Of a DNA stretch of 64,000 nt, positions 1 through 64,000 are shown in pieces. The stretch is taken from assembly GCA_002269645.1 (NCBI GenBank), contig NIVC01003635.1, positions 22,634-86,633 on the forward strand, given 5' to 3'. A model generated the notes under the pieces. The model was not told the DNA's origin. It did no database searches and saw only the letters and a program-made list of their open reading frames with translations. Position 1 is the first letter of the stretch. Each line of letters starts with the position of its first letter. The translations under genes were made by a program, and so were the position numbers. This stretch comes from Macrostomum lignano (taxonomy: Eukaryota).

Positions 1-1904
1 GTAATTTTATTTTACGAATTATAGAATTAGGCCTGACACTATATATTTTGCAAAGTAAAACGAAGTGTAACTATATATTTTTTCAGCGCCATGCGCCATG
101 CGCGCCGCCAGAGCATTTCCAATTTTTCCTTGTACGCTGTGTGCGCCGTGTGTGCCAAAAAAGGGCCAATTTGCGCCGGAAAATTCACCAAAAACTGCCA
201 CCTTCCCAGCTATGGCCTTGTAGAAGGTGCTAAGGAGATACGGTTTTTTGCTTTTGGTAATTTGAAGCCCCTTATGAAATCCAACAGCTTTTCTAGGTAG
301 CTCTTATAATAACGCAATGAAAGGAAAGAATAAAATTTTACATTGTCTATATAGGGGCATTAAGAAAAAAAATTCATCCTGATTTCCCCAAAATTCATCT
401 TTTAGATCATTTTCTGTGTACAGTCAATGGCCATTTTGTTATATTCATTCATTTAAAAGCTCAAATTTCAATTTGTATTTCATACCTCCATTTTTCACGA
501 AGGACACATTTCTGTTTTTTTTGTTTTTTTGCTTCAACTTTTGGTGCCTATAACTTCTATTGTAGGGCATATTACACATCATTTCAATACTCATAGGAAA
601 GTATATTTTGTATACTTTCAGACATATATTTTGGATTTACTTACTTATATCATTTAGTGCCTCTTTGATCCAATTTGCATAACACACATTTGTACATTTT
701 TTTATTTTTGGGACACATTGTACAAAGCTCATTGGAACCCGCTATTTTAGGCCTACTTGTATCAAAAAAATCAAATTAACTATAATATGCCAAAATTACA
801 TTCCTTTCCTTATGTTCTAGGCAGTGCTCAAAAAGTCACAATCCTAAAAAAATACATTACCAAGAATTGATTTAGTAGCCCTACTTCATTGTATCTGATA
901 TTTTAAAAGAAATTTAGGCCTAGTCCATAATTCATAGGCCCTAAAACATAAATTTGAATAGTATAGTGACCAAGGACAGTCATTAATAATAATAATAATA
1001 ATAATAAACTTAGAATAAAAGTATAGGCCCTAAATTTTCCAAAAACTAGCATCTTTGTCCTAGACTTATTATTTTCACTTAAGAGATAGGCCTATGCCTA
1101 AAAGCTTAAATTTAACAATTATTTTCCTTAATTCATGTTTCAAATGATTCAATTAAAATAAGAGCCTAGAGAATAAAACACAATTATTTTCTAAACAAAC
1201 CATATAGTAGGTCCCCGTAGTGTTTAGTGAAAGTTTACTTTATACATGACAAATGAGTTTTCTGCCCCCACCTACCAAACACGGCTTACAGTCTACAATT
1301 ATAACTTGGTGGCATAAATGAGGCTAGGCCTATTTAAATTCAAGAAAAAAATGTGTGCACTAGGCCTACAACTTGGTCGCAGCAGAGGGATTGCAACAGG
1401 AACCACTGTCAAAGAAGGTAAAACAGTCAAAGAACTAAAATTCGTTTTTCTTGGAATTCGGATGTTCAAATTTTTAGTAGTTTACCGCGCCGGATTTAAA
1501 TTGAAAATTAGGCTTTTCATATTTAGCCTACCAATTCCAAAACCATAATCGGTTTAGAGCTATTCATATTGCCTGTTTCGTTTTCTTTTTTGGGGAACAA
1601 CTTATGGACCATAATCTAAAAGATTTTTCTGCAGCCGCATCTAGTCAAGACGCGACTAGCGACAAGGCAGTGTTCCAGAAGTCAGAACCGTGTTCTGGTT
1701 CTGGAATTTGGATTGAGAAATTCTCTCGATCTGTTGTCATGTTTCCATTGTAGCAGTAAAATATATTGGAAAATGTGAATTATTTATTTATTAATATTAT
1801 CAGAGTCTTTTGTTATTTCCCGGAGGAAACAAAGTCAAAAGAAAAACCAGTTTACAAAGACTGACAAAAATTAAAACAGATTCGATGCTTTTCAGCCACA
1901 GCCA

Positions 1905-3395
1905 CAAAACAGTCAGTCAACGTCACAGTTCGCCCAAGGCCATGCCGCTTCCGCTCCGTCCGCTGGTGCAGCAGGACCAGCGCCAACGGGACTTGGTCGC
2001 CGCGGCCGGAGTGGCCCAACAGCATCTGGCGGCGCCGGCGCAGGATAACGCTCAGGTCTGGAACGCCGGCGCCGGGCCATCAGGTCTCTGAAGGGCAACT
2101 TCGGGATAGTGCACGCCCAGGGCGTAGCGCAGCAGAGACCTGTGAAGCACTCCAGGGCTAGCTCTCGTGTGTCGGTCATCGGCACCCTTCCATGCCGTAC
2201 AGGATTCCATGCCGTACAGCATTCCATGCCGTACAGGAGGACCGGCTCCACGGCCGCGTGGAAGAGGCGCACCTTCAGGCCGTCCCTCGCAGCTGAGTTG
2301 AAGACATTCCTAAGCAGGTGCGTTGCGCGCCAGGGCCTGGTTCCGATTTCCCGTCGGAGACAATGGAGTCCGGACTCGTTGCTAGCGATCTGAGGTACCG
2401 GAAGTCCTCGCACATGGCGAGATGGCGTCTCCGTCGGGTAGCGAAAGTGCCGGGGCGGTGTCAGTGCCCATCGTGCATCACCTGTCTTGCGCGCGTTGAC
2501 CACCAGTCCCACCCGGGCGCCCTCATCACAGAGCCGGGAAAGAGTGCGTTGGGCAGCAGCTGGCCGCGGTCGCAACAGAGGAGCGCGGTATCATCGGCAT
2601 ACGCGAGAGCAGGCAGCGGAACAGCAGGATATCGGTAGCTTCGTCGTGGGACCAGCATATGTAGCAGTCATCTTCTTGATGGGAGCGACGCAGCAAATAA
2701 TCCACGACTATGATGAAAAGCAGGGGAGCCAGCGTGTCGCCCTGCACGACGCCGGAGGTTGTGCCGAAAACCTCAGTGGGTCCGTCGCTCGTCTGAACAA
2801 ACGCCCTGGAATCACTGTACAGCAGGTCCATCACTCCAGCTACCATGCAGTGCAGGGGGAACGCCGTAGTAGGACAGCAACTACGCGATCGCGAGCCTGA
2901 GCACCGAGTCAAACGCCTTACGGAAGTCCATGAAGACGATCGACACTGCATGCATGCTCGTTGGCGGGTCTTGCAGGCCTCGATGACGGTGAACCTGCTC
3001 TGTGGTGGACCTGCCCGGGCGGAAGCCGCTCTGAAGACTCAGCAGCATCTGTTTGAGGCCAGGCAGAAGGCGGTTGCGGAGCACTGCATTCAGCAGCTTC
3101 GCCATGGTGTACTCCAGCGCGATGCCGCGATGATTGTCCAGGCTTTTAGAGGCCCCCTTCTTTGGGATCGAAACGATCTTCCAGATGCGTCATTGTGGTG
3201 GGGCACATGCAGCCACGTCGCCTCCAACTCTGCTTGGGCAGCTTCAGGACCACCCTGGCGGGAATGGAATCGACCCCAGAGGCGGCATCAGCGCGCATGG
3301 TCTTTAAGGCCCGGCCAACTTCCTCGGAAGAGATATTGGGTATCGACAACAGTAGAGCAGTAGCGTTGAGCACATCGCTCTAGTGTGAGACCAGC
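1905..3395 (-). mobile_element. Decayed, 5'-truncated non-LTR retrotransposon (RTE-like) reverse transcriptase
   Basis: RT motifs spread over frameshifted minus-strand ORFs: QSGFRPGRSTTEQV, VFMDFRKAFDSV, GVVQGDTLAPLLFIIVVDYLL, LAYADDTALL, KVRLFHAAVEPVLLYG; GC-rich against AT-rich flanks. Confidence 0.85.
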
Positions 3396-3404
3396 TGGGC
3401 TTAC

Positions 3405-3935
3405 TCTCAGGGATCTCACACACCTGAGAAAGATCCTCTCAGGTATCTCACACTTGGATATATCCTTTCAGGGATCTCACACCTGAGATAGATCCTATCA
3501 GGGATCTCACACACCTGAGATAGATCTTCTCAGGGATCTCACACACCTGAGATAGATCTTCTCGGGGATCTCACACCTGAGATTGATCCTCTCAAGATGA
3601 TCTCACACCTGAGATAGATCCTCTCAGGGATCTCACACCTGTGATAGATCCTCTCAGTGATCTCACACACCTGAGATAGATCTTCTCGGGGATCTCACAC
3701 CTGAGATTGATCCTCTCAAGATGATCTCACACCTGAGATAGATCCTCTCAGGGATCTCACACCTGTGATAGATCCTCTCAGTGATCTCACACACCTGAGA
3801 TAGATCTTCTCAGGGATCTCACACACCTGAGATAGATCTTCTCGGGATCGCACACCTGAGATTGATCCTCTCAATATGATCTCACACCTGAGATAGATCC
3901 TCTCAAGCGGATCTCACACCTGAGATAGATCCATT
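3405..3935. repeat. About 30-bp minisatellite (GATCTCACACCTGAGATAGATCCTCTCAGG), array 1
   Basis: Imperfect tandem units, each with inverted repeat ATCTCA-CACC-TGAGAT. Confidence 0.9.
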
Positions 3936-4713
3936 CACCTACTCTGGACCTCTCATCCAAGATAAATATTTTCAGAATCTCACGCTTCGAAGGCCATTGT
4001 AAGAGATGAACTCATTTAGAATAGCCGTAACATCTTGGAATCTGACGCTCATATGGCGTCATTTAATTCCATTTAGCAGCGTGAGATGGGGGTGGGGTGG
4101 CCAGACCTGCAAATGGCGCCACCTTTTTGGTAGACAATGCGCAGTTTTTAGTGCTTGCCGTTGATTTACTAAATAAGAGGACGAGCTAAATAAATAAGAT
4201 AATTTTCGCGTCTTACTTCAGCAAAAAATCATGCAATGAGCAGTCGATTATGATTCTGTTAACTAGCTACTATAGATGTGAACAGGAAATCTTGGACAAA
4301 GTTTAGTATTTTAAAAACTCAAGAAGATAGAGACGTAGCTCATAATTGAGGCTTCATACATTTATTGGTACCGAGAAAACATACTTGAATACTCTGGTTG
4401 TGCACGAGATTTGAACTAGCTTAACGAGATTCAATAGCTATTTGTGTTTTTTTCTTTCAAATATCAGAAAAAGCAAGAGCCTCGCTGATAATAATATTAA
4501 CAAACAAAATTACTTGAAAAATTGAAAATCTAACTGTTAGAAATCAAAAAAGTATTGTGAAAACAATTTGTTAGAGTAATATTTTTTTTCAAATCTTTGG
4601 CAAATCTTTAACGATAAATTGATGAAAGCAGATTTTGAATAAAATTGTTGATACTATGCAATAAAAAAGGTAAAAACTTAAAAGTCTTCTTTTATAATAT
4701 TTTAGCTTTTAAA

Positions 4714-5619
4714 TCAAGAAGTACTGAAGTAGTTTAGTTCAGTTGTCCATACTACAACTGTGGGCTCTTCCTCATCAGCTGAGCACCTGCAGCAACAGGC
4801 ACAAAAACAGCAGATAGCGACGAAAGCTAAGCCGCCTCCACCTCCGGCGCCAATAATGACAATAATCGAGGTTCCCCCACCACTCTTCTTAGCAGTGCGA
4901 CTTTCCAGTTCATTGCCAGACTTCAGAACCAGCAGCTCTGGCATTGTTGGCGTGGTTGGAACTTCAGCTGCCGCAGTTGGCTTGGCTGGAACTTCAACTG
5001 CCGTAGTTGACTTGGCTGGAACTTCAGCTGCCGCAGTTGGCTTGGCTGGAACTTCAACTGCCGCAGTTGACTTGGCTGGAACTTCAACTGCCGAAGTTGG
5101 CTTGGCTGGAACTTCAACTGCCGCAGTTGACTTGGCTGGAACTTCAACTGCCGCAGTTGGCTTGGCTGGAACTTCAGCTGCCGCAGTTGACTTGGCTGGA
5201 ACTTCAGCTGCCGCAGTTGGTTTGGCTGGAACTTCAACTGCCGTAGTTGACTTGGCTGGAACTTCAGCTGCCGCAGTTGGTTTGGCTGGAACTTCAACTG
5301 CCGTAGTTGACTTGGCTGGAACTTCAACTGCCGCAGTTGACTTGGCTGGAACTTCAACTGCCGCAGTTGGTTTGGCTGGAACTTCAGCTGCCGAAGTTGG
5401 CTTGGCTGGAACTTCAACTGCCGCAGTTGGCTTGGCTGGAACTTCAACTGCCGCAGTTGACTTGGCTGGAACTTCAACTGCCGCAGTTGACTTGGCTGGA
5501 ACTTCAACTGCCGCAGTTGACTTGGCTGGAACTTCAACTGCCGCAGTTGGCTTGGCTGGAACTTCAGCTGCCAGAAGCAGCAGTAAGGCAATTGGCAAAA
5601 GGCACTGTCTAGCAATCAT
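4714..5619 (-). CDS. Type I membrane repeat protein, paralog 1 (signal peptide, 20 x EVPAK[P/S]TAA[V/A], TM, Cys-rich tail); 301 aa from ATG 5619
   Basis: MIARQCLLPIALLLLLAA signal-like N-terminus, 20 full 10-aa units, TM SIIVIIGAGGGGGLAFVAICC, tail CFCACCCRC; the ORF track start at 5625 is TTG. Confidence 0.8.
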   Translation of the reverse strand: MIARQCLLPIALLLLLAAEVPAKPTAAVEVPAKSTAAVEVPAKSTAAVEVPAKSTAAVEVPAKPTAAVEVPAKPTSAAEVPAKPTAAVEVPAKSTAAVEVPAKSTTAVEVPAKPTAAAEVPAKSTTAVEVPAKPTAAAEVPAKSTAAAEVPAKPTAAVEVPAKSTAAVEVPAKPTSAVEVPAKSTAAVEVPAKPTAAAEVPAKSTTAVEVPAKPTAAAEVPTTPTMPELLVLKSGNELESRTAKKSGGGTSIIVIIGAGGGGGLAFVAICCFCACCCRCSADEEEPTVVVWTTELNYFSTS

Positions 5620-5736
5620 CTTCAAGGGTTTAGTCTAGTTGGCTATTATAACAATAGCAAGCAACAATTACTGTGGTGGACGACTGTTTCCGAGCGTTTA
5701 AAAACTTCGGTTAGCATATTTCGTCAGATGCATATA

Positions 5737-5763
5737 GACTTATATAGAAATTTAGTAACAAGG
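5737..5763 (-). promoter_or_regulatory. TATA-containing block upstream of paralog 1
   Basis: Minus strand CCTTGTTACTAAATTTCTATATAAGTC about 120 nt upstream of the ATG; conserved upstream of all three paralogs. Confidence 0.55.
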
Positions 5764-6084
5764 TACTTCTTGAGAAAAAAACTGAATTTTTGAGCCAACT
5801 CTTGCCTAAGTAGAGTAAAGTATCCTACGAGCTAAGTAGAAAAACGTGTGATGTTTTTTGCTCGCAACTTCTTTTAATTCTCGTGTCAGAGATAAAATTA
5901 AACCAATTAATACGACTCGAATCCTGGATTTCAAGGCCGACTTATAGTAAACACGAAATGCGCTCAATTGCATTCGTCTCTTGACCGAATATGTTGTCTA
6001 GCAAGCGATGCCTAAAATACATCTAAATACGATTCCTTCATTTCTAATCTATGAAATCTCGTTAATGAATAAGAATCTCACAAA

Positions 6085-6395
6085 CCTGAGTTGGATCCTC
6101 TCAAGGATTTCACACCTGGGATAGATCCTCTCAAGGATTTCACACCTGGGATAGATCCTCTCAAGGATTTCACACCTGGGATAGATCCTCTCAAGGATTT
6201 CACACCTGGCATAGATCCTCTCAAGGATTTCACACCTGGGATAGATCCTCTCAAGGATTTCACACCTGGGATAGATCCTCTCAAGGATTTCACACCTGGG
6301 ATAGATCCTCTCAAGGATCTCACACCTGGGATAGATCCTCTCAAGGATCTCACACCTGAGATGGATCCTCTCAAGGATCTCACACCTGAGATGGA
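6085..6395. repeat. 30-bp minisatellite (GATAGATCCTCTCAAGGATTTCACACCTGG), array 2
   Basis: About 10 near-identical units, same family as 3405-3935. Confidence 0.92.
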
Positions 6396-6857
6396 TCCAT
6401 TCAGCTACACTGAATCTCATACCTAACGCACGTCGTAAATCTTTTCAGAATCTCGCACTTCGAACGCCAGTAAGGTGTAAAAGATGAACTCAATTAGAAT
6501 AAGTCGCAACATCTGGGAGCTAGACTCGACGCCCATATGGCGTCATGTATTTCTATTTTAGCGGCGTGAGATAGGGGTGGGGTGACCAAACCTTGCACGA
6601 TGGCGCCACTTTTTATCGTACGAGCTTGTAGACAATGCGCAGCTTTTAGTGCTTCACGTTGATCTAGCTCGCACATACCAAGAAGAGAAGTAAACAAGAT
6701 AACTGTGAATTGAATTTTTACATTTTTGCCACTCTTTTTGCGCACGAGATTTTAACTCCTCCATGTGAAAAAATGTCTAATATCAATTTGCCTCAGTTAA
6801 CATCCGGAAAAAAATTGAGAATCTCGAGTACTTATTGAACAATAGTACAAGTAATAA

Positions 6858-7247
6858 TTAAAAAATTGTCGACAAATTGAACATCGAACATCGAACGACG
6901 AACACTGTGCCGCCTCCGCCTCCGGCGCCAATAATAACAATAATTGAGGTTCCCCCACCACTCTTCATAGCAGTGCGACTTTCCAGTTCATTGCCAGACT
7001 TCAGAACCAGCAGCTCTGGCATAGTTGGCGTGGTTGGAACATCAGCTGCCGTAGTTGAGTTGGCTGGAACTTCAACTGCCGCAGTTGGTTTGGCTGGAAC
7101 TTCAACTGCCGCAGTTGACTTGGCTGGAACTTCAACTGCCGCAGTTGGCTTGGCTGGAACTTCAACTGCCGCAGTTGGCTTGGCTGGAACTTCAGCTGCC
7201 AGAAGCAGCAGTGAAGCAATTGACAAAAAGCACTGTCTAGCAATCAT
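6858..7247 (-). CDS. EVPAK-repeat protein, paralog 2 (5 units; TM/C-terminus diverged)
   Basis: MIARQCFLSIASLLLLAA + repeats + linker nearly identical to paralog 1 (PTTPTMPELLVLKSGNELESRTA); diverges after GAGGGGG. Confidence 0.72.
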   Translation of the reverse strand: MIARQCFLSIASLLLLAAEVPAKPTAAVEVPAKPTAAVEVPAKSTAAVEVPAKPTAAVEVPANSTTAADVPTTPTMPELLVLKSGNELESRTAMKSGGGTSIIVIIGAGGGGGTVFVVRCSMFNLSTIF

Positions 7248-7370
7248 CTTCAGGGTTTCTTTAGTCTCCAGTTTGTGATTTAACAATAGCAAACAACACA
7301 AGGTTAGGTTATAACTGACTGTTTACGAGCGGTTTAATTAAAATTCGCTAGCATTTCGGCAAAAGCATTT

Positions 7371-7400
7371 ACTTATATATATAGAAATTTAGTAACAAGG
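7371..7400 (-). promoter_or_regulatory. TATA-containing block upstream of paralog 2
   Basis: Plus strand ACTTATATATATAGAAATTTAGTAACAAGG, homologous to 5737-5763. Confidence 0.5.
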
Positions 7401-7736
7401 TACTTCGATCTTTTTTGAGAAGAAAGCTGAATTCGTGAGCCACTCTTGCCCCTCCATCTGCAAGCTCAAAGCAGCATTACCTACTTTATGTATACGTACA
7501 ATTGTACGGTCACGGAAGCTTTTTGTGCAAAGCAAAGATTGAGAAATTCCAATCTCGCTACTTCTACTCTTAGTAGTGAGTTCGCGATATTATAATCATA
7601 GATAGCTTTTTAAAGATTAGAAATTTTTTATTAAATATTCCAAGACTGGTAGACTAACTTTCAGGCTGAACAGTGGCTAATCTCATCCAGTCTCGGTCTC
7701 TCAATCTTAATTACTGACCTCAGAACATCTTTAGCA

Positions 7737-8270
7737 TGCGTCGCGGCGGCAGCAGCGTCTGAGCGGCCTTCCGTTCGATCCGAGCCGTCCTCCAGTCCGA
7801 AGCGCTGCCCGACCGCCAGAGGGCTCGGCTGTGGCAGGCGGTGGTCGAAACCGTCCTGCTATACAACGCCGAGACGTGGACGCTGACGGCTACGCTAGAG
7901 CGGCAGCTGGACTAGGCGCACTCAGGGCTGCTCCGTGCGGCCTTTCGAGCTGACGAGAGCGTCGGGACCGAGGCCCTGTACGATCGGGCCAAGCTGCAGC
8001 GCCCGTCCACCATCCTGCGCCGGCGGCGACCTCAACTGGCGGGCCACGCGATCCGGGCCGAGGGCTACTGCCCCCAACCTGTTCAGGACGTCCTGCTTCT
8101 CACCTTGCAGGGCCGTTCACGCGGGGTCACGCCCGAAACCGTCGATACGTGGACTGCCTGCCGTGCGATGCCGGGGGCGCCCGACACTGCCAACGGGGCA
8201 GACTTGGTCGCACCCTGCACTGTGATCTTGCATTCTGGGGCTGCGTATTTTGTTGTTGTTGCTGTTGTTA
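7737..8270 (+). mobile_element. 5'-truncated RTE-like LINE 3' fragment with probable TSD TTAGCA
   Basis: Translates to RARLWQAVVETVLLYNAETWTLT...ILRRRRLQLAGHAIR; ends in (TTG)n-like tail; TTAGCA at 7731-7736 and 8271-8276. Confidence 0.75.
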
Positions 8271-8719
8271 TTAGCAACACATCACTTCATCTTCACCTGG
8301 GGAGCCAACAAAGAATGGAATACAATTTTTTTGAATAAAGCGACGTCGCTTCTTCTGACCTCAGCCTAAAGTCTCTTAGCCATTCCCCGTAAGCCTTGAC
8401 ATCTCAGTAATTTTCCCCAAGTGCCACAGCATTATAGCAGTTCCTAAATGAATCTTTCATGTTTTACATAACGCTTTCTCATAACGAAGCCTGGAAGATT
8501 ATTTTGAAGCTCCAAGGCAGCAACAGCTAGGTTTTTAAACTCTGCGTAGCACAGGCACACCATCTTGCTGAAGTCAAATCTGCCAAACATGCAATTCCAA
8601 AAGCATTGTGAAGGTTAGCATCCTTTTTTGTCCAAAAAGCCTTCATTTCCATATTATCTAAAACTAATCTAAGCTTCTCACCAATGTTTTGGGCTTTAGG
8701 CTTCCACCACTGCAGTACT

Positions 8720-9085
8720 TCTCTCCTCAAGGGTAGCGCCGGTAGTTGCTGTCACCAGTCCCTGAGGGTCCTAGTCTTCGGTGAGGTGAGGGTCTCGTCG
8801 GAACAAAAATAAACAAGACCAGCGGGCAGATTCACGACTCCAACGACCGCAGGTTAGCAGATCCTGCAAGGCTCAGTGAGGCGACTGGGTCAGAGCAGAC
8901 TCAGTTGTCTGGGTTTAGGATGAGAACTGATTCACAGAACACGGGCACTGGAATTCGAACACAATAATATAATGGAAATCGGGATTGTGAAAAAGACTTA
9001 AATCTGCTGGAATCTGGTCCGTATTTATAGCCGGGGGAACCCCATTGGCCAAGCGAGATATGACGTGAGAAACTCACGTGGCGCA
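8720..9085 (-). mobile_element. Possible LTR/promoter fragment
   Basis: Minus strand GGCCAATGG followed by CTATAAATA, layout resembling the LTR-like segments at 13.9 kb and 58 kb; no termini found. Confidence 0.3.
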
Positions 9086-9087
9086 AC

Positions 9088-10075
9088 CTAACACTAACCC
9101 TAAGCAAACCCTATCATAAAGCCTTAATTCATCATCTAAATCAAAGGCAAATACTCGTAATTTTGTTCTTTCTCCACAAAGCTATAGTTCAAGGGAATCC
9201 AAAAAGAAAGGGAATTCAAAACGTCCAGGAATGAGAATCCTGAGGGAATACCAATTAGTTGAGGAAAGGGAATCCTGAGGGAATACCAATTAGTTGAGGA
9301 AAGAGAATCCTGAGGGAATACCAATTAGTTGAGGAAAGAGAATCCTGAGGGAATACCAATTAGTTGAGGAAATGGAATCCAGAGGGAATACCAATTAGTT
9401 GAGGAAAGAGAATCCCGAGGGAATACCAATTAGTTGAGGAAAGAGAATCCTGAGGGAATACCAATTAGTTGAGGAAAGAGAATCCTGAGGGAATACCAAT
9501 TAGTTGAGGAAAGAGAATCCTGAGGGAATACCAATTAGTTGAGGAAAGAGAATCCTGAGGGAATACCAATTAGTTGAGGAAAGAGAATCCTGAGGGAATA
9601 CCAATCAGTTGAGGAAAAAGAATCCAGAGGGAATACCAATTAGTTGAGGAAATGGAATCCAGAGGGAATACCAATTAGTTGAGGAAAGAGAATCCAGAGG
9701 GAATACCAATTAGTTGAGGAAAGAGAATCCTGAGGGAATACCAATTAGTTGAGGAAAGAGAATCCCGAGGGAATACCAATTAGTTGAGGAAAGAGAATCC
9801 CGAGGGAATACCAATTAGTTGAGGAAAGAGAATCCTGAGGGAATACCAATTAGTTGAGGAAAGAGAATCCTGAGGGAATACCAATTAGTTGAGGAAAGAG
9901 AATCCAGAGGGAATTCCAATTAGTTGAGGAAAGAGAATCCAGAGGCAATACCAAATCCTGGCATAAAGTGAATCCCAAGGGAATTCCCAGAGGCAACAAA
10001 TTTCAAGAACATCTCCAATTGTTCTCACCCGAGTCAAACGATTCTCAGCGAGCGTATTTCCGAGATACGACTGCA
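9088..10075 (-). other. Diverged copy of the RAD54L2 exon 6 end / intron 6 start, interrupted by a satellite
   Basis: 9088-9205 aligns with about 20995-21100; 9965-10075 aligns with about 21125-21240 across the donor (CTCACCYGAGTCAAACGAYTCTCAGC). Confidence 0.7.
9241..9945. repeat. 35-bp minisatellite (GAGGGAATACCAATTAGTTGAGGAAAGAGAATCCT)
   Basis: About 20 near-identical head-to-tail units, no unique spacers. Confidence 0.95.
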
Positions 10076-10500
10076 ACCCCGTCCCGTATAACAGATGAAA
10101 TCTTTTATGCCGCAGGTTAAAATATCAAGAAGAGCACCAGAAGCTTCTGCCCAACCTAAAACAAACTACATGCTATACTACTATCAGCGAAATTTAGGTA
10201 AGTAGTAGGATACGTCTGTGCTGTCTATTTAGAGTTTCAATTAATTAAAAAATTTTTTTTAACTTAGTTAAAACAAGGTTTTTTATTTTTTATGCAGAAT
10301 GATAGCGCCGACAGTCACTCCGATCTCTGATCAAGATTGAACCAAATTACTGAAGTGTTGGCAGCAGAATTAGTTAAAATGCTTTTTGGGAGCAGGATAC
10401 GAGCTTAAATCGACATGGTCCTAAATTATGAAGCTCTGAAAATCGATGCTAAAACTTTGTTCTTAACTCTTTCGTCAGTTCGCTAGCTTCCTTAGCTTAA

Positions 10501-10985
10501 TTGGATCTCACACCTGAGATGGAGTGTCAGTATCTCACACCTGAGATAGATCCTGTCAGTATCTCACACCTGAGATAGATCCTGTCAGTATCTCACACCT
10601 GAGATAGATCCTGTCAGTATCTCACACCTGAGATAGATCCTGTCAGTATCTCACACCTGAGATAGATCCTGTCAGTATCTCACACCTGAGATAGATCCTG
10701 TCAGTATCTCACACCTGAGATAGATCCTGTCAGTATCTCACACCTGAGATAGCTCCTGTCAGTATCTCACACCTGAGATAGATCCTGTCAGTATCTCACA
10801 CCTGAGATAGCTCCTGTCAGTATCTCACACCTGAGATAGATCCTGTCAGTATCTCACACCTGAGATAGATCCTGTCAGTATCTCACACCTGAGATAGATC
10901 CTGTCAGTATCTCACACCTGAGATAGATCCTGTCAGTATCTCACACCTGAGATAGATCCTGTCAGTATCTCAGTATCTCACAGTT
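10501..10985. repeat. 29-bp minisatellite (GTATCTCACACCTGAGATAGATCCTGTCA), array 3
   Basis: About 16 highly homogeneous units, same hairpin core as arrays 1 and 2. Confidence 0.93.
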
Positions 10986-11024
10986 TGTACGCGAACTTTT
11001 GTAACACCTACCTTTGTAGTACCG

Positions 11025-11290
11025 GAGCAACTACCGGATCTGCTCGCTGCATTTTTCGGAAAGGTTCTTTGTAACCAACTCTCAGGACTCCAACTCCAGC
11101 CGCAAGCGCTCCTCATTTGCAGATGCAGATGGACAAGCAAAGAAGCTGAAAAATCGACGGTTGGTTAACTTCTGATGCCGTACCCAGCATCCTTCCAAAC
11201 GCGCCATCCTACTTCATCGAAACTGTTCCTGAGAAACGACCTACCACAATGACATCTGCTCAGACTCGGCGAGAGTGGCATGCGTCGCTG
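11025..11290 (+). pseudogene. THAP zinc-finger remnant (P/Galileo-type transposase N-terminus)
   Basis: NYRICSLHF (C2CH C-terminal half) then, after a +1 shift, LTSDAVPSILPNAPSYF (AVPTIF-like box). Confidence 0.6.
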
Positions 11291-11790
11291 CGAGGATGAG
11301 GCACAAACATTTTGAAGTCAAAACTGTCTGAGAAATGAGCTATAGCTCTGATGTATACTCGTAGTAGACTTTGCTTTTGTTTTATAGAGTCATACAAAGT
11401 ATTTTTATACAGCTTGCCCCAGCAATTTTCTGCTCTGTAGGTAAGCTAATTTCACTCTCTTTTGCTTGATTATCACCTAAGGGTAACCATTTCATTTTTT
11501 ATTTCATATGTTTGCATAGCCTGAAGGGTTGTAAAGTATTTTTCTCGCACTAACAAAACGGAAGTTTTTTGAATAATACAAATTAACCTTGGAGACCTAA
11601 AGTTCTGAATGTTTTGCGTTGAATAGTGCAAACCGCATCTTTCTATGACTTTTAGTTAAAAAGTTATCAATCATAGAAATGAAAAAACGTTGCATTTTCC
11701 TATTCATTCACTGCTTTCCAATTGGGGTTTTACCCCTAAACTTGTTATGCTGCCTAAACTAGTGTCCCTTCCTGGGGAGTGCAGCAACCA

Positions 11791-13116
11791 TACTAGAGGC
11801 TTCTCTGGTTGTGTCATAAATCCGCTGACAAACATCTCTAGTTTCTTTCCTACTTCTTTTTTTGAGTTGATATTTTAGTGTAGGGCTCTAGGGCTCATGA
11901 CAGTTATGTCTATAAAAAATATTTTTTGTAGCTTTAATATAAGACAGAAAATCCTGTATCTTTCATACCACCATGGAGAAAAGTGAATTTTCAAAGCGTA
12001 CTATCATTTGGTCACTGTGGAAACAACAAAAGAAGCAGTTCCGACATCTTGCGCGAAATGCAACAAATATTCGGCGAAGATGCACCTTCCAAACAAACTG
12101 TGTCAAAGTGGGTCCAGCGCTTCGAGGCTGGCTGGGAGACTGTAGATGATGCTCCTCGCTCAGGTGCTCCACGAACGTCTACCACTGATGAAAACATCCA
12201 GCGGGTGCTGCACGCCCTGAATGATGATCGTCGCGTGGGCGTGACCCTTCGGCAACTTGAAGACTCTCTGGAGATACACATGAAGAGCATTCATTGCATC
12301 ATTGCTGATCATCTCAACATGACACGAGTTGTTGCTCGATGGGTCCCCAAACTCTTGACACCGGCCCAGCTGCAGGAGAGGGTCCGTATCTGCAACCAAC
12401 TTATGAATGCTTATCGAAACGAGCCGGACTTTCTTGGTCACCTATAGTGACTGGTGATGAATCATGGTTTCACACTACTACGAACCAGAGACCAAGCAGC
12501 AGAGTAGCGTATGGAAGGCACATGATGAAGCCCCACCTGTCGAGGCCAAGACTGTACAGTCTGCTGGGAAGCGCATGGCAACAGTCTTTTGGGACAGAGA
12601 AGGCATCTTGCTAATTGAATGACTACCGGAAGGAAGAACCATCAACGCTCAGTATTACTGTGAAATCATGGAGCAGCTGCATGAAAAGATCAAGATTGAG
12701 CACCGTGGAATGATCACTAGGGGCATATTGCTGCAGCATGACAATGCCAGGCCACATACCTGCAATGCAACTCTGGACACGATCAAGAGACTAGACTTTG
12801 AGCTTCTGCCGTACCCTGCCTATTCTCCTGACCTGGCCCCCAGTGACTACTGGTTGTTTTCTAAAATGAAAGAGCCACTTCGTGGTCACTGCTATGGAAG
12901 CCTTTCTGCTCTTGGCTCTGCGATCAACCAGTGGTTGCGAAGTGTCCCCAGAGAATTCTTCGCTCAGGGCATCAGCAAGCTGCCAGAAAGATGGCACAAA
13001 TGTGTTCAGCTCCGGGGTGACTATGTTGAGAAGTGTGACATTGATTATTAAGAGTTCCTGTTTTTACTTGTTTAATAGTTAAAATTTGTCAGCAAACTTA
13101 TGAGACAACCCTCGTA
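11791..13116 (+). mobile_element. Mariner (DD34D) DNA transposon, inactive
   Basis: Right TIR ...CAAACTTATGAGACAACCCTCG-TA; degenerate left TIR GGTTGTGTCATAAATCCGCTGACAAA; transposase inside. Confidence 0.88.
11973..13051 (+). pseudogene. Mariner transposase with frameshifts and a stop
   Basis: PRSGAP HTH linker, RWVPKLLT, IVTGDESW, LQHDNARPH, YSPDLAPSDY. Confidence 0.92.
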
Positions 13117-13898
13117 AATTTAAAAAACCTTACTACAGAAGGTAATAAAGTATTTTATAATACCTAATGACTGAAGAAGAGAATGCTGTCTGTTTGCGCA
13201 GGAAATTTTAACTTCGATCATTAATATAAAAATATTTTTATTCAGTAGCTTTTCGTTTTAGTTTGAGGACGTATAATCAATGTGTTAAAAATAAGTATAA
13301 AAAACAAAAACATTGTCAAAGCGAAAATTGACCTGTTGATGAGGACGCACTTTTTCCCAAATCCCGCGCTAGCACATGGGCTCTAAACTTACTTGCCTAC
13401 TAACAGTGGGCAAAGGGCATTTTTATCCCTTTTCTGCGAATTTCATAGAATCTATACTAGATATAATGTCTGGCCATACTAGTAGTCATAATAACATAGG
13501 CGCAGCTTTTTGGGTCATAAATCATCGCTTTCAAAGTTGGTCTGACAGCCACCTGCGCCTCACTCAGTGTTGAAGCGGGCGCCAGATGGTCTGAGAGGAT
13601 GCGGGCGGTAGCTTTTTTCTCATCATTTTGACAGGCCATCAAGATTTATGAGGTCAGAGCCTATTGTTCGTGTTCACTCAAGCGTGTGACAGCTTTGACA
13701 GCTATGCGTTTTACCCCTAAAAGTACCTTGGGATTAGCGATTAGCAATTTCTCTTCATTATCTTCACTTTCTATTTAATAAGAGCTTTCTAATGTATATT
13801 TTTTCATTAATTTCTGTCAATCCTACGCGAAAGGTCATAAATCATTTTGTTGCGATTTTGAGTGATTTATGGCCGCACCTGTCATCTTTTTACGACCC

Positions 13899-15295
13899 TG
13901 TAGGAACTGATAGGATCTCTCGGTCACGTGATTCTGGGTAGCAACAAGCTTAGCCAATCAGAAAATTCGGCGCTCATTTTAACAAAGCGGCTCAGCCAAT
14001 CAGAATCGACGTGTTCCATTATAACAAACTGCGGTCCAGTTGGCGGCTATTTAAACCGGAGTTTTTGGCCCGCTCGGACTCAACTTTGGCTCGGGCCCAG
14101 CGCGCAACTTCTGGTTCCCAGAGCACGACCGTCGTTTCTTGATCCCCGGATTGCGACTTCCCCCATCATCATCAAGGACGAGTCCCCCGGTCGACAGCAG
14201 CGAACATCCAGTTAAGAGCATCACCTGCTAGCTAACAGCGAAGATTGTGACAGCATCATTCCGAGTCTACAGCTGCAGAGCATCGAGCCGATTCGGTCAC
14301 TGTGGATTACCTGGTCTCCGGCTGTTGAGTTTCTGATTGGTTGGGTGAGAGGCTACCTGGACTTGCTTGATTGGGTGATCCCTTATCTGTCCCCTGTTTC
14401 AGTAGCTGGATTAGGCGCACACTTTTGCTCTTTTGTTCAGTAGTGCTGTTGCTGAGGCAGGAATCATTCAATAATACTGCTAGTAGTCTAAGACTCCAAT
14501 TCAGTCTAAAGTGTGAAGTGAACTAAGGAGAAGGTTAAATCTAACAGTTATTTTTATCGGTTTTATTTCTTTGTTCGCCGATGGCTCAGATGAGTAGCTA
14601 AGCTAGTAGGCGCCGGTCACAGTGGACCAATGGCAAGGCAGTTCTCAGTCGACCAATCTATCAAATCAGTGAGCAAAACTGCCAGAAGTGCAGAATCGGC
14701 GCCAGAGATGTACTTTGTGCACTCTAGGGTAGCCAAGCGGCTCGGGTAAATGAATCATGCGGTCTCTGAAGTTCGAGTTAGTCTATCATCAGCGCTATGA
14801 GAGGCTAGCTGGCGCGTTGAAGGCTAAAAGTACATATCTTCGTATTTAGCAATGTAATAGTACATGTAGCTACCCCATAGACTCGCCACCGCAAGAATCC
14901 CCTGCACAAGTCCCCTCTGTACCTGCATGGCCAACGCGATCTAGTCCCAGCAGTGTCCCTTATCATCGGCTATGACTTCGAGATTGACAGCAAAAAGACA
15001 CTAGTTGGCAGGTAAGTGCAAAGCCCCTTCTAGTCGGAAGCCCGATTTCGAGAGTCCCGGTGTGGTGAGCCAGGGCGCACGGGCTGGTGGCAGCAAGTTA
15101 GTTGATCTGCGGATTAGCTAATTTCTACTTTCAAAATTCTCCCTGCTCGTCTCTCGCTGTCCCTCTCTTAGCTATAGGACCTAGACTGCTCGCCACACGA
15201 TCAAGCTACCATGGGGCTGACCATCTGACAGGAGTGGGGGGCCAGGTCTCTAATTGATTTATTTCTGAGCCTGAGGCCCGAAGGCTTCCCTAACA
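13899..15295 (+). mobile_element. Putative solo LTR
   Basis: Begins TGTAGGAA, ends TTCCCTAACA; two AGCCAATCAG boxes and CTATTTAAA; no coding sequence; no TSD seen. Confidence 0.42.
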
Positions 15296-15585
15296 AGGAG
15301 CCCGAAGGTCGAAACCCATCACTGTTAGAAATATATATTTTCCAATCTATAACATTGTTAAACAAATTTACCAATCTAATAATTGATAAGCACAAATTTT
15401 AATTAGCATCATAAATAATAAAAAACTACCAACTACAAAAATTAACAGCCACATTTCTAGAGGGCGTCTCTATAGAGTTTTTAATCTCTGTAAGTCGCAT
15501 TATCTTCTGAATAAACAAATTTAATTGTTATTATGGAATAAATATAGGCAACGATTTTCACCTTCGAGTTTTTAGTTATCAAAAA

Positions 15586-16071
15586 TCACTTGCATAGGCA
15601 GCAGTACAGTAAAATAAGGCAGGCCACAAGGACCAAAAAGCCACCGCCACCTCCGGCGACTCCAATAATGATACTCATGCTTCCGGTAGAACTTTGAGGG
15701 CCAACGGTGCTTCTGGCATAACCATAACCGTAATTGCCGCTAGCATTGCGACTGTCCAGCTTCTTGAGCGGCCTTACAACCAGGCGACCTGCCGCAGTTG
15801 GCTTGGCTGGAACCTCAGCTGCCGCAGTTGGCTTGGCTGGAACTTCAGCTGCCGCAGTTGGCTTGGCTGGAACCTCAGCTGCCGCAGTTAGCTTGGCTGG
15901 AACCTCAGCTGCCGCAGTTGGCTTGGCTGGAACTTCAGCTGCCGCAGTTGGCTTGGCTGGAACCTCAGCTGCCGCAGTTGGCTTGGCTGGAACCTCAGCT
16001 GCCAGAAGCAGTTGAAGCAACAGCATTAGGCCGATTGGCAACCAACGATTGCGATGCTGTCTAGCGACCAT
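15586..16071 (-). CDS. EVPAK-repeat type I membrane protein, paralog 3 (7 units)
   Basis: MVARQHRNRWLPIGLMLLLQLLLAA, 7 x EVPAKPTAAA, distinct linker, TM MSIIIGVAGGGGGFLVLVACLILLY, tail CCLCK. Confidence 0.78.
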   Translation of the reverse strand: MVARQHRNRWLPIGLMLLLQLLLAAEVPAKPTAAAEVPAKPTAAAEVPAKPTAAAEVPAKLTAAAEVPAKPTAAAEVPAKPTAAAEVPAKPTAAGRLVVRPLKKLDSRNASGNYGYGYARSTVGPQSSTGSMSIIIGVAGGGGGFLVLVACLILLYCCLCK

Positions 16072-16191
16072 CTTCAAGGAATTCCCTAGTCTAGCTATAG
16101 CTGGTTACAACAATAGCAAGCAACAGAAGGTTCGGCTGACGCTTTCCAAGCGGTTTTATTAAAATTCATAAAACATTTCGTTTGAAGCATC

Positions 16192-16218
16192 GACTTATAT
16201 AGAAATTTAGCAACAAGG
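16192..16218 (-). promoter_or_regulatory. TATA-containing block upstream of paralog 3
   Basis: Plus strand GACTTATATAGAAATTTAGCAACAAGG, homologous to the other two. Confidence 0.5.
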
Positions 16219-16534
16219 ACGTTTTGAGAAGAATTTTTTAACCACTCTTGTCTCTTGCCTCCATCAGCAAGCCAACAACAGAATATTGTACGGTCAATTG
16301 TACAATTGTACTGTCAGGGAAGATTTTCGTGCAAAGCAAACAGAAATGCTTTGCAACCAAGTACATACTTTGCTACTTCTTTTCAGTAGTGAGCTCGAGA
16401 CATTATATTCATACTAGTTTCACAAAATTGGAAAATCCTAACATGTTTCAAGACTAGTACAGAAATGTTGAGGCTGAACAATGGCTGATCTCATTCAGTC
16501 TCAGTCTCTCAATCTCAATTACTGACTTCAGGGC

Positions 16535-18025
16535 ATCCTTAGCAACCCAGCACTGCAGGACATCCTTAGCAACACAGCACTGCAGGACATCCTTAGCAAC
16601 CCAGCACTGCAGGACATCCTTAGCAACACAGCACTACAGGACATCCTTAGCAACCATGAACTTCAGGACACCCTTAGCAATACAGCACTGCAGGACATCC
16701 TTGGCAACCATGAACTTCAGGACACCCTTAGCAACACAGCAGGACATCCTTAGCAACACAGCGCTGCAGGACATCCTTAGCAACACAGCACTGCAGGACA
16801 TCCTTAGCAATCCAGCACTGCAGGTCATCCTTAGCAACCCAGCACTGCAGGACATCCTTAGCAACCCAGCACTGCAGGACATCCTTAGCAACCATGAACT
16901 TCAGGACACCCTTAGCAACACAGCACTGCAGGACATCCTTAGCAACACAGCACAGCAGGATATCCTTAGCAACCCAGCATAGCAGGACATCCTTAGCAAC
17001 ACAGCATTGCAGGAAATCCTTAGCAGCACAGCGCTGCAGGACATCCTTAGCAACCCAGCACTGCAGGACATCCTTAGCAACCATGAACTTCAGGACACCC
17101 TTAGCAACACAGCAGGACATCCTTAGCAACACAGCACTGCAGGACATCCTTAGCAACACAGCACTGCAGGACATCCTTAGCAGCACAGCACTGCAGGACA
17201 TCCTTAGCAATCCAGCACTGCAGGTCATCCTTAGCAACCCAGCACTGCAGGACATCCTTAGCAACACAGCGCTGCAGGACATCCTTAGCAACACAGCACT
17301 GCAGGACATCCGTAGCAACACAGCACTGCAGGACATCCTTAGCAACACAGCACAGCAGGACATCCTTAGCAACCCAGCACAGCAGGACATCCTTAGCAAC
17401 ACAGCATTGCAGGAAATCCTTAGCAGCACAGCGCTGCAGGACATCCTTAGCAACCCAGCACTGCAGGACATCCTTAGCAACACAGCACTGCAGGTCATCC
17501 TTAGCAACCCAGCACTGCAGGACATCCTTAGCAAAGCAGGACATCCTTAGCAACACAGCACTGCAGGACATCCTTAGCAACCATGAACTTCAGGACACCC
17601 TTAGCAACACAGCAGGACATCCTTAGCAACACAGCACTGCAGGACATCCTTAGCAACCCAGCGCTGCAGGACATTCTTAGCAACACAGCATTGCAGGACA
17701 TCCTTCCTTAGCAACGCAGCACTGCAGGACATCCTTAGCAACCCAGCACTGCAGGACATCCTTCCTTAGCAACCCAGCACTGCAGGACATCCTTAGCAAC
17801 CCAGCACTGCAGGACATCCGTAGCAACACAGCACTGCAGGACATCCTTAGCAACACAGCACTGCAGGACATCCGTAGCAACACAGCACTGCAGGACATCC
17901 TTAGCAACACAGCACAGCAGGACATCCTTAGCAACCCAGCACAGCAGGACATCCTTAGCAACACAGCGCTGCAGGACATCCTTAGCAACACAGCACTGCA
18001 GGACATCCTTAGCAACACAGCATTT
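16535..18025. repeat. 27-bp minisatellite (CAGCACTGCAGGACATCCTTAGCAACA) with higher-order variant blocks
   Basis: About 55 units; recurring variant CATGAACTTCAGGACACCC. Confidence 0.95.
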
Positions 18026-19147
18026 GCTACTGGCAGATCCTTAGAGACTTTTAACACGATGTAATAAAATTATTTTTGCAACACAAAACAAAATATGTGT
18101 CGAATGCCTGAATATCCTCTAGCTGAACCCGAAGGCAGAATGTCTACTTTATACAAAGCAAATAATTAAACAACTAACCAATAGTTTCAATTTGCTTACA
18201 AACCATTTTTGAGATAGAAAAAATCACTGTGCAGTAAATGTACAGCAACACTGATATATAATGATAGAAGTAGTATAACACGCACGTATATTTATAATTT
18301 GTTTATTTACATAGACAAGGATAAGTGGACGCCTCTCTAACGCAATTATGCACGCACAGAAACATTTAGCGAGAGTAAAAAAAGTTATGACAACACAAAA
18401 GTACAAACAGAGTTAGCTAGAATATTTAGTTAGCAGATTAAAGCAGAGTTTGACAAGCTAAACATTATGATATAAAAAAGCTCAAATTGTTGTTCAAAGA
18501 ATTCAGAAAACAATGCGGATTAAACCGAGAGAGCTCTAATAAATAGATTTACATTATTCCCACTAAGTAAGAAAGTTCATTATTATATATTCCCTTCATA
18601 AAAAAAGTGAGCAGAGCACTGCTCAGACGAGGAAACGACAACCAGCTGCCTCAGCCGCAATAATACTCTCGATTTATTTTAGGTCACAACTTTTTTGTGG
18701 AATGAAATTTCCCGACGAGATGACACAAAATATATAGTTAGATTTGCTTTAACACGACGCACACAGATATACACAGACTATTGGCAAATTGAATTTTAAT
18801 TAAATTTTATTCATATTTTATAACAGAATAAAATTGTACTCTACAAAAGCAGCATTGAGGCTTTGCAGATGAGGAACAAAGACAACTGTTAGCGAATGAC
18901 AGAACCTGCAGTGTTACAAAATAGTATGCACAGTTAAGTGAGGCGACATGATAATCAAAATGCTCATACTCTATCTTAATGAATAATAAATATTTCAACC
19001 TTATTTAGACTGACCAACAAGCCCGATTGGTTGACTTCTTAACTGGGATAGATATGCATAATTATACTTAGATTTATAAAAAACGTTTGGATTTGGTTTT
19101 GAGGTCTAAACTCGACTCGGTTTGTGTACACTTTGTAGCTGATAGAT

Positions 19148-19178
19148 AACAGACAGACAGGCAAACAGACAGACAGAC

Positions 19179-19229
<51 letters not shown>

Positions 19230-19278
19230 CAGACAGACAGACGGACAGACAGACAGACAGGCAGGCAGACAGGCAGGC

Positions 19279-19363
<85 letters not shown>

Positions 19364-19462
19364 CAGACAAACGGACAGACAGACAGACAGACAGACAGAC
19401 CGACAGACAGACACACAGACAGACAGACGGACAGACAGACAGACACAGACAGAAAGACAGAC

Positions 19463-19503
<41 letters not shown>

Positions 19504-19512
19504 GACAGATAG
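19148..19512. repeat. (GACA)n microsatellite
   Basis: Direct reading; explains the SVCL ORFs. Confidence 0.97.
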
Positions 19513-19658
19513 ACAACAGAATAAAAATTTACATAGCACATTAAAATACACGACAAACAAGCAACACTGATTTGAATTAAACAAAACTCTAAAAATAACC
19601 TTAAGTCTCTACTGTCGGTAGGTCTCATTAGCACAGCAAAGTTAGTAGTATTGTGTTT

Positions 19659-20561
19659 TCAAATCGGTTTTCCAAAAGTGGAACCGAATGATGGCAGGCC
19701 GGAGTCGCCGCCGCCGATGCCCCAGTCGGCGTCAAGCGCCGACAAAGACTCCAAGATGTCGTCTGGCAGGTCCTGCTGATCAACGCCTGCTGACTGTTGC
19801 TGCTGATTGGATGAGAACTGATCGGCAGCTACGGCTGGTTGATAGTAGCCAGGCTGCATCTGAGGCTGATGGTTAATCTGAGCACCGCTTTGAGCACTCG
19901 GATAGGCTGTTGAATAATCAGCCGAGGATTGATGCTGGACATATTGCGGCTGATGAGGCGGAGGCTGCGACTGCCAGTTCATTTGCTGATGATGCTGCTG
20001 CTGATGCTGTTGCCACGGTTCCGGTTGAAACTGATGCATTGGCATCGGCTGCTGCTGATGGTAGGTTTGCTGATTGTAAGCTGGCTGATGAGGATGCTGA
20101 TGATGCTGATGAGGCTGATGAGGCATCATTGGCGATGGCATTGGCGACATAAAAGACTGCTGCTGCTGCTGAGGTGTTTGGGTGCTCGGCATAGGCTGCA
20201 TTGAGTAGCTTTGCTGCTGCTGCTGCTGCTGCTGCTGGGGATAAGGCTGATGTTGATGAAGCTGAAGCTGCTGATGCTGCTGAACAAACTGATGCTGAGG
20301 CGTCGGATGCTGCGCCACCAGCTGTGTTTGAGCGGGAGACCCGACAGTTGCTGGCGCCGGTGCCGCTGGCGAGACTGGTTGCTTTTTCTTGTGCGACTTT
20401 TTCTTAGCAGCAGCCCCTGCTGCCGCGGCTCCGGCGGCTGATTTTGAATTTCTTCGCTGCTGCTGCTGCGGCTGAGGCGTTGAAGGCGACGGCGCCGCCG
20501 ACGGCTTGCCAGCTGTTGACGATGACGAGGACCAGCGGCCGTTGCCGCTGCTGCTGAGTGC
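19659..20561 (-). CDS. RAD54L2: RAD54L2 exon 7 (Q/P/H-rich C-terminus)
   Basis: Acceptor CTAATCCAG|GCA, phase 0, 301 codons to TGA. Confidence 0.75.
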   Translation of the reverse strand, partial: ALSSSGNGRWSSSSSTAGKPSAAPSPSTPQPQQQQRRNSKSAAGAAAAGAAAKKKSHKKKQPVSPAAPAPATVGSPAQTQLVAQHPTPQHQFVQQHQQLQLHQHQPYPQQQQQQQQQSYSMQPMPSTQTPQQQQQSFMSPMPSPMMPHQPHQHHQHPHQPAYNQQTYHQQQPMPMHQFQPEPWQQHQQQHHQQMNWQSQPPPHQPQYVQHQSSADYSTAYPSAQSGAQINHQPQMQPGYYQPAVAADQFSSNQQQQSAGVDQQDLPDDILESLSALDADWGIGGGDSGLPSFGSTFGKPI

Positions 20562-21407
20562 CTGGATTAGACAGAGGGTGGTTACACTGTAGTATGGCCT
20601 TGGATGGGACTCTTGGCTTTGGAATTCCCATGGAAAAACCGTCACTGTACTCAGTCCAATGCGCAATGCCATTTCTGGCAAAAAAATTTTTCGGATAATC
20701 AGTAACGATATCTGTTAAAGGGATTCTAAAATCCAAGACGGAGGGAGGGTTCAAGAGGGAGCAATAGATGCAATGGAATCGAAGGGAATGCCAAAAACGG
20801 GGTTTACAAAAATTCACTGGCGCATTTCCACTGCCAGGATCAACTGCCAAACCTAACTCTAACCCTAACTATAAAATCTAACCTAACCCTATCCTTAACC
20901 TAAATCTAATATAACCTTAACCTAACCTTAAACTAAATCTAACCTTAACCTAAACCTAACCTTAAACTAAATCTAACCTTAACCTAAACCTAACTTAACC
21001 CTAACCTAAACCCTATCATAAAGATTTAATTCCTAATCTAAATCGACGTCAGTCAATTTTCGTTCTTTCTCCACAAAGCTATAGTTAAATGGAATCCAAA
21101 CGGATTGGGAATCCAGAGGAAATTAAACTGAATCCAAAGGGAATTCTGAAAAATGCACATCGTACTTAAAGAACAATTCCTAATACTCACCTGAGTCAAA
21201 CGACTCTCAGCCTCTGGCGAGCCCATTTCGGAAATACTGCGCACAAAATTGTCAATAAAATTATCAACAGAATCGCCGGAATTTGTTACTACCGAGGAAG
21301 GAGTAGCCGCTGTTGGAACTTGCTGAGCAGTTGCAGACAATTGAGAAGATAAGAACGTTTGAGACGGCTGAATAGGTTGAGGCTGCTGCTGCTGTTGTTG
21401 ATGTTGC

Positions 21408-21444
<37 letters not shown>

Positions 21445-24400
21445 GCAGCTGTTGCTGTTGTTGCAGCTGTTGTTGTTGCAGCTGTTGCTGTTGTTGTTGC
21501 TGTTGCTGCTGCTGTTGTTGTTGTTGTTGCAGCTGCTGTTGCAGTTGTTGCTGTTTCTGCTGCTGTTGTTGTTGTGGCTGTTGCTGCTGCTGCACCGGCC
21601 GCATTGTAACACCCAACGTCGACGGCCTATTACGGCCAGCAGCTGCGGCCATCTTCGCCGCGAACTCTTCCACCCTAGCGTTAGTAGCCGCAATGGCTTG
21701 AATATCGGAGGTGGATAATTGACGGGCTGGCAAACCGGCCCCAGTTGATGCTGTTGTCGATGTTGTTGCTGTTAAAGCAGCAGCAGAAGACTGCGACAGT
21801 TGCCTAGCTGGCAGCATCTGAGCGGAAGAATTGGCTCGCATCCCAGCCTGAGTAGTGATAGCCGGATTAACAGATTGAGCATCGGCAACAGTTGACGCAA
21901 CGGCAGTGACGGCGGAATTTGTCGTGGCAGTAATACTACTACTATTAGTACTAGTAGTAGCAGTAGCAGAAGATTTCGGTCTAACAGCGTACATTTTGCC
22001 ATTAGGCAATTGCATATAGGAAGCTGTACGACTTTTCAGCATAGTAACCGGGGTGCCTGCCGGAATGCGGGATTGAATAGGCTTGCCATCCATAGTGTTC
22101 ACGCCAGGCGGCGGCTTGCTGCACACAGTGATATCAGTGGTGACTACAATGTGCTCAATATTGAAGCCCTGCTGTTGCATAGAACGAAGAAAGGCGGCGC
22201 GTTTCTCGTATTGCATCTGCTGCTGCTGCTGCTGTTGTTGTTGAGCAGAGCTGAGCAACCGGTGCTGATGGAACTGCTGCTGACCCGGAGGTCCGCTGTT
22301 AATGAACCGACTCAGGTAGCTGCCACTGCCTCCGCTGCCATAGAAACCGGATTTAGTGAGCCCAGAGCTAGGAAAAGCTCTGGTGTCGATAATTGGGCCG
22401 TTGGTTGAGCCGCCGCTGGGCACATAGTGAGTAGAATAAGACTCTCGATAGGTCTGCCTACTAGACAGACCGCAGTGCATCTTGTCGCGTTCGTAAAATT
22501 CTCTGGCTTTACGCTTCTCGGCCCGGGTTAACTTAGCCTCCTGACGATCCAACAGCAGAGACTCGTGGGTGAAGGGCGCGTTAGTGAGCACCGCGCGGAT
22601 ACCGGATGTAGAGGAAGCTTCTTGAACGGCGGCGACTCCTGCGGCTTGGTCATCCTCGGCATCAGCGGAGCCGAGTAAAATTCGTTCGAGCATAAAGTCT
22701 GGCGACTCTTTGATAGCAGCCTGGAGAATATAGAGTTTGCATGTGGGTACATTAGCAAGCTGAAGGCATTGAGTCTGAAATTGTATCGGTGACCCACTAA
22801 AGGACCCACACGGATAAATCAGTGACCCACTAAAGACACCACAGGGATAAATCAGTGACCCACTAAAGACACCACACGGATAAATCAGTGACCCACTATA
22901 GACACCACAGGGATAAATCAGTGACCCACTAAAGACACCACAGGGATAAATCAGTGACCCACTAAAGACACCACAGGGATAAATCAGTGACCCACTAAAG
23001 ACACCACAGGGATAAATCAGTGACCCACTAAAGACACCACACGGATAAATCAGTGACCCACTAAAGGACCCACAGGGATAAATCAGTGACCCACTAAAGG
23101 ACCCACAGGGATAAATCAGTGACCCACTAAAGGACCCACAGGGATAAATCAGTGACCCACTAAAGGACCCACAGGGATAAATCAGTGACCCACTAAAGAC
23201 ACCACAGGGATAAATCAGTGACCCACTAAAGACACCACAGGGATAAATCAGTGACCCACTAAAGACACCACACGGATAAATCAGTGACCCACTAAAGGAC
23301 CCACAGGGATAAATCAGTGACCCACTAAAGGACCCACAGGGATAAATCAGTGACCCACTAAAGACACCACAGGGATAAATCAGTGACCCACTAAAGACAC
23401 GACACGGATAAATCAGTGACCCACTAAAGACACCACAGGGATAAATCAGTGACCCACTAAAGACACGACACGAATAAATCAGTGGCCCACATGGATAAAT
23501 CAGTGACCCACACGGATAAATCAGTGACCCACACGGATAAATCAGTGACCCACACGGATAAATCAGTGACCCACACGGATAAATCAGTGACCCACTAAAG
23601 ACACGACACGAATAAATCAGTGGCCCACATGGATAAATCAGTGACCCACACGGATAAATCAGTGACCCACACGGATAAATCAGTGACACACACTAAAGAC
23701 ACCACAGGGATAAATCAGTGACCCACTAAAGACACCACAGGGATAATCAGGGACCCACTAAAGACACCACCGAGATCCATCAGTAACCCAGTGAAGAACT
23801 CAGAGGAAAAGTCACAAAAAATACATGAAAAGAACATTACCTGAACAGCTTCTTGAGTTGGCGGCTTTAACTCAGCATCGCTAGGCCGATAGTCCATCAG
23901 CAGCATGACCTGTTGCCGGGTGAACTGACAATTCGGATTCATCTCGTCAACAATTCGATCAGCAACGCTCTGCTTGGATACTTGCCGATCGTAAATCTTT
24001 CTTTCCATAGTGTTGTCAGTGATTAGCCGGTAGATATAGCACGGCTTAACCTGGCCGTATCTATACACTCGGCACACGGCCTGACAATCGTGACAAGGAT
24101 TCCAAGAAGCGTCCATGACAACTACGCGATTAGCGCCAATCAGATTGATGCCCAAACAGCCGGCCCTGGTGCTGAGCAGGAAGAGTTTGGCTGAGCTGTC
24201 CGCTGAATTAAACGAATTAATCATCTTCTCGCGATCGCTGGCGGCTGTAGAACCGTCCAACCGAAAATAGGACACACCTTTGCACCATTTGATACCATCC
24301 TGCGATTCTGGATCTACTGGCCAGGTGCGCAAGAACTGCTCCAATAAGTCTAGAGTGAACAGCGACTGACTAAACACCAATAGTTTATCGTCGCGACTAA

Positions 24401-27400
24401 CTGATTCGTTTAATATGCGCTGGAATGCGAGTATTTTAGCTCCATTCTCTAGCAAATTTGGCTTGTAATTCTTCATGATTTCTTCAGCCCAATCTAGCGA
24501 CAACACGGCATTGTCATTGTTAGTCAGACTGCCGACATTGTTAAACAAATCGCTATTGTCGCTTTTCTGCACTGTGCTACGACGGCCGCGACTTTTCTTG
24601 GCCGGCGCAGCGGCCGAAGTTGAAGAGGTTGAAGCGACGGACTCGGCTAGCGAGGCGCCGCTCTGAACAGGAGTCAAACCGGCGGAGTCCTTGGCGCTGC
24701 CGGTCCCATCGACATCGCAGGTGTAATCAATATCCAGATCGTCAGCAGCGGCAGCCAGATTCGATGCTTTCGCTTGCAACAAGTGATAGAGAATGTCCGG
24801 ATGATTCCAGATTTTGCAACCGACAGCGAATGCTTTCAAAGGATTTGCGGCCGCCCAGCCTGACAGGCCATCGGATTGCAGACTCTGCATGAACCTGGAG
24901 TACAGGGCCTCCTGAATCGGACTCATTCTCAACAGTAGGACAAATTCAGTCTTCGGCGGCAACGATTTCTGCAGCACCGAATGCGACCGACGTTGGACGA
25001 AACCGGACAAGAGTTCGTGCAAGACGTGCGCCCTGTAGCGCATGAGTTTCCGATCGGACAGAGTGGAATCGACACACTGACCGTTGCTAATTGGCCGCTC
25101 GAACATATTTGAGAACTGCTGTTTGGTACCAAGAAAATTTGGCCTAACAAAATCTACCATGCACCAGTACTCTAGCAGGTTGTTCTGCAGCGGATAGCCG
25201 GTCATTACCACGCGTCTTCGTGTTTTTAAATTTTTCAACGCTTTACTAATTCCGGCTGCCGAATTCTTAATCCGATGACCCTCGTCGCAGATGACCACCT
25301 GGGGTCCCGGATCTACTAGGGCTGAGCGGACCTGCTCCCAAATGGTCAGGGCTTCGTCTTCTTTGTCCACGTCAATCACAATGGGATCTGGTTCCGGTTT
25401 CGGCTGGGATTGGGATTGACTGCCGCTTTGAGTCTGCAGGCTGGCCGAGCTGCCGGATCTGCGACTCAACGAGCGAGACGAGTTGCTGCCGCCGCCGCCG
25501 CCAGTCTTGTAGCGCTTCTGCAACAGCAGGCGGAACATCTCGTAGCCTAGCAACAGGACGCCGCCAGCCTCCTGCCATTGGCTGATTACTCTGTGCCTGC
25601 AATGTTGGGCAGTGAGTGATTTATTGAGACTTTCAAGTGGGAGATAAATGCACTGATTAAATTAGTTATTAAGTGAGTGAATGATTGGGTAAATAATTAA
25701 GTAAATGAATGAGTGAACGATCTAGTAAATGAGTGAATTATTGAGTAAATGAGTGAATGATTGAGTAAATGAGTGAATGATTGAGTGAATGGTCGAGTAA
25801 ATGAGTGAATGATTGAGTAAATGAGTGAATTATTGAGTAAATGAGTGAATGATTGAGTAAATGAGTGCATGATCGAGTAAATGAGTAAATGATTGAGTAA
25901 ATGAATGAGTGAGCGATCTAGTAAATGAGTGAATGATTGAGTGAATGAGTGAATGATTGAGTGAATGAGTGAATGAGTGAATGATTGAGTGAATGATTGA
26001 ATGAATGAGTGAATGATTGAGTGAATGAGTGAATGATTGAGTGAATGAGTGAATGATTGAATGAGTGAATGATTGAGTGAATGAGTGAATGATTGAGTGA
26101 ATGAGTGAATGAGTGAATGATTGAGTGAATGATTGAATGAATGAGTGAATGATTGAGTGAATGAGTGAATGATTGAGTGAATGAGTGAATGATTGAATGA
26201 GTGAATGATTGAGTGAATGAGTGAATGATTGAGTGAATGATTGAGTGAATGAGTGAATGATTGAGTGAATGAGTGAATGATTGAGTGAATGAGTGAATGA
26301 TTGAGTGAATGAGTGAATGAGTGAATGATTGAGTGAATGATTGAGTGAATGAGTGAATGATTGAGTGAATGAGTGAATGAGTGAATGATTGAGTGAATGA
26401 TTGAATGAATGAGTGAATGATTGAGTGAATGAGTGAATGATTGAGTGAATGAGTGAATGATTGAGTGAATGAGTGAATGATTGAGTGAATGAGTGAATGA
26501 TTGAGTGAGTGAGTGAATGATTGAGTGAATGGTTGAGTAAATGAGTGAATGATCGAGTAAATGAGTGAATTATTAAGTAAGTGAGTGAATGGTTGAGTAA
26601 ATTATTGAATAGTCGAGTAAATTATTGAATGGTCGAGTAAATGAGTGAATTATTAAGTAAGTGAGTGAATGGTCGACTAAATGAGTGAATGAATGATCAA
26701 GTGAATTAATGATTGAATGCGTGAGTGAGTGAGCGAGCGACTTACCTGGCGGTCATAGTCTTGCAGGAGTCGCTAATAACGTGCAGTGCAAATTTGCGCT
26801 TATCAGCCTCATCCGGACAGGCGGCCTCATCAACCGGCAGCCAGTGATTGAACTCCGCCACCCAATTCTGAATGGTGTTGATTGGCACAATGATAAGCAC
26901 CGATTTCACGCCTACTCCGCTAAATAAAGCGTGGCAGAAGGCGCACACCTGAAATTATGCGAGAAATAAGATCTCTTCACGTTTTTTTTAGAAAATTAAA
27001 TTCAGAGAGAATTTTAATAAAGTTAAACACAGGTTGTCAAAGCTGTAAATCTCTTTGTTCAATGGGCATGCCAGTTGTCTAATAGAGTCCGAACTCTAAT
27101 CTAACAGGCTTAAAGACCTTACCTAACAGTTATAGAGCCATTATCTAACAGGCAAAAAGACCTTATCTAACAGTTACGGAGCCATTATCTAACAGGCATA
27201 AATACCTTATCTAACAGTTAGAGAGCCCTTATCCAACAGGTGTAAAGGCCTTATCCAACAGTTACAGAGTCATTATCCAACAGTTACAGAGCATTTATGT
27301 AATAGGCATAAATACCTTATGTAACAGTTAGAGAGTCCTTATCCAAAAGTTACAGAGCCCTTATCTAAAAGTTACAGAGCCCTTACCAACAGTTACAGAG

Positions 27401-30400
27401 TCCCTATCCAACAGTTACAGAGCCCTTATCTAAAAGTTACAGAGCCCTTACCAACAGTTACAGAGTCCCTTACCAACAGTTACAGAGTCCCTATCCAACA
27501 GTTACAGAGCCCTTATCTAACAGGCATAAATACCTTATGTAACAGTTAGAGAGCCCTTATCCAATAGGTGTAAAGACCTTATCTAACAGTTACAGAGTCC
27601 TTATCCAAAAGTTACAAAGCCCTTATTTAAAAGTTAAAGAGCCCTTATCTAACAGTTAAAGAGCCCTTATCTAACAGGCATAAATACCTTATCTAACAGT
27701 TACAGAGTCCTTATCTAAAAGTTACAGAGACCTTACCAACAGTTACAGAGCCCTTATCTAACAGGCATAAATACCTTATCCAACAGTTACAGAGCCCTTA
27801 TCTAACAGGTGCAAAGACCTTATCTAAAAGTTACTGAGGCCTTATCTAACAGTTACAGAGCCTTTATCTAGCAGATGCAAAGCAAAGCCAAATATAAAAA
27901 GCAACAAAAGTGTCCATCGCACACCAACCTGCAGAGTCTTGCCCAGTCCCATACTGTGCGCCAGTATACAACCAAATCCTGGCGTACTATTAAACAATTG
28001 CAAATTCTCCACAACATTATCGTATAGGAAACGAACTCCGCCAATTTGATGCGGCCTAATAGCCTTGGCTATCCGGCTTGGCAAATAGATGTCGCTATCG
28101 TCCTGCGGATGACTGACATTCACCAGTACGCGACCAGATACATCTGGCACATTGTGCTCATCTTTAGCATGCTTGCCGTCAACATCAACGCCATCGTCTT
28201 CGTCTTCTTTATCGGCGGCGGCGTCGGAGTCTTCATTGCCGGCATCCTCATTATCGTCGCTGTCAATCACGATAGTCTCCTGTTGCTGCTGCAGCGGCGA
28301 AGACACGCCTCGGCCAGTGAGCAGCTGATTTAAACTGCTGTACTGCGGCACCCGATTGAGCAGGTTGCGACCGACAGAGAAATTCGACGAAGAATAATAG
28401 CCAGAAGACGATGAGGGAGCGGATGGTATTAAGAATTTGGCTGACGCGGACGTTGGCGAAGATGTCTTGGATCGTTTCGCTGGAGGCGGTTCCACGATGC
28501 AACAGGCGTCGTCGTCTTCTTCGTCATCACGATCCTCATCCTCATCATTCGTCTTATCGGCTTTCGAGCCTGTAGTAGAAGTTTCAGCGGCTGCTGCTGC
28601 TTTTGCTGCTAAGCGATCTTCTTTAGTTTCAAGCAGAGTTTCTAAGGTGGACGCCTTGGCGGCTGCGGCGGAGGCGGAGGCCTGCTGCTGCTTCTCTTGG
28701 ATTCGCTTTCTACGCTCCATCTCGGCTTTTTGAGCTTCGAGTGTCGCTTTGTCAACTTTTGTGTCGCGTATTCGACGAATATTGCGACGCTCGAATAGAG
28801 TCTTGGATCGCTTGGTGGGACTGTCTTCGGATGTCGGGGCAGCCGCCGCCGAAGATGCCGGGGTCTGCTGGCGCTGGCGTCTGCGATGGCGGGTGGGTGA
28901 CAGGTGCGGCATGGAGCTTGCTGGGGATCTGGGAGAGGTAAAGAGTCATGGGGATCTGGGAGAGGTGAAGAGTCATGGGGATCTGGGAGAGGTGAAGAGT
29001 CATGGGGATCTGGGAGTGTAGCGCCATGGGGATCTGGGAGAGGTGAAGAGTCATGGGGATCTGGGAGAGGTGAAGAGTCATGGGGATCTGGGAGAGGTGA
29101 AGAGTCATGGGAATCTGGGTGTGTAGCGCCATGGGATCTGGGAGAGGTGGAGTCATGGGGATCTGGGAGAGGTGAAGAGTCATGGGGATCTGGGAAGAGT
29201 CATGGGGATCTGGGAGACGTGAGAAATGTGAGATGTGAGAAATCGACTATTTTGTGCAACCAGCATTTTGTATTTCATCACTTACTTTGCCTCTTTTGCT
29301 GCAGCTTTGATCAATTCGTTCTGATCCACACCTGGCGGCAGCAGATCCTCGGCCGATTTACCTGCATTGTCATCCTCATCACAGTCTTCTTCTGTAGAAT
29401 CTTCGTCGTCGTCGTCGTCGTTGAAATCTTCGTCGAATTCTGCAGTTCCATGTTCAGCCGGACTGTCTTCGACTCCGGCTTCAGAGAAGAAGAAATCGGT
29501 GGGGTCGCACTCGTCCGATACGAGGCAGTCCAGGCCCATGATTTCCGCCACGGCCGCTTCGGCAGCTGCTTCCACAGCGTCACCGTTTGCGGCGGACTGC
29601 GCTTGATCTAATTGATAAAGAAAGATAATAGTAGCAACAGCATGGGGATGGGAGAGTGGAGACGGCGCAGCAACTGAGGATCTGTGAGGCTGGCCCAGCA
29701 ACTGACACTCTGGGAGGCTGGCCCAGCAACTGAGGATCTGGGAGGCTGGTCCAGCAACTGAGGATTTAGGAAGCTGGCCCAGCAACTGAGGATCTGGGAG
29801 GCTGGCACAGCAACTGAGGATCTGGGAGGCTGGCCCAGCAACTGACACTCTGGGAGGCTGGCCTAGCAACTGACACTCTGGGAGGCTAGCCCAGTAACTA
29901 AGGATCTGGGAGGCTGGGCCAGCAACTGAGGATTTAGGAGGCTGGCCCAGCAATTGACACTCTAGGAGAGGCTAGCACAGCAACTGACACTCTGGGAGGC
30001 TGGCCCAGCATCTGACACTCTGGGAGGCTGGCCCAGCAACTGAGGATCTGGGAGGCTGGCCCTGCAACTGGGGATCTGGGAGGCTGGCCCTGCAACTGGG
30101 GATCTGGGAGGCTGGCCCAGCAACTGACACTCTGGGAGGCTGGCCCAGCAACTGACACTCTGGGAGGCTGGCCCAGCAACTGACACTCTGGGAGGCTGGT
30201 CCAGCAACTGACACTCTGGGAGGCTGGCCCTGCAACTGACACTCTGGGAGGCTGGCCCAGCAACTGACACTCTGGGAGGCTGGCCCAGCAACTGCGGATC
30301 TTGAAGCGTCTGAGGATCTGGAGCAAATAAAGTTAAAGACCCAAATTTCATAGTCTAAACCAAGTGCACGTTCGCAGGGGCATTGCAAAAAAGTTTTATA

Positions 30401-30670
30401 TTGCTTACTAACTGCAGCAGAGTTTTGAACGCTTGAAAGCGCATCATTTTCTTCTAAAACCGACATCGGTTTAGCAGTGTCACGCACTGAAGCAGACTCT
30501 CCACTACCGTTGATGCCAACTGTAGTCAAGTCCTGCTTCTGCTGAAGATCTTGCTTCATCAGCAATTTCTGTTGTTGTTCCTCCTCTTCTTGCTGTTGCC
30601 CATTAAATGATTCAAGAGAATTATTGAAGCCGAATACCTGGGAATCGCGGTGCACAATAGCTTTGCTCAT
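19659..30670 (-). CDS. RAD54L2: Helicase ARIP4 (ATRX-like SNF2 family); join 30670-30409, 29607-29286, 28928-27929, 26948-26746, 25596-23841, 22720-21191, 20561-19659 = 5976 nt, 1991 aa
   Basis: ARIP4-type motifs RPHQIGGVRFLYDNVVE, CILAHSMGLGKTLQV, ICDEGHRIKN, TGYPLQNNLLEYWCMVDFVRP, FERPISNGQCVDST, LLDRQEAKLTRAEKRKA; all GT-AG junctions are phase-consistent (1,2,0,2,0,0). Confidence 0.9.
20850..21012. repeat. Degenerate (CTAACC/TTAACC)n hexamer tract, intron 6
   Basis: Telomere-like hexamers. Confidence 0.8.
21191..22720 (-). CDS. RAD54L2: RAD54L2 exon 6 (includes long polyQ)
   Basis: TTCTCCAG|GCT ... CAG|GTGAGT, 510 codons. Confidence 0.85.
22788..23770. repeat. 33-bp minisatellite (GGATAAATCAGTGACCCACTAAAGACACCACAG), intron 5
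   Basis: About 30 units including shorter 21-bp variants. Confidence 0.93.
23841..25596 (-). CDS. RAD54L2: RAD54L2 exon 5 (DEGH box, helicase C domain)
   Basis: TTGCAG|G CAC ... CAG|GTAATG; motifs II-VI including LSTRAGCLGINL and QAVCRVYRYGQ. Confidence 0.92.
25660..26740. repeat. (GAGTGAATGATT)n-type simple repeat, intron 4
   Basis: Direct reading. Confidence 0.95.
26746..26948 (-). CDS. RAD54L2: RAD54L2 exon 4 (motif Ia)
   Basis: TTTCAG|GTG ... AG|GTAAG; VLIIVPINTIQNWVAEFNHW. Confidence 0.9.
27095..27870. repeat. 22-bp minisatellite (GAGCCCTTATCTAACAGTTACA), intron 3
   Basis: Degenerate tandem units. Confidence 0.9.
27929..28928 (-). CDS. RAD54L2: RAD54L2 exon 3 (to Walker A)
   Basis: CTCCCAG|A TCC ... 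CAG|GTTGGT; AHSMGLGKTLQ. Confidence 0.85.
28929..29220. repeat. 27-bp minisatellite (CTGGGAGAGGTGAAGAGTCATGGGGAT), intron 2
   Basis: About 10 units abutting the exon 3 acceptor. Confidence 0.9.
29286..29607 (-). CDS. RAD54L2: RAD54L2 exon 2 (acidic)
   Basis: TCAATTAG|AT ... AA|GTAAGT; D/E-rich; phases fit neighbours. Confidence 0.72.
29670..30325. repeat. 28-bp minisatellite (CTGGGAGGCTGGCCCAGCAACTGACACT), intron 1
   Basis: About 23 units, two alternating variants. Confidence 0.92.
30409..30670 (-). CDS. RAD54L2: RAD54L2 putative first coding exon
   Basis: ATG 30670, donor A|GTAAGC phase 1 matches exon 2; no recognisable homology. Confidence 0.55.
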
Positions 30671-30719
30671 GCTTGCTAGACTGCCACCAGATTAGAGCAT
30701 TCTCTTGGCTTGCAGCAAG

Positions 30720-33060
30720 CATATGAATTTTTGTAATTCTTCTTTGTTATGTAGCCAAAAATCATGAAATTATTAACAATGTTTATATTGCTCAATAACA
30801 ATGCCAGGAATGTTTTTTAAATAAGGATTGATTGTAGCCAAGAAAAATAATCTTATACTGTTTTTTTCAGTATTGAACAAATCAGGATTGATTGTAGCCA
30901 AGAAAAATAATCTTATACTGTTTTTTTCAGTATACACAGCACTAAGTCATCGCTAGTGGTCGAACTAGTCGCCAGAGAACATTTGTTGCAGAGTTTTGCT
31001 GAGTTGATGATTGTTCATTGTCTTATTGTCTTAAAAAAGCAAGTTTGTCCTTCAGATTAGTCAAAAACTTATCACAATGTCATATTTTTTCCATCAGAAT
31101 TTACAACATATTGTAGGAGTCCTTCTATATTCTGGCATTGTTGCATTGAAGTCAGCCATACCTAATAGACAGTATAGAAAATTTCGTCTGTTGAGTACAT
31201 CTATTACAGTTCTTTGCAACCCTAAAAGTTCACAAGAACTAATCAGCTATGCTTATAAAATTTGTGTCAACTAGTGTTGCATGGTATAGAAGAATTTTTC
31301 TTTCTTATAATATTCATTGTCTTATTAGTTTAGCAAATGAAATTGAGAACCATGGTCTACTTGACCCTTTTTTCTGCTTTCAAGTTTGAAAATCATATAA
31401 AAATTATTAAAGAAATGATTTGTTTTAAGAATATACCAATGATTGTTAATAGACTTCAAGAATTAGAACATAGTAAATTGTTTTAGATAATAGTTAAAAA
31501 GTGAAGTCAGTCAAGTTTACAACTTTAACATGTCCTAGGATCTATTCTGGGGTATTTAAAATGTGATTCTATTGATCAGTTCTATTCATGGCATAATGAA
31601 GATAATTTTCTTTCTTTATCTCCAAGTGATTTTAATGTTTTAAATAATACAGGTATTTTCTATGATGACTAATGTCATGTATAACAAAATCCCCTCATGG
31701 TTTGCCAAAGATACAAATACAAAAAGTCCTTTTTGACTATCCTATAGATTTATATAATAAAAATATTTTTGTAGAATATGATTGAATTATAATCTTACAT
31801 GTTTACATTCAAGGACAATTTTAAAGAAGTTATATTGTCTTCTAATAGATTTTAGAGTGCTATTTGTCCTTATGCTTTGTTAGACAAAAATTCTCCGCTG
31901 TACCACAATTTCCTATATCTTTTTATATTATTCTTTTTCTTGAAAGGAGTATGGAGTATGTGAGTGAAAAGTGGCTTGTTAGAAGAATATAGTTCAAATG
32001 GACAAAATATGGATATGTAGAAATCAAGCACCTGCAAAATCATCAAGCTGCACCATCTAATGATTAGTAGTTATATTGTGTAAATTGCTTTCTTGCACAC
32101 TTGATGAAACCATTGCAAAGCAAAGTTTGCTACAAGCTTTTGAGGGTACTAATGACCTAACTTCTAATTTGCAGATCTCTACAATCTTATGAGTTGTTTC
32201 TACCCAAAAAATTTGCCATAGGAGCTTTTTTCTATAATGAAGATTTGAGAAATTGATCATCATGCTTCTAAAATGGCAAGCTTTAATAAGAAGTCAGATG
32301 ATTCCAACAGAGAACTATTGAGCTTTTTGTTATAGTCATTTCTAGTCTAGTATGTTTCTTTATTTCTAAATATAATACATTTTATTTCAACATGTTACTA
32401 TAGCCTTAATAGTTGCCAATACAGTAGACAAGGTGACTCCTAGTCAAAGTACATCTTTTGCAGCATAGAGAGGTGCTAATATAGCCAACAAGGCAATTCC
32501 TAGTCAAAGTGCATTGTTTATAGTACTAATAGGTGCCATTATAGGTACAAACCTTTTATTTATTCTTGCTATAGCATCACCATCACTATTCAGCTTCTAT
32601 GAAAAAATACAGAAAAAGCATTTAGCACAACAGGTCTAGCCTTGTCTGCTTTGTGCAGCCAAACTGTCAGTTAAGAAAAATAACAATGTTGAAAAATTCC
32701 ATTGAACTTATGCCCAATTAAAAAAGTAGATTGCATCCTTAATTTGACTTTAGAAAGTCAAAACAAACATGAAAGTATAAATTTCATTTGTTAATAAAGG
32801 AGTTGAATGTATAAAAAGTTAAAACAATTCTAATTTTGCTTTGCTAAATCTACTATTTAGTACCTTTCAAGGTATTGGTTTTATACAGAATGAGATCAAG
32901 TCCTTGGTTGGTAGAATAAGGGGATAGAACTCCCATTGCCAAAATTTTATTCTGTGAAATCTATTAGCTAAATCCCATGACCCAAACCTTATCCTATTCT
33001 CCAAATGCTATATAGAATATCTTTAAAATGGCATATCTTATATATTTTCCTTATTTGCGA
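30720..33060 (-). mobile_element. Possible very old AT-rich LINE remnant
   Basis: Faint RT-like traces on the minus strand (LLY.D.IVII near 31670, KLWY near 31900); many stops. Confidence 0.3.
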
Positions 33061-33089
33061 AAATTGACTGCTATCATCCCATCTGAGAC

Positions 33090-33635
33090 TCTCCTATCTT
33101 TTGTCTCCTCTTTGCTATCTTTTGTCTCCTCTTTGCTCTCTTATCTCTCATCTTTTCTTTATCATCTTGTTTTTCTCTCCTTTCCTTTAATCTCTAATCA
33201 CTTATCTTTTCTCTCTTATCTTTTTGGCTCTACTCCCTCTTATAACTTCTCTTCTCTTCTCTCTTTTTTTCTTTTCTCCCCTCTATTTTTTTCTTCCTAT
33301 TTCTTTTTGTCTTTTTTCTCTGTTCTATTCTCTTTTATTTCTATTTTTCTTCTCTTATCTGATTTCTCTAGTCTTTTATCTATTCTCTATTCTATCTTGT
33401 CTTTGCTCTTTTTTTCTCTCTTTTTGTTCTCATGTCTCAAGTTTATATTTTCTTTACCTTTTCTTTTCATCTTTCTTTTCTTCTCTTTACTGTTTTTTGT
33501 CTTCTTTTTTCTTTTTTGTTCTTTTTCTCTCATTATTTTTGCCTTATTCCCCTTTTTCTTGTTTCTATTATCTTTAATCTATTCTCTCATATCTACTTTC
33601 TTTTCTATTATTTCTCCTTTTGTCTTTCTATTTTT
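33090..33635. repeat. Polypyrimidine (CT/T-rich) low-complexity tract
   Basis: Direct reading. Confidence 0.9.
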
Positions 33636-34866
33636 ATAGGCCTATCTGACTGACTAAAGATCTTAATAATAAAACCAATTGAAATTTATCACCTGCCTTT
33701 TCTATTACTAAAATTAGGCTTACTTAAATGATAGCTGGCTTGAATGTGTGTAGTATATACATAGGCCTATGCAGAAATGTTCCAAAAGTGAATTTTGTAT
33801 CAAAATCAAAATTGAAATCAAAATTTGCTACTTTCCAAAATTGAAATTGAAATTTTTCAAAATCAAAATTAAAAAAAAACAAAGTTTAGCATGACTAATA
33901 CTCACTTTTTACAAATTTAATGCTCATGCAAAACAAAATGCATATATGTATACTATAGCAGAAGTTAGTTTATTTTCAACCACTGAATAGGGGGCCTAAA
34001 TAGAAGTGCAAATTCAAAGTCAAATACAAATGTCAAAAAAACTTTTTATATATTTCATGTTATCTATGTATACCCCTTGCTTTTAGGTTGTGTGTAGGCC
34101 TACATATAATGTAATTGATGCCTTCTTATTCAATGAGTGCAGAAGTCAACTATTATAAATTTCAATATAGTTTAAGCAACTAGCCTATATGGTATAGGTA
34201 CTGTTATTTTTGTGGGTATAACTTTTGTTTTCTAGTATTGATTTTTTAAATAAAAAAATCAGTCTAGTAGAAGAGATTTGCCGCTATCAGTTTATAAAAT
34301 TTTAAATCACAGGAAGCTATAGAATAAGAGCTACAATTAAAATTAATACTATTTGTCTTTTGAGACACTCTTCCCTCATAGTCTAACTTGTAACTGGGAT
34401 GTTAAAATTTAGAATGCCAAAATTAAAGGGCCTAGGCCTAATGATTTTTTAGTAATGTATCAGGGCAGAAACTCACACAAGAAAAACCTAGACTAGCCCT
34501 AGGCCTAGGTCTATGCCTGGTTATTAAACAACTTATTATAAGGGCATCTTGTTAAATTTATGGATTTTAACAGACTAACAGTAACATCTTGTAATGGAAA
34601 TATTGACTATGTCTATGTATAATTCATGGTTGAAGTAGTCAGGACCTAGGAATAAAAAAGTGACAGACTTAGGCCCCTACTAATGAAACTTTCGCAAAAA
34701 TTAGTTTAATATGAATATTCATTTTACTTTTATAATTATAAAAATAGTTATTTGCCAAGATTTAAATTTTAACGTCCTTTCTTGTGTCTAAACAGTGGCT
34801 TAGCCGTCAGATGTAAATAATACTGGCTTCTTATTACAGAAGATCACCAAAATTAGTGCAAGGACT

Positions 34867-35153
34867 CAGTGGCGGATCTAGAGTTTCATTTTGGGGGGGG
34901 GCGGTCCAAGTTTGGGGCGCCAACACGAGTGTAAGGGGCGCCAATTTTTAAGCTAGGGGGCGTAAAAAATGCATGTAGGGGGCGAAAAATCAAGCTTAGG
35001 GGCGCAAAAAAGGCGTTTGGGGGCAAAGAATCAAGTTTAGGGGACGCAAATTTAGGTTTTGGGGGGCGCAATATGTTCGGTCAAGCTATTTTTTTTTTTG
35101 GGGGGGGGCGGTCGCGTCCTCTAAATCCGGTTGTCCCCCTAAATCCGCCCCTG
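34867..35153. mobile_element. hAT-type MITE (287 bp) with 8-bp TSD CAAGGACT
   Basis: TIRs CAGTGGCGGATCTAG / CTAAATCCGCCCCTG; TSD at 34859-34866 and 35154-35161. Confidence 0.88.
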
Positions 35154-35514
35154 CAAGGACTACCTAATTAGAGAGTACTACTACAACTAGATCAGTGTTG
35201 TTACTAAAGAAAAAATAATATTTTTTAAAAACTACTTTAAATTTTGACAAGAAGTGAAACAAATTTATCAAAAGAATCTAAAGTATAAAATGTCTTTTTT
35301 ATTATGTTTAGTTAGTATGACTTAAAATTATTGTGCCTAATAGTCTTTTACCTTTCCAGTGCAATTAAACGTTGTAAAACTTTAGGTTTTTGACATTTCG
35401 GGTTTATGATATTTTGGGAACCGATCAAAAGGGCGACAGTTAAAGGGAAACCGTCAATATATTTATTGGAATTTCGAGTTCAGAATTAGACTTGTATTTG
35501 TTAATGTACATGTA

Positions 35515-38500
35515 CATGTATGAGTGGCGGTCAGGCCGGTGCACGACTGAGAGCGGGGCCCGCCTGTACACCCAGGCCCCCTGCAGCTGTTGCAGGGGAG
35601 TTTTTCCACAGCCAACCAGTTTAATCTGACTCAAACCCTCCTTCTCGTTAAGTATAAATAACTATGGTTAACAATAATTATACACAAGGTCTCTTTGCTC
35701 GCTTGCTACACTACATGTAGCTGCCACTCGCAAGCCGCTATACATTGTGAGCCCTATACGCAGCCATTTCGTGCAAAGGCCCCACAAACCGACTCTGCTG
35801 TGTCCCAGCTGAAACTGCCCACGTTTTGGGCGGTCCAGCCTCGAGCATGGTTCACCCAGGCCGAAGATCAGTTCACCCTGAGAGACAGCACTCAGGACGA
35901 AACAAAGGTACGCCCATCCAGTCGCAGCTCTTGACCAGCAGACAGCAGAGCGTCTGCTCGATGTGCTCGAGGCTCCTCCGGAGGCGAACAAGGTGCGCTA
36001 AGCTAAAGGAGCGCCGCAACAGCACTTTCGATTCAACTCCTCAGCAGCGAGCCAGCCTCCTGCTCAGCATGTCCGGCCTATGCGACCGGCGGCCTTCCGA
36101 GCTGATGGACGAGATGCTCGCCCTGCTCGAGAACGACCGCCCCTGCCTGCTGTTCGAGGAGCTGTTCCGCCAGGCGCCAGCAGCTGCCACCGGAGGTACG
36201 CATGGCCATGACAACCGGCAGTTTTGCGGACCCCCGGGGCAGCAGCGCAGCAGGCGGACAAGATCTGGGCCAGCCAGCCGAAGCTGGTCGCGGCCTCCGT
36301 CCAGCAGCCGGCGGCAGACCCAGCCCAGCAAGCCCAGCCGGCGGTCTCTGCGGCCAGCAAGGGCGCCAGACAGAGACGGCTCCAGCAACACCGCCCGGAC
36401 GGCAGCCTCACGGTGCCAGGACTTCGGCATCCGGCGCTGCTCCTGGCCGTTTAATCTGGCCGAGGTCTCCGCCCGCTGATCGGCGACGACTTTCTTACGG
36501 CACCAAGGCCTGCTGGTGGACCTGTCGCACCAGCGCCTCCTGGACGCCCGCTCGCTCGCCAGCGTGCACCTGCTGGACGGCGCGGGGCCCAGACTGCAGC
36601 TCGCCGCAGCCGCCGCTGCGGACCCGTACAGCCAGCTGCTTGCCGAGTTCCCCGCCCTCACCGAGCCCAGTTTCCAGCGGGCTGATCCAGCCAACGACGA
36701 CATGGGGTGGAGCATCACATCCCGACGCAGGGCCCGCCGGTCCACGCCCGCCCTCGCCGCCTGCCGCTGCAGCTGGCGGTGGCCAAGGAGGAGTGCCGGC
36801 TCCTGGAGCAGCTCGGCATCGAGCGCCGGTCCAACAGCCCTTGGTCCTCGCCGTTGCACATGGTTGCATCCGGCGGCTGGCGGCCCTGCGGCGATTTCAG
36901 GCGGCTCATCGACGCCACGGTGCCCCGCTACTCGCGGTGCCGCACATCCAGGACTTCTCAGCGCGCCTGGCCGGCTGCTTGGACTTCTCCAAGATCGATT
37001 TCGTGCGTGGCTACCACCAGGTGCCTGTGGCCGTAGTTGACGTGCCCAAGACCGCTGTCACCACCTCGTTCGGCCTCCTCGAGGTCCTGCGAATGCCGTT
37101 CGGCCTTAAAAACGTCAACCAGGCCTTCCAGACTTCGTTTTCGCCTACATCAACGACTTCTTGGTCGCTAGCCGCAGCCCGCAGCAGCACATGGTCCTCG
37201 CCGTCACATGGTGCACCTGCGGACGCTGTTCCAGCGCCTGGCCGAGAACGGCCTTATCGTCAACCCGGCCAAGTGCGAGTTCGGCCGCAGCGAGATCGAC
37301 TTCCTCGGCCACCGGATCAGCGCCCAGGGGGCCGTGCCGCTGCCCGCCAAAGTCGACGCCATCGCCATGTTCGCACCACCAGCCACCGTCAAGAGCCGCC
37401 GGCATGGTGAATTTCTACCACCGCTTCGTGCCGCGCGCCGCCCAGCTGCTGCGCCCCATCCATGCGGCCATGGCCGGCAAAGAGAAGTTCGTCCGGTGGA
37501 CGCCCAAGCTGACCGCCGCTTTCGACGGAGCGAAGCGGGCGCTGGCCTCCGCCGCCATGCTGGCGCACCCGCGGCCATACGACGCCTCCGATACCGCAGT
37601 CGGCGCGGCGCTCGAGCAGCGGGTTGGTAGCCTTGTTCGCCCTGTACCTGGCGGTCCGGCACTTTCACTATTTTCTCGAGGGCCGCGCGTTTACCGCTTT
37701 CACGGACCACAAGCCGCTGGTCGCCGCTATGTCCAAGACGTCTGACCCGTTGTCCGCCAGACAGCAGCGCCACCTGGCCTACGTGTCCGAGTTCACCACG
37801 GACATCCAGCACGTGGCGGGCAAGGATAACTCGGTCGCAGACGCGCTGTCCCGCTGCACGGTCTCTTCGGTGCAGCCCCGGCTGCTCCCCGGCGTGGATT
37901 TCGGGGCAATGGCGCAGGCGCAGGCCAGTCAGGCCGACGCCAGCCTCCAACTTGAGCCGCTGCAGCTCAGCCCCGGTGTCGCCCTGCGTTGCGACATCTC
38001 CACGGGCCGGCCGCGCCCGTTGGTGCCGCCGAATTTCCGACGCTCCGTTTTTGACGCTTCCACGGTCTCGCCCACCTGTCCGTCCGCAGCACGAGGCGCC
38101 TCGTGGCCGCCAAGTTCGTGTGGGCCGGCATGAGCAAGGACGTCAGCCGTTTGGCTCGGTCCAGTGTCGCCTCCGCTGGCCAAGGTGCACCGGCACGTCG
38201 CCGCCCCGGTTGGCAACATCCGCGTTCCGGACCAGCGCTTCGCCCATGTGCACGTCGACCTGGTGGGGCTGCTGTCACCTTCGCAAGGCTTCACGCACCT
38301 GCTGACCATCGTGGACCGTTTCACCTGGTGGCCGGAGGCTATCCCGATGACCGACACCTCCGCGGCCGCGTGCGCCTCCGCCTTCATCGCCGATTGGATC
38401 GCCAGGTTCGGCGTGCCGAGCGATATCACATCGGATCGCGGCTCGCAGTTCACGTCGCAGCTGTGGTCCAACGTCTTACGACTCCTCGAAATGCAGCTCC

Positions 38501-39060
38501 ACCGGACAACGGCTTTCCATCCGCAGGCGAACAGGCTGATCGAACGATTCCACCGGCAGCTGAAGGCCTCCCTCATGGCGCGACTGGCCGCATCAGCCTG
38601 GGTCAGCGAGCTGCCCTGGGTGCTGCTCGGCATCCGGACGGCCCCCAAGGAGAACCTGCCGGCATCGTCGGCCGAGATGGTCTACGGTGCGCCCCTCTGC
38701 GTGCCCGGCGAGTGCCTGCAGCCCAGCCCGCCGCCCGTCGACCACGACCAGTTTCTCGCCCGGCTCCGCGGTGCCGTCCAGGCATTCCGGCCAACGCCGA
38801 CGTCCCGTCACAGCAGCCGCCCCACCTCCTGGTCCGCCGCCCTCGACGCCTGCCAGTTCATCTTCATCCGGCGCGATGGCCGCCGCCCCCCGCTGCAGCG
38901 ACCTTACGACGGCCCGTTCAAGGTCCTCGAGCGGGACACCAAAGCTTTAATTCCTGCTGGATTTGGGCACTCGCCGCGACTGGGTGTCAGTGGAGAGGCT
39001 GAAGCCAGCCGTCATCGACGCGAACGACCCTGTCCCGACGCCGGCTCTGCGACCGAGAGT
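35515..39060 (+). mobile_element. Decayed Ty3/Gypsy retrotransposon (gag-PR-RT-RH-IN), 3'-truncated
   Basis: Gag LKLPTFWAVQPRAWFTQAEDQF; RT SPWSSPLHMV, RPCGDFRRL, RMPFGLKN; RH FTDHKPL, GKDNSVADALSR; IN VHVDLVG, IVDRFT, ITSDRGSQF, PYDGPF; many frameshifts; 5' LTR boundary uncertain. Confidence 0.9.
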
Positions 39061-39419
39061 ATTGGGAAAATATAGTGTATTTTTGTGTATTGATTATTAT
39101 TTAATTACTAGTTGGAATAAACTTAGGTATGTATTTTTACAATTGATTATTACTTTTCTACCGTATGATTCCAGGAATTCGTTTCGTATTTAAACCGCGG
39201 GTAGAATTCAATTTTGTACTTCTTTTTTCCCGTCGTTTCGCGCCGCCTCCTGATTGGTCCAAGTCGTATTTCTATTAGTCAGTCATAATATTTATTCCTT
39301 TAGTTCAACCAATTTAGATATATAGAATATCAAAGTATCAAATCGTTAAATAAAAATAAATATACTCGTAAATAATTGGCCGTCTGAACGTGAACTAATA
39401 AACCGCTACACCAAAGCTT

Positions 39420-39600
39420 TTTGCATATATGGTAGACTTGTGCAGTGTATGGTTTTGTAGGTAGACAAAGATAAATTTTTCACGAGTGGCGAAGCCACGA
39501 GAGTGACTGAAATTAATCATTGACAAAACCATATATCCACAAGCACATTGTCTCATGAATGTATTTTTAGTGGCTTTGAATAACATATGGTTTTGAAACG
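39420..39600. mobile_element. Possible non-autonomous Crypton-type terminal fragment
   Basis: CACGAGTGGCGAAGCCACGAGAGTG (39481-39505) matches in reverse complement the hairpin core at 47070-47093; flanking TATGG/CCATA motifs. Confidence 0.45.
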
Positions 39601-40359
39601 TTGAATATGAGCGTACAGTATACTACACATGTATGTATTTTTTCAAAGACCTATAATTTCACATCATACATATACTTCTCAGCTAGCTAACCACAGATAC
39701 TATAAACACTAGATAGGCCACTCAGGCTAATTTTCTGGGCAAGTTTTTTATTCTACTTTCTGCTTAGTAGCAATGAAAGGAAGCAACAGTATTATTTGCT
39801 AAATTAGACAAATCAAGTGACTGTTTTTGAGACATCGTTTTGCTAACGCCATAAACAACTAACTTGTTTTGTGCAGTAATGGTGTACATTAAGACGCGAC
39901 AGACAGTGTACAATGCCGCTATCTTTCAAAGTGGAGGAAGGGGGGTAGTCTGGAATAGGGTTAATATCAGTTTCGTATAAGGAAGGGTGAGTGGATCGAT
40001 AATTTAGGCCCACTGGTGGTGGGATAGAAAATAAAGGACTGCAAATAGCTAGCCTGGGTTAGGGGTGGGGGTTTAGAGGTTGTGGGTTAGAAAATTTGGG
40101 GTGGCGAATCGTGCTTAAATACAAGCTTATATATAGATGAACAGGACAAGATTCAGAGTTAAAGAAAGTTCGAGTGCATACTAGCTTTTCTATCTAATCT
40201 CGTACTCGAGAAATGTTTTGATTCGAACCACTGCTGTGCTCCCACTTGCACGAGCTCTGTACTAGTGCTATTAACATCCGAGAAAGAAAATCCGTTGCGA
40301 ATGCATAAATTACCAAAAGATGACACTGGCAAAGCGCTGGCAGCAGCTACTGCAGGAGC

Positions 40360-41200
40360 GTGGATATTGACCTTTATAAACAATTAAATCACGGGGCCTA
40401 CGTGTGTTCAGCTTGCACTTTATGGACGAGGCCTACTGCTGCCTTACAAAGTGCCACGGATGTGCAAGACGTCTGTTTTCGCTGGGACGCAATCCCACAC
40501 CAAGAGTTGATGCTGCCTCGGCTCGTTCAAATAGACCAGCTACCAGCTCTGTGCAAAGGACTGATAAACGACGAAGAGGCAGACGACATGTACCCTCCAG
40601 TGCTGGGGCCTATTAGCAATCTATTTGCAGCCGAGCCTGCGACTTGCCTGCTGCCAGTGCTGTGGCAGAGCAACCTTCGGCTACCAGATTCTGCGCCGAG
40701 AACAGCTGTTGCGGCTGAAAGCTCTCACCTCTGCAGCCGATTCGCGGGTTCCAAGCGCTAGAGGCAACGATCAAGCGGCTGCAGCAACGATCCCGAAAGC
40801 GACAGGCAAATCAAGCGGCTGCAGCAGCAACTCTCGATGGTCAAGGCAAGTGCAGCGCAGTCGTGCATCCATGGACTGTGGAGGCGTGGCTAGCGCAGCT
40901 TCCAGCGGTCGACTGGGCGGCAGGGCGCTCGCAGTCAGGGGTGCTCTGGTCAAAGGATGTCATCTCATCAGCAGCTCATTGCAGCTGCACCACAAAAGTC
41001 CTGCTGCTTATCGGCTGCCTGTTACGAAACCACTGAGGATTGGCTCTCCATAGGATACATCCCTGGACTTAGAAGAGGCGCATTCGCCAGTTTTTTTAAT
41101 CTGTTGGGCCGTGCTGAATGCTGCCTCTGAACAAGGGCGACTGGCGACCCCCTGTTCTTCGACAGCACGCTGCGAGTTTCATAAACAGATGAGCTGATTA
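40360..41200 (+). pseudogene. P-element-like transposase remnant
   Basis: Cys-rich segment, coiled coil IKRLQQQL, then WSKDVISS / LQLHHKSPAAYRL / LRNH.GLAL, resembling the P-type transposase motif; frameshifted. Confidence 0.5.
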
Positions 41201-41843
41201 AGATGAGAAATCTTTCTATTTTGCTACACGAATATGGATTATGGAGTATATGATATAGCTCGTATTTGCTAAATATACAATAGTTGACTGCAATAATATA
41301 GCCTTCAATGCAATCTAAAGCATTCACAACGTTGCTTTGAATTGTAGAAAGTATAATTATAAGTTTCTTTTTGCAAATAAAATCAATATAATTGCTGCAT
41401 TGCATTCATCTGTTTTTTATTTAAAAAAAATATAAATAACGCTAAAATGTTTTTACTACTACTAAGCAGAAAGTAGAGTAAACTGTCGTGTTGTGAAAAT
41501 TAGCTGGAGTGGCCTATCTAGTGTTTATAGTATCTGTGTAGCTAACTGCCCAAAATATTTTAATTTCATGGTTGCTCTGCAGACCCCTTTTGGCCATAGA
41601 CAATGAAAATAAAAGTCTTCAACAGCTTGATTCTCACACCCTAGGGGTTAAACCGCTTGCTCCTTGGGCTCAATTTGGTTTGGAAAGTGCATGCAAATGC
41701 AATATTTGTTACAATTTATTGATCTATCGTCCTTTTCTACAGAAGATTCCGTGGAAAATATGTTATACTCGTAGTTTCACTGGTCTGGAATTGACACTTC
41801 GATAACAATTTCTTCACAGATTATTATTTTGCAAATTCGGAAA

Positions 41844-41916
41844 ATGAAAACAGCGTGTCTCCATCAGGTGCTGCTGCTCCTACCGCTCGTGGAGTTAATT
41901 CTGCTGACGATTGTTG
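41844..41916 (+). CDS. Secreted EGF-like peptide exon 1 (signal peptide)
   Basis: MKTACLHQVLLLLPLVELILLTIV + G|GTGAGC donor, phase 1. Confidence 0.65.
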
Positions 41917-42566
41917 GTGAGCAGGCAAATTCGATCAGTGCAGGTCCCTACTGCTTCTGAAAGCAGAGTTAACACACAAATATACGTACAGGGCACATGC
42001 ACCATTTAGTCTGCAGATAGGGTGATTTTCAGAACTATACGAGTACTATAGTCACGATATATACTACGAGAGCAGCTATACCAGTCACAAATGTACAAAT
42101 CATTAGCTGACTAACCTACCCCAATACTTAAAAGTTCATGTACATTACTTTTATTACCGCCGTTAAAGCTTCTAACCATGGATACTATTTTACTTTTAAC
42201 ATAATCGTTTAAAACATGCGAAACATGAGAGACATGCGAAAAATGATCAAGCGGTGTACTTACATATGTAACGCACCTCTTATAAATAATAATTAAAAAT
42301 TGTATTTATACAGCCGCTGAAGGTACCACTGAAGCCACCATCTGGAACTAGATGAATTACCTGTGTCATCTTATGCATGAAAGTTTAGCAGTAGACAACT
42401 GGCAATTCGAAAATGCTCTCAGTCGCGCTTTCGCGTCAGATCGGTCACATCCGCTTTTAAAAACATTGCTTTAGGTAAACCCTCTCTGTACTATATTATA
42501 ATAGGTCTGTATCGGCCCTTAGCTACTTATGAATACGAGAAATCTCAAATGGGATACCGCATACTA

Positions 42567-42787
42567 GTGACAATTGACTGTCAGTGACAACTGACTGTCA
42601 GTGACAATTGACTGTCAGTGACATTTGACTGTCAGTGACAATTGACTGTCAGTGACAACTGACTGTCAGTGACAATTGACTGTCAGTGACATTTGACTGT
42701 CAGTGACAATTGACTGTCAGTGACAATTGACTGTCAGTGACATTTGACTGTCAGTGACATTTGACTTCCAGTGAAATTTGACTGCCA
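42567..42787. repeat. 17-bp tandem repeat (GTGACAATTGACTGTCA), intronic
   Basis: About 13 quasi-palindromic units. Confidence 0.92.
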
Positions 42788-43282
42788 GCAATGTGACTCC
42801 TATGAATGGCGCAGCTGCTTCCTTATTTTGGCGCTGAAGCACTTCGTCAGGGTATGGGGGGGGGGGGTCGAACCTCGCAAGAAATTTCGAGATCATCCAC
42901 GCCTGCAGGGCGTCAAATCTTACCTGCGACACAAGAAAGTGCATGGTGTACTATTTAAAATCCCGCCCGTGGGCACCGATAAGCGCCAAACTCTCTACGT
43001 AAGCTGTGGCGCCAGTTACGGTGTTATAAGCTCGCCTGCAGCGCTAAAATCTCAATGAAGTGATAAAATGACCCCTGATGAAGGAAAGCAGTTGAAACCT
43101 TCCCAAGAGAAAGCTAAATCCGCGTCCCTGCATGTGACCCCTGGCTGACGTGAACCCTCCCGCAGACAAAAGTACATGCACAAGCACATGCCACTTTTAT
43201 AGTCTATATTTGACGCTACAATTGCGACATTAAAAGTTGAGATAGTGAAATTTTTCAGAAAGAGATGAAATTCACAGAGAAA

Positions 43283-43513
43283 GTTACAGGAGGGCTGTGT
43301 GGGCACCCTGTCGCAAAGGACTTGGGGGTTGCCACACACAGCCTCAATTACCTCAGCTAATGCTGGCACTCATTTTACAGCTGGGTGAACTGAAGCAATG
43401 CAGAGTTAAGTGTCTTGCTCAGGGACACAAATTGTTCCGAGTGGGTCGAGAATCGAACCCCCGACCTTTCAGCCGTGATTCGGACGCTCTAACCGCTAGA
43501 CTACGACCACCGG
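43283..43513 (-). mobile_element. tRNA-derived SINE
   Basis: A box TAGTCTAGCGG, B box GGTTCGATTC, then GTGTCCCTGAGCAAGACAC and CACCCAGCTGTAAAATGAGT core-like motifs. Confidence 0.8.
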
Positions 43514-43675
43514 ATTGATGATCAACATGTAGCTGCTACTACAAGAGTAGCATAGTTTGCGTGTTTTGGCATAAAAATTCAGAAAATTTCTCCCTATGTG
43601 CGTAAGAAAGGCGAGAGAGATGATCGACTGAACTATACTTAACCACGCATTTGTGTGCCGTTTCGTACTTTCTAG

Positions 43676-43902
43676 CTGAAGGCCACCCGCTGGTTGACCT
43701 CCGCAAAGTGTCATGCAAGCCGTATGAGCAAATCTACTGCTCAAACGGCGGCAGCTGCACCGTGACGGTGATCTGGTCGCTGCTGTTCAGCCGAATCGTA
43801 AAGCGAATCGACCGGCCGACCTGCGAGTGTCCGATTGGCTACAGCGGCTACAACTGCGACATCCCAGAGCTGCCGCCTTACCTACTCTCGTACTTGCATT
43901 AG
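43676..43902 (+). CDS. Secreted EGF-like peptide exon 2 (single EGF domain); 99 aa in total
   Basis: TTTCTAG|CT GAA phase 1; C-x7-CSNGGSC-x21-CEC-PIGYSGYN-C. Confidence 0.8.
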
Positions 43903-44278
43903 ACAGAGTTGCAATGTGGAATTAAATCGATTATTAGTGATATACATAAAGTAGGCGACTATGTACGCGTTTCAAAGTTGGCCTTTCTTTTTGAGAAATA
44001 AAAAACTGTTTCAAGTTCTGCTTTTACGATTTGTCAATATTGCTGTCGTTTGCTGTTGAAGTCGCTGATTCTTTTACGGTGGAGCGGTACGTGATGCCAT
44101 TTTTTTCTCGAGCTGCGGATACTGCGAGAATTTCTCTCCTTCTCAAACCGGCCCACTAATTTATACTTATGCAGCAACATTGAAAAGTCGCTACTCTTTG
44201 CGCCAGTGAGCAATTTCTCTTGGACTATTCTGAAATAAAAGATACGAGAAAACTGATCGGGGTAGCTTTTAACAGTAG

Positions 44279-44565
44279 AACTACCAAGAGGGGGGGGGGT
44301 AATTCCCCACCCCTGACATTTTTTTGCTGCGCCGTATTGGAGCAACGCAGGCACACGAAATTCAAGAACACGCGCCAAATTTTTATTGCGCACCTTCTCA
44401 AACAAGAAGGTCGGATTTTTCCCATAAGCGCCAGTGTATTCAGTACACCCCTGTGCGCCAATCAGCACTGCTGGATATTCTCAGCTAGTATCTCAAGCAT
44501 TCCGTCATCACCCCGACGCCTCGGTACCTTCAAGAAGACAAAAACAGGTCTATGGACACCCAAAG
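44279..44565. repeat. Inverted, internally deleted copy of 50087-50602
   Basis: Three blocks match the reverse complement of about 50473-50602, 50362-50424 and 50087-50158. Confidence 0.85.
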
Positions 44566-45285
44566 AGATGGTTTTTTATTTGCTATCAATTTTAGTTACA
44601 TTAGTTTTACTTGATCTTGAGTGCATACAAAAAAATGGATACTCTTTGTAATTTTTTGTCTCAGCGAAAATTCGGTTTAATTTCCGGTTCAATTAACTAA
44701 TTACGTCATCACGTTTACGTCATTACGTCAGTGTAGTGCTCGTAGTCCGCTTGGCGGGTAAGAGTCTTGGCCTCTAAGAGCCGTATATTTGCGATATATA
44801 TTCACGCAGCTGCCGACGTGCAGCTATGAGTTACGCAATACATTGGCTACGTTGTATTGCGTAAAAGTGTATTGCACGTTGGCTAGAGAGCAAGAGAAAG
44901 GGCATTGCCCAAAATTTCTCCTCATGGCAATGACCCATGGCAATGGCCGGCCATTGCCTAGAATTCCAATTCCAATGCAACCAATTAATTCAAGCCAGTT
45001 TTTATCCAGCATCTTGCAAAGCATATTTTGCATCAGTCAATTCAAAACGTTTATTTTAAGATGTAAATAATTAAACTGGCACAGGAATTGCAAAATCGAC
45101 AGTACAAAAAGCACAGCTGGTGTCAGTATATCATGTAAATTTTTGTCGGTGATGAACATCATACTGGTCGAGCAAAGTACTAAAAGTCATTAAATAAAAA
45201 ATATTAAACTAGACTGTCGTTCTTATTCTTTCAGTAATTCTACGAGTACAATTTGCTGATTCCTGTAGAAGTAAAGATTGCATGC

Positions 45286-45616
45286 CTAATTAAAGGAACA
45301 TCCGTGAAAGGTGCAATTGTTGAAGGCAAACTTCGTACCAACAGAATAGGCAGCTTCAGTGCTAACACTAACCTCCGTCGATACTGCAGTCTCACCGACA
45401 ATCTCAACAGCATCAGCATGTTCGGGTGGCCCAGCTTCTTGCTCTAGATCATGACGATTCAACGCCACCTGAACAGACTCACTCGTCTTTTGAAGCGACC
45501 GGTCGCGACGCTTGGCTAGGTACCTCCTAGTCGTTCGCTCGCTCAGCTGTCCAGTAATGCTCATTATATCGCTCATGCTGTGCCCTGCCGCCTCGAGATC
45601 GCATATTCGCGTGACC
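45286..45616 (-). CDS. Crypton-type tyrosine recombinase exon 2
   Basis: CTAAAACAG|G GTC; VTRICDLEAAGHSMSDIMSITGQLSERTTRRYL, ending FAFNNCTFHGCSFN. Confidence 0.85.
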
Positions 45617-45720
45617 CTGTTTTAGAGTGCAAATTTATATAGTTGGATTCATGAGTAACTGGTAACATAACATGTATCATAACATAATTAAAGTTACTAT
45701 TATTAATTTATCAGTCTTAC

Positions 45721-46775
45721 CGAATGCAATGATTCGTGTAGGTCTTCGCAAGTCCCGCCTTCGTACTCAAGTTTCTCATGAAGCCACTCAGATAATTCTC
45801 TCCACGGTTCTGCTTCGAGGAGAAAACAGGGCCTCCATCGTTGCGGCTGGCCAAAGGACGAGGAAACAGATTGTTGTCCTTCGTTGTAACTGGAAGCAGC
45901 TTGAGGTATTTCTCCACCTTTTCCACGTCGTAAATTCTGGCCTGCTTGTTGTCCGGCTGCTTCTTGGCCTTCTCTGGATCTGCTGACTTATTTTTCGAGG
46001 GCAACGGAGGCAGACAGTAGTACGGCTTTCCATCAGAGTCGACGTGCAATTGAAGTGAGCTTCTATCCTTCAAGAACTTGAGGTGCTCCTGGCCTCGCTC
46101 GCCAAAGCTGTATATGATGTAGAATAAGAATTTGTCCTGCTCAACTTCAGCTGTGCTGCCTTGGAAGTAGATCATCAGCTTCCTCATGTCCCCCTCCTCG
46201 ATTGGCTCAAACTGCTGCGTCCTCCCACCACTCTGGTGAAAGTCTCGAACCTTCACACGCAGCATGCTATTTGCAGAAGAAAAGTCTTCTCCATTGATGA
46301 TGTCAACGGTTAGCTTCTCGATCATTCGCAAATAGCGCTGCAGTCCAGCCCTGATGCACACCAGCGATGCGGGCGAGTAGGGTTCGCCGTCAATCTTCTT
46401 CAGTTTAAAGTAGAAGTAGCGAATGTATTGGTTGAGCACCGAATTCGGAATGGTTTGTAAATTGCGCTGAAGATTTTCCTCTGTGAGGAATGTCTTGAAC
46501 CGCTGTCCATGGCTGATCATCTGCTTCCTGCTGTCTGCTGGTAGGCTGTCAATCTCGGCGATGTCCATGGCGCTGATATCTACGCTGCCTTCCTGCAGGA
46601 GCGGCAGATGCTCATCGGGCTCGGGCTCCTTTTGAATGAATTCGAGAAATCTAGCGAACTCGTCGTCCCTTCTGTCATTGTAAGAAGCCTCCGAAACAAA
46701 ATTCAATTCGTCCTTAGTCACGTTGCCCAGCTCACTGCAGGGCAAATGCTTCCAATTAATGAGCGGTGCCTCCAT
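45721..46775 (-). CDS. Crypton-type (DUF3504-like) tyrosine recombinase exon 1; 461 aa spliced from first ATG
   Basis: YSPASLVCIRAGLQRYL, FGERGQEHL (R), SKNK (K), YTNHCIR (HxxR); donor CG|GTAAGA; frame open upstream to GTG at 46823. Confidence 0.88.
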
Positions 46776-47031
46776 CTCTGCAGCCGTCCGCTTTTCTCTA
46801 TCTGAGATTTGATCTCTAGACACGCAAATATTTATATTTGTAATTAATTTAGGGGTGGGTGCAGAGTAAGGGGTGGGTGACTTCAGATGCGCGACTTAAA
46901 GGTGAGACATAGGCGAGGTGGAGGTAACCTTATCTCAAACCCCCTTAGAAGCATCGACTGATAAGAATTCACGATAGTGTACATAAAGTGCGTAGATTAC
47001 GTAAGAGTTTTGAAATTTTAAGCAATGATGC

Positions 47032-47129
47032 TCATCGGAAGTCAGAGTTTAAGGCAATGGCCTAATTGACACTCGCGGCTACCGCCGCTCGTGTCAAAGG
47101 CCATTGCCTTAAACTCTGACTTCCGATGA
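47032..47129. other. 98-bp hairpin with 32-bp perfect outer arms
   Basis: TCATCGGAAGTCAGAGTTTAAGGCAATGGCCT ... AGGCCATTGCCTTAAACTCTGACTTCCGATGA; inner TTGACAC/GTGTCAA and GCGGC/GCCGC stems. Confidence 0.95.
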
Positions 47130-47364
47130 ACCCTCCATTGTACACGCATAGGCTGCGCACCACATCTCTCCCCCAAAGCAAAAGAAAAGTCCAATACGAG
47201 AGGGTTTAAAATCTCATTGCGAAAATTGGACGAGAAACGATGTGAAGGATAAAAAAAATTAATTAGTAAAACAGTGGCAAAATTTTTTATTTTCGACCGA
47301 TTAAATACTTAAACAATTAAAGCATGCCGATCTTTGACAGCGTTCCCGCTCAGTTCGAATCAAG

Positions 47365-49975
47365 TCACTGCTTGTAGCAGACGGGCTGCTTTGCTGTCCT
47401 GGGATGAGGCCTCTGTGCAATCGGACCGTCGTTGGCCGAATTTGCCTCCGTCGCAGGCGCCCCCGGTCGCTGATCGCCGTCCAGCTCGTCAAGGTCCCAG
47501 GGGCACTCACGCAACGGCTTCGTCTCGGTCACATGCCGCCGAACGACTGCCGTGCCGCGTTGCAGAGTCAGGGCGCCGCCGCTGACTGCCTTGACAAGCC
47601 AAGGCCGCGGGTCGAACGGACAGCGCAGCTTGGCCTTGCCGCGGTTTCTGAGCAGCACGCGGGCGCCTGCCAGGATGCCGTGTGGCGCGGCCGATCGCCG
47701 CGTGTCGGCCGCCTTGCGCATCGCCTTCTTGTAGCCGCGGTCGTGGAGCTGCAGCTGCCGTCCGGAGCTGCCGGTTTGCTTTGTCAGGTTGGATGGCAGG
47801 ATGTCGCCGGTCTCTCGGTTGAACATGAGGTCGTTGGGCGTGCGGTCGGTGCCTCGGTGCACAGAATTGCGGTATCCAAGCAGCCAATCGTGGATCGCCC
47901 GCCGCCAGTCCTTGCCTTCGGCCGTGACGGCGTTGATGGCCTTGTTGAGGCTGCGGTTGAAGCGCTCCACCTCGCCGTTCGCCGCCGGGTAGAGCGGGGT
48001 GACCCTGCGCTGTCGAACCCCGAGGCCGTCCAGAAACACGCTGAATTCCTCGCTCGTGAAGTAGGTGGCGTTGTCCGTAGTAATCTGCTGCGGCACCCCG
48101 AAGCGGCTGAATGAGGCCATGACGCAGTTGATGACGCTGGCGCTGGTGAGGCTTCGCACCACGTAGAGGTCCGGGTAGCGGCTGAAGTAGTCCACCAAGA
48201 CCACTACGTTCTAGCCCGTTGGAAATGGTCCGCACACGTCGACGCTGAGCGATTGCCAGGCCCCCGACGGAAGCGGAGTCGGCTGCATCGGCGGGTGTTT
48301 CACGGCGCCGTCGGTCCGGGCCGCTTGGCACGGGAGGCAGTTAGTGACGACCGCCTCGACCTGCTTGGACATGCCGGGCCACCAGACCTTACGCTGCAGT
48401 CGGTCGCACGTCTTCTTCTGTCCGAGGTGGCCCTGGTGCGCTAAACCGATCGCAAGCTGCTGAAGCTCCGCCGGGATCACGATTCTGTTTCCCCGGAGCA
48501 GAAGGCCTGCGTGGACGCTCAGTTCGTCTTTGAGGGACCGAAAACTGTGCGCAGGGCTCGCCGCGCCGCAGCTCCAGTTTCCTGTTTCCAAGGCGCGCAT
48601 GACGACCACCAGAGCTGGGTCTCTCTCGGTCGCAGCCCGGATCCTGTCGACGGTCAGGCCCTTTGGGGTGGCCGCTTGGACAACGGCGTCGCACAGTCTG
48701 GTGTCCTCAGCCTCGTCTTTGTGTGACGATGCGCTTGTCAGCGGATTGCGGCTCAGCGGGTCTGCCGGGTTGTCCTCGCCTTTGCGGTAGTGCAGTGTGA
48801 ACGTGAAGTGCTGGGTCTGCAGCATGATACGCTCGAGCCGGGGCGGCGGCCTTGAGTCTGCTCTGTAGATCCCAAGCAGCGGCTTGTGGTCGGTGTAGAT
48901 ATCGAAGTGCGGGCAGCCCTCCAGGTAAAACGCGAACTTCAAGCAGCCGAACTTGACGCCCAGGGCCTCGCGCTCGATCTGGCTGTAGCGCCGTTCGACG
49001 TCACTGAGCGTGCGGCTCGCGTAGGCCACCGGCCGCGTCTGCCCGCTTGGGTGTCGCTGCTGCAGAATGGCACCGACGCCGACGGGTGACGCATCGACCA
49101 CCAGCTCGGTCGGCAGCCGCTTGTCGAAGAAGGCCAGCGTGCAGCCCTCGGAGATGCAGTCCTTGACGGCCTGAAAGGCCTGCTGCTGCTCGCGGTCCCA
49201 GACGAATTCCTGGCCTTTCCGTGTTAGTCGCCTCAGCGGCTCCGCTTTGTCGGCCAGGTGCGGCATGAACTTCTCGAGGTGATTGGCCAGGCCGAGAAAC
49301 GACCGGAATTCCTTGGCAGACTGTGGATCCTTGAATGCTTATAGCTCTGCGATTTTCTCTTCTGATGGCTGGATGCCGAACTTGGAGAGCGTCATAGCCA
49401 TGAACTTGGCCTTGCCGATGCCCCAGCGGCACTTGCTGGCATTCAGGGTGATGCCATTGTCGCGCAGTCTGCTCAGGCAGGCTGCCACGTGTTCCTGGAG
49501 AACTTCAGGGCCCTGACTGTGGATGATGATGTCGTCGTGGATCCACTTGACACCAGTGAGGCCTTCCAGCACTTGCTGCATGACGCGCTGCAGGATCTCC
49601 GAGGCGGAGGCGAATCCCATGCTCAGGCGTGTCAGCTGACGCATCCCTCGGGGCGTTGAGAAGACGAAGTACTTTCAGCTGTCCTCACTGATCTCGATTT
49701 GGTGAAATGCCTTGAAAATATCGAGCTTGGTGAAGATTGTCGACCCCGTCATGTCGCTGGTAGCTTCTTCAAAAGTCGGGATTTGGTGTCGCTGCCTCAG
49801 GGCCGCCTTGTTAACGTCTCGCAAATCCTGGGTGATCCTCACGGTCTTCCCGTCCTCTTTCGGTACCACGACGATGCGACTGACCCATGGCGTGGGGCCT
49901 TCTACTGGCTGGATGATCTGCAGGCGCTCTTGCTCGTCCAGCTCGCGGTCCAGCGATCGCGGTGTTGATAGGCTG
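47365..49975 (-). mobile_element. Ty3/Gypsy pol (RT-RH-IN) with few stops, 5'-truncated
   Basis: TPWVSRIVVVPK, KLDIFKAFHQ, WIHDDIII, VVDASPVG, YSQIERE, YTDHKPL, GEDNPADPLSR, AHQGHLG, VDYFSRYP, TTDNA, NGEVERFNR; possible short 3' LTR 47139-47339. Confidence 0.92.
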
Positions 49976-52046
49976 TTTGAGAGTCTAGCTGAGAATGACC
50001 AGGAGTTAAAGTTTGCCCATTATTGAAGCTTGATAAGAAAAATCTGACATAGTTGCAACAGGATCTTCATAGTCACCTGGTGCCACCTGTTGAAGGAGCC
50101 GACGGCATCGGGGTGATGACGGAATGCTTGAGATACTAGCTGAGAATATCCAGCAGTTGAGGCTTGCCCACTGTCGAGACTTGATCGGCGAAACTAGAGA
50201 AATTCGCATCAGGGTGTCCATAGTCACCTTGTGCCACCTGTTGAGGGTCCAGAAACTCCGCTTGGGTGAAGGCTAGTGACCAACGAAGTCAGAGCTGATG
50301 CAGACACATGTGATCGACGTGCTGATGAAATTGGAGGCTTGGCAAGGCTGCACTGAGGCGCAGTGCTGATTGGCGCACAGGGGTGTACTGAATACACTGG
50401 CGCTTATGGGAAAAATCCAACCTTCTGGCAGAATCGTCAAATATCTCGACGGTCTGGAGGGCTGGCGACTTGATTCTTGTTTGAGAAGGTGCGCAACAAA
50501 AATTTGGCGCGTGTTCTTGAATTTCGTGTGCCTGCGTTGCTCCAATACGGCGCAGCAAAAAAAATTGTCAGGGGGGATTTTTTCCCCTTCCTCTTGGTAG
50601 TTTGACGGGCGGAAAGATGGCTTGATATTCCTACCTGTTAATCCGTCCAACCCTCGCACCGCTCCCTCCACTTCATTCCTCAACTCAAGTCTGCCGCGGC
50701 GTAGTTGAGTTGCGTCACTCGCAAAGATTGAGAGACTTTACCTGCCCTCTCAAAAGTGGCAATCGCAGACAGAATCACAGCAGGTTGCACACAGCGGCCA
50801 CATTCAAGCATTTCGTCGAGGTCTTTGGACGACCTTCTTCTCTAATTGGTTCGTACGTCGGTCCAATGGAAATGGCTTCATCATGAAGTACATACAGTCT
50901 ATCTCAGCAGTGGCTTTGTTGGCGCTGCATGGAGCCTCAATGGGAATGGGAATCAATTTTGCTGAACACATGCTTTATGAGCTGTATAAATATGTTGTAT
51001 ATTATTTGTGAAAAGAAATTTCAAAGCTGCAATTACATGTAGAAGTGCTTTTCGATGAACTTTGGAAACACAATATAATCTGGAATATTGTACAAATGAA
51101 CAGTAGAGTAAAAGAAGTTTGACAGTTATTAAAGGTAATTAGTCGTTGGATCCTAAGACTGAAAAACAAATATGGCCTGGAATTTCTGATAGCTTGATCT
51201 GTTGATTTCTTTAGAGACACTGGTGCACTACTGTATGTGTTTAACAATAATGTATACTATACGCCTTCACTCTTTTGAATTGGAAAGGTGATGCCTTCCA
51301 TAGTTGAGGCAGCAAAGATCGTCAGTAATTTAATGATGAAGCAGCAGCTGCAACTAAGGAGGATGCACCTACCTTCAACATATTCATCATTGATATATAG
51401 CTTACTATAGTACTATTTGGTGGCATACAACTGACACAGTAGTGATTGCCTATAAAAGAGACTTTGTGTCGAAATCACTATAGCTATTCTGCAGTAGCAG
51501 AGAAATTGGAAAACTGATGCTTCTCTTGGCCCTCGATTTTAGCTTTTGTGTGCCAGCAAGAAGGATTATTCGAATTCAAAGTAGAGCCATGCATTTATAT
51601 AAGCTTAAAACTAGGCAGCATTGTCGACTTTCAGTGTCAATGCACTGCAAGGATTGACATGGTAAGCTTCAAAGCAATTGCCTCGTTTATCTTGATGATT
51701 TTATTGTACAGCAGGGGTTGGCAAACTTTTTTACAAACAAAGCAAGACAAACAATCCAGCTCATTGGCTGCGGATTTGATGAAAGTGGAAACGAGACAGA
51801 ATGGAAGACGAGACATGAGAGAAGAGAAGAGAGGCAAGAGATGGGATGAGAGAAAAGATAGAAAATAAGATGAAGGAAGAGCGGAAAGAGGAGAATGAGG
51901 AGAGAGAGAACAGAGGGGGAGAGGGAGCGCAAGGAGAGAAAAGAGAGGGGAGAGAAGAGGGGAGAGAGGGGTGAGAATTAAAAAGAGGGGAGAGAGGGGG
52001 CAGAGGGGGAGAGAGGAGAGGGGGAAGAGGGGGAAAAGGGAAACGG

Positions 52047-55000
52047 CCCAGTCTCTGATGCAGCGCGTATTACGCGTGTAATTGCTGCGTAAGCGACGCG
52101 CGTAAATTTTACGCTGCGAATACACGCGTATTACGCGTGTAACTGCTGCGTATATCAACGCGCTTAATTTTGACACTAGTTTTACACGCGTAAACATCGC
52201 GTATTCGAACGCAAAATGTTACGCGCGTAAAGACCGTATTTTTACGCGCATTCTACACGCGGTCGCGAACACAAATGACGCACCAATTTAAGTTTTTCGC
52301 TTCGTGACAAAATTAGTCCAAAGCGAAAAATGTCCTGTCAGACCTCAGACGACACTTTGGCAAGCAGCTATTGTCCTTTTTATCCCATATTCGAGAATTC
52401 ATATGACGCTTACATTCTTGATCAATACTTTTAGTGACTAGGTAGCATAGTGTCCTTTTGTGTGTTTATAGTGTATATTGTATATTTAGTATATTGGAAA
52501 AATGTACAACTGTGCTTTCAAAACATTCTTAATAATAATTTAAGTAGATAAAGCATCGCATTATTTTTCTTCAGCTTGATTAAAGTCAATCTATCAATTT
52601 GTTCTCATTCAACATACCTTAGAAGTACTAGAAATGTGCATATTTTAAGCTATTTTTACCTAAAAATGCTCTAGCTATTTATTCCCTTATAGTTAAGCTA
52701 TAATGCATATTTAAAAGTATTTAGAAGTGTATATAAAAGTAAAAATGCTAAATTGCTACATTAGTTTGTCAATTATATATTTTATTGGTTGGAATAGATA
52801 ATAACAAAAAATGTAACAGATGCATATGATATATATTCAGCTAAAACTTCAACATTAATCAATTTTTAAGCTAATAGGGAATATTGATAAGTTGCATGTT
52901 TCAAAAAAAGTATAGTCAAATAAATTTTTTGCTATATATATTGAGACTTCAATAATTTAGATTAGAGTCCTGGGTTACTTATTATTATTATTTTATTTTT
53001 TAATCAACTTTTTAGACCCCCCATGCATTACCATTGCTATATATTAGTATTGTGTGATCACTATTGAGCAAAATGTATCAAAATTCATGCATCAAAAATA
53101 GTGTTGCATACTATCAAAATCAGGTAAACTATAGCCTAATCAAAAATCACTATAGTCTGTCTAGTATACTATACAGTGCAGTCATCATTGACTATAGCAA
53201 ATAAACTGTAAACCATATTTAAATATATTGAGACAAGCAGAATTATGATCCTTACTCAACTACGTAATATCTGAAATATTTTTTCAATAGTCCTATAGAA
53301 TATATGTTATATGAGTGTGTATGCATAATGCAATTTTACTGGTATATATTGTACTTCAATCATAAAATATTCACAAAATCAGACCCTCTGACTGATTATC
53401 ATGGAAGGGCAATGATTGCTATCAAACTGTGACTACAATCTTTAATATTATTATTAATTATTCCAGCAATCATTTGTATCAACTAAATTTCAAAATTAAA
53501 CTAAGTAATTTATATTGAATAGCAATAAGTACATTTTCAAAGTAAAAAATATTTTTTGTAATGATGATTATTTGAATTATGGATGAAACATATAGTTTTT
53601 ACTGTTTTGTGCTATTTGCTGGCTATATTTTGTCACCACCTTATATATTGAAGCATACATTTAATGAATTTGTTATGGTTATTCAATGGTGACTGCATGG
53701 AAAATCAATTGCACAGTTTCATTGGCATAAAAAATATCACGAAAATATGTAAAAATCAAATTTCTGTTTGTTGCATCGACTAACAACAATAAGATCTGAC
53801 AACCTTTGATTGACTGCATTTGGCTGGCAAACTTCGACTTACAACCTTAGCAAGCTTGGCAAACTTAAGGTGGAAACTTAGCTGGCTGTAAACCTTCTAG
53901 CTACAAACCTTTGACTGGAAAACTGATGGCTGGCAAATTTCTAGCTTTTTTTCTCTATCCTCTTCTACACATTTCTGTAGTCATTTTCTACGCCCAAAAC
54001 TCCACGCCTTCCCTTATTTTTAGCATTTGTTTCTATGGAGCGAGTATGGCATGCTGTAGGAAAGAAACCCTAACTGCTACTATTATATGGCCATGCAAAG
54101 GCCCACTGACTGATCAAATCAAAATCAATTTAGATAGGTTGTATTTTGAGTGGCACCTACAGAAATGCATCTCAAATGCATGGAGACAACATGTTTGCTG
54201 ATGTGCAGCCAGTTTGTCGACCAGTGCCGCCTACCAGCCACTTCCCTCCAGGATCGCCGCTCTATTTGCCTTATTGAGGCCTCGGTTGCATTCATTGCTC
54301 TACGATTTCTATGAGCCCGTTGGCTTGGAAATGCAACGGCGTAGTCGGATGGTGGTGGATGCCCTGGCTGCGCCAGAAGGCGTTGAACTCTGCGGATGAG
54401 AATGGCGGGCCGTTGTCGGTGGTGATCTTGACTCGTTGGCCTAAAACGTGCTGAACCACTGGCGGAGGGTTTGGATGACCGGAGCTGCTGCTATCTACCC
54501 GAACTTGTCTGTACCAGTAGGAAACGTGAAAATTAGTCAGTGCACTCCAGCAGTCCAGGCTTAGTTATAGCCAGGGCCCCTGCCGAAGGTCAGTCGGCTG
54601 GATTGGTGCTGCCTTCAGCTCGGCTGTTTTCGTGTAGGCTTTGCAGATGAGGCAGGATTTGAGGAAGTTCTCGACGGAGGCCTACATTGAGGGCCACCAG
54701 ACTTTGTCTGCACGAGTGTCAAAGTTTTATGGACACCCAGATGGCCTTAGTGCGCCAGCTGCAGCGCAGAATGGCGGGAACGACGATTTGGTGCCCTTTC
54801 AGCAGAAGTCTGTCATGCTGTGAGAGCTCGTGCCGCAGGCTGCGTAGACTGCGCGTGTCGATTTGCCACCGATGGGACCCCCTGTCGTATGCGGAGGCCA
54901 CCTTGTGTCGAGGCTGATGCTGTTCGGCGCTGCTGCCTGTGCTGTGGTCATTGCGATGCAGGTTGTCAAAATCCTCGCTCTCATTATTCGACGGTGTTGG

Positions 55001-56396
55001 ACGTAGCTGGCGGCTCAAGACATCTGCCGGGTTGTCTTCCACGGCTGGTAGGTGACTTCGAAGTGAAGATTCTGCAGCCAAGGTGACATGCGCTCGTTCC
55101 GCGGCGGTGGGCCGCGAGCCGGGGATGACCAGGCTAACCAGCGGCTTGTGGTCGGTGATGACCCTGAACTTTGGGCAGCCGCTAAGGTAGTGGTGGAAGA
55201 GGAGGCAGCCGAATTTGACGGCCATCGCCTCCCTGTCTGCGAGTAACGCTGCTTGGTGCCAATGAGACTGCGGCATGCGTAGGCGATTGGTCTAGGCCTG
55301 GTGAAACCGCCTGGTTGCACCTGTGTGAGGATCGCACCGAGGCCGGTTGGGCTGGCGTCGAATATCAGTCTGGTCTAGCAGTTTTTTTTGTTGAAGAAGG
55401 CAAGCGTGAGGCAGTGTGCCATCGACTGCTTGATGGACTGGAAGGCCTGAGGCTTGCTGAGGGCTTCATGACCATTTCACATTCTTCTGCTGCTCTCGAA
55501 GTGACCTCCCTCTGTCGGCGAGGTTTGGGGTGAAGTGGGTTACGAATGTGACGAGTCCGAGGAAGGACCGCATTTCCGTTGCATTTTATGGTCGCTTGAA
55601 ATTGGTCAAAGCCTTCAGCTTTTCCTTGGTCGGTTGGATTCCGTCCATCGAGAGGCGCATGGCCAGTTCGGCCTACTGGTTGCGATGCGGCATTTGCATA
55701 GGTTCAGACTCGTGTTGTGTTGGCGCAGCCTCTCGTTGCGCTCTTTTATGGTGCTGACAAAGATGATGATGTCATCATGGGCCCACTACACGCTTCGCAA
55801 ATTGCTCAGGATGGATATTATGACGCGCTCTAGGAGTTCAAACTGTGTCACTAACTTCCCCTTTCCCTGTGCATGCTACCTAAATCTATCGTATTTTTTT
55901 CTATACCCCTGTTAGTAGACCTCTGAATGTCTATTGTTTTGTTTTCTATCAATTTAAAACAATTTGTTCGCTTCCTGTACATGTACGTCTATTTAAACGC
56001 ATCTACGAGCGTATCATTCGTTTTCATATACCCAATATCAATATCAACTTAAGAAAAAAAAAGTTTTTATGAAAGACATTTTCCTTGCGTTTTGCGAGCC
56101 TCCATCTATTAAAAATATGTCGATATGTGCGACAACCGTGCCTTAATCATTATCTTTCAGCCGCGTATTTAATGGATAAATAATACACACATGCGCGTAT
56201 TATTCGTGTAGAGTGTGTGTAAAGCGCGCGTTTTTGGCGCGTAACTCACACGGGTATTCTGCGCGTATCTTACGCGCGTAGATTCGCGTAAAAAAGTGAC
56301 AAAACGTGTGTTTCCCCGCGCGTCAATTACGTGTGTATTACGCACGTGATTGACACGCGTAATACGCGCGGAATACGCGCATGAGCAGAGACTGGG
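52047..56396. mobile_element. Non-autonomous TIR element (CMC/EnSpm-like), CCCAGTCTCTG termini
   Basis: Facing termini CCCAGTCTCTG / CAGAGACTGGG, ACGCGT-rich subterminal arrays at both ends, GG flanks (possible 2-bp TSD). Confidence 0.6.
54210..55800 (-). mobile_element. Heavily decayed Gypsy pol fragment related to 47365-49975
   Basis: WAHDDIII, VKFGCLLF, ITDHKPL, EDNPADVLSR, ITTDNGPPFSSAEF. Confidence 0.85.
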
Positions 56397-57187
56397 GGGA
56401 GAAAAGAGAGAGAGGAGCGGGGAGAGGGAGAGGGGGAAGGAGAAGGGAGAGGGGAGAGAGGGGGCCGAGAGGGGAGACAAGAGAGAAAGAAAAAGGTGAA
56501 AGTCGAAAGGGGACTGAGATCAAGAGAAGGGGAGAGATAGGGGAGAGAGGAGAGAGGAGTGAGAAGTGAAAAGAGGGGAAATAGGGGAGAGGCCAGAGAG
56601 AGGTGAGAGAGGAGAGAGGAGAGCGAAGAGAGAGAGAGAGAGAGAAGGGAAAAGTGGAAAATAGAGGGTAGAGAGAGGCCGCGTGGTCCGCGGTCCGGAA
56701 TTTTCCGACCCTTGAAAGGCCATACATATAAAAGAGCATATAACGCCCATTTGAAGGAAGTACCTTCGGCGACTTAGGAGTGCAAATCCTAAACTGAATT
56801 CCAGCAGGTGCTTCTCCACTAAGATTTCAGTAGTGTACAGTAGCATGCATTCACCCGGACTTACATGTACAGTGTATATATGCAATTAAGACGTCTTCGT
56901 GGTATCCTTGCTACATTTGCCGTACATTTTAATGTAGGATACATATTTGTCAGCGACATCAATAGACGTCGGGAACGTCAGATTGCTGTAACGGGTATAG
57001 TAATTTGAAATTGCGTGGGCGTGCGTGCCGTACATGGGGCTTGAATGCGTGATTCCACGTGCGGGGATTGCATAAAATACCGATCCAAATACATATGTTG
57101 GAAACAGAGTGAGAAGAAAACAGCCTACGCAAATAAATTACATCAGCAAGGTAAGCATGTGGGTTGCAAGTTACATAAGGTATGTGA

Positions 57188-59396
57188 TGTAACCACGCTC
57201 TGGTCGCGGGATAGGGCATGGGAACTTTTTCGAAAGTGCCTCCTATCCCGTGCACCCTCTGCACAGAGCTGTCGAGACTCGGCCAGGTCTCCGACCGGGC
57301 CTGGAGACTCCCGCTCTGCTGCACCCCTCCTGCTGCCTTGGTCCCGTCTCTCCTGCCGCCACACCTGCCTTTCCGGAGCCCCCTACCCCTTTCTGTACCT
57401 CCCCCTCTACCCTATCTCTTCTGTTCCGCCCTATTCTTCCTGTACTTTCCCTTTCCCCCCTCTTTTTATCTCTCTCTGCACTTTTTTTCCTGCGCTGTCC
57501 CCTCCTTCTCTGTGTCTACTTACAGTATTTTGTGTGCTCACCGTCTCCCCATCCCCTCCCAAACTCCCAAACGGTGACGCAAGTCGTGTGACCCCTTCTT
57601 CCCCCCGATGACTCATCGATGACTCATCCCCCTCTCTTGCGCAACCTTTTCTCATGCTATTGTTCTCCTCCCCAAATTTCTCATGCGACAACCACCCCAC
57701 CTCCGCTTCTATTGTTCTCGTTTTTACTTCTTTTGTTCTCTCGACCCCCACCAATTATCACATTTTCTCCGATTTTCTCTTTCTTTTGTTCTCGTTTTCG
57801 CACCTAATTATCACCTTTTCTCCAATGTTTACTTTTCCATTGTTCTCAGTTTTCCCCAATTATCCCCGATTTCCAATTCCTTTGTTCTCGACCCCAGCCC
57901 TATTGTTCTCAATGTTTGCTTGCGCAACACTTTCGCGACCACCCGCTGCGCCAATTATCCCCCACCCCACCTCCGGATTGCGCAATTTCCCGATTTCTCA
58001 TGTTGCTATGCCGGTCTCATGCTTCTCATCATGACTCATTCTGACGTCATTCTGCCGGCAGCCAATCAGAGAGAGGGAGCCATGGTAACGACCTTGAGGA
58101 GGCGGCTGTGAGGTCTATAAAAGGAAGCGATTTCGGCATGAGAATACTCAACTGAGTTTATCTCTGTTCCTCTCCTCGTCCTTCTTTGGACTTGCTGTCA
58201 GATTGAGTTCTGACCCATTCGTCTATAAGACGAATCCCTGCCGGTCCGCGGTCTGTTACCGCCAAGTTATCCTTAGCTCCCCAAGTGAGCTCGCCTATCG
58301 GCCAGCGGTCTGATACCGCCCAGCATCATCAGCATCGCCTGATCTACATCAGCGCCTCGTCGCTCCAGCGCATCGCCGCTTCACCGTCTGCCTGACTGCA
58401 GCCTACAGCCGCCCTCGGTCACTCCGCCTCTCTCTCTCTCTGTGCAGCTGCCGGTAAGTTCCTACTACTAATTTGTGCTCTAATTGCCTTTGCTTATCCG
58501 GGGTTTGCCTATTTTCCATTGTCTGATTAGAGAGCTGAGCCAATTGTGATACCGTATCTTTTGCTGTATTTTACTCAATAGTGAAGCCGCCTAATTGCCT
58601 GCTTATTTGCCTAAGGGCCTAATTATTAACTATTAACTAACTTCATCATTATTCAATCTTTCACCATCATTTCACTCATGGCTTGCTAAGCCTTTCTCCC
58701 GGGGTGGCAAAGCATAAGGAAGTTTGGGTAAGCTAATGGCCTCTCCCCGTGCAAAGCCCGCCTGTGAGTGCGTGCTGCGGGGCCGCGTGTGCGTGCAGTA
58801 GAGGGATTAGCGAGTCTTGGCACAGAATGGCAGTAGGAAGGTTGCAACCCCATGCTAACGCGTCCCTTCGCCCTGAGCAATCTAAACTGTAGACAGTACA
58901 TGTTCGCCTCATACTACTCTTAGTAATCAAAGTCGCAAGTCAGCCTCGCTCACAGCCACAAAGGATCCCCTGCTGAGAAATCCTCCAGGATTGAGCCCAG
59001 AGTTCCCGATCATGCCCCAAGCAGAGTCCCTGTACTCGGCTGCATGCGTCTCCCCTGTTAGCCTAAATCCCCTGGTAACCAATCCAGGCGGGGCTCTAGC
59101 CTCGAGAGGTCTGGTAGAAAGATCCAGGTGCGCCAGGTCACATAGAGTGGTGGCAGCCACTCGGTCATACCATGACCGAGTGACCAACTATTGCACCTTG
59201 GCTACAGGTGGGGTCCATGTGGGTCCTTGGCCCTCTGGTCACGAAGCGCTACCAAAGCTACTAATCATGTGGGCGGGACAGTCTGGTGCTGGAGGTCCGT
59301 CAGGTCATTGCCCGGTCATAGGCAGCCTACGGTCATTGCCCCCTCTAGCCATGCGTTCGTCTCTCTACGGGCGGACAGGCGACAAGGGCGGTTACA
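57188..59396 (+). mobile_element. Long (about 2.2 kb) 5' LTR of a Gypsy-type element
   Basis: TGTAACC...GGTTACA inverted termini, internal CCAAT/TATA, PBS immediately downstream. Confidence 0.75.
57609..58122 (+). promoter_or_regulatory. LTR promoter: 3 x TGACTCA, TGACGTCA, CCAAT, TATAAAA
   Basis: TGACTCA at 57609, 57620 and 58032; TGACGTCA 58042; CCAAT 58062; TATAAAA 58116. Confidence 0.6.
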
Positions 59397-59402
59397 TCAA
59401 AA

Positions 59403-59420
59403 TGGTGGCAGCGGTGGGAT
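59403..59420 (+). other. Primer binding site complementary to tRNA-Leu 3' end
   Basis: TGGTGGCAGCGGTGGGAT, 6 nt after the LTR end. Confidence 0.85.
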
Positions 59421-61769
59421 CTGGTGCAAACAGCGCTGAGTTTCGGACTGGTGGTTTAGATGTGACAAGCGCACCTGTGGCATCCCTCAGAATGGTGGCC
59501 GAAGCGCAAAGAGTGCCATGTCTAAATCTACCAATCGTAAAAATCGCCAATCGTCATTCTCTTCTCCCATGGCGTGAGGCAACAAAATCCAAAAATATTA
59601 ATGTAACTTTTCAAATTTTTCGGGCTGCGAATTCGTTCAATTCATTCGAAATTTCCAAATTCATTCATTCGCCAAAAGCCCCTGATTCAATTTAAAATTA
59701 ATTTAGCCGATCAGTTTCAGCGCTAGAAAGTGTGAAGTGGTAGACGAGCGGATTTGATTACAATCAGAATAGCTACCTGGTAACGGAGTGTGTGAAGAAC
59801 TGCGAAAGTGAATTTTCCGGACTCACTTTCTATTTCATGGTAATATGCTTTATTTCCCCTCCCTTTCTTTCTCTCGCCTAGCCTACAGCAGAACTGTGTG
59901 AGTGTTGAGGTGGACAGCCAGCCAGGTACGGAAGCCTCATCACGCAAGCACAGGGAAGCTGGAAGCGAAGCATTTCTTTCCTTTGTCCTACCTCTTTCTT
60001 TTACTCGGGGGAGTGTAACAGTCGCTCTCCCTGATCGCTCAGTTAATCCTAGAAATGCGTAGAGACCGGAGCGTGTTTTGTTTGTCCATTAGAATGAACA
60101 GCTATCAAGGGCTATGGGGAACTCGCTATATATGCATAGTAAGGGAAGCAGTAGTCATGGCCTTGGAAACATTGGGGGATACCAAAGTCTCGCAGGAATG
60201 GGAATAGCGGTGTGATTGTATCTCTGTAGGGTATCAGTGTGACTCAAAAATCTCGGGCTAAAAAAAGTGTCACCTCCTATGGAATACCTGCGATCAGCCC
60301 GGACCTGAATTCTGCGGTAACCCCTGGTGCCTTCATGGCTGGGATTCGATCCCAACGTGTCTGCTGACTCTCCCCACTGTATTGCAGACCCGGTAGTAAC
60401 TGCTTTGGTTGCATTTGGGCTGGTGCAGTGGCTGGAAATAGTAGATCCCATAGTATCCTATTGATAGTGGAGTTCAGTGAGTATTGGAATGGTGTACTGG
60501 AAGTCTGGTGGCCCCCAGTGATCTCGTAATGTTTCCTGCTGCATTCTCCTCCTTTAGTAATTCCTCCCCCCTGCTGTCAGTCTGATAGGGGAGGTGGGTG
60601 TGCCAATCAGCCCGACCCGGTAGAACGGCGCTCCTGCCCGACTTGTCAGCCTGGCCCAGGAAGGCGCTATTGCGCAACTCTTTTCCCCTCTGGCCACTGC
60701 AGCCCACTAAGCGCTTAGACGCAGGGTTGCATGCAGTCCCCTAATGTAAAGCCCCGGTACATAGAGTGCCACCCCAGTGCCCCGCAAGGTCAATAAGACG
60801 GGTTGACGTCTCTGGCAACTTGGAATAACCTAGATGGAGGTACCGCTGTCTCCTGGTAGAACCGGGCGTTCAAGTACAGTAAAGTGGAGAGGCTGACAAC
60901 TGTAGGACTTTCTCCGCCATCAGATAAAGGTCCCAAGTATGCTATTTCGAGCTGCAGCAAAGGTGGAGTATCGGAGGGGCAAGCATTTCAGGAAGATACT
61001 CACTTAGGTCTGTTTATCCTAGGAAAGCGGGCGAGAGTTTCAGGCTTGTAATCCGCCTAACCTGAAAACTTCGGGGACAGTTTAGTCTGGACTCCCGCTG
61101 CGCGCCTTCGCTCTGAACAGAAGGGGAGGTCTTGGTTTTTGTGGATTCTGCTAGACGTAGGGGAGCTGGATTCCCGCCTTTTGTGAAGCTGCGTGTACAA
61201 GATTGGTAGTCCTGAGGTGGAAGCCCCACTGGACTCCGACGGTTTTCCGGCTGTGCAAGGGCAGTAAAGTGGGAGGACCTCCATGGGGATTGCTCCCGCC
61301 ACTTGGGTTTTTGGGTCCAGGCGCCAACGCTTCTTCGTAGTAGCTTTCTTAAGGAAATGGGGTCCGGCGCGCAACCCTAGGGGAGAATTTGTACAGGTGC
61401 CGTAAGTCCGTTTACGGTCGGCATTTGGGTTCCCTAGCATGGCCGCAAAATGAAGGTCAAGTCTCTCTGAATAGCCAATTTTTCCCTGTCAGGATGTGCC
61501 ATAGACAACTGGTAGTGGTAGCCGCAGTTTGAGTCAGTGTGCTTTGCCGAGTGAAGCCGTTAGGACTGCCTAAATGGAATTATGTGGAGCCACCCGTTTT
61601 TCAATTTGTTTTCTTCGACGCCGCAAGTGTGTGGTTTTGTCTGTGTTTGTGTGTGTGTGAGTGTGTTGTGTGTTTCGGATCAACTTTTCGGTCTTTACCT
61701 GTAGTTGCCCCGGTTTTCTTTTCTTTTCCTTCCCGGTGGTGGGTACTCCCCCAGCTATCCGGCATTCAC

Positions 61770-63215
61770 ATGTCACGGGCGCGTGGAGATAGGGTCGTAG
61801 AAGCTGTGTGCGCAGACGCCCCTGGTCAACCACCCTCGGCCGCTGACACCCCAGCAGTTGCCGCCCCCGCAGCCGCAATGGCCGCAGCCGCTGGTAACCA
61901 GGTCCCTCAGCCTCCAGAAGCAGTAGTAGTTGAGGAACCAGATGAAGGAGTAGCAGCTCCCGCTCCCAATCAGGGTGACGCAGCAGCCGCCGCTGCTCCC
62001 CCGGACGCAGCCCAGAATCCTCCTCAGGCAGTCCCGCAGCTAGGAGACTTAGTTGCCGCTATAGCCAATGCGTTTAACCAGCTAAACATGGGCCAAGACG
62101 CCCAGAGGCCGAAAATCTACGTAGAAAAGTTCTCTCCCGGCGAACACTGTTTTGTGCAATGGGTAGAGAGAATGATCTACAAGCTGGACGCGGAGAGAAC
62201 TGTAGGAGATCAGGCTAGGAAGCAGGTGCTCATCTCGCACCTCCCAGGTGAATTTCAGAACTTAGCCTTAGGATTGGACGGGCAATTGCCCTTTGAGCAG
62301 TTCGTATCTAGATTAGGAGAGCAGTTGGGCGAGGCCAACACTGATCTGGCTAAGAGAAATAAGCTGAAGAATCTGAGCCAGAAACCCGGCCAATCACATA
62401 GTGCTTTTGCTGCTATGATAAGATCTCAGATAACGGCCATGTTTCCTCAGATTCAGGGTGAGCAGAGAGAACAAGAAATCGTGTACACCTACTTGGAACA
62501 CGCTAAGCTCCCCCGCCAGGTCAGACAAGATCTGTTGAGCCGTCGCTGGCAGACAATTGAGCAGGTGTTAGAACAGCAGCAAGCCCTGTTAGAAGCCGCA
62601 GACTTAGCCGGGAAATGGGACAGTAGTGGCCCGCCCAGGTCTGAGTCCCGCACCGAAGTCCGTCTGCAACCTCAGCAGCCACCCAGGCCCCCTCGCAAGT
62701 GGGTCAGGATGGTGAACCAGGAAGCTGACGAGACGGAGGAGGACGGTGACGGCCTATCAGAGATGCAAGAGAGGTTGGGCGCGCTAGAGCAAACGCAAAA
62801 GGATCTGCGCAACCAGCTGGTGCAGCTCAATGAAACTATGAAGGCGACAGCAGAGTCTGTTGCCCAGCTGCCCCAGCAGATGAGGCCCCCTCGCCCCGCC
62901 ACTCCCAACAGGAACTGGAGGCAGGGGCAGGGCGGCTCTAATAGCAGTAGGAACTGGCGCCAACCCCAGCCCCCGCCGCTTGCAATTCAGGAGGCGCCCA
63001 CGCCGCCGGCGCCGGGTGTGCAGCAGCAGCAATTGCAGCTTCGTGCGCCACCTGATCGCCATAGGCAAGATTTAGAGGAGTGGGGCAGAGATATGTTAGA
63101 CGAGGCTACCAGGGAGAGGCAGGAGAGGCTCGCCCAGCTGCGCGCGCAAGCTCTGATGCCTCCTCCTTCCACGCCTGAAGAGCCCCCGGGTTCGGGAAAC
63201 CCGTGGGAGGGCTGA
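61770..63215 (+). CDS. gag: Retrotransposon Gag (no CCHC knuckle)
   Basis: Intact frame from ATG 61770; capsid-like EKFSPGEHCFVQWVERM...LKNLSQKPGQSHSAFAAMI; coiled-coil and P/Q-rich C-terminus; downstream of LTR+PBS. Confidence 0.8.
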   Translation: MSRARGDRVVEAVCADAPGQPPSAADTPAVAAPAAAMAAAAGNQVPQPPEAVVVEEPDEGVAAPAPNQGDAAAAAAPPDAAQNPPQAVPQLGDLVAAIANAFNQLNMGQDAQRPKIYVEKFSPGEHCFVQWVERMIYKLDAERTVGDQARKQVLISHLPGEFQNLALGLDGQLPFEQFVSRLGEQLGEANTDLAKRNKLKNLSQKPGQSHSAFAAMIRSQITAMFPQIQGEQREQEIVYTYLEHAKLPRQVRQDLLSRRWQTIEQVLEQQQALLEAADLAGKWDSSGPPRSESRTEVRLQPQQPPRPPRKWVRMVNQEADETEEDGDGLSEMQERLGALEQTQKDLRNQLVQLNETMKATAESVAQLPQQMRPPRPATPNRNWRQGQGGSNSSRNWRQPQPPPLAIQEAPTPPAPGVQQQQLQLRAPPDRHRQDLEEWGRDMLDEATRERQERLAQLRAQALMPPPSTPEEPPGSGNPWEG

Positions 63216-63256
63216 ATGGCCCGGCCCGAACTCAGCCCCGTTCCCCTCTAGGGCCC
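63194..63256 (+). other. -1 ribosomal frameshift signal (G GGA AAC + predicted pseudoknot)
   Basis: Heptamer in the gag frame, 8-nt spacer, stem GGGCTGA/TCAGCCC, loop GGCCC complementary to GGGCC at 63251. Confidence 0.7.
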
Positions 63257-63620
63257 AGCTTAACCTGCCACGTCCGCCCAGCAAGAAGTTTAGATTTGAG
63301 AAGGTACCGATTTCTATCAGCCACGACCAGCTGAGGACAACGCGGGAGAGATATTGTTGTAGAGTTGCCAATTGAGAATGTTCCCACCCGCCTCCTGGTA
63401 GATGGGGCAGTGCGCTGTCTTTGCTAACAGTCAAAGACTTTACTAAAATTACCGGACAGAGTGTGGAGGCCCTGGAGCCCCCATGTGTGAGGGCCGTGTC
63501 CTACACGGGCAATGAATTAGAGATGCTAGGCCAGGCCACCCTCACAGCAGTTATTGGGCTAGAAGAGGTGAAATCCCTTTCTGGTCGTTGGCAATTCAGC
63601 AGCAGTTTCCCTCCTGGGTA
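63195..63620 (+). pseudogene. Pol N-terminus / aspartic protease remnant, truncated
   Basis: The -1 frame runs (one TGA) to IVVELPIENVPTRLLVDG, then shifts to SALSLLTVKDF...VSYTGNELEMLGQATL; no RT follows in the window. Confidence 0.6.
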
Positions 63621-64000
63621 GTGCTTTTCTAGCCAGTACGCATGCTATCATAGACTATCGAACAGAAAAGGTTTACTTGCTAGGTGTGAGTCTCCCATTC
63701 GACCCCCGCTGAGTAACAGATCGGTAGCTAGCCAGTGATTGCTTAATCCCCCCCCCCCGATTCGCGTGTCGAAATTTTGGCTCGTGTTGCCCCGTTGGAG
63801 ACGCTTTTCGCGTATTTACGTATGCCCTCTATTACTCGAATTTATGTTGTGACCTCGCTCGTGCTCGTTGTGTTGTTTAAATATCTAAGATTTTAGCTCG
63901 AAAATTAGGCCCGTACAGTATGCGTTAATTCCCTATCAGTAAATATTAATTGGAAACTAGTGAAATTTCTATGGGTCTGCTCCACAGGAGGTCCTGCCCC

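What the first reader, a model, noticed from the sequence alone, without database searches (positions are those of the whole stretch)
44880..47130. Near-intact, intron-containing Crypton-type tyrosine recombinase with matching palindromic sites on both flanks
Seen: a 104-bp GT-AG intron (45617-45720) splits the HxxR motif; splicing restores a 461-aa ORF with R (GERG), K (SKNK), HxxR (NHCIR) and Y (RRYL), while the second His position reads TGQ (CAG, one base from His). Downstream lies the perfect palindrome GGCAATGGCC-GGCCATTGCC (44939-44958) with more partial copies; upstream the same decamer pair sits in a 98-bp hairpin (47053-47062 and 47099-47108). Established: Cryptons are YR DNA transposons without TIR/TSD, and domesticated derivatives (ZMYM, KCTD1, KIAA1958, QRICH1 types) generally lose catalytic residues. 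Inference: a possibly active eukaryotic site-specific recombination system with its binding sites visible, of interest as a genome-editing recombinase.
Basis: partly seen in the sequence, partly recalled or inferred. Interest (0 to 1): 0.8.

Follow-up and report, generated by a model that had tools for sequence, protein, structure and literature searches.

The report
Intact Crypton transposon with palindromic ends
This is a complete ~2.2-kb Crypton-type mobile element in an animal genome: one intron-containing gene for a Cre-like tyrosine recombinase, bounded by a conserved 118-bp DNA palindrome and short CAATG repeats that look like its recombination sites, an end structure I could not find described for animal Cryptons.

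Summary
The gene lies on the minus strand. Removing a 104-bp GT-AG intron gives a 461-aa protein with a Cre-like two-domain fold. It keeps R227, E230, K261, H349, R352 and Y384, and has Gln375 where most relatives have His. That Gln is shared by the whole clade whose named members are all from the flatworm Macrostomum lignano, so it is not a recent lesion.

Distant relatives on many short contigs are about 2-kb units, 100% identical, that diverge sharply at both ends. They carry 5-6-bp terminal direct repeats, and one contig shows a head-to-tail junction. All share one architecture:
- YAATR core, then a ~100-bp hairpin, then the inverted core plus IR-L, then the gene, then IR-R plus a core.

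The window copy fits this exactly:
- 5' CAATG at 47140-47136.
- Palindrome at 47140-47023.
- IR-L at 47027-47012 and IR-R at 44918-44903.

They lie inside the element, not in its flanks.

Verdict: an intact autonomous Crypton of the DUF3504/CryptonA lineage. Its conserved terminal palindrome is not described in the Crypton papers I read. Activity, and copy number in the source genome, were not tested.

The parts
44903..47140 (-). Predicted whole element: 2238 bp including both CAATG cores, or 2233 bp as a circle
   Evidence: The ends are placed by analogy with relatives whose ends are visible. Window-specific matches support them.
47136..47140 (-). 5' terminal core / direct repeat CAATG (outer site 1)
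   Evidence: It pairs with CATTG 47027-47023 in the fold. It occupies the same position (+1) as TAATG, CAATG or ACAATA at the 5' junctions of L002, L009, L013 and L021.
47023..47140 (-). 118-bp 5'-terminal palindrome running from CAATG to CATTG, with perfect 32-nt arms at 47098-47129 and 47032-47063
   Evidence: -55.5 kcal/mol, z = -17.9. Homologous hairpins lie at the same place in L002, L013, L009a, L009b, L019, L021, L022 and L008.
47070..47093 (-). Hairpin centre CAC-GA-GCGGC-GGTA-GCCGC-GA-GTG: a GC stem, a 4-nt loop, and GA/GA mismatch positions on both sides
   Evidence: The centre is conserved across the family with compensatory stem changes.
47099..47108 (-). Inner site 2: decamer GGCAATGGCC, with CAATG at +35
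   Evidence: The equivalent YAATG lies at +35 to +37 in L002, L009a and L013.
47053..47062 (-). Inner site 2': decamer GGCCATTGCC, with CATTG at +82
47012..47027 (-). Outer site 1' (CATTG) plus IR-L: CATTGCTTAAAATTTC
   Evidence: It is an inverted copy of 44918-44903 (14 of 16 positions). With this 16-mer held fixed, only 3 of 20000 shuffles of the downstream 500 nt match as well, and it is the only match of 14/16 or better in the whole 64 kb.
46829..46836 (-). TATAAATA, a candidate TATA box 54-61 nt before the ATG
   Evidence: Read directly from the sequence. This is inference only.
45721..46775 (-). Exon 1: residues 1-351 plus two bases of the Arg352 codon
   Evidence: Homologs start at the same MxxLINW motif.
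45617..45720 (-). 104-bp GT-AG intron, phase 2, in the Arg codon of HxxR
   Evidence: L001 has an intron at the same position and phase (98 bp). L006 has a GT donor at the same codon, and its exon-2 peptide continues downstream; its acceptor was not mapped. Intron GC is 25% against 50% in the exons.
45286..45616 (-). Exon 2: the third base of the Arg352 codon, residues 353-461 (including Gln375, Tyr384 and the C-terminal FNNCTFHGCSFN motif) and the stop codon
45050..45055 (-). AATAAA, a candidate poly(A) signal
   Evidence: L001 has the same AAATAAACGTTTT context after its stop codon. This is inference.
44923..44958 (-). 3' subterminal site cluster: the 20-bp palindrome GGCAATGGCC|GGCCATTGCC (44939-44958) and two tandem 13-mers (44923-44935, 44936-44948)
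   Evidence: repeat families D2 and D11. L001 has the matching GTTAATGACC..GGTCATTAAC pair. L002 has two tandem CATTA units at the same distance from its 3' end.
44903..44918 (-). IR-R plus the 3' terminal core: GAAATTTTGGGCAATG
   Evidence: The terminal GGGCAATGCCC is a one-mismatch copy of the decamer.

Best explanation
The region is one intact, autonomous Crypton-type DNA transposon of the DUF3504/QRICH1-related (CryptonA-like) lineage. It spans about 44903-47140 on the minus strand.

Shown:
- It carries a single RNA polymerase II-type gene whose spliced product is a 461-aa, two-domain, Cre-like tyrosine recombinase. R227, E230, K261, H349, R352 and Y384 are present, and Gln375 sits at the position that is His in most relatives.
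- The element starts with a 118-bp palindrome. The palindrome holds four YAATR cores in a fixed geometry (+1, +35, +82, +114) around a conserved GC stem-loop.
- Directly inside the palindrome lies a 16-nt inverted copy (IR-L) of the 3' terminus (IR-R).
- The 3' subterminal region repeats the same decamer-type sites.

Inferred mechanism:
- The recombinase binds the CAATG-containing sites.
- It recombines the two directly repeated terminal CAATG cores and releases a 2233-bp circle. In that circle, IR-R, CAATG, the hairpin, CATTG and IR-L form a roughly 150-bp palindrome.
- The circle re-integrates at a short CAATG-like target. Targets often lie in or beside another element's hairpin.
- The role of the palindrome is not known. 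It may be a symmetric assembly platform or an extruded cruciform.
For: Protein:
- catalytic residues are conserved, Foldseek gives Cre at E about 1e-8 and TM (target-normalised) 0.61-0.67, and the relatives match Pfam Phage_integrase, QRICH1 and DUF3504.
- The family is large: 5447 clusters at E <= 1e-3.

Mobility of the family:
- P0010 contigs from six samples share a 1997-bp block at 99.9-100% identity and then diverge. ACAATA lies on both sides.
- L017 joins the 3' end to the 5' end through a single ACAATA.
- P0011 contigs share about 1931 bp ending in ...GACAATG. They continue either into unrelated DNA or directly into a second, different family member.
- L021 has CAATA at both ends.
- M. 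lignano has at least 11 gene models in 4 clusters. Some are fused to different host genes.

Architecture:
- IR-L and IR-R match at 16 of 16 positions in L002, L013, L009 and L007 (0 of 300 shuffles).
- The pairs are 20 nt in L021, 47 nt in L022 and 16 nt in L008.
- Nine hairpins share one centre. On the hand-built alignment 98% of cells pair, and 7 of 12 pairs change on both sides (0 of 500 shuffles).

Window copy:
- Searches show the same geometry as M. lignano L002 (cores at 1/35/82/114 against 1/36/81/114).
- The IR match has p about 1.5e-4 with the 16-mer held fixed.
- The ORF is intact and the hairpin arms are perfect.
- The decamer co-varies with that of the closest relative L001.
- The element sits in a repeat-rich stretch, next to a truncated LTR-retrotransposon pol.
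Against: - There is no second coding copy in the 64-kb window. Copy number in the source genome is unknown, and neither an empty site nor a circle junction could be looked for.
- The window's ends are placed by analogy. Its IR is 14 of 16, not perfect.
- The relatives with directly visible sharp ends are only 30-36% identical and carry His, not Gln, at the second His position.
- For the Gln clade the evidence for mobility is indirect: several M. lignano loci and conserved end structures.
- The head-to-tail junction rests on one Logan contig. A tandem array would give the same contig.
- Gln375 may lower or abolish catalysis.
Confidence: 0.8

Rival explanations
1. The element is structurally intact but immobile. 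It is a Crypton as described, but the His-to-Gln change at residue 375 (or something else) has abolished catalysis in this clade, so the copies are young relics or depend on another enzyme.
For: Gln replaces His in only 10 of about 115 aligned family representatives. Directly visible sharp-ended multi-copy units were seen only for His-type relatives. There is no second copy in the window.
Against: The Gln is kept across proteins that are only 43-66% identical, while every other catalytic residue and the full end architecture stay intact. Relics would not be expected to hold these. M. lignano carries several loci. From my own knowledge, not tested here, Cre has Trp at this position, so His is not obligatory.
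Confidence: 0.25
2. It is a domesticated host gene. On this reading a Crypton-derived recombinase-like protein is kept by the host as a DNA-binding regulator, and the palindromes are its conserved regulatory elements.
For: An intron is conserved at the same codon in WIN and L001, with a donor at that codon in L006. The Gln is clade-wide. The amino-acid divergence is measurable (dN about 0.32 to L001) but dS is saturated, so no dN/dS ratio could be obtained. Domestication of DUF3504 genes is well documented (PMC3212892).
Against: - R, E, K, H, R and Y are all retained, unlike in the domesticated genes (PMC3212892, PMC13465315).
- No host domains are fused to the protein.
- The gene is bracketed by direct-repeat cores and inverted repeats in the same layout as relatives that are demonstrably multi-copy with sharp ends.
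- M. lignano copies lie beside different genes.
- The window holds a second, decayed hairpin of the same type at 39.4 kb.
Confidence: 0.08
3. The upstream hairpin is an unrelated foldback element, MITE or microRNA-like locus that happens to lie beside the gene, and the decamer matches are coincidental.
For: There is a weak Rfam match to a microRNA precursor (RF04144, 29 bits against a gathering score of 100, E = 0.0067). Long hairpins are common in repeat-rich DNA.
Against: A hairpin with the same centre lies at the same distance upstream of the gene in nine elements that are 29-66% identical in protein, including M. lignano. All four exact decamer matches in 64 kb lie at the two sites. The decamer co-varies between the hairpin and the 3' region in WIN and L001.
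Confidence: 0.02

Closest known systems
Animal Cryptons (CryptonA) and the DUF3504 lineage (Kojima & Jurka 2011, PMC3212892; Glomhopper, PMC13465315)
   Same: The element is YR-only. The R-H-R-Y tetrad is retained. The relatives match Pfam DUF3504, QRICH1 and Phage_integrase. It is about 2 kb, lives in animals, and sits in repeat-rich DNA.
   Different: The 2011 paper reports no terminal repeats and no C-terminal domain for animal Cryptons. The 2026 paper could not define the ends. Here the family shows 5-6-bp terminal direct repeats, 16-47-nt IR-L/IR-R pairs, a conserved ~100-118-bp terminal palindrome and a conserved C-terminal CxFxxCxF motif. Placement against Repbase CryptonA consensus sequences was not tested.
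Fungal and oomycete Cryptons (CryptonF/S; the Goodwin et al. circle model as cited in PMC3212892)
   Same: Both have 4-6-bp terminal direct repeats taken to be recombination substrates, and a proposed excised circle that integrates at a short matching target. The head-to-tail junction in L017 fits this model.
   Different: Those elements have a GCR1_C or other C-terminal domain, and no terminal palindrome is described for them. The proteins are only distantly related.
Cre/loxP and other simple tyrosine recombinase systems
   Same: The predicted two-domain fold is closest to Cre. Binding motifs are inverted around short cores. The 20-bp palindrome GGCAATG-GCCGGC-CATTGCC looks lox-like.
   Different: Sequence identity is 12-16%. 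There are four cores in a 118-bp palindrome plus subterminal repeats, rather than one 34-bp site. The element transposes to short targets instead of recombining two fixed sites. The His/Trp position holds Gln.
Folded-DNA substrates of tyrosine recombinases: integron attC with IntI, and CTX phage attP with XerCD (recalled from my own knowledge)
   Same: Two inverted core sites are separated by about 100 nt that can fold into a long imperfect hairpin. Non-palindromic positions are conserved, here the GA/GA mismatches.
   Different: There is no evidence here for a single-stranded stage. This is an analogy only. IntI4 (2a3v) is a weaker structural match than Cre.

Membership tests
Crypton (YR-only DNA transposon) | Encodes a tyrosine recombinase and no reverse transcriptase or other transposase | tested here: met
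   There is a single 461-aa Cre-like ORF between the predicted ends. The neighbouring rve/RNase H ORFs belong to a separate LTR-retrotransposon fragment beyond 47365.
Crypton (YR-only DNA transposon) | Catalytic R-H-R-Y tetrad intact | tested here: met
   R227, H349, R352 and Y384 align with the columns that are conserved across the family and with HxxR...Y of XerA. The auxiliary His position holds Gln375.
Crypton (YR-only DNA transposon) | Short (4-6 bp) direct repeats at both termini, with no LTRs | tested here: met
   Relatives show this directly: ACAATA (P0010 element), (A/T)(C/A)AATG (P0011 element), CAATA (L021) and TAATG/TAAT (L002). In the window, CAATG lies at 47140-47136 and 44907-44903, but those ends are inferred by analogy.
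Crypton (YR-only DNA transposon) | Several copies with different flanks in one genome (mobility) | not testable with these tools
   The source genome is not available, and the window holds only one coding copy. For relatives the feature is met: identical units with different flanks and several M. lignano loci.
Crypton (YR-only DNA transposon) | Excised circular intermediate | tested here: inconclusive
   One contig (L017) joins the 3' end to the 5' end through a single ACAATA. This could be a circle or a tandem array. Nothing is available for the window element itself.
CryptonA / DUF3504 lineage | Similarity to the DUF3504 and QRICH1-type domains | tested here: inconclusive
   The window protein hits QRICH1 at E = 1.2e-4 (22.5 bits, below the 30.8 cut-off) and does not hit DUF3504. 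Among 20 family members, 14 hit QRICH1, 10 hit DUF3504 and 16 hit Phage_integrase.
CryptonA / DUF3504 lineage | Groups with Repbase CryptonA consensus sequences in a phylogeny | not tested
Domesticated DUF3504 genes (ZMYM2/3/4, QRICH1, KIAA1958, KCTD1, WOC) | Catalytic residues lost, fusion to host domains, and single-copy syntenic orthologs | tested here: not met
   The catalytic residues are retained. There are no extra domains. Transposon-type ends are present. Synteny could not be tested.
DIRS/Ngaro YR retrotransposons | A tyrosine recombinase together with RT/RNase H, plus split or inverted long repeats | tested here: not met
   There is no RT inside the unit. The adjacent pol fragment carries an rve integrase, so it is a classical LTR element, and it lies outside the predicted 5' end.

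The most novel reading that the evidence does not exclude
The conserved terminal palindrome is recombined as folded DNA. Its features are four YAATR cores at fixed spacing, a co-varying GC stem-loop, and conserved GA/GA mismatch positions that are non-palindromic in duplex form. On this reading the Crypton recombinase acts on an extruded cruciform or hairpin, as IntI does on attC or XerCD on CTX phage attP. That would be a eukaryotic tyrosine recombinase that reads DNA shape. It would also explain why elements insert into each other's hairpins.
Probability: 0.15. Interest if true: 0.85.

Novelty: new variant of a known kind. Interest (0 to 1): 0.62.

Why it matters
The ends and recombination sites of animal Cryptons have been an open gap. 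Kojima & Jurka 2011 found no terminal repeats, and the 2026 Glomhopper study could not define boundaries.

A family-wide architecture with exact junctions gives a concrete, testable substrate for a compact Cre-like eukaryotic recombinase of about 460 aa. The architecture is a short core direct repeat, a 100-118-bp palindrome holding four cores, and the IR-L/IR-R pair.

This would help in three ways:
- Cryptons could be annotated properly.
- The circle-excision model could be tested.
- The many lineage-specific site variants would be a natural library of orthogonal recombinase/site pairs.

If the copy turns out to be inactive, it remains a useful reference copy of a little-described transposon family.

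Tried and rejected
- Second copy in the window: tblastn, blastn and a six-frame hmmsearch with the family profile found no other coding copy.
- Using the neighbouring LTR retrotransposon to fix the insertion point: no matching LTR or continuation turned up in the window.
- Metagenome scans: alignment A1 was too divergent for pattern design. Alignment A2 gave only one extra locus, L007.
- Flanks of L003, L004, L005 and L006: too short to show the ends, and the IR tests were not significant. In L004, a 10-mer GTCTATGGTA occurs in both flanks and ACCATAGTCTATGGT forms a palindrome after the stop. These were seen by eye and the L004 flank tests were not significant, so I count them as suggestive only.
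- GGAAGTCAG shared by the WIN and L001 arms: judged likely chance, because the orientation differs.
- dN/dS: dS is saturated, both WIN against L001 and WIN against L002.
- Rfam: only a sub-threshold microRNA-like hit on the hairpin.
- A partner IR-R for the second hairpin at 39.4 kb: none found.
- Identifying the organism from the RAD54L2/ARIP4 gene: the best hits are about 50% identical across many metazoans, so the species stays unknown.
- An ungapped centre-extension hairpin finder I wrote missed the hairpins because of internal loops. The repeat finder replaced it.
- A first pure-Python IR scan timed out and was redone with numpy.
Full report
**1. Checking the observation**

The gene is on the minus strand. 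The ATG is at 46775 and exon 1 runs to 45721. A 104-bp intron (45720-45617, GTAAGA...AACAG) interrupts the Arg codon of NHCIR in phase 2. Exon 2 runs to the stop at 45288-45286. Splicing gives exactly 461 aa, and without splicing the frame stops right after HCIR. The intron is 25% GC and the exons are 50% GC.

The decamer GGCAATGGCC has four exact matches in 64 kb, counting both strands, all at the two reported sites. One-mismatch copies lie at 44900-44909 and 44926-44935. The upstream hairpin has perfect 32-nt arms. As single-stranded DNA, 47140-47023 folds at -55.5 kcal/mol, z = -17.9.

**2. The protein**

Pfam gives only weak hits for the window protein itself: QRICH1 domain at E = 1.2e-4 and Phage_integrase at E = 0.027. 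Of 20 aligned family members, 16 hit Phage_integrase, 14 hit QRICH1 and 10 hit DUF3504. A family profile finds XerA (5hxy, E = 1.5e-4) and aligns HxxR, GH and Y.

An AlphaFold2 model (mean pLDDT 74.7, mostly around 90 in the core between about residues 80 and 380) is closest to Cre-DNA complexes. It matches across both domains, with about 335 aligned columns, E about 1e-8 and target-normalised TM 0.61-0.67.

In an alignment of about 150 representatives, R227, K261, H349, R352 and Y384 fall in strongly conserved columns. E230 is invariant in the 20-member alignment. The second His position is His in 104 sequences and Gln in 10.

The family is large: 5447 clusters at 50% identity with E <= 1e-3, and 260 with E <= 1e-30.

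**3. The Gln and the intron are lineage features, not lesions**

The nearest proteins are unnamed contigs at 66% identity (P0001, P0002) and Macrostomum lignano proteins at 44-54%. The window protein and P0003-P0008 carry TGQ in the alignment, and spliced L001 reads ITGQ. More distant relatives carry (S/T)GH.

L001 has a 98-bp GT-AG intron at the same codon and phase. L006 (P0009, 38-40% identical, His-type) has a GT donor at the same codon, and its exon-2 peptide continues downstream; I did not map its acceptor. The M. lignano copy L002 and the contig L004 lack this intron.

**4. The family is mobile and has sharp ends**

Protein P0010 lies on contigs from six different samples. They share a 1997-bp block at 99.9-100% identity and then diverge completely. 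The block is preceded by ACAATA and ends in ...GTCATAGATAGACAATA. Contig L017 runs from the 3' end straight into the 5' end through a single ACAATA, which indicates a circle or a head-to-tail array.

P0011 contigs share about 1931 bp ending in ...GATAGACAATG. They are preceded by ACAATG or ATAATG. They are followed either by unrelated DNA or directly by the hairpin and N-terminus of a different family member. L021 has CAATA at both ends.

In L016 and L020, other hairpins abut the junctions, so elements appear to insert into or beside each other's hairpins.

M. lignano has at least 11 gene models in four 90% clusters. Some are fused by gene prediction to different host genes, including neprilysin and PIPK.

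**5. A common architecture, and how the window fits it**

In every member with enough flank, the order is:
- a YAATR core;
- a hairpin of about 100 bp;
- a few nucleotides;
- the inverted core followed by IR-L;
- about 250-300 bp, then the gene;
- IR-R ending in the core.

IR-L and IR-R match at 16 of 16 positions in L002, L013, L009 and L007 (0 of 300 shuffles each). The pairs are 20, 47 and 16 nt long in L021, L022 and L008.

The cores sit at +1, +35, +82 and +114 in the window. They sit at 1/36/81/114 in M. lignano L002, at 2/37/80/113 in L009a, and at 8/43/86/119 in L013.

In the window:
- CAATG 47140-47136 pairs with CATTG 47027-47023.
- IR-L (47027-47012, CATTGCTTAAAATTTC) matches IR-R (44918-44903, GAAATTTTGGGCAATG) at 14 of 16 positions.
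- With the 16-mer held fixed, only 3 of 20000 shuffles of the downstream 500 nt do as well. It is the only match of 14/16 or better anywhere in the 64 kb.

The predicted element is therefore 44903-47140, or 2233 bp as a circle. A TATAAATA box (46836-46829) and an AATAAA signal (45055-45050) lie inside the ends.

**6. The hairpin is conserved by symmetry, with conserved asymmetric positions**

Nine hairpins share a centre of the form outer stem, GA, G plus a 4-6-bp GC stem, a GTTA/GGTA/GAA/GTA loop, the complementary stem, GA, outer stem. The centres include:
- window: CAC GA GCGGC GGTA GCCGC GA GTG
- M. lignano: CAC GA GTGGC GAA GCCAC GA GTG
- P0010 element: GA GGCTGC GTTA GCAGCC GA

On a hand-padded alignment, 98% of cells form Watson-Crick pairs. 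Seven of 12 pairs change on both sides. No shuffle out of 500 reaches the observed score, and slid controls drop to 36-51% pairing. The alignment was built with the structure in mind, so these counts lean toward the structure. They show that dyad symmetry is preserved while the sequence changes. They do not show that a hairpin forms.

The GA...GA positions are not palindromic in duplex DNA, and eight of the nine hairpins keep them. In a folded strand they would lie opposite each other as tandem G-A mismatches. That reading is inference.

**7.

The two upstream decamers are the inner cores of the palindrome (+35 and +82). The downstream 20-bp palindrome and the two tandem 13-mers (GGYCATTGCCATG) lie 21-55 nt inside the 3' terminus. 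The terminal site GGGCAATGCCC is itself a one-mismatch decamer.

In the closest relative, L001, the motif is GGYCATTAAC in both the hairpin half that the contig retains and the 3' palindrome. The motif therefore changes in concert at both ends, as expected for sites read by the element's own protein. L002 has two tandem CATTA units at the same distance from its 3' end as the window's tandem CATTG units.

**8. Context**

The window comes from a metazoan. It contains an RAD54L2/ARIP4-type SNF2 helicase gene at 19.6-29 kb, with best hits of about 50% identity across many animals, so the species cannot be named.

The element lies beside a truncated LTR-retrotransposon pol (RNase H, integrase zinc finger and rve domains, 47365-49266, minus strand). 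Another pol fragment lies at 36-39 kb.

A second, decayed hairpin lies at 39.42-39.55 kb. Its centre is identical to the M. lignano centre over 21 nt (CACGAGTGGCGAAGCCACGAG). It has no recombinase ORF and no IR-R partner. It looks like a remnant of another insertion of this family.

**9. Mechanism**

Shown: an intact Cre-like gene, terminal direct-repeat cores, the palindrome, and the IR pair. Sharp multi-copy ends and one head-to-tail junction are shown for relatives.

Inferred: the recombinase recombines the two CAATG cores and excises a circle. In the circle, IR-R, CAATG, the hairpin, CATTG and IR-L form a palindrome of about 150 bp. The circle integrates at a short CAATG-like target. This is the model proposed for fungal Cryptons, as summarised in PMC3212892.

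The role of the palindrome is open. So is the catalytic competence of the Gln375 enzyme. From my own knowledge, Cre carries Trp at this position, so His is not mandatory.

**10. Rivals**

- Intact but immobile because of Gln375: about 0.25. This is a sub-case of the main reading.
- Domesticated host gene with a regulatory palindrome: about 0.08. The retained catalytic residues, the transposon-type ends and the multi-locus relatives argue against it.
- Unrelated foldback element or microRNA-like hairpin: about 0.02. The positional conservation in nine elements contradicts it, and Rfam gives only 29 bits against a threshold of 100.

**11. Comparison with what is known, and novelty**

This is a Crypton of the DUF3504/QRICH1-related lineage, which is a known kind. 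Kojima & Jurka 2011 state that animal Cryptons showed no terminal repeats and no C-terminal domain. The 2026 Glomhopper paper could not define the ends. Two further full-text searches found no description of a Crypton terminal palindrome.

Within the literature I could reach, these features therefore appear to be new:
- the conserved palindrome with four cores;
- the IR-L/IR-R pair;
- the exact junctions;
- a conserved C-terminal CxFxxCxF motif.

I rate it a new variant of a known kind.

**12. Limits**

The ends in the window rest on analogy plus window-specific matches. Copy number, empty sites, circles, splicing and activity were not testable here. The unnamed contigs come from metagenomes or read sets of unknown organisms.

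Noticed in passing
window 39419-39561 (+): A second, decayed hairpin of the same type. Its centre, CACGAGTGGCGAAGCCACGAG (39481-39501), is identical to the M. lignano L002 centre. CATTG lies at 39518 and 39546, and the arms are degenerate. There is no recombinase ORF nearby and no IR-R partner. It is probably the remnant of another Crypton insertion.
   Followed up: partly
window 39692-39778 and 41451-41538: A pair of long inverted repeats about 1.85 kb apart (44 nt at 95% and 32 nt at 88%). This looks like the TIRs of an unrelated DNA transposon, directly downstream of the decayed hairpin.
   Followed up: no
window 44279-44533 and 50090-50602: A repeat present twice in inverted orientation (74-94% identity). 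The two copies bracket the Crypton and the LTR-retrotransposon fragment. Its nature is unknown.
   Followed up: no
window 44831-44864: A perfect 12-nt inverted repeat, TTACGCAATACA / TGTATTGCGTAA, about 40 nt beyond the predicted 3' end. It contains CAAT cores. It may be a trace of an older element end used as the target.
   Followed up: no
window 44690-44740: Three closely spaced (T)GACGTAA motifs, resembling CRE/ATF sites, in the 3' flank.
   Followed up: no
window 19659-29000 (-): A host gene for an RAD54L2/ARIP4-type SNF2 helicase (SNF2-rel_dom and Helicase_C). Its best hits are about 50% identical across many metazoans, so the source species is not in the protein collection.
   Followed up: partly
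window 36000-39100 (+) and 47365-49266 (-): Two GC-rich LTR-retrotransposon pol fragments (rve, RNase H, integrase zinc finger) of different families. The second ends about 225 bp from the Crypton 5' end.
   Followed up: partly
window 59303-59340 (-): Two copies of GGCAATGACC 28 bp apart in GC-rich DNA. This is the variant of the decamer seen at 44926-44935. No hairpin or IR was seen there, so it may be chance.
   Followed up: partly
residues 450-461 of the protein (window 45289-45324): A C-terminal motif, FNNCTFHGCSFN (CxFxxCxF), is conserved at the extreme C-terminus across the family, for example as NCTFNF. The model predicts a small beta-hairpin there, after a disordered linker. It may be a protomer-contact peptide.
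   Followed up: no
L009 1930-2482 and L011; L016 about 2045-2101; L020 131-250: Family members lie head-to-tail with different members, or directly against other hairpins. In L009, a second element starts right after ...GACAATG. This suggests that the cores in resident hairpins are preferred targets.
   Followed up: partly
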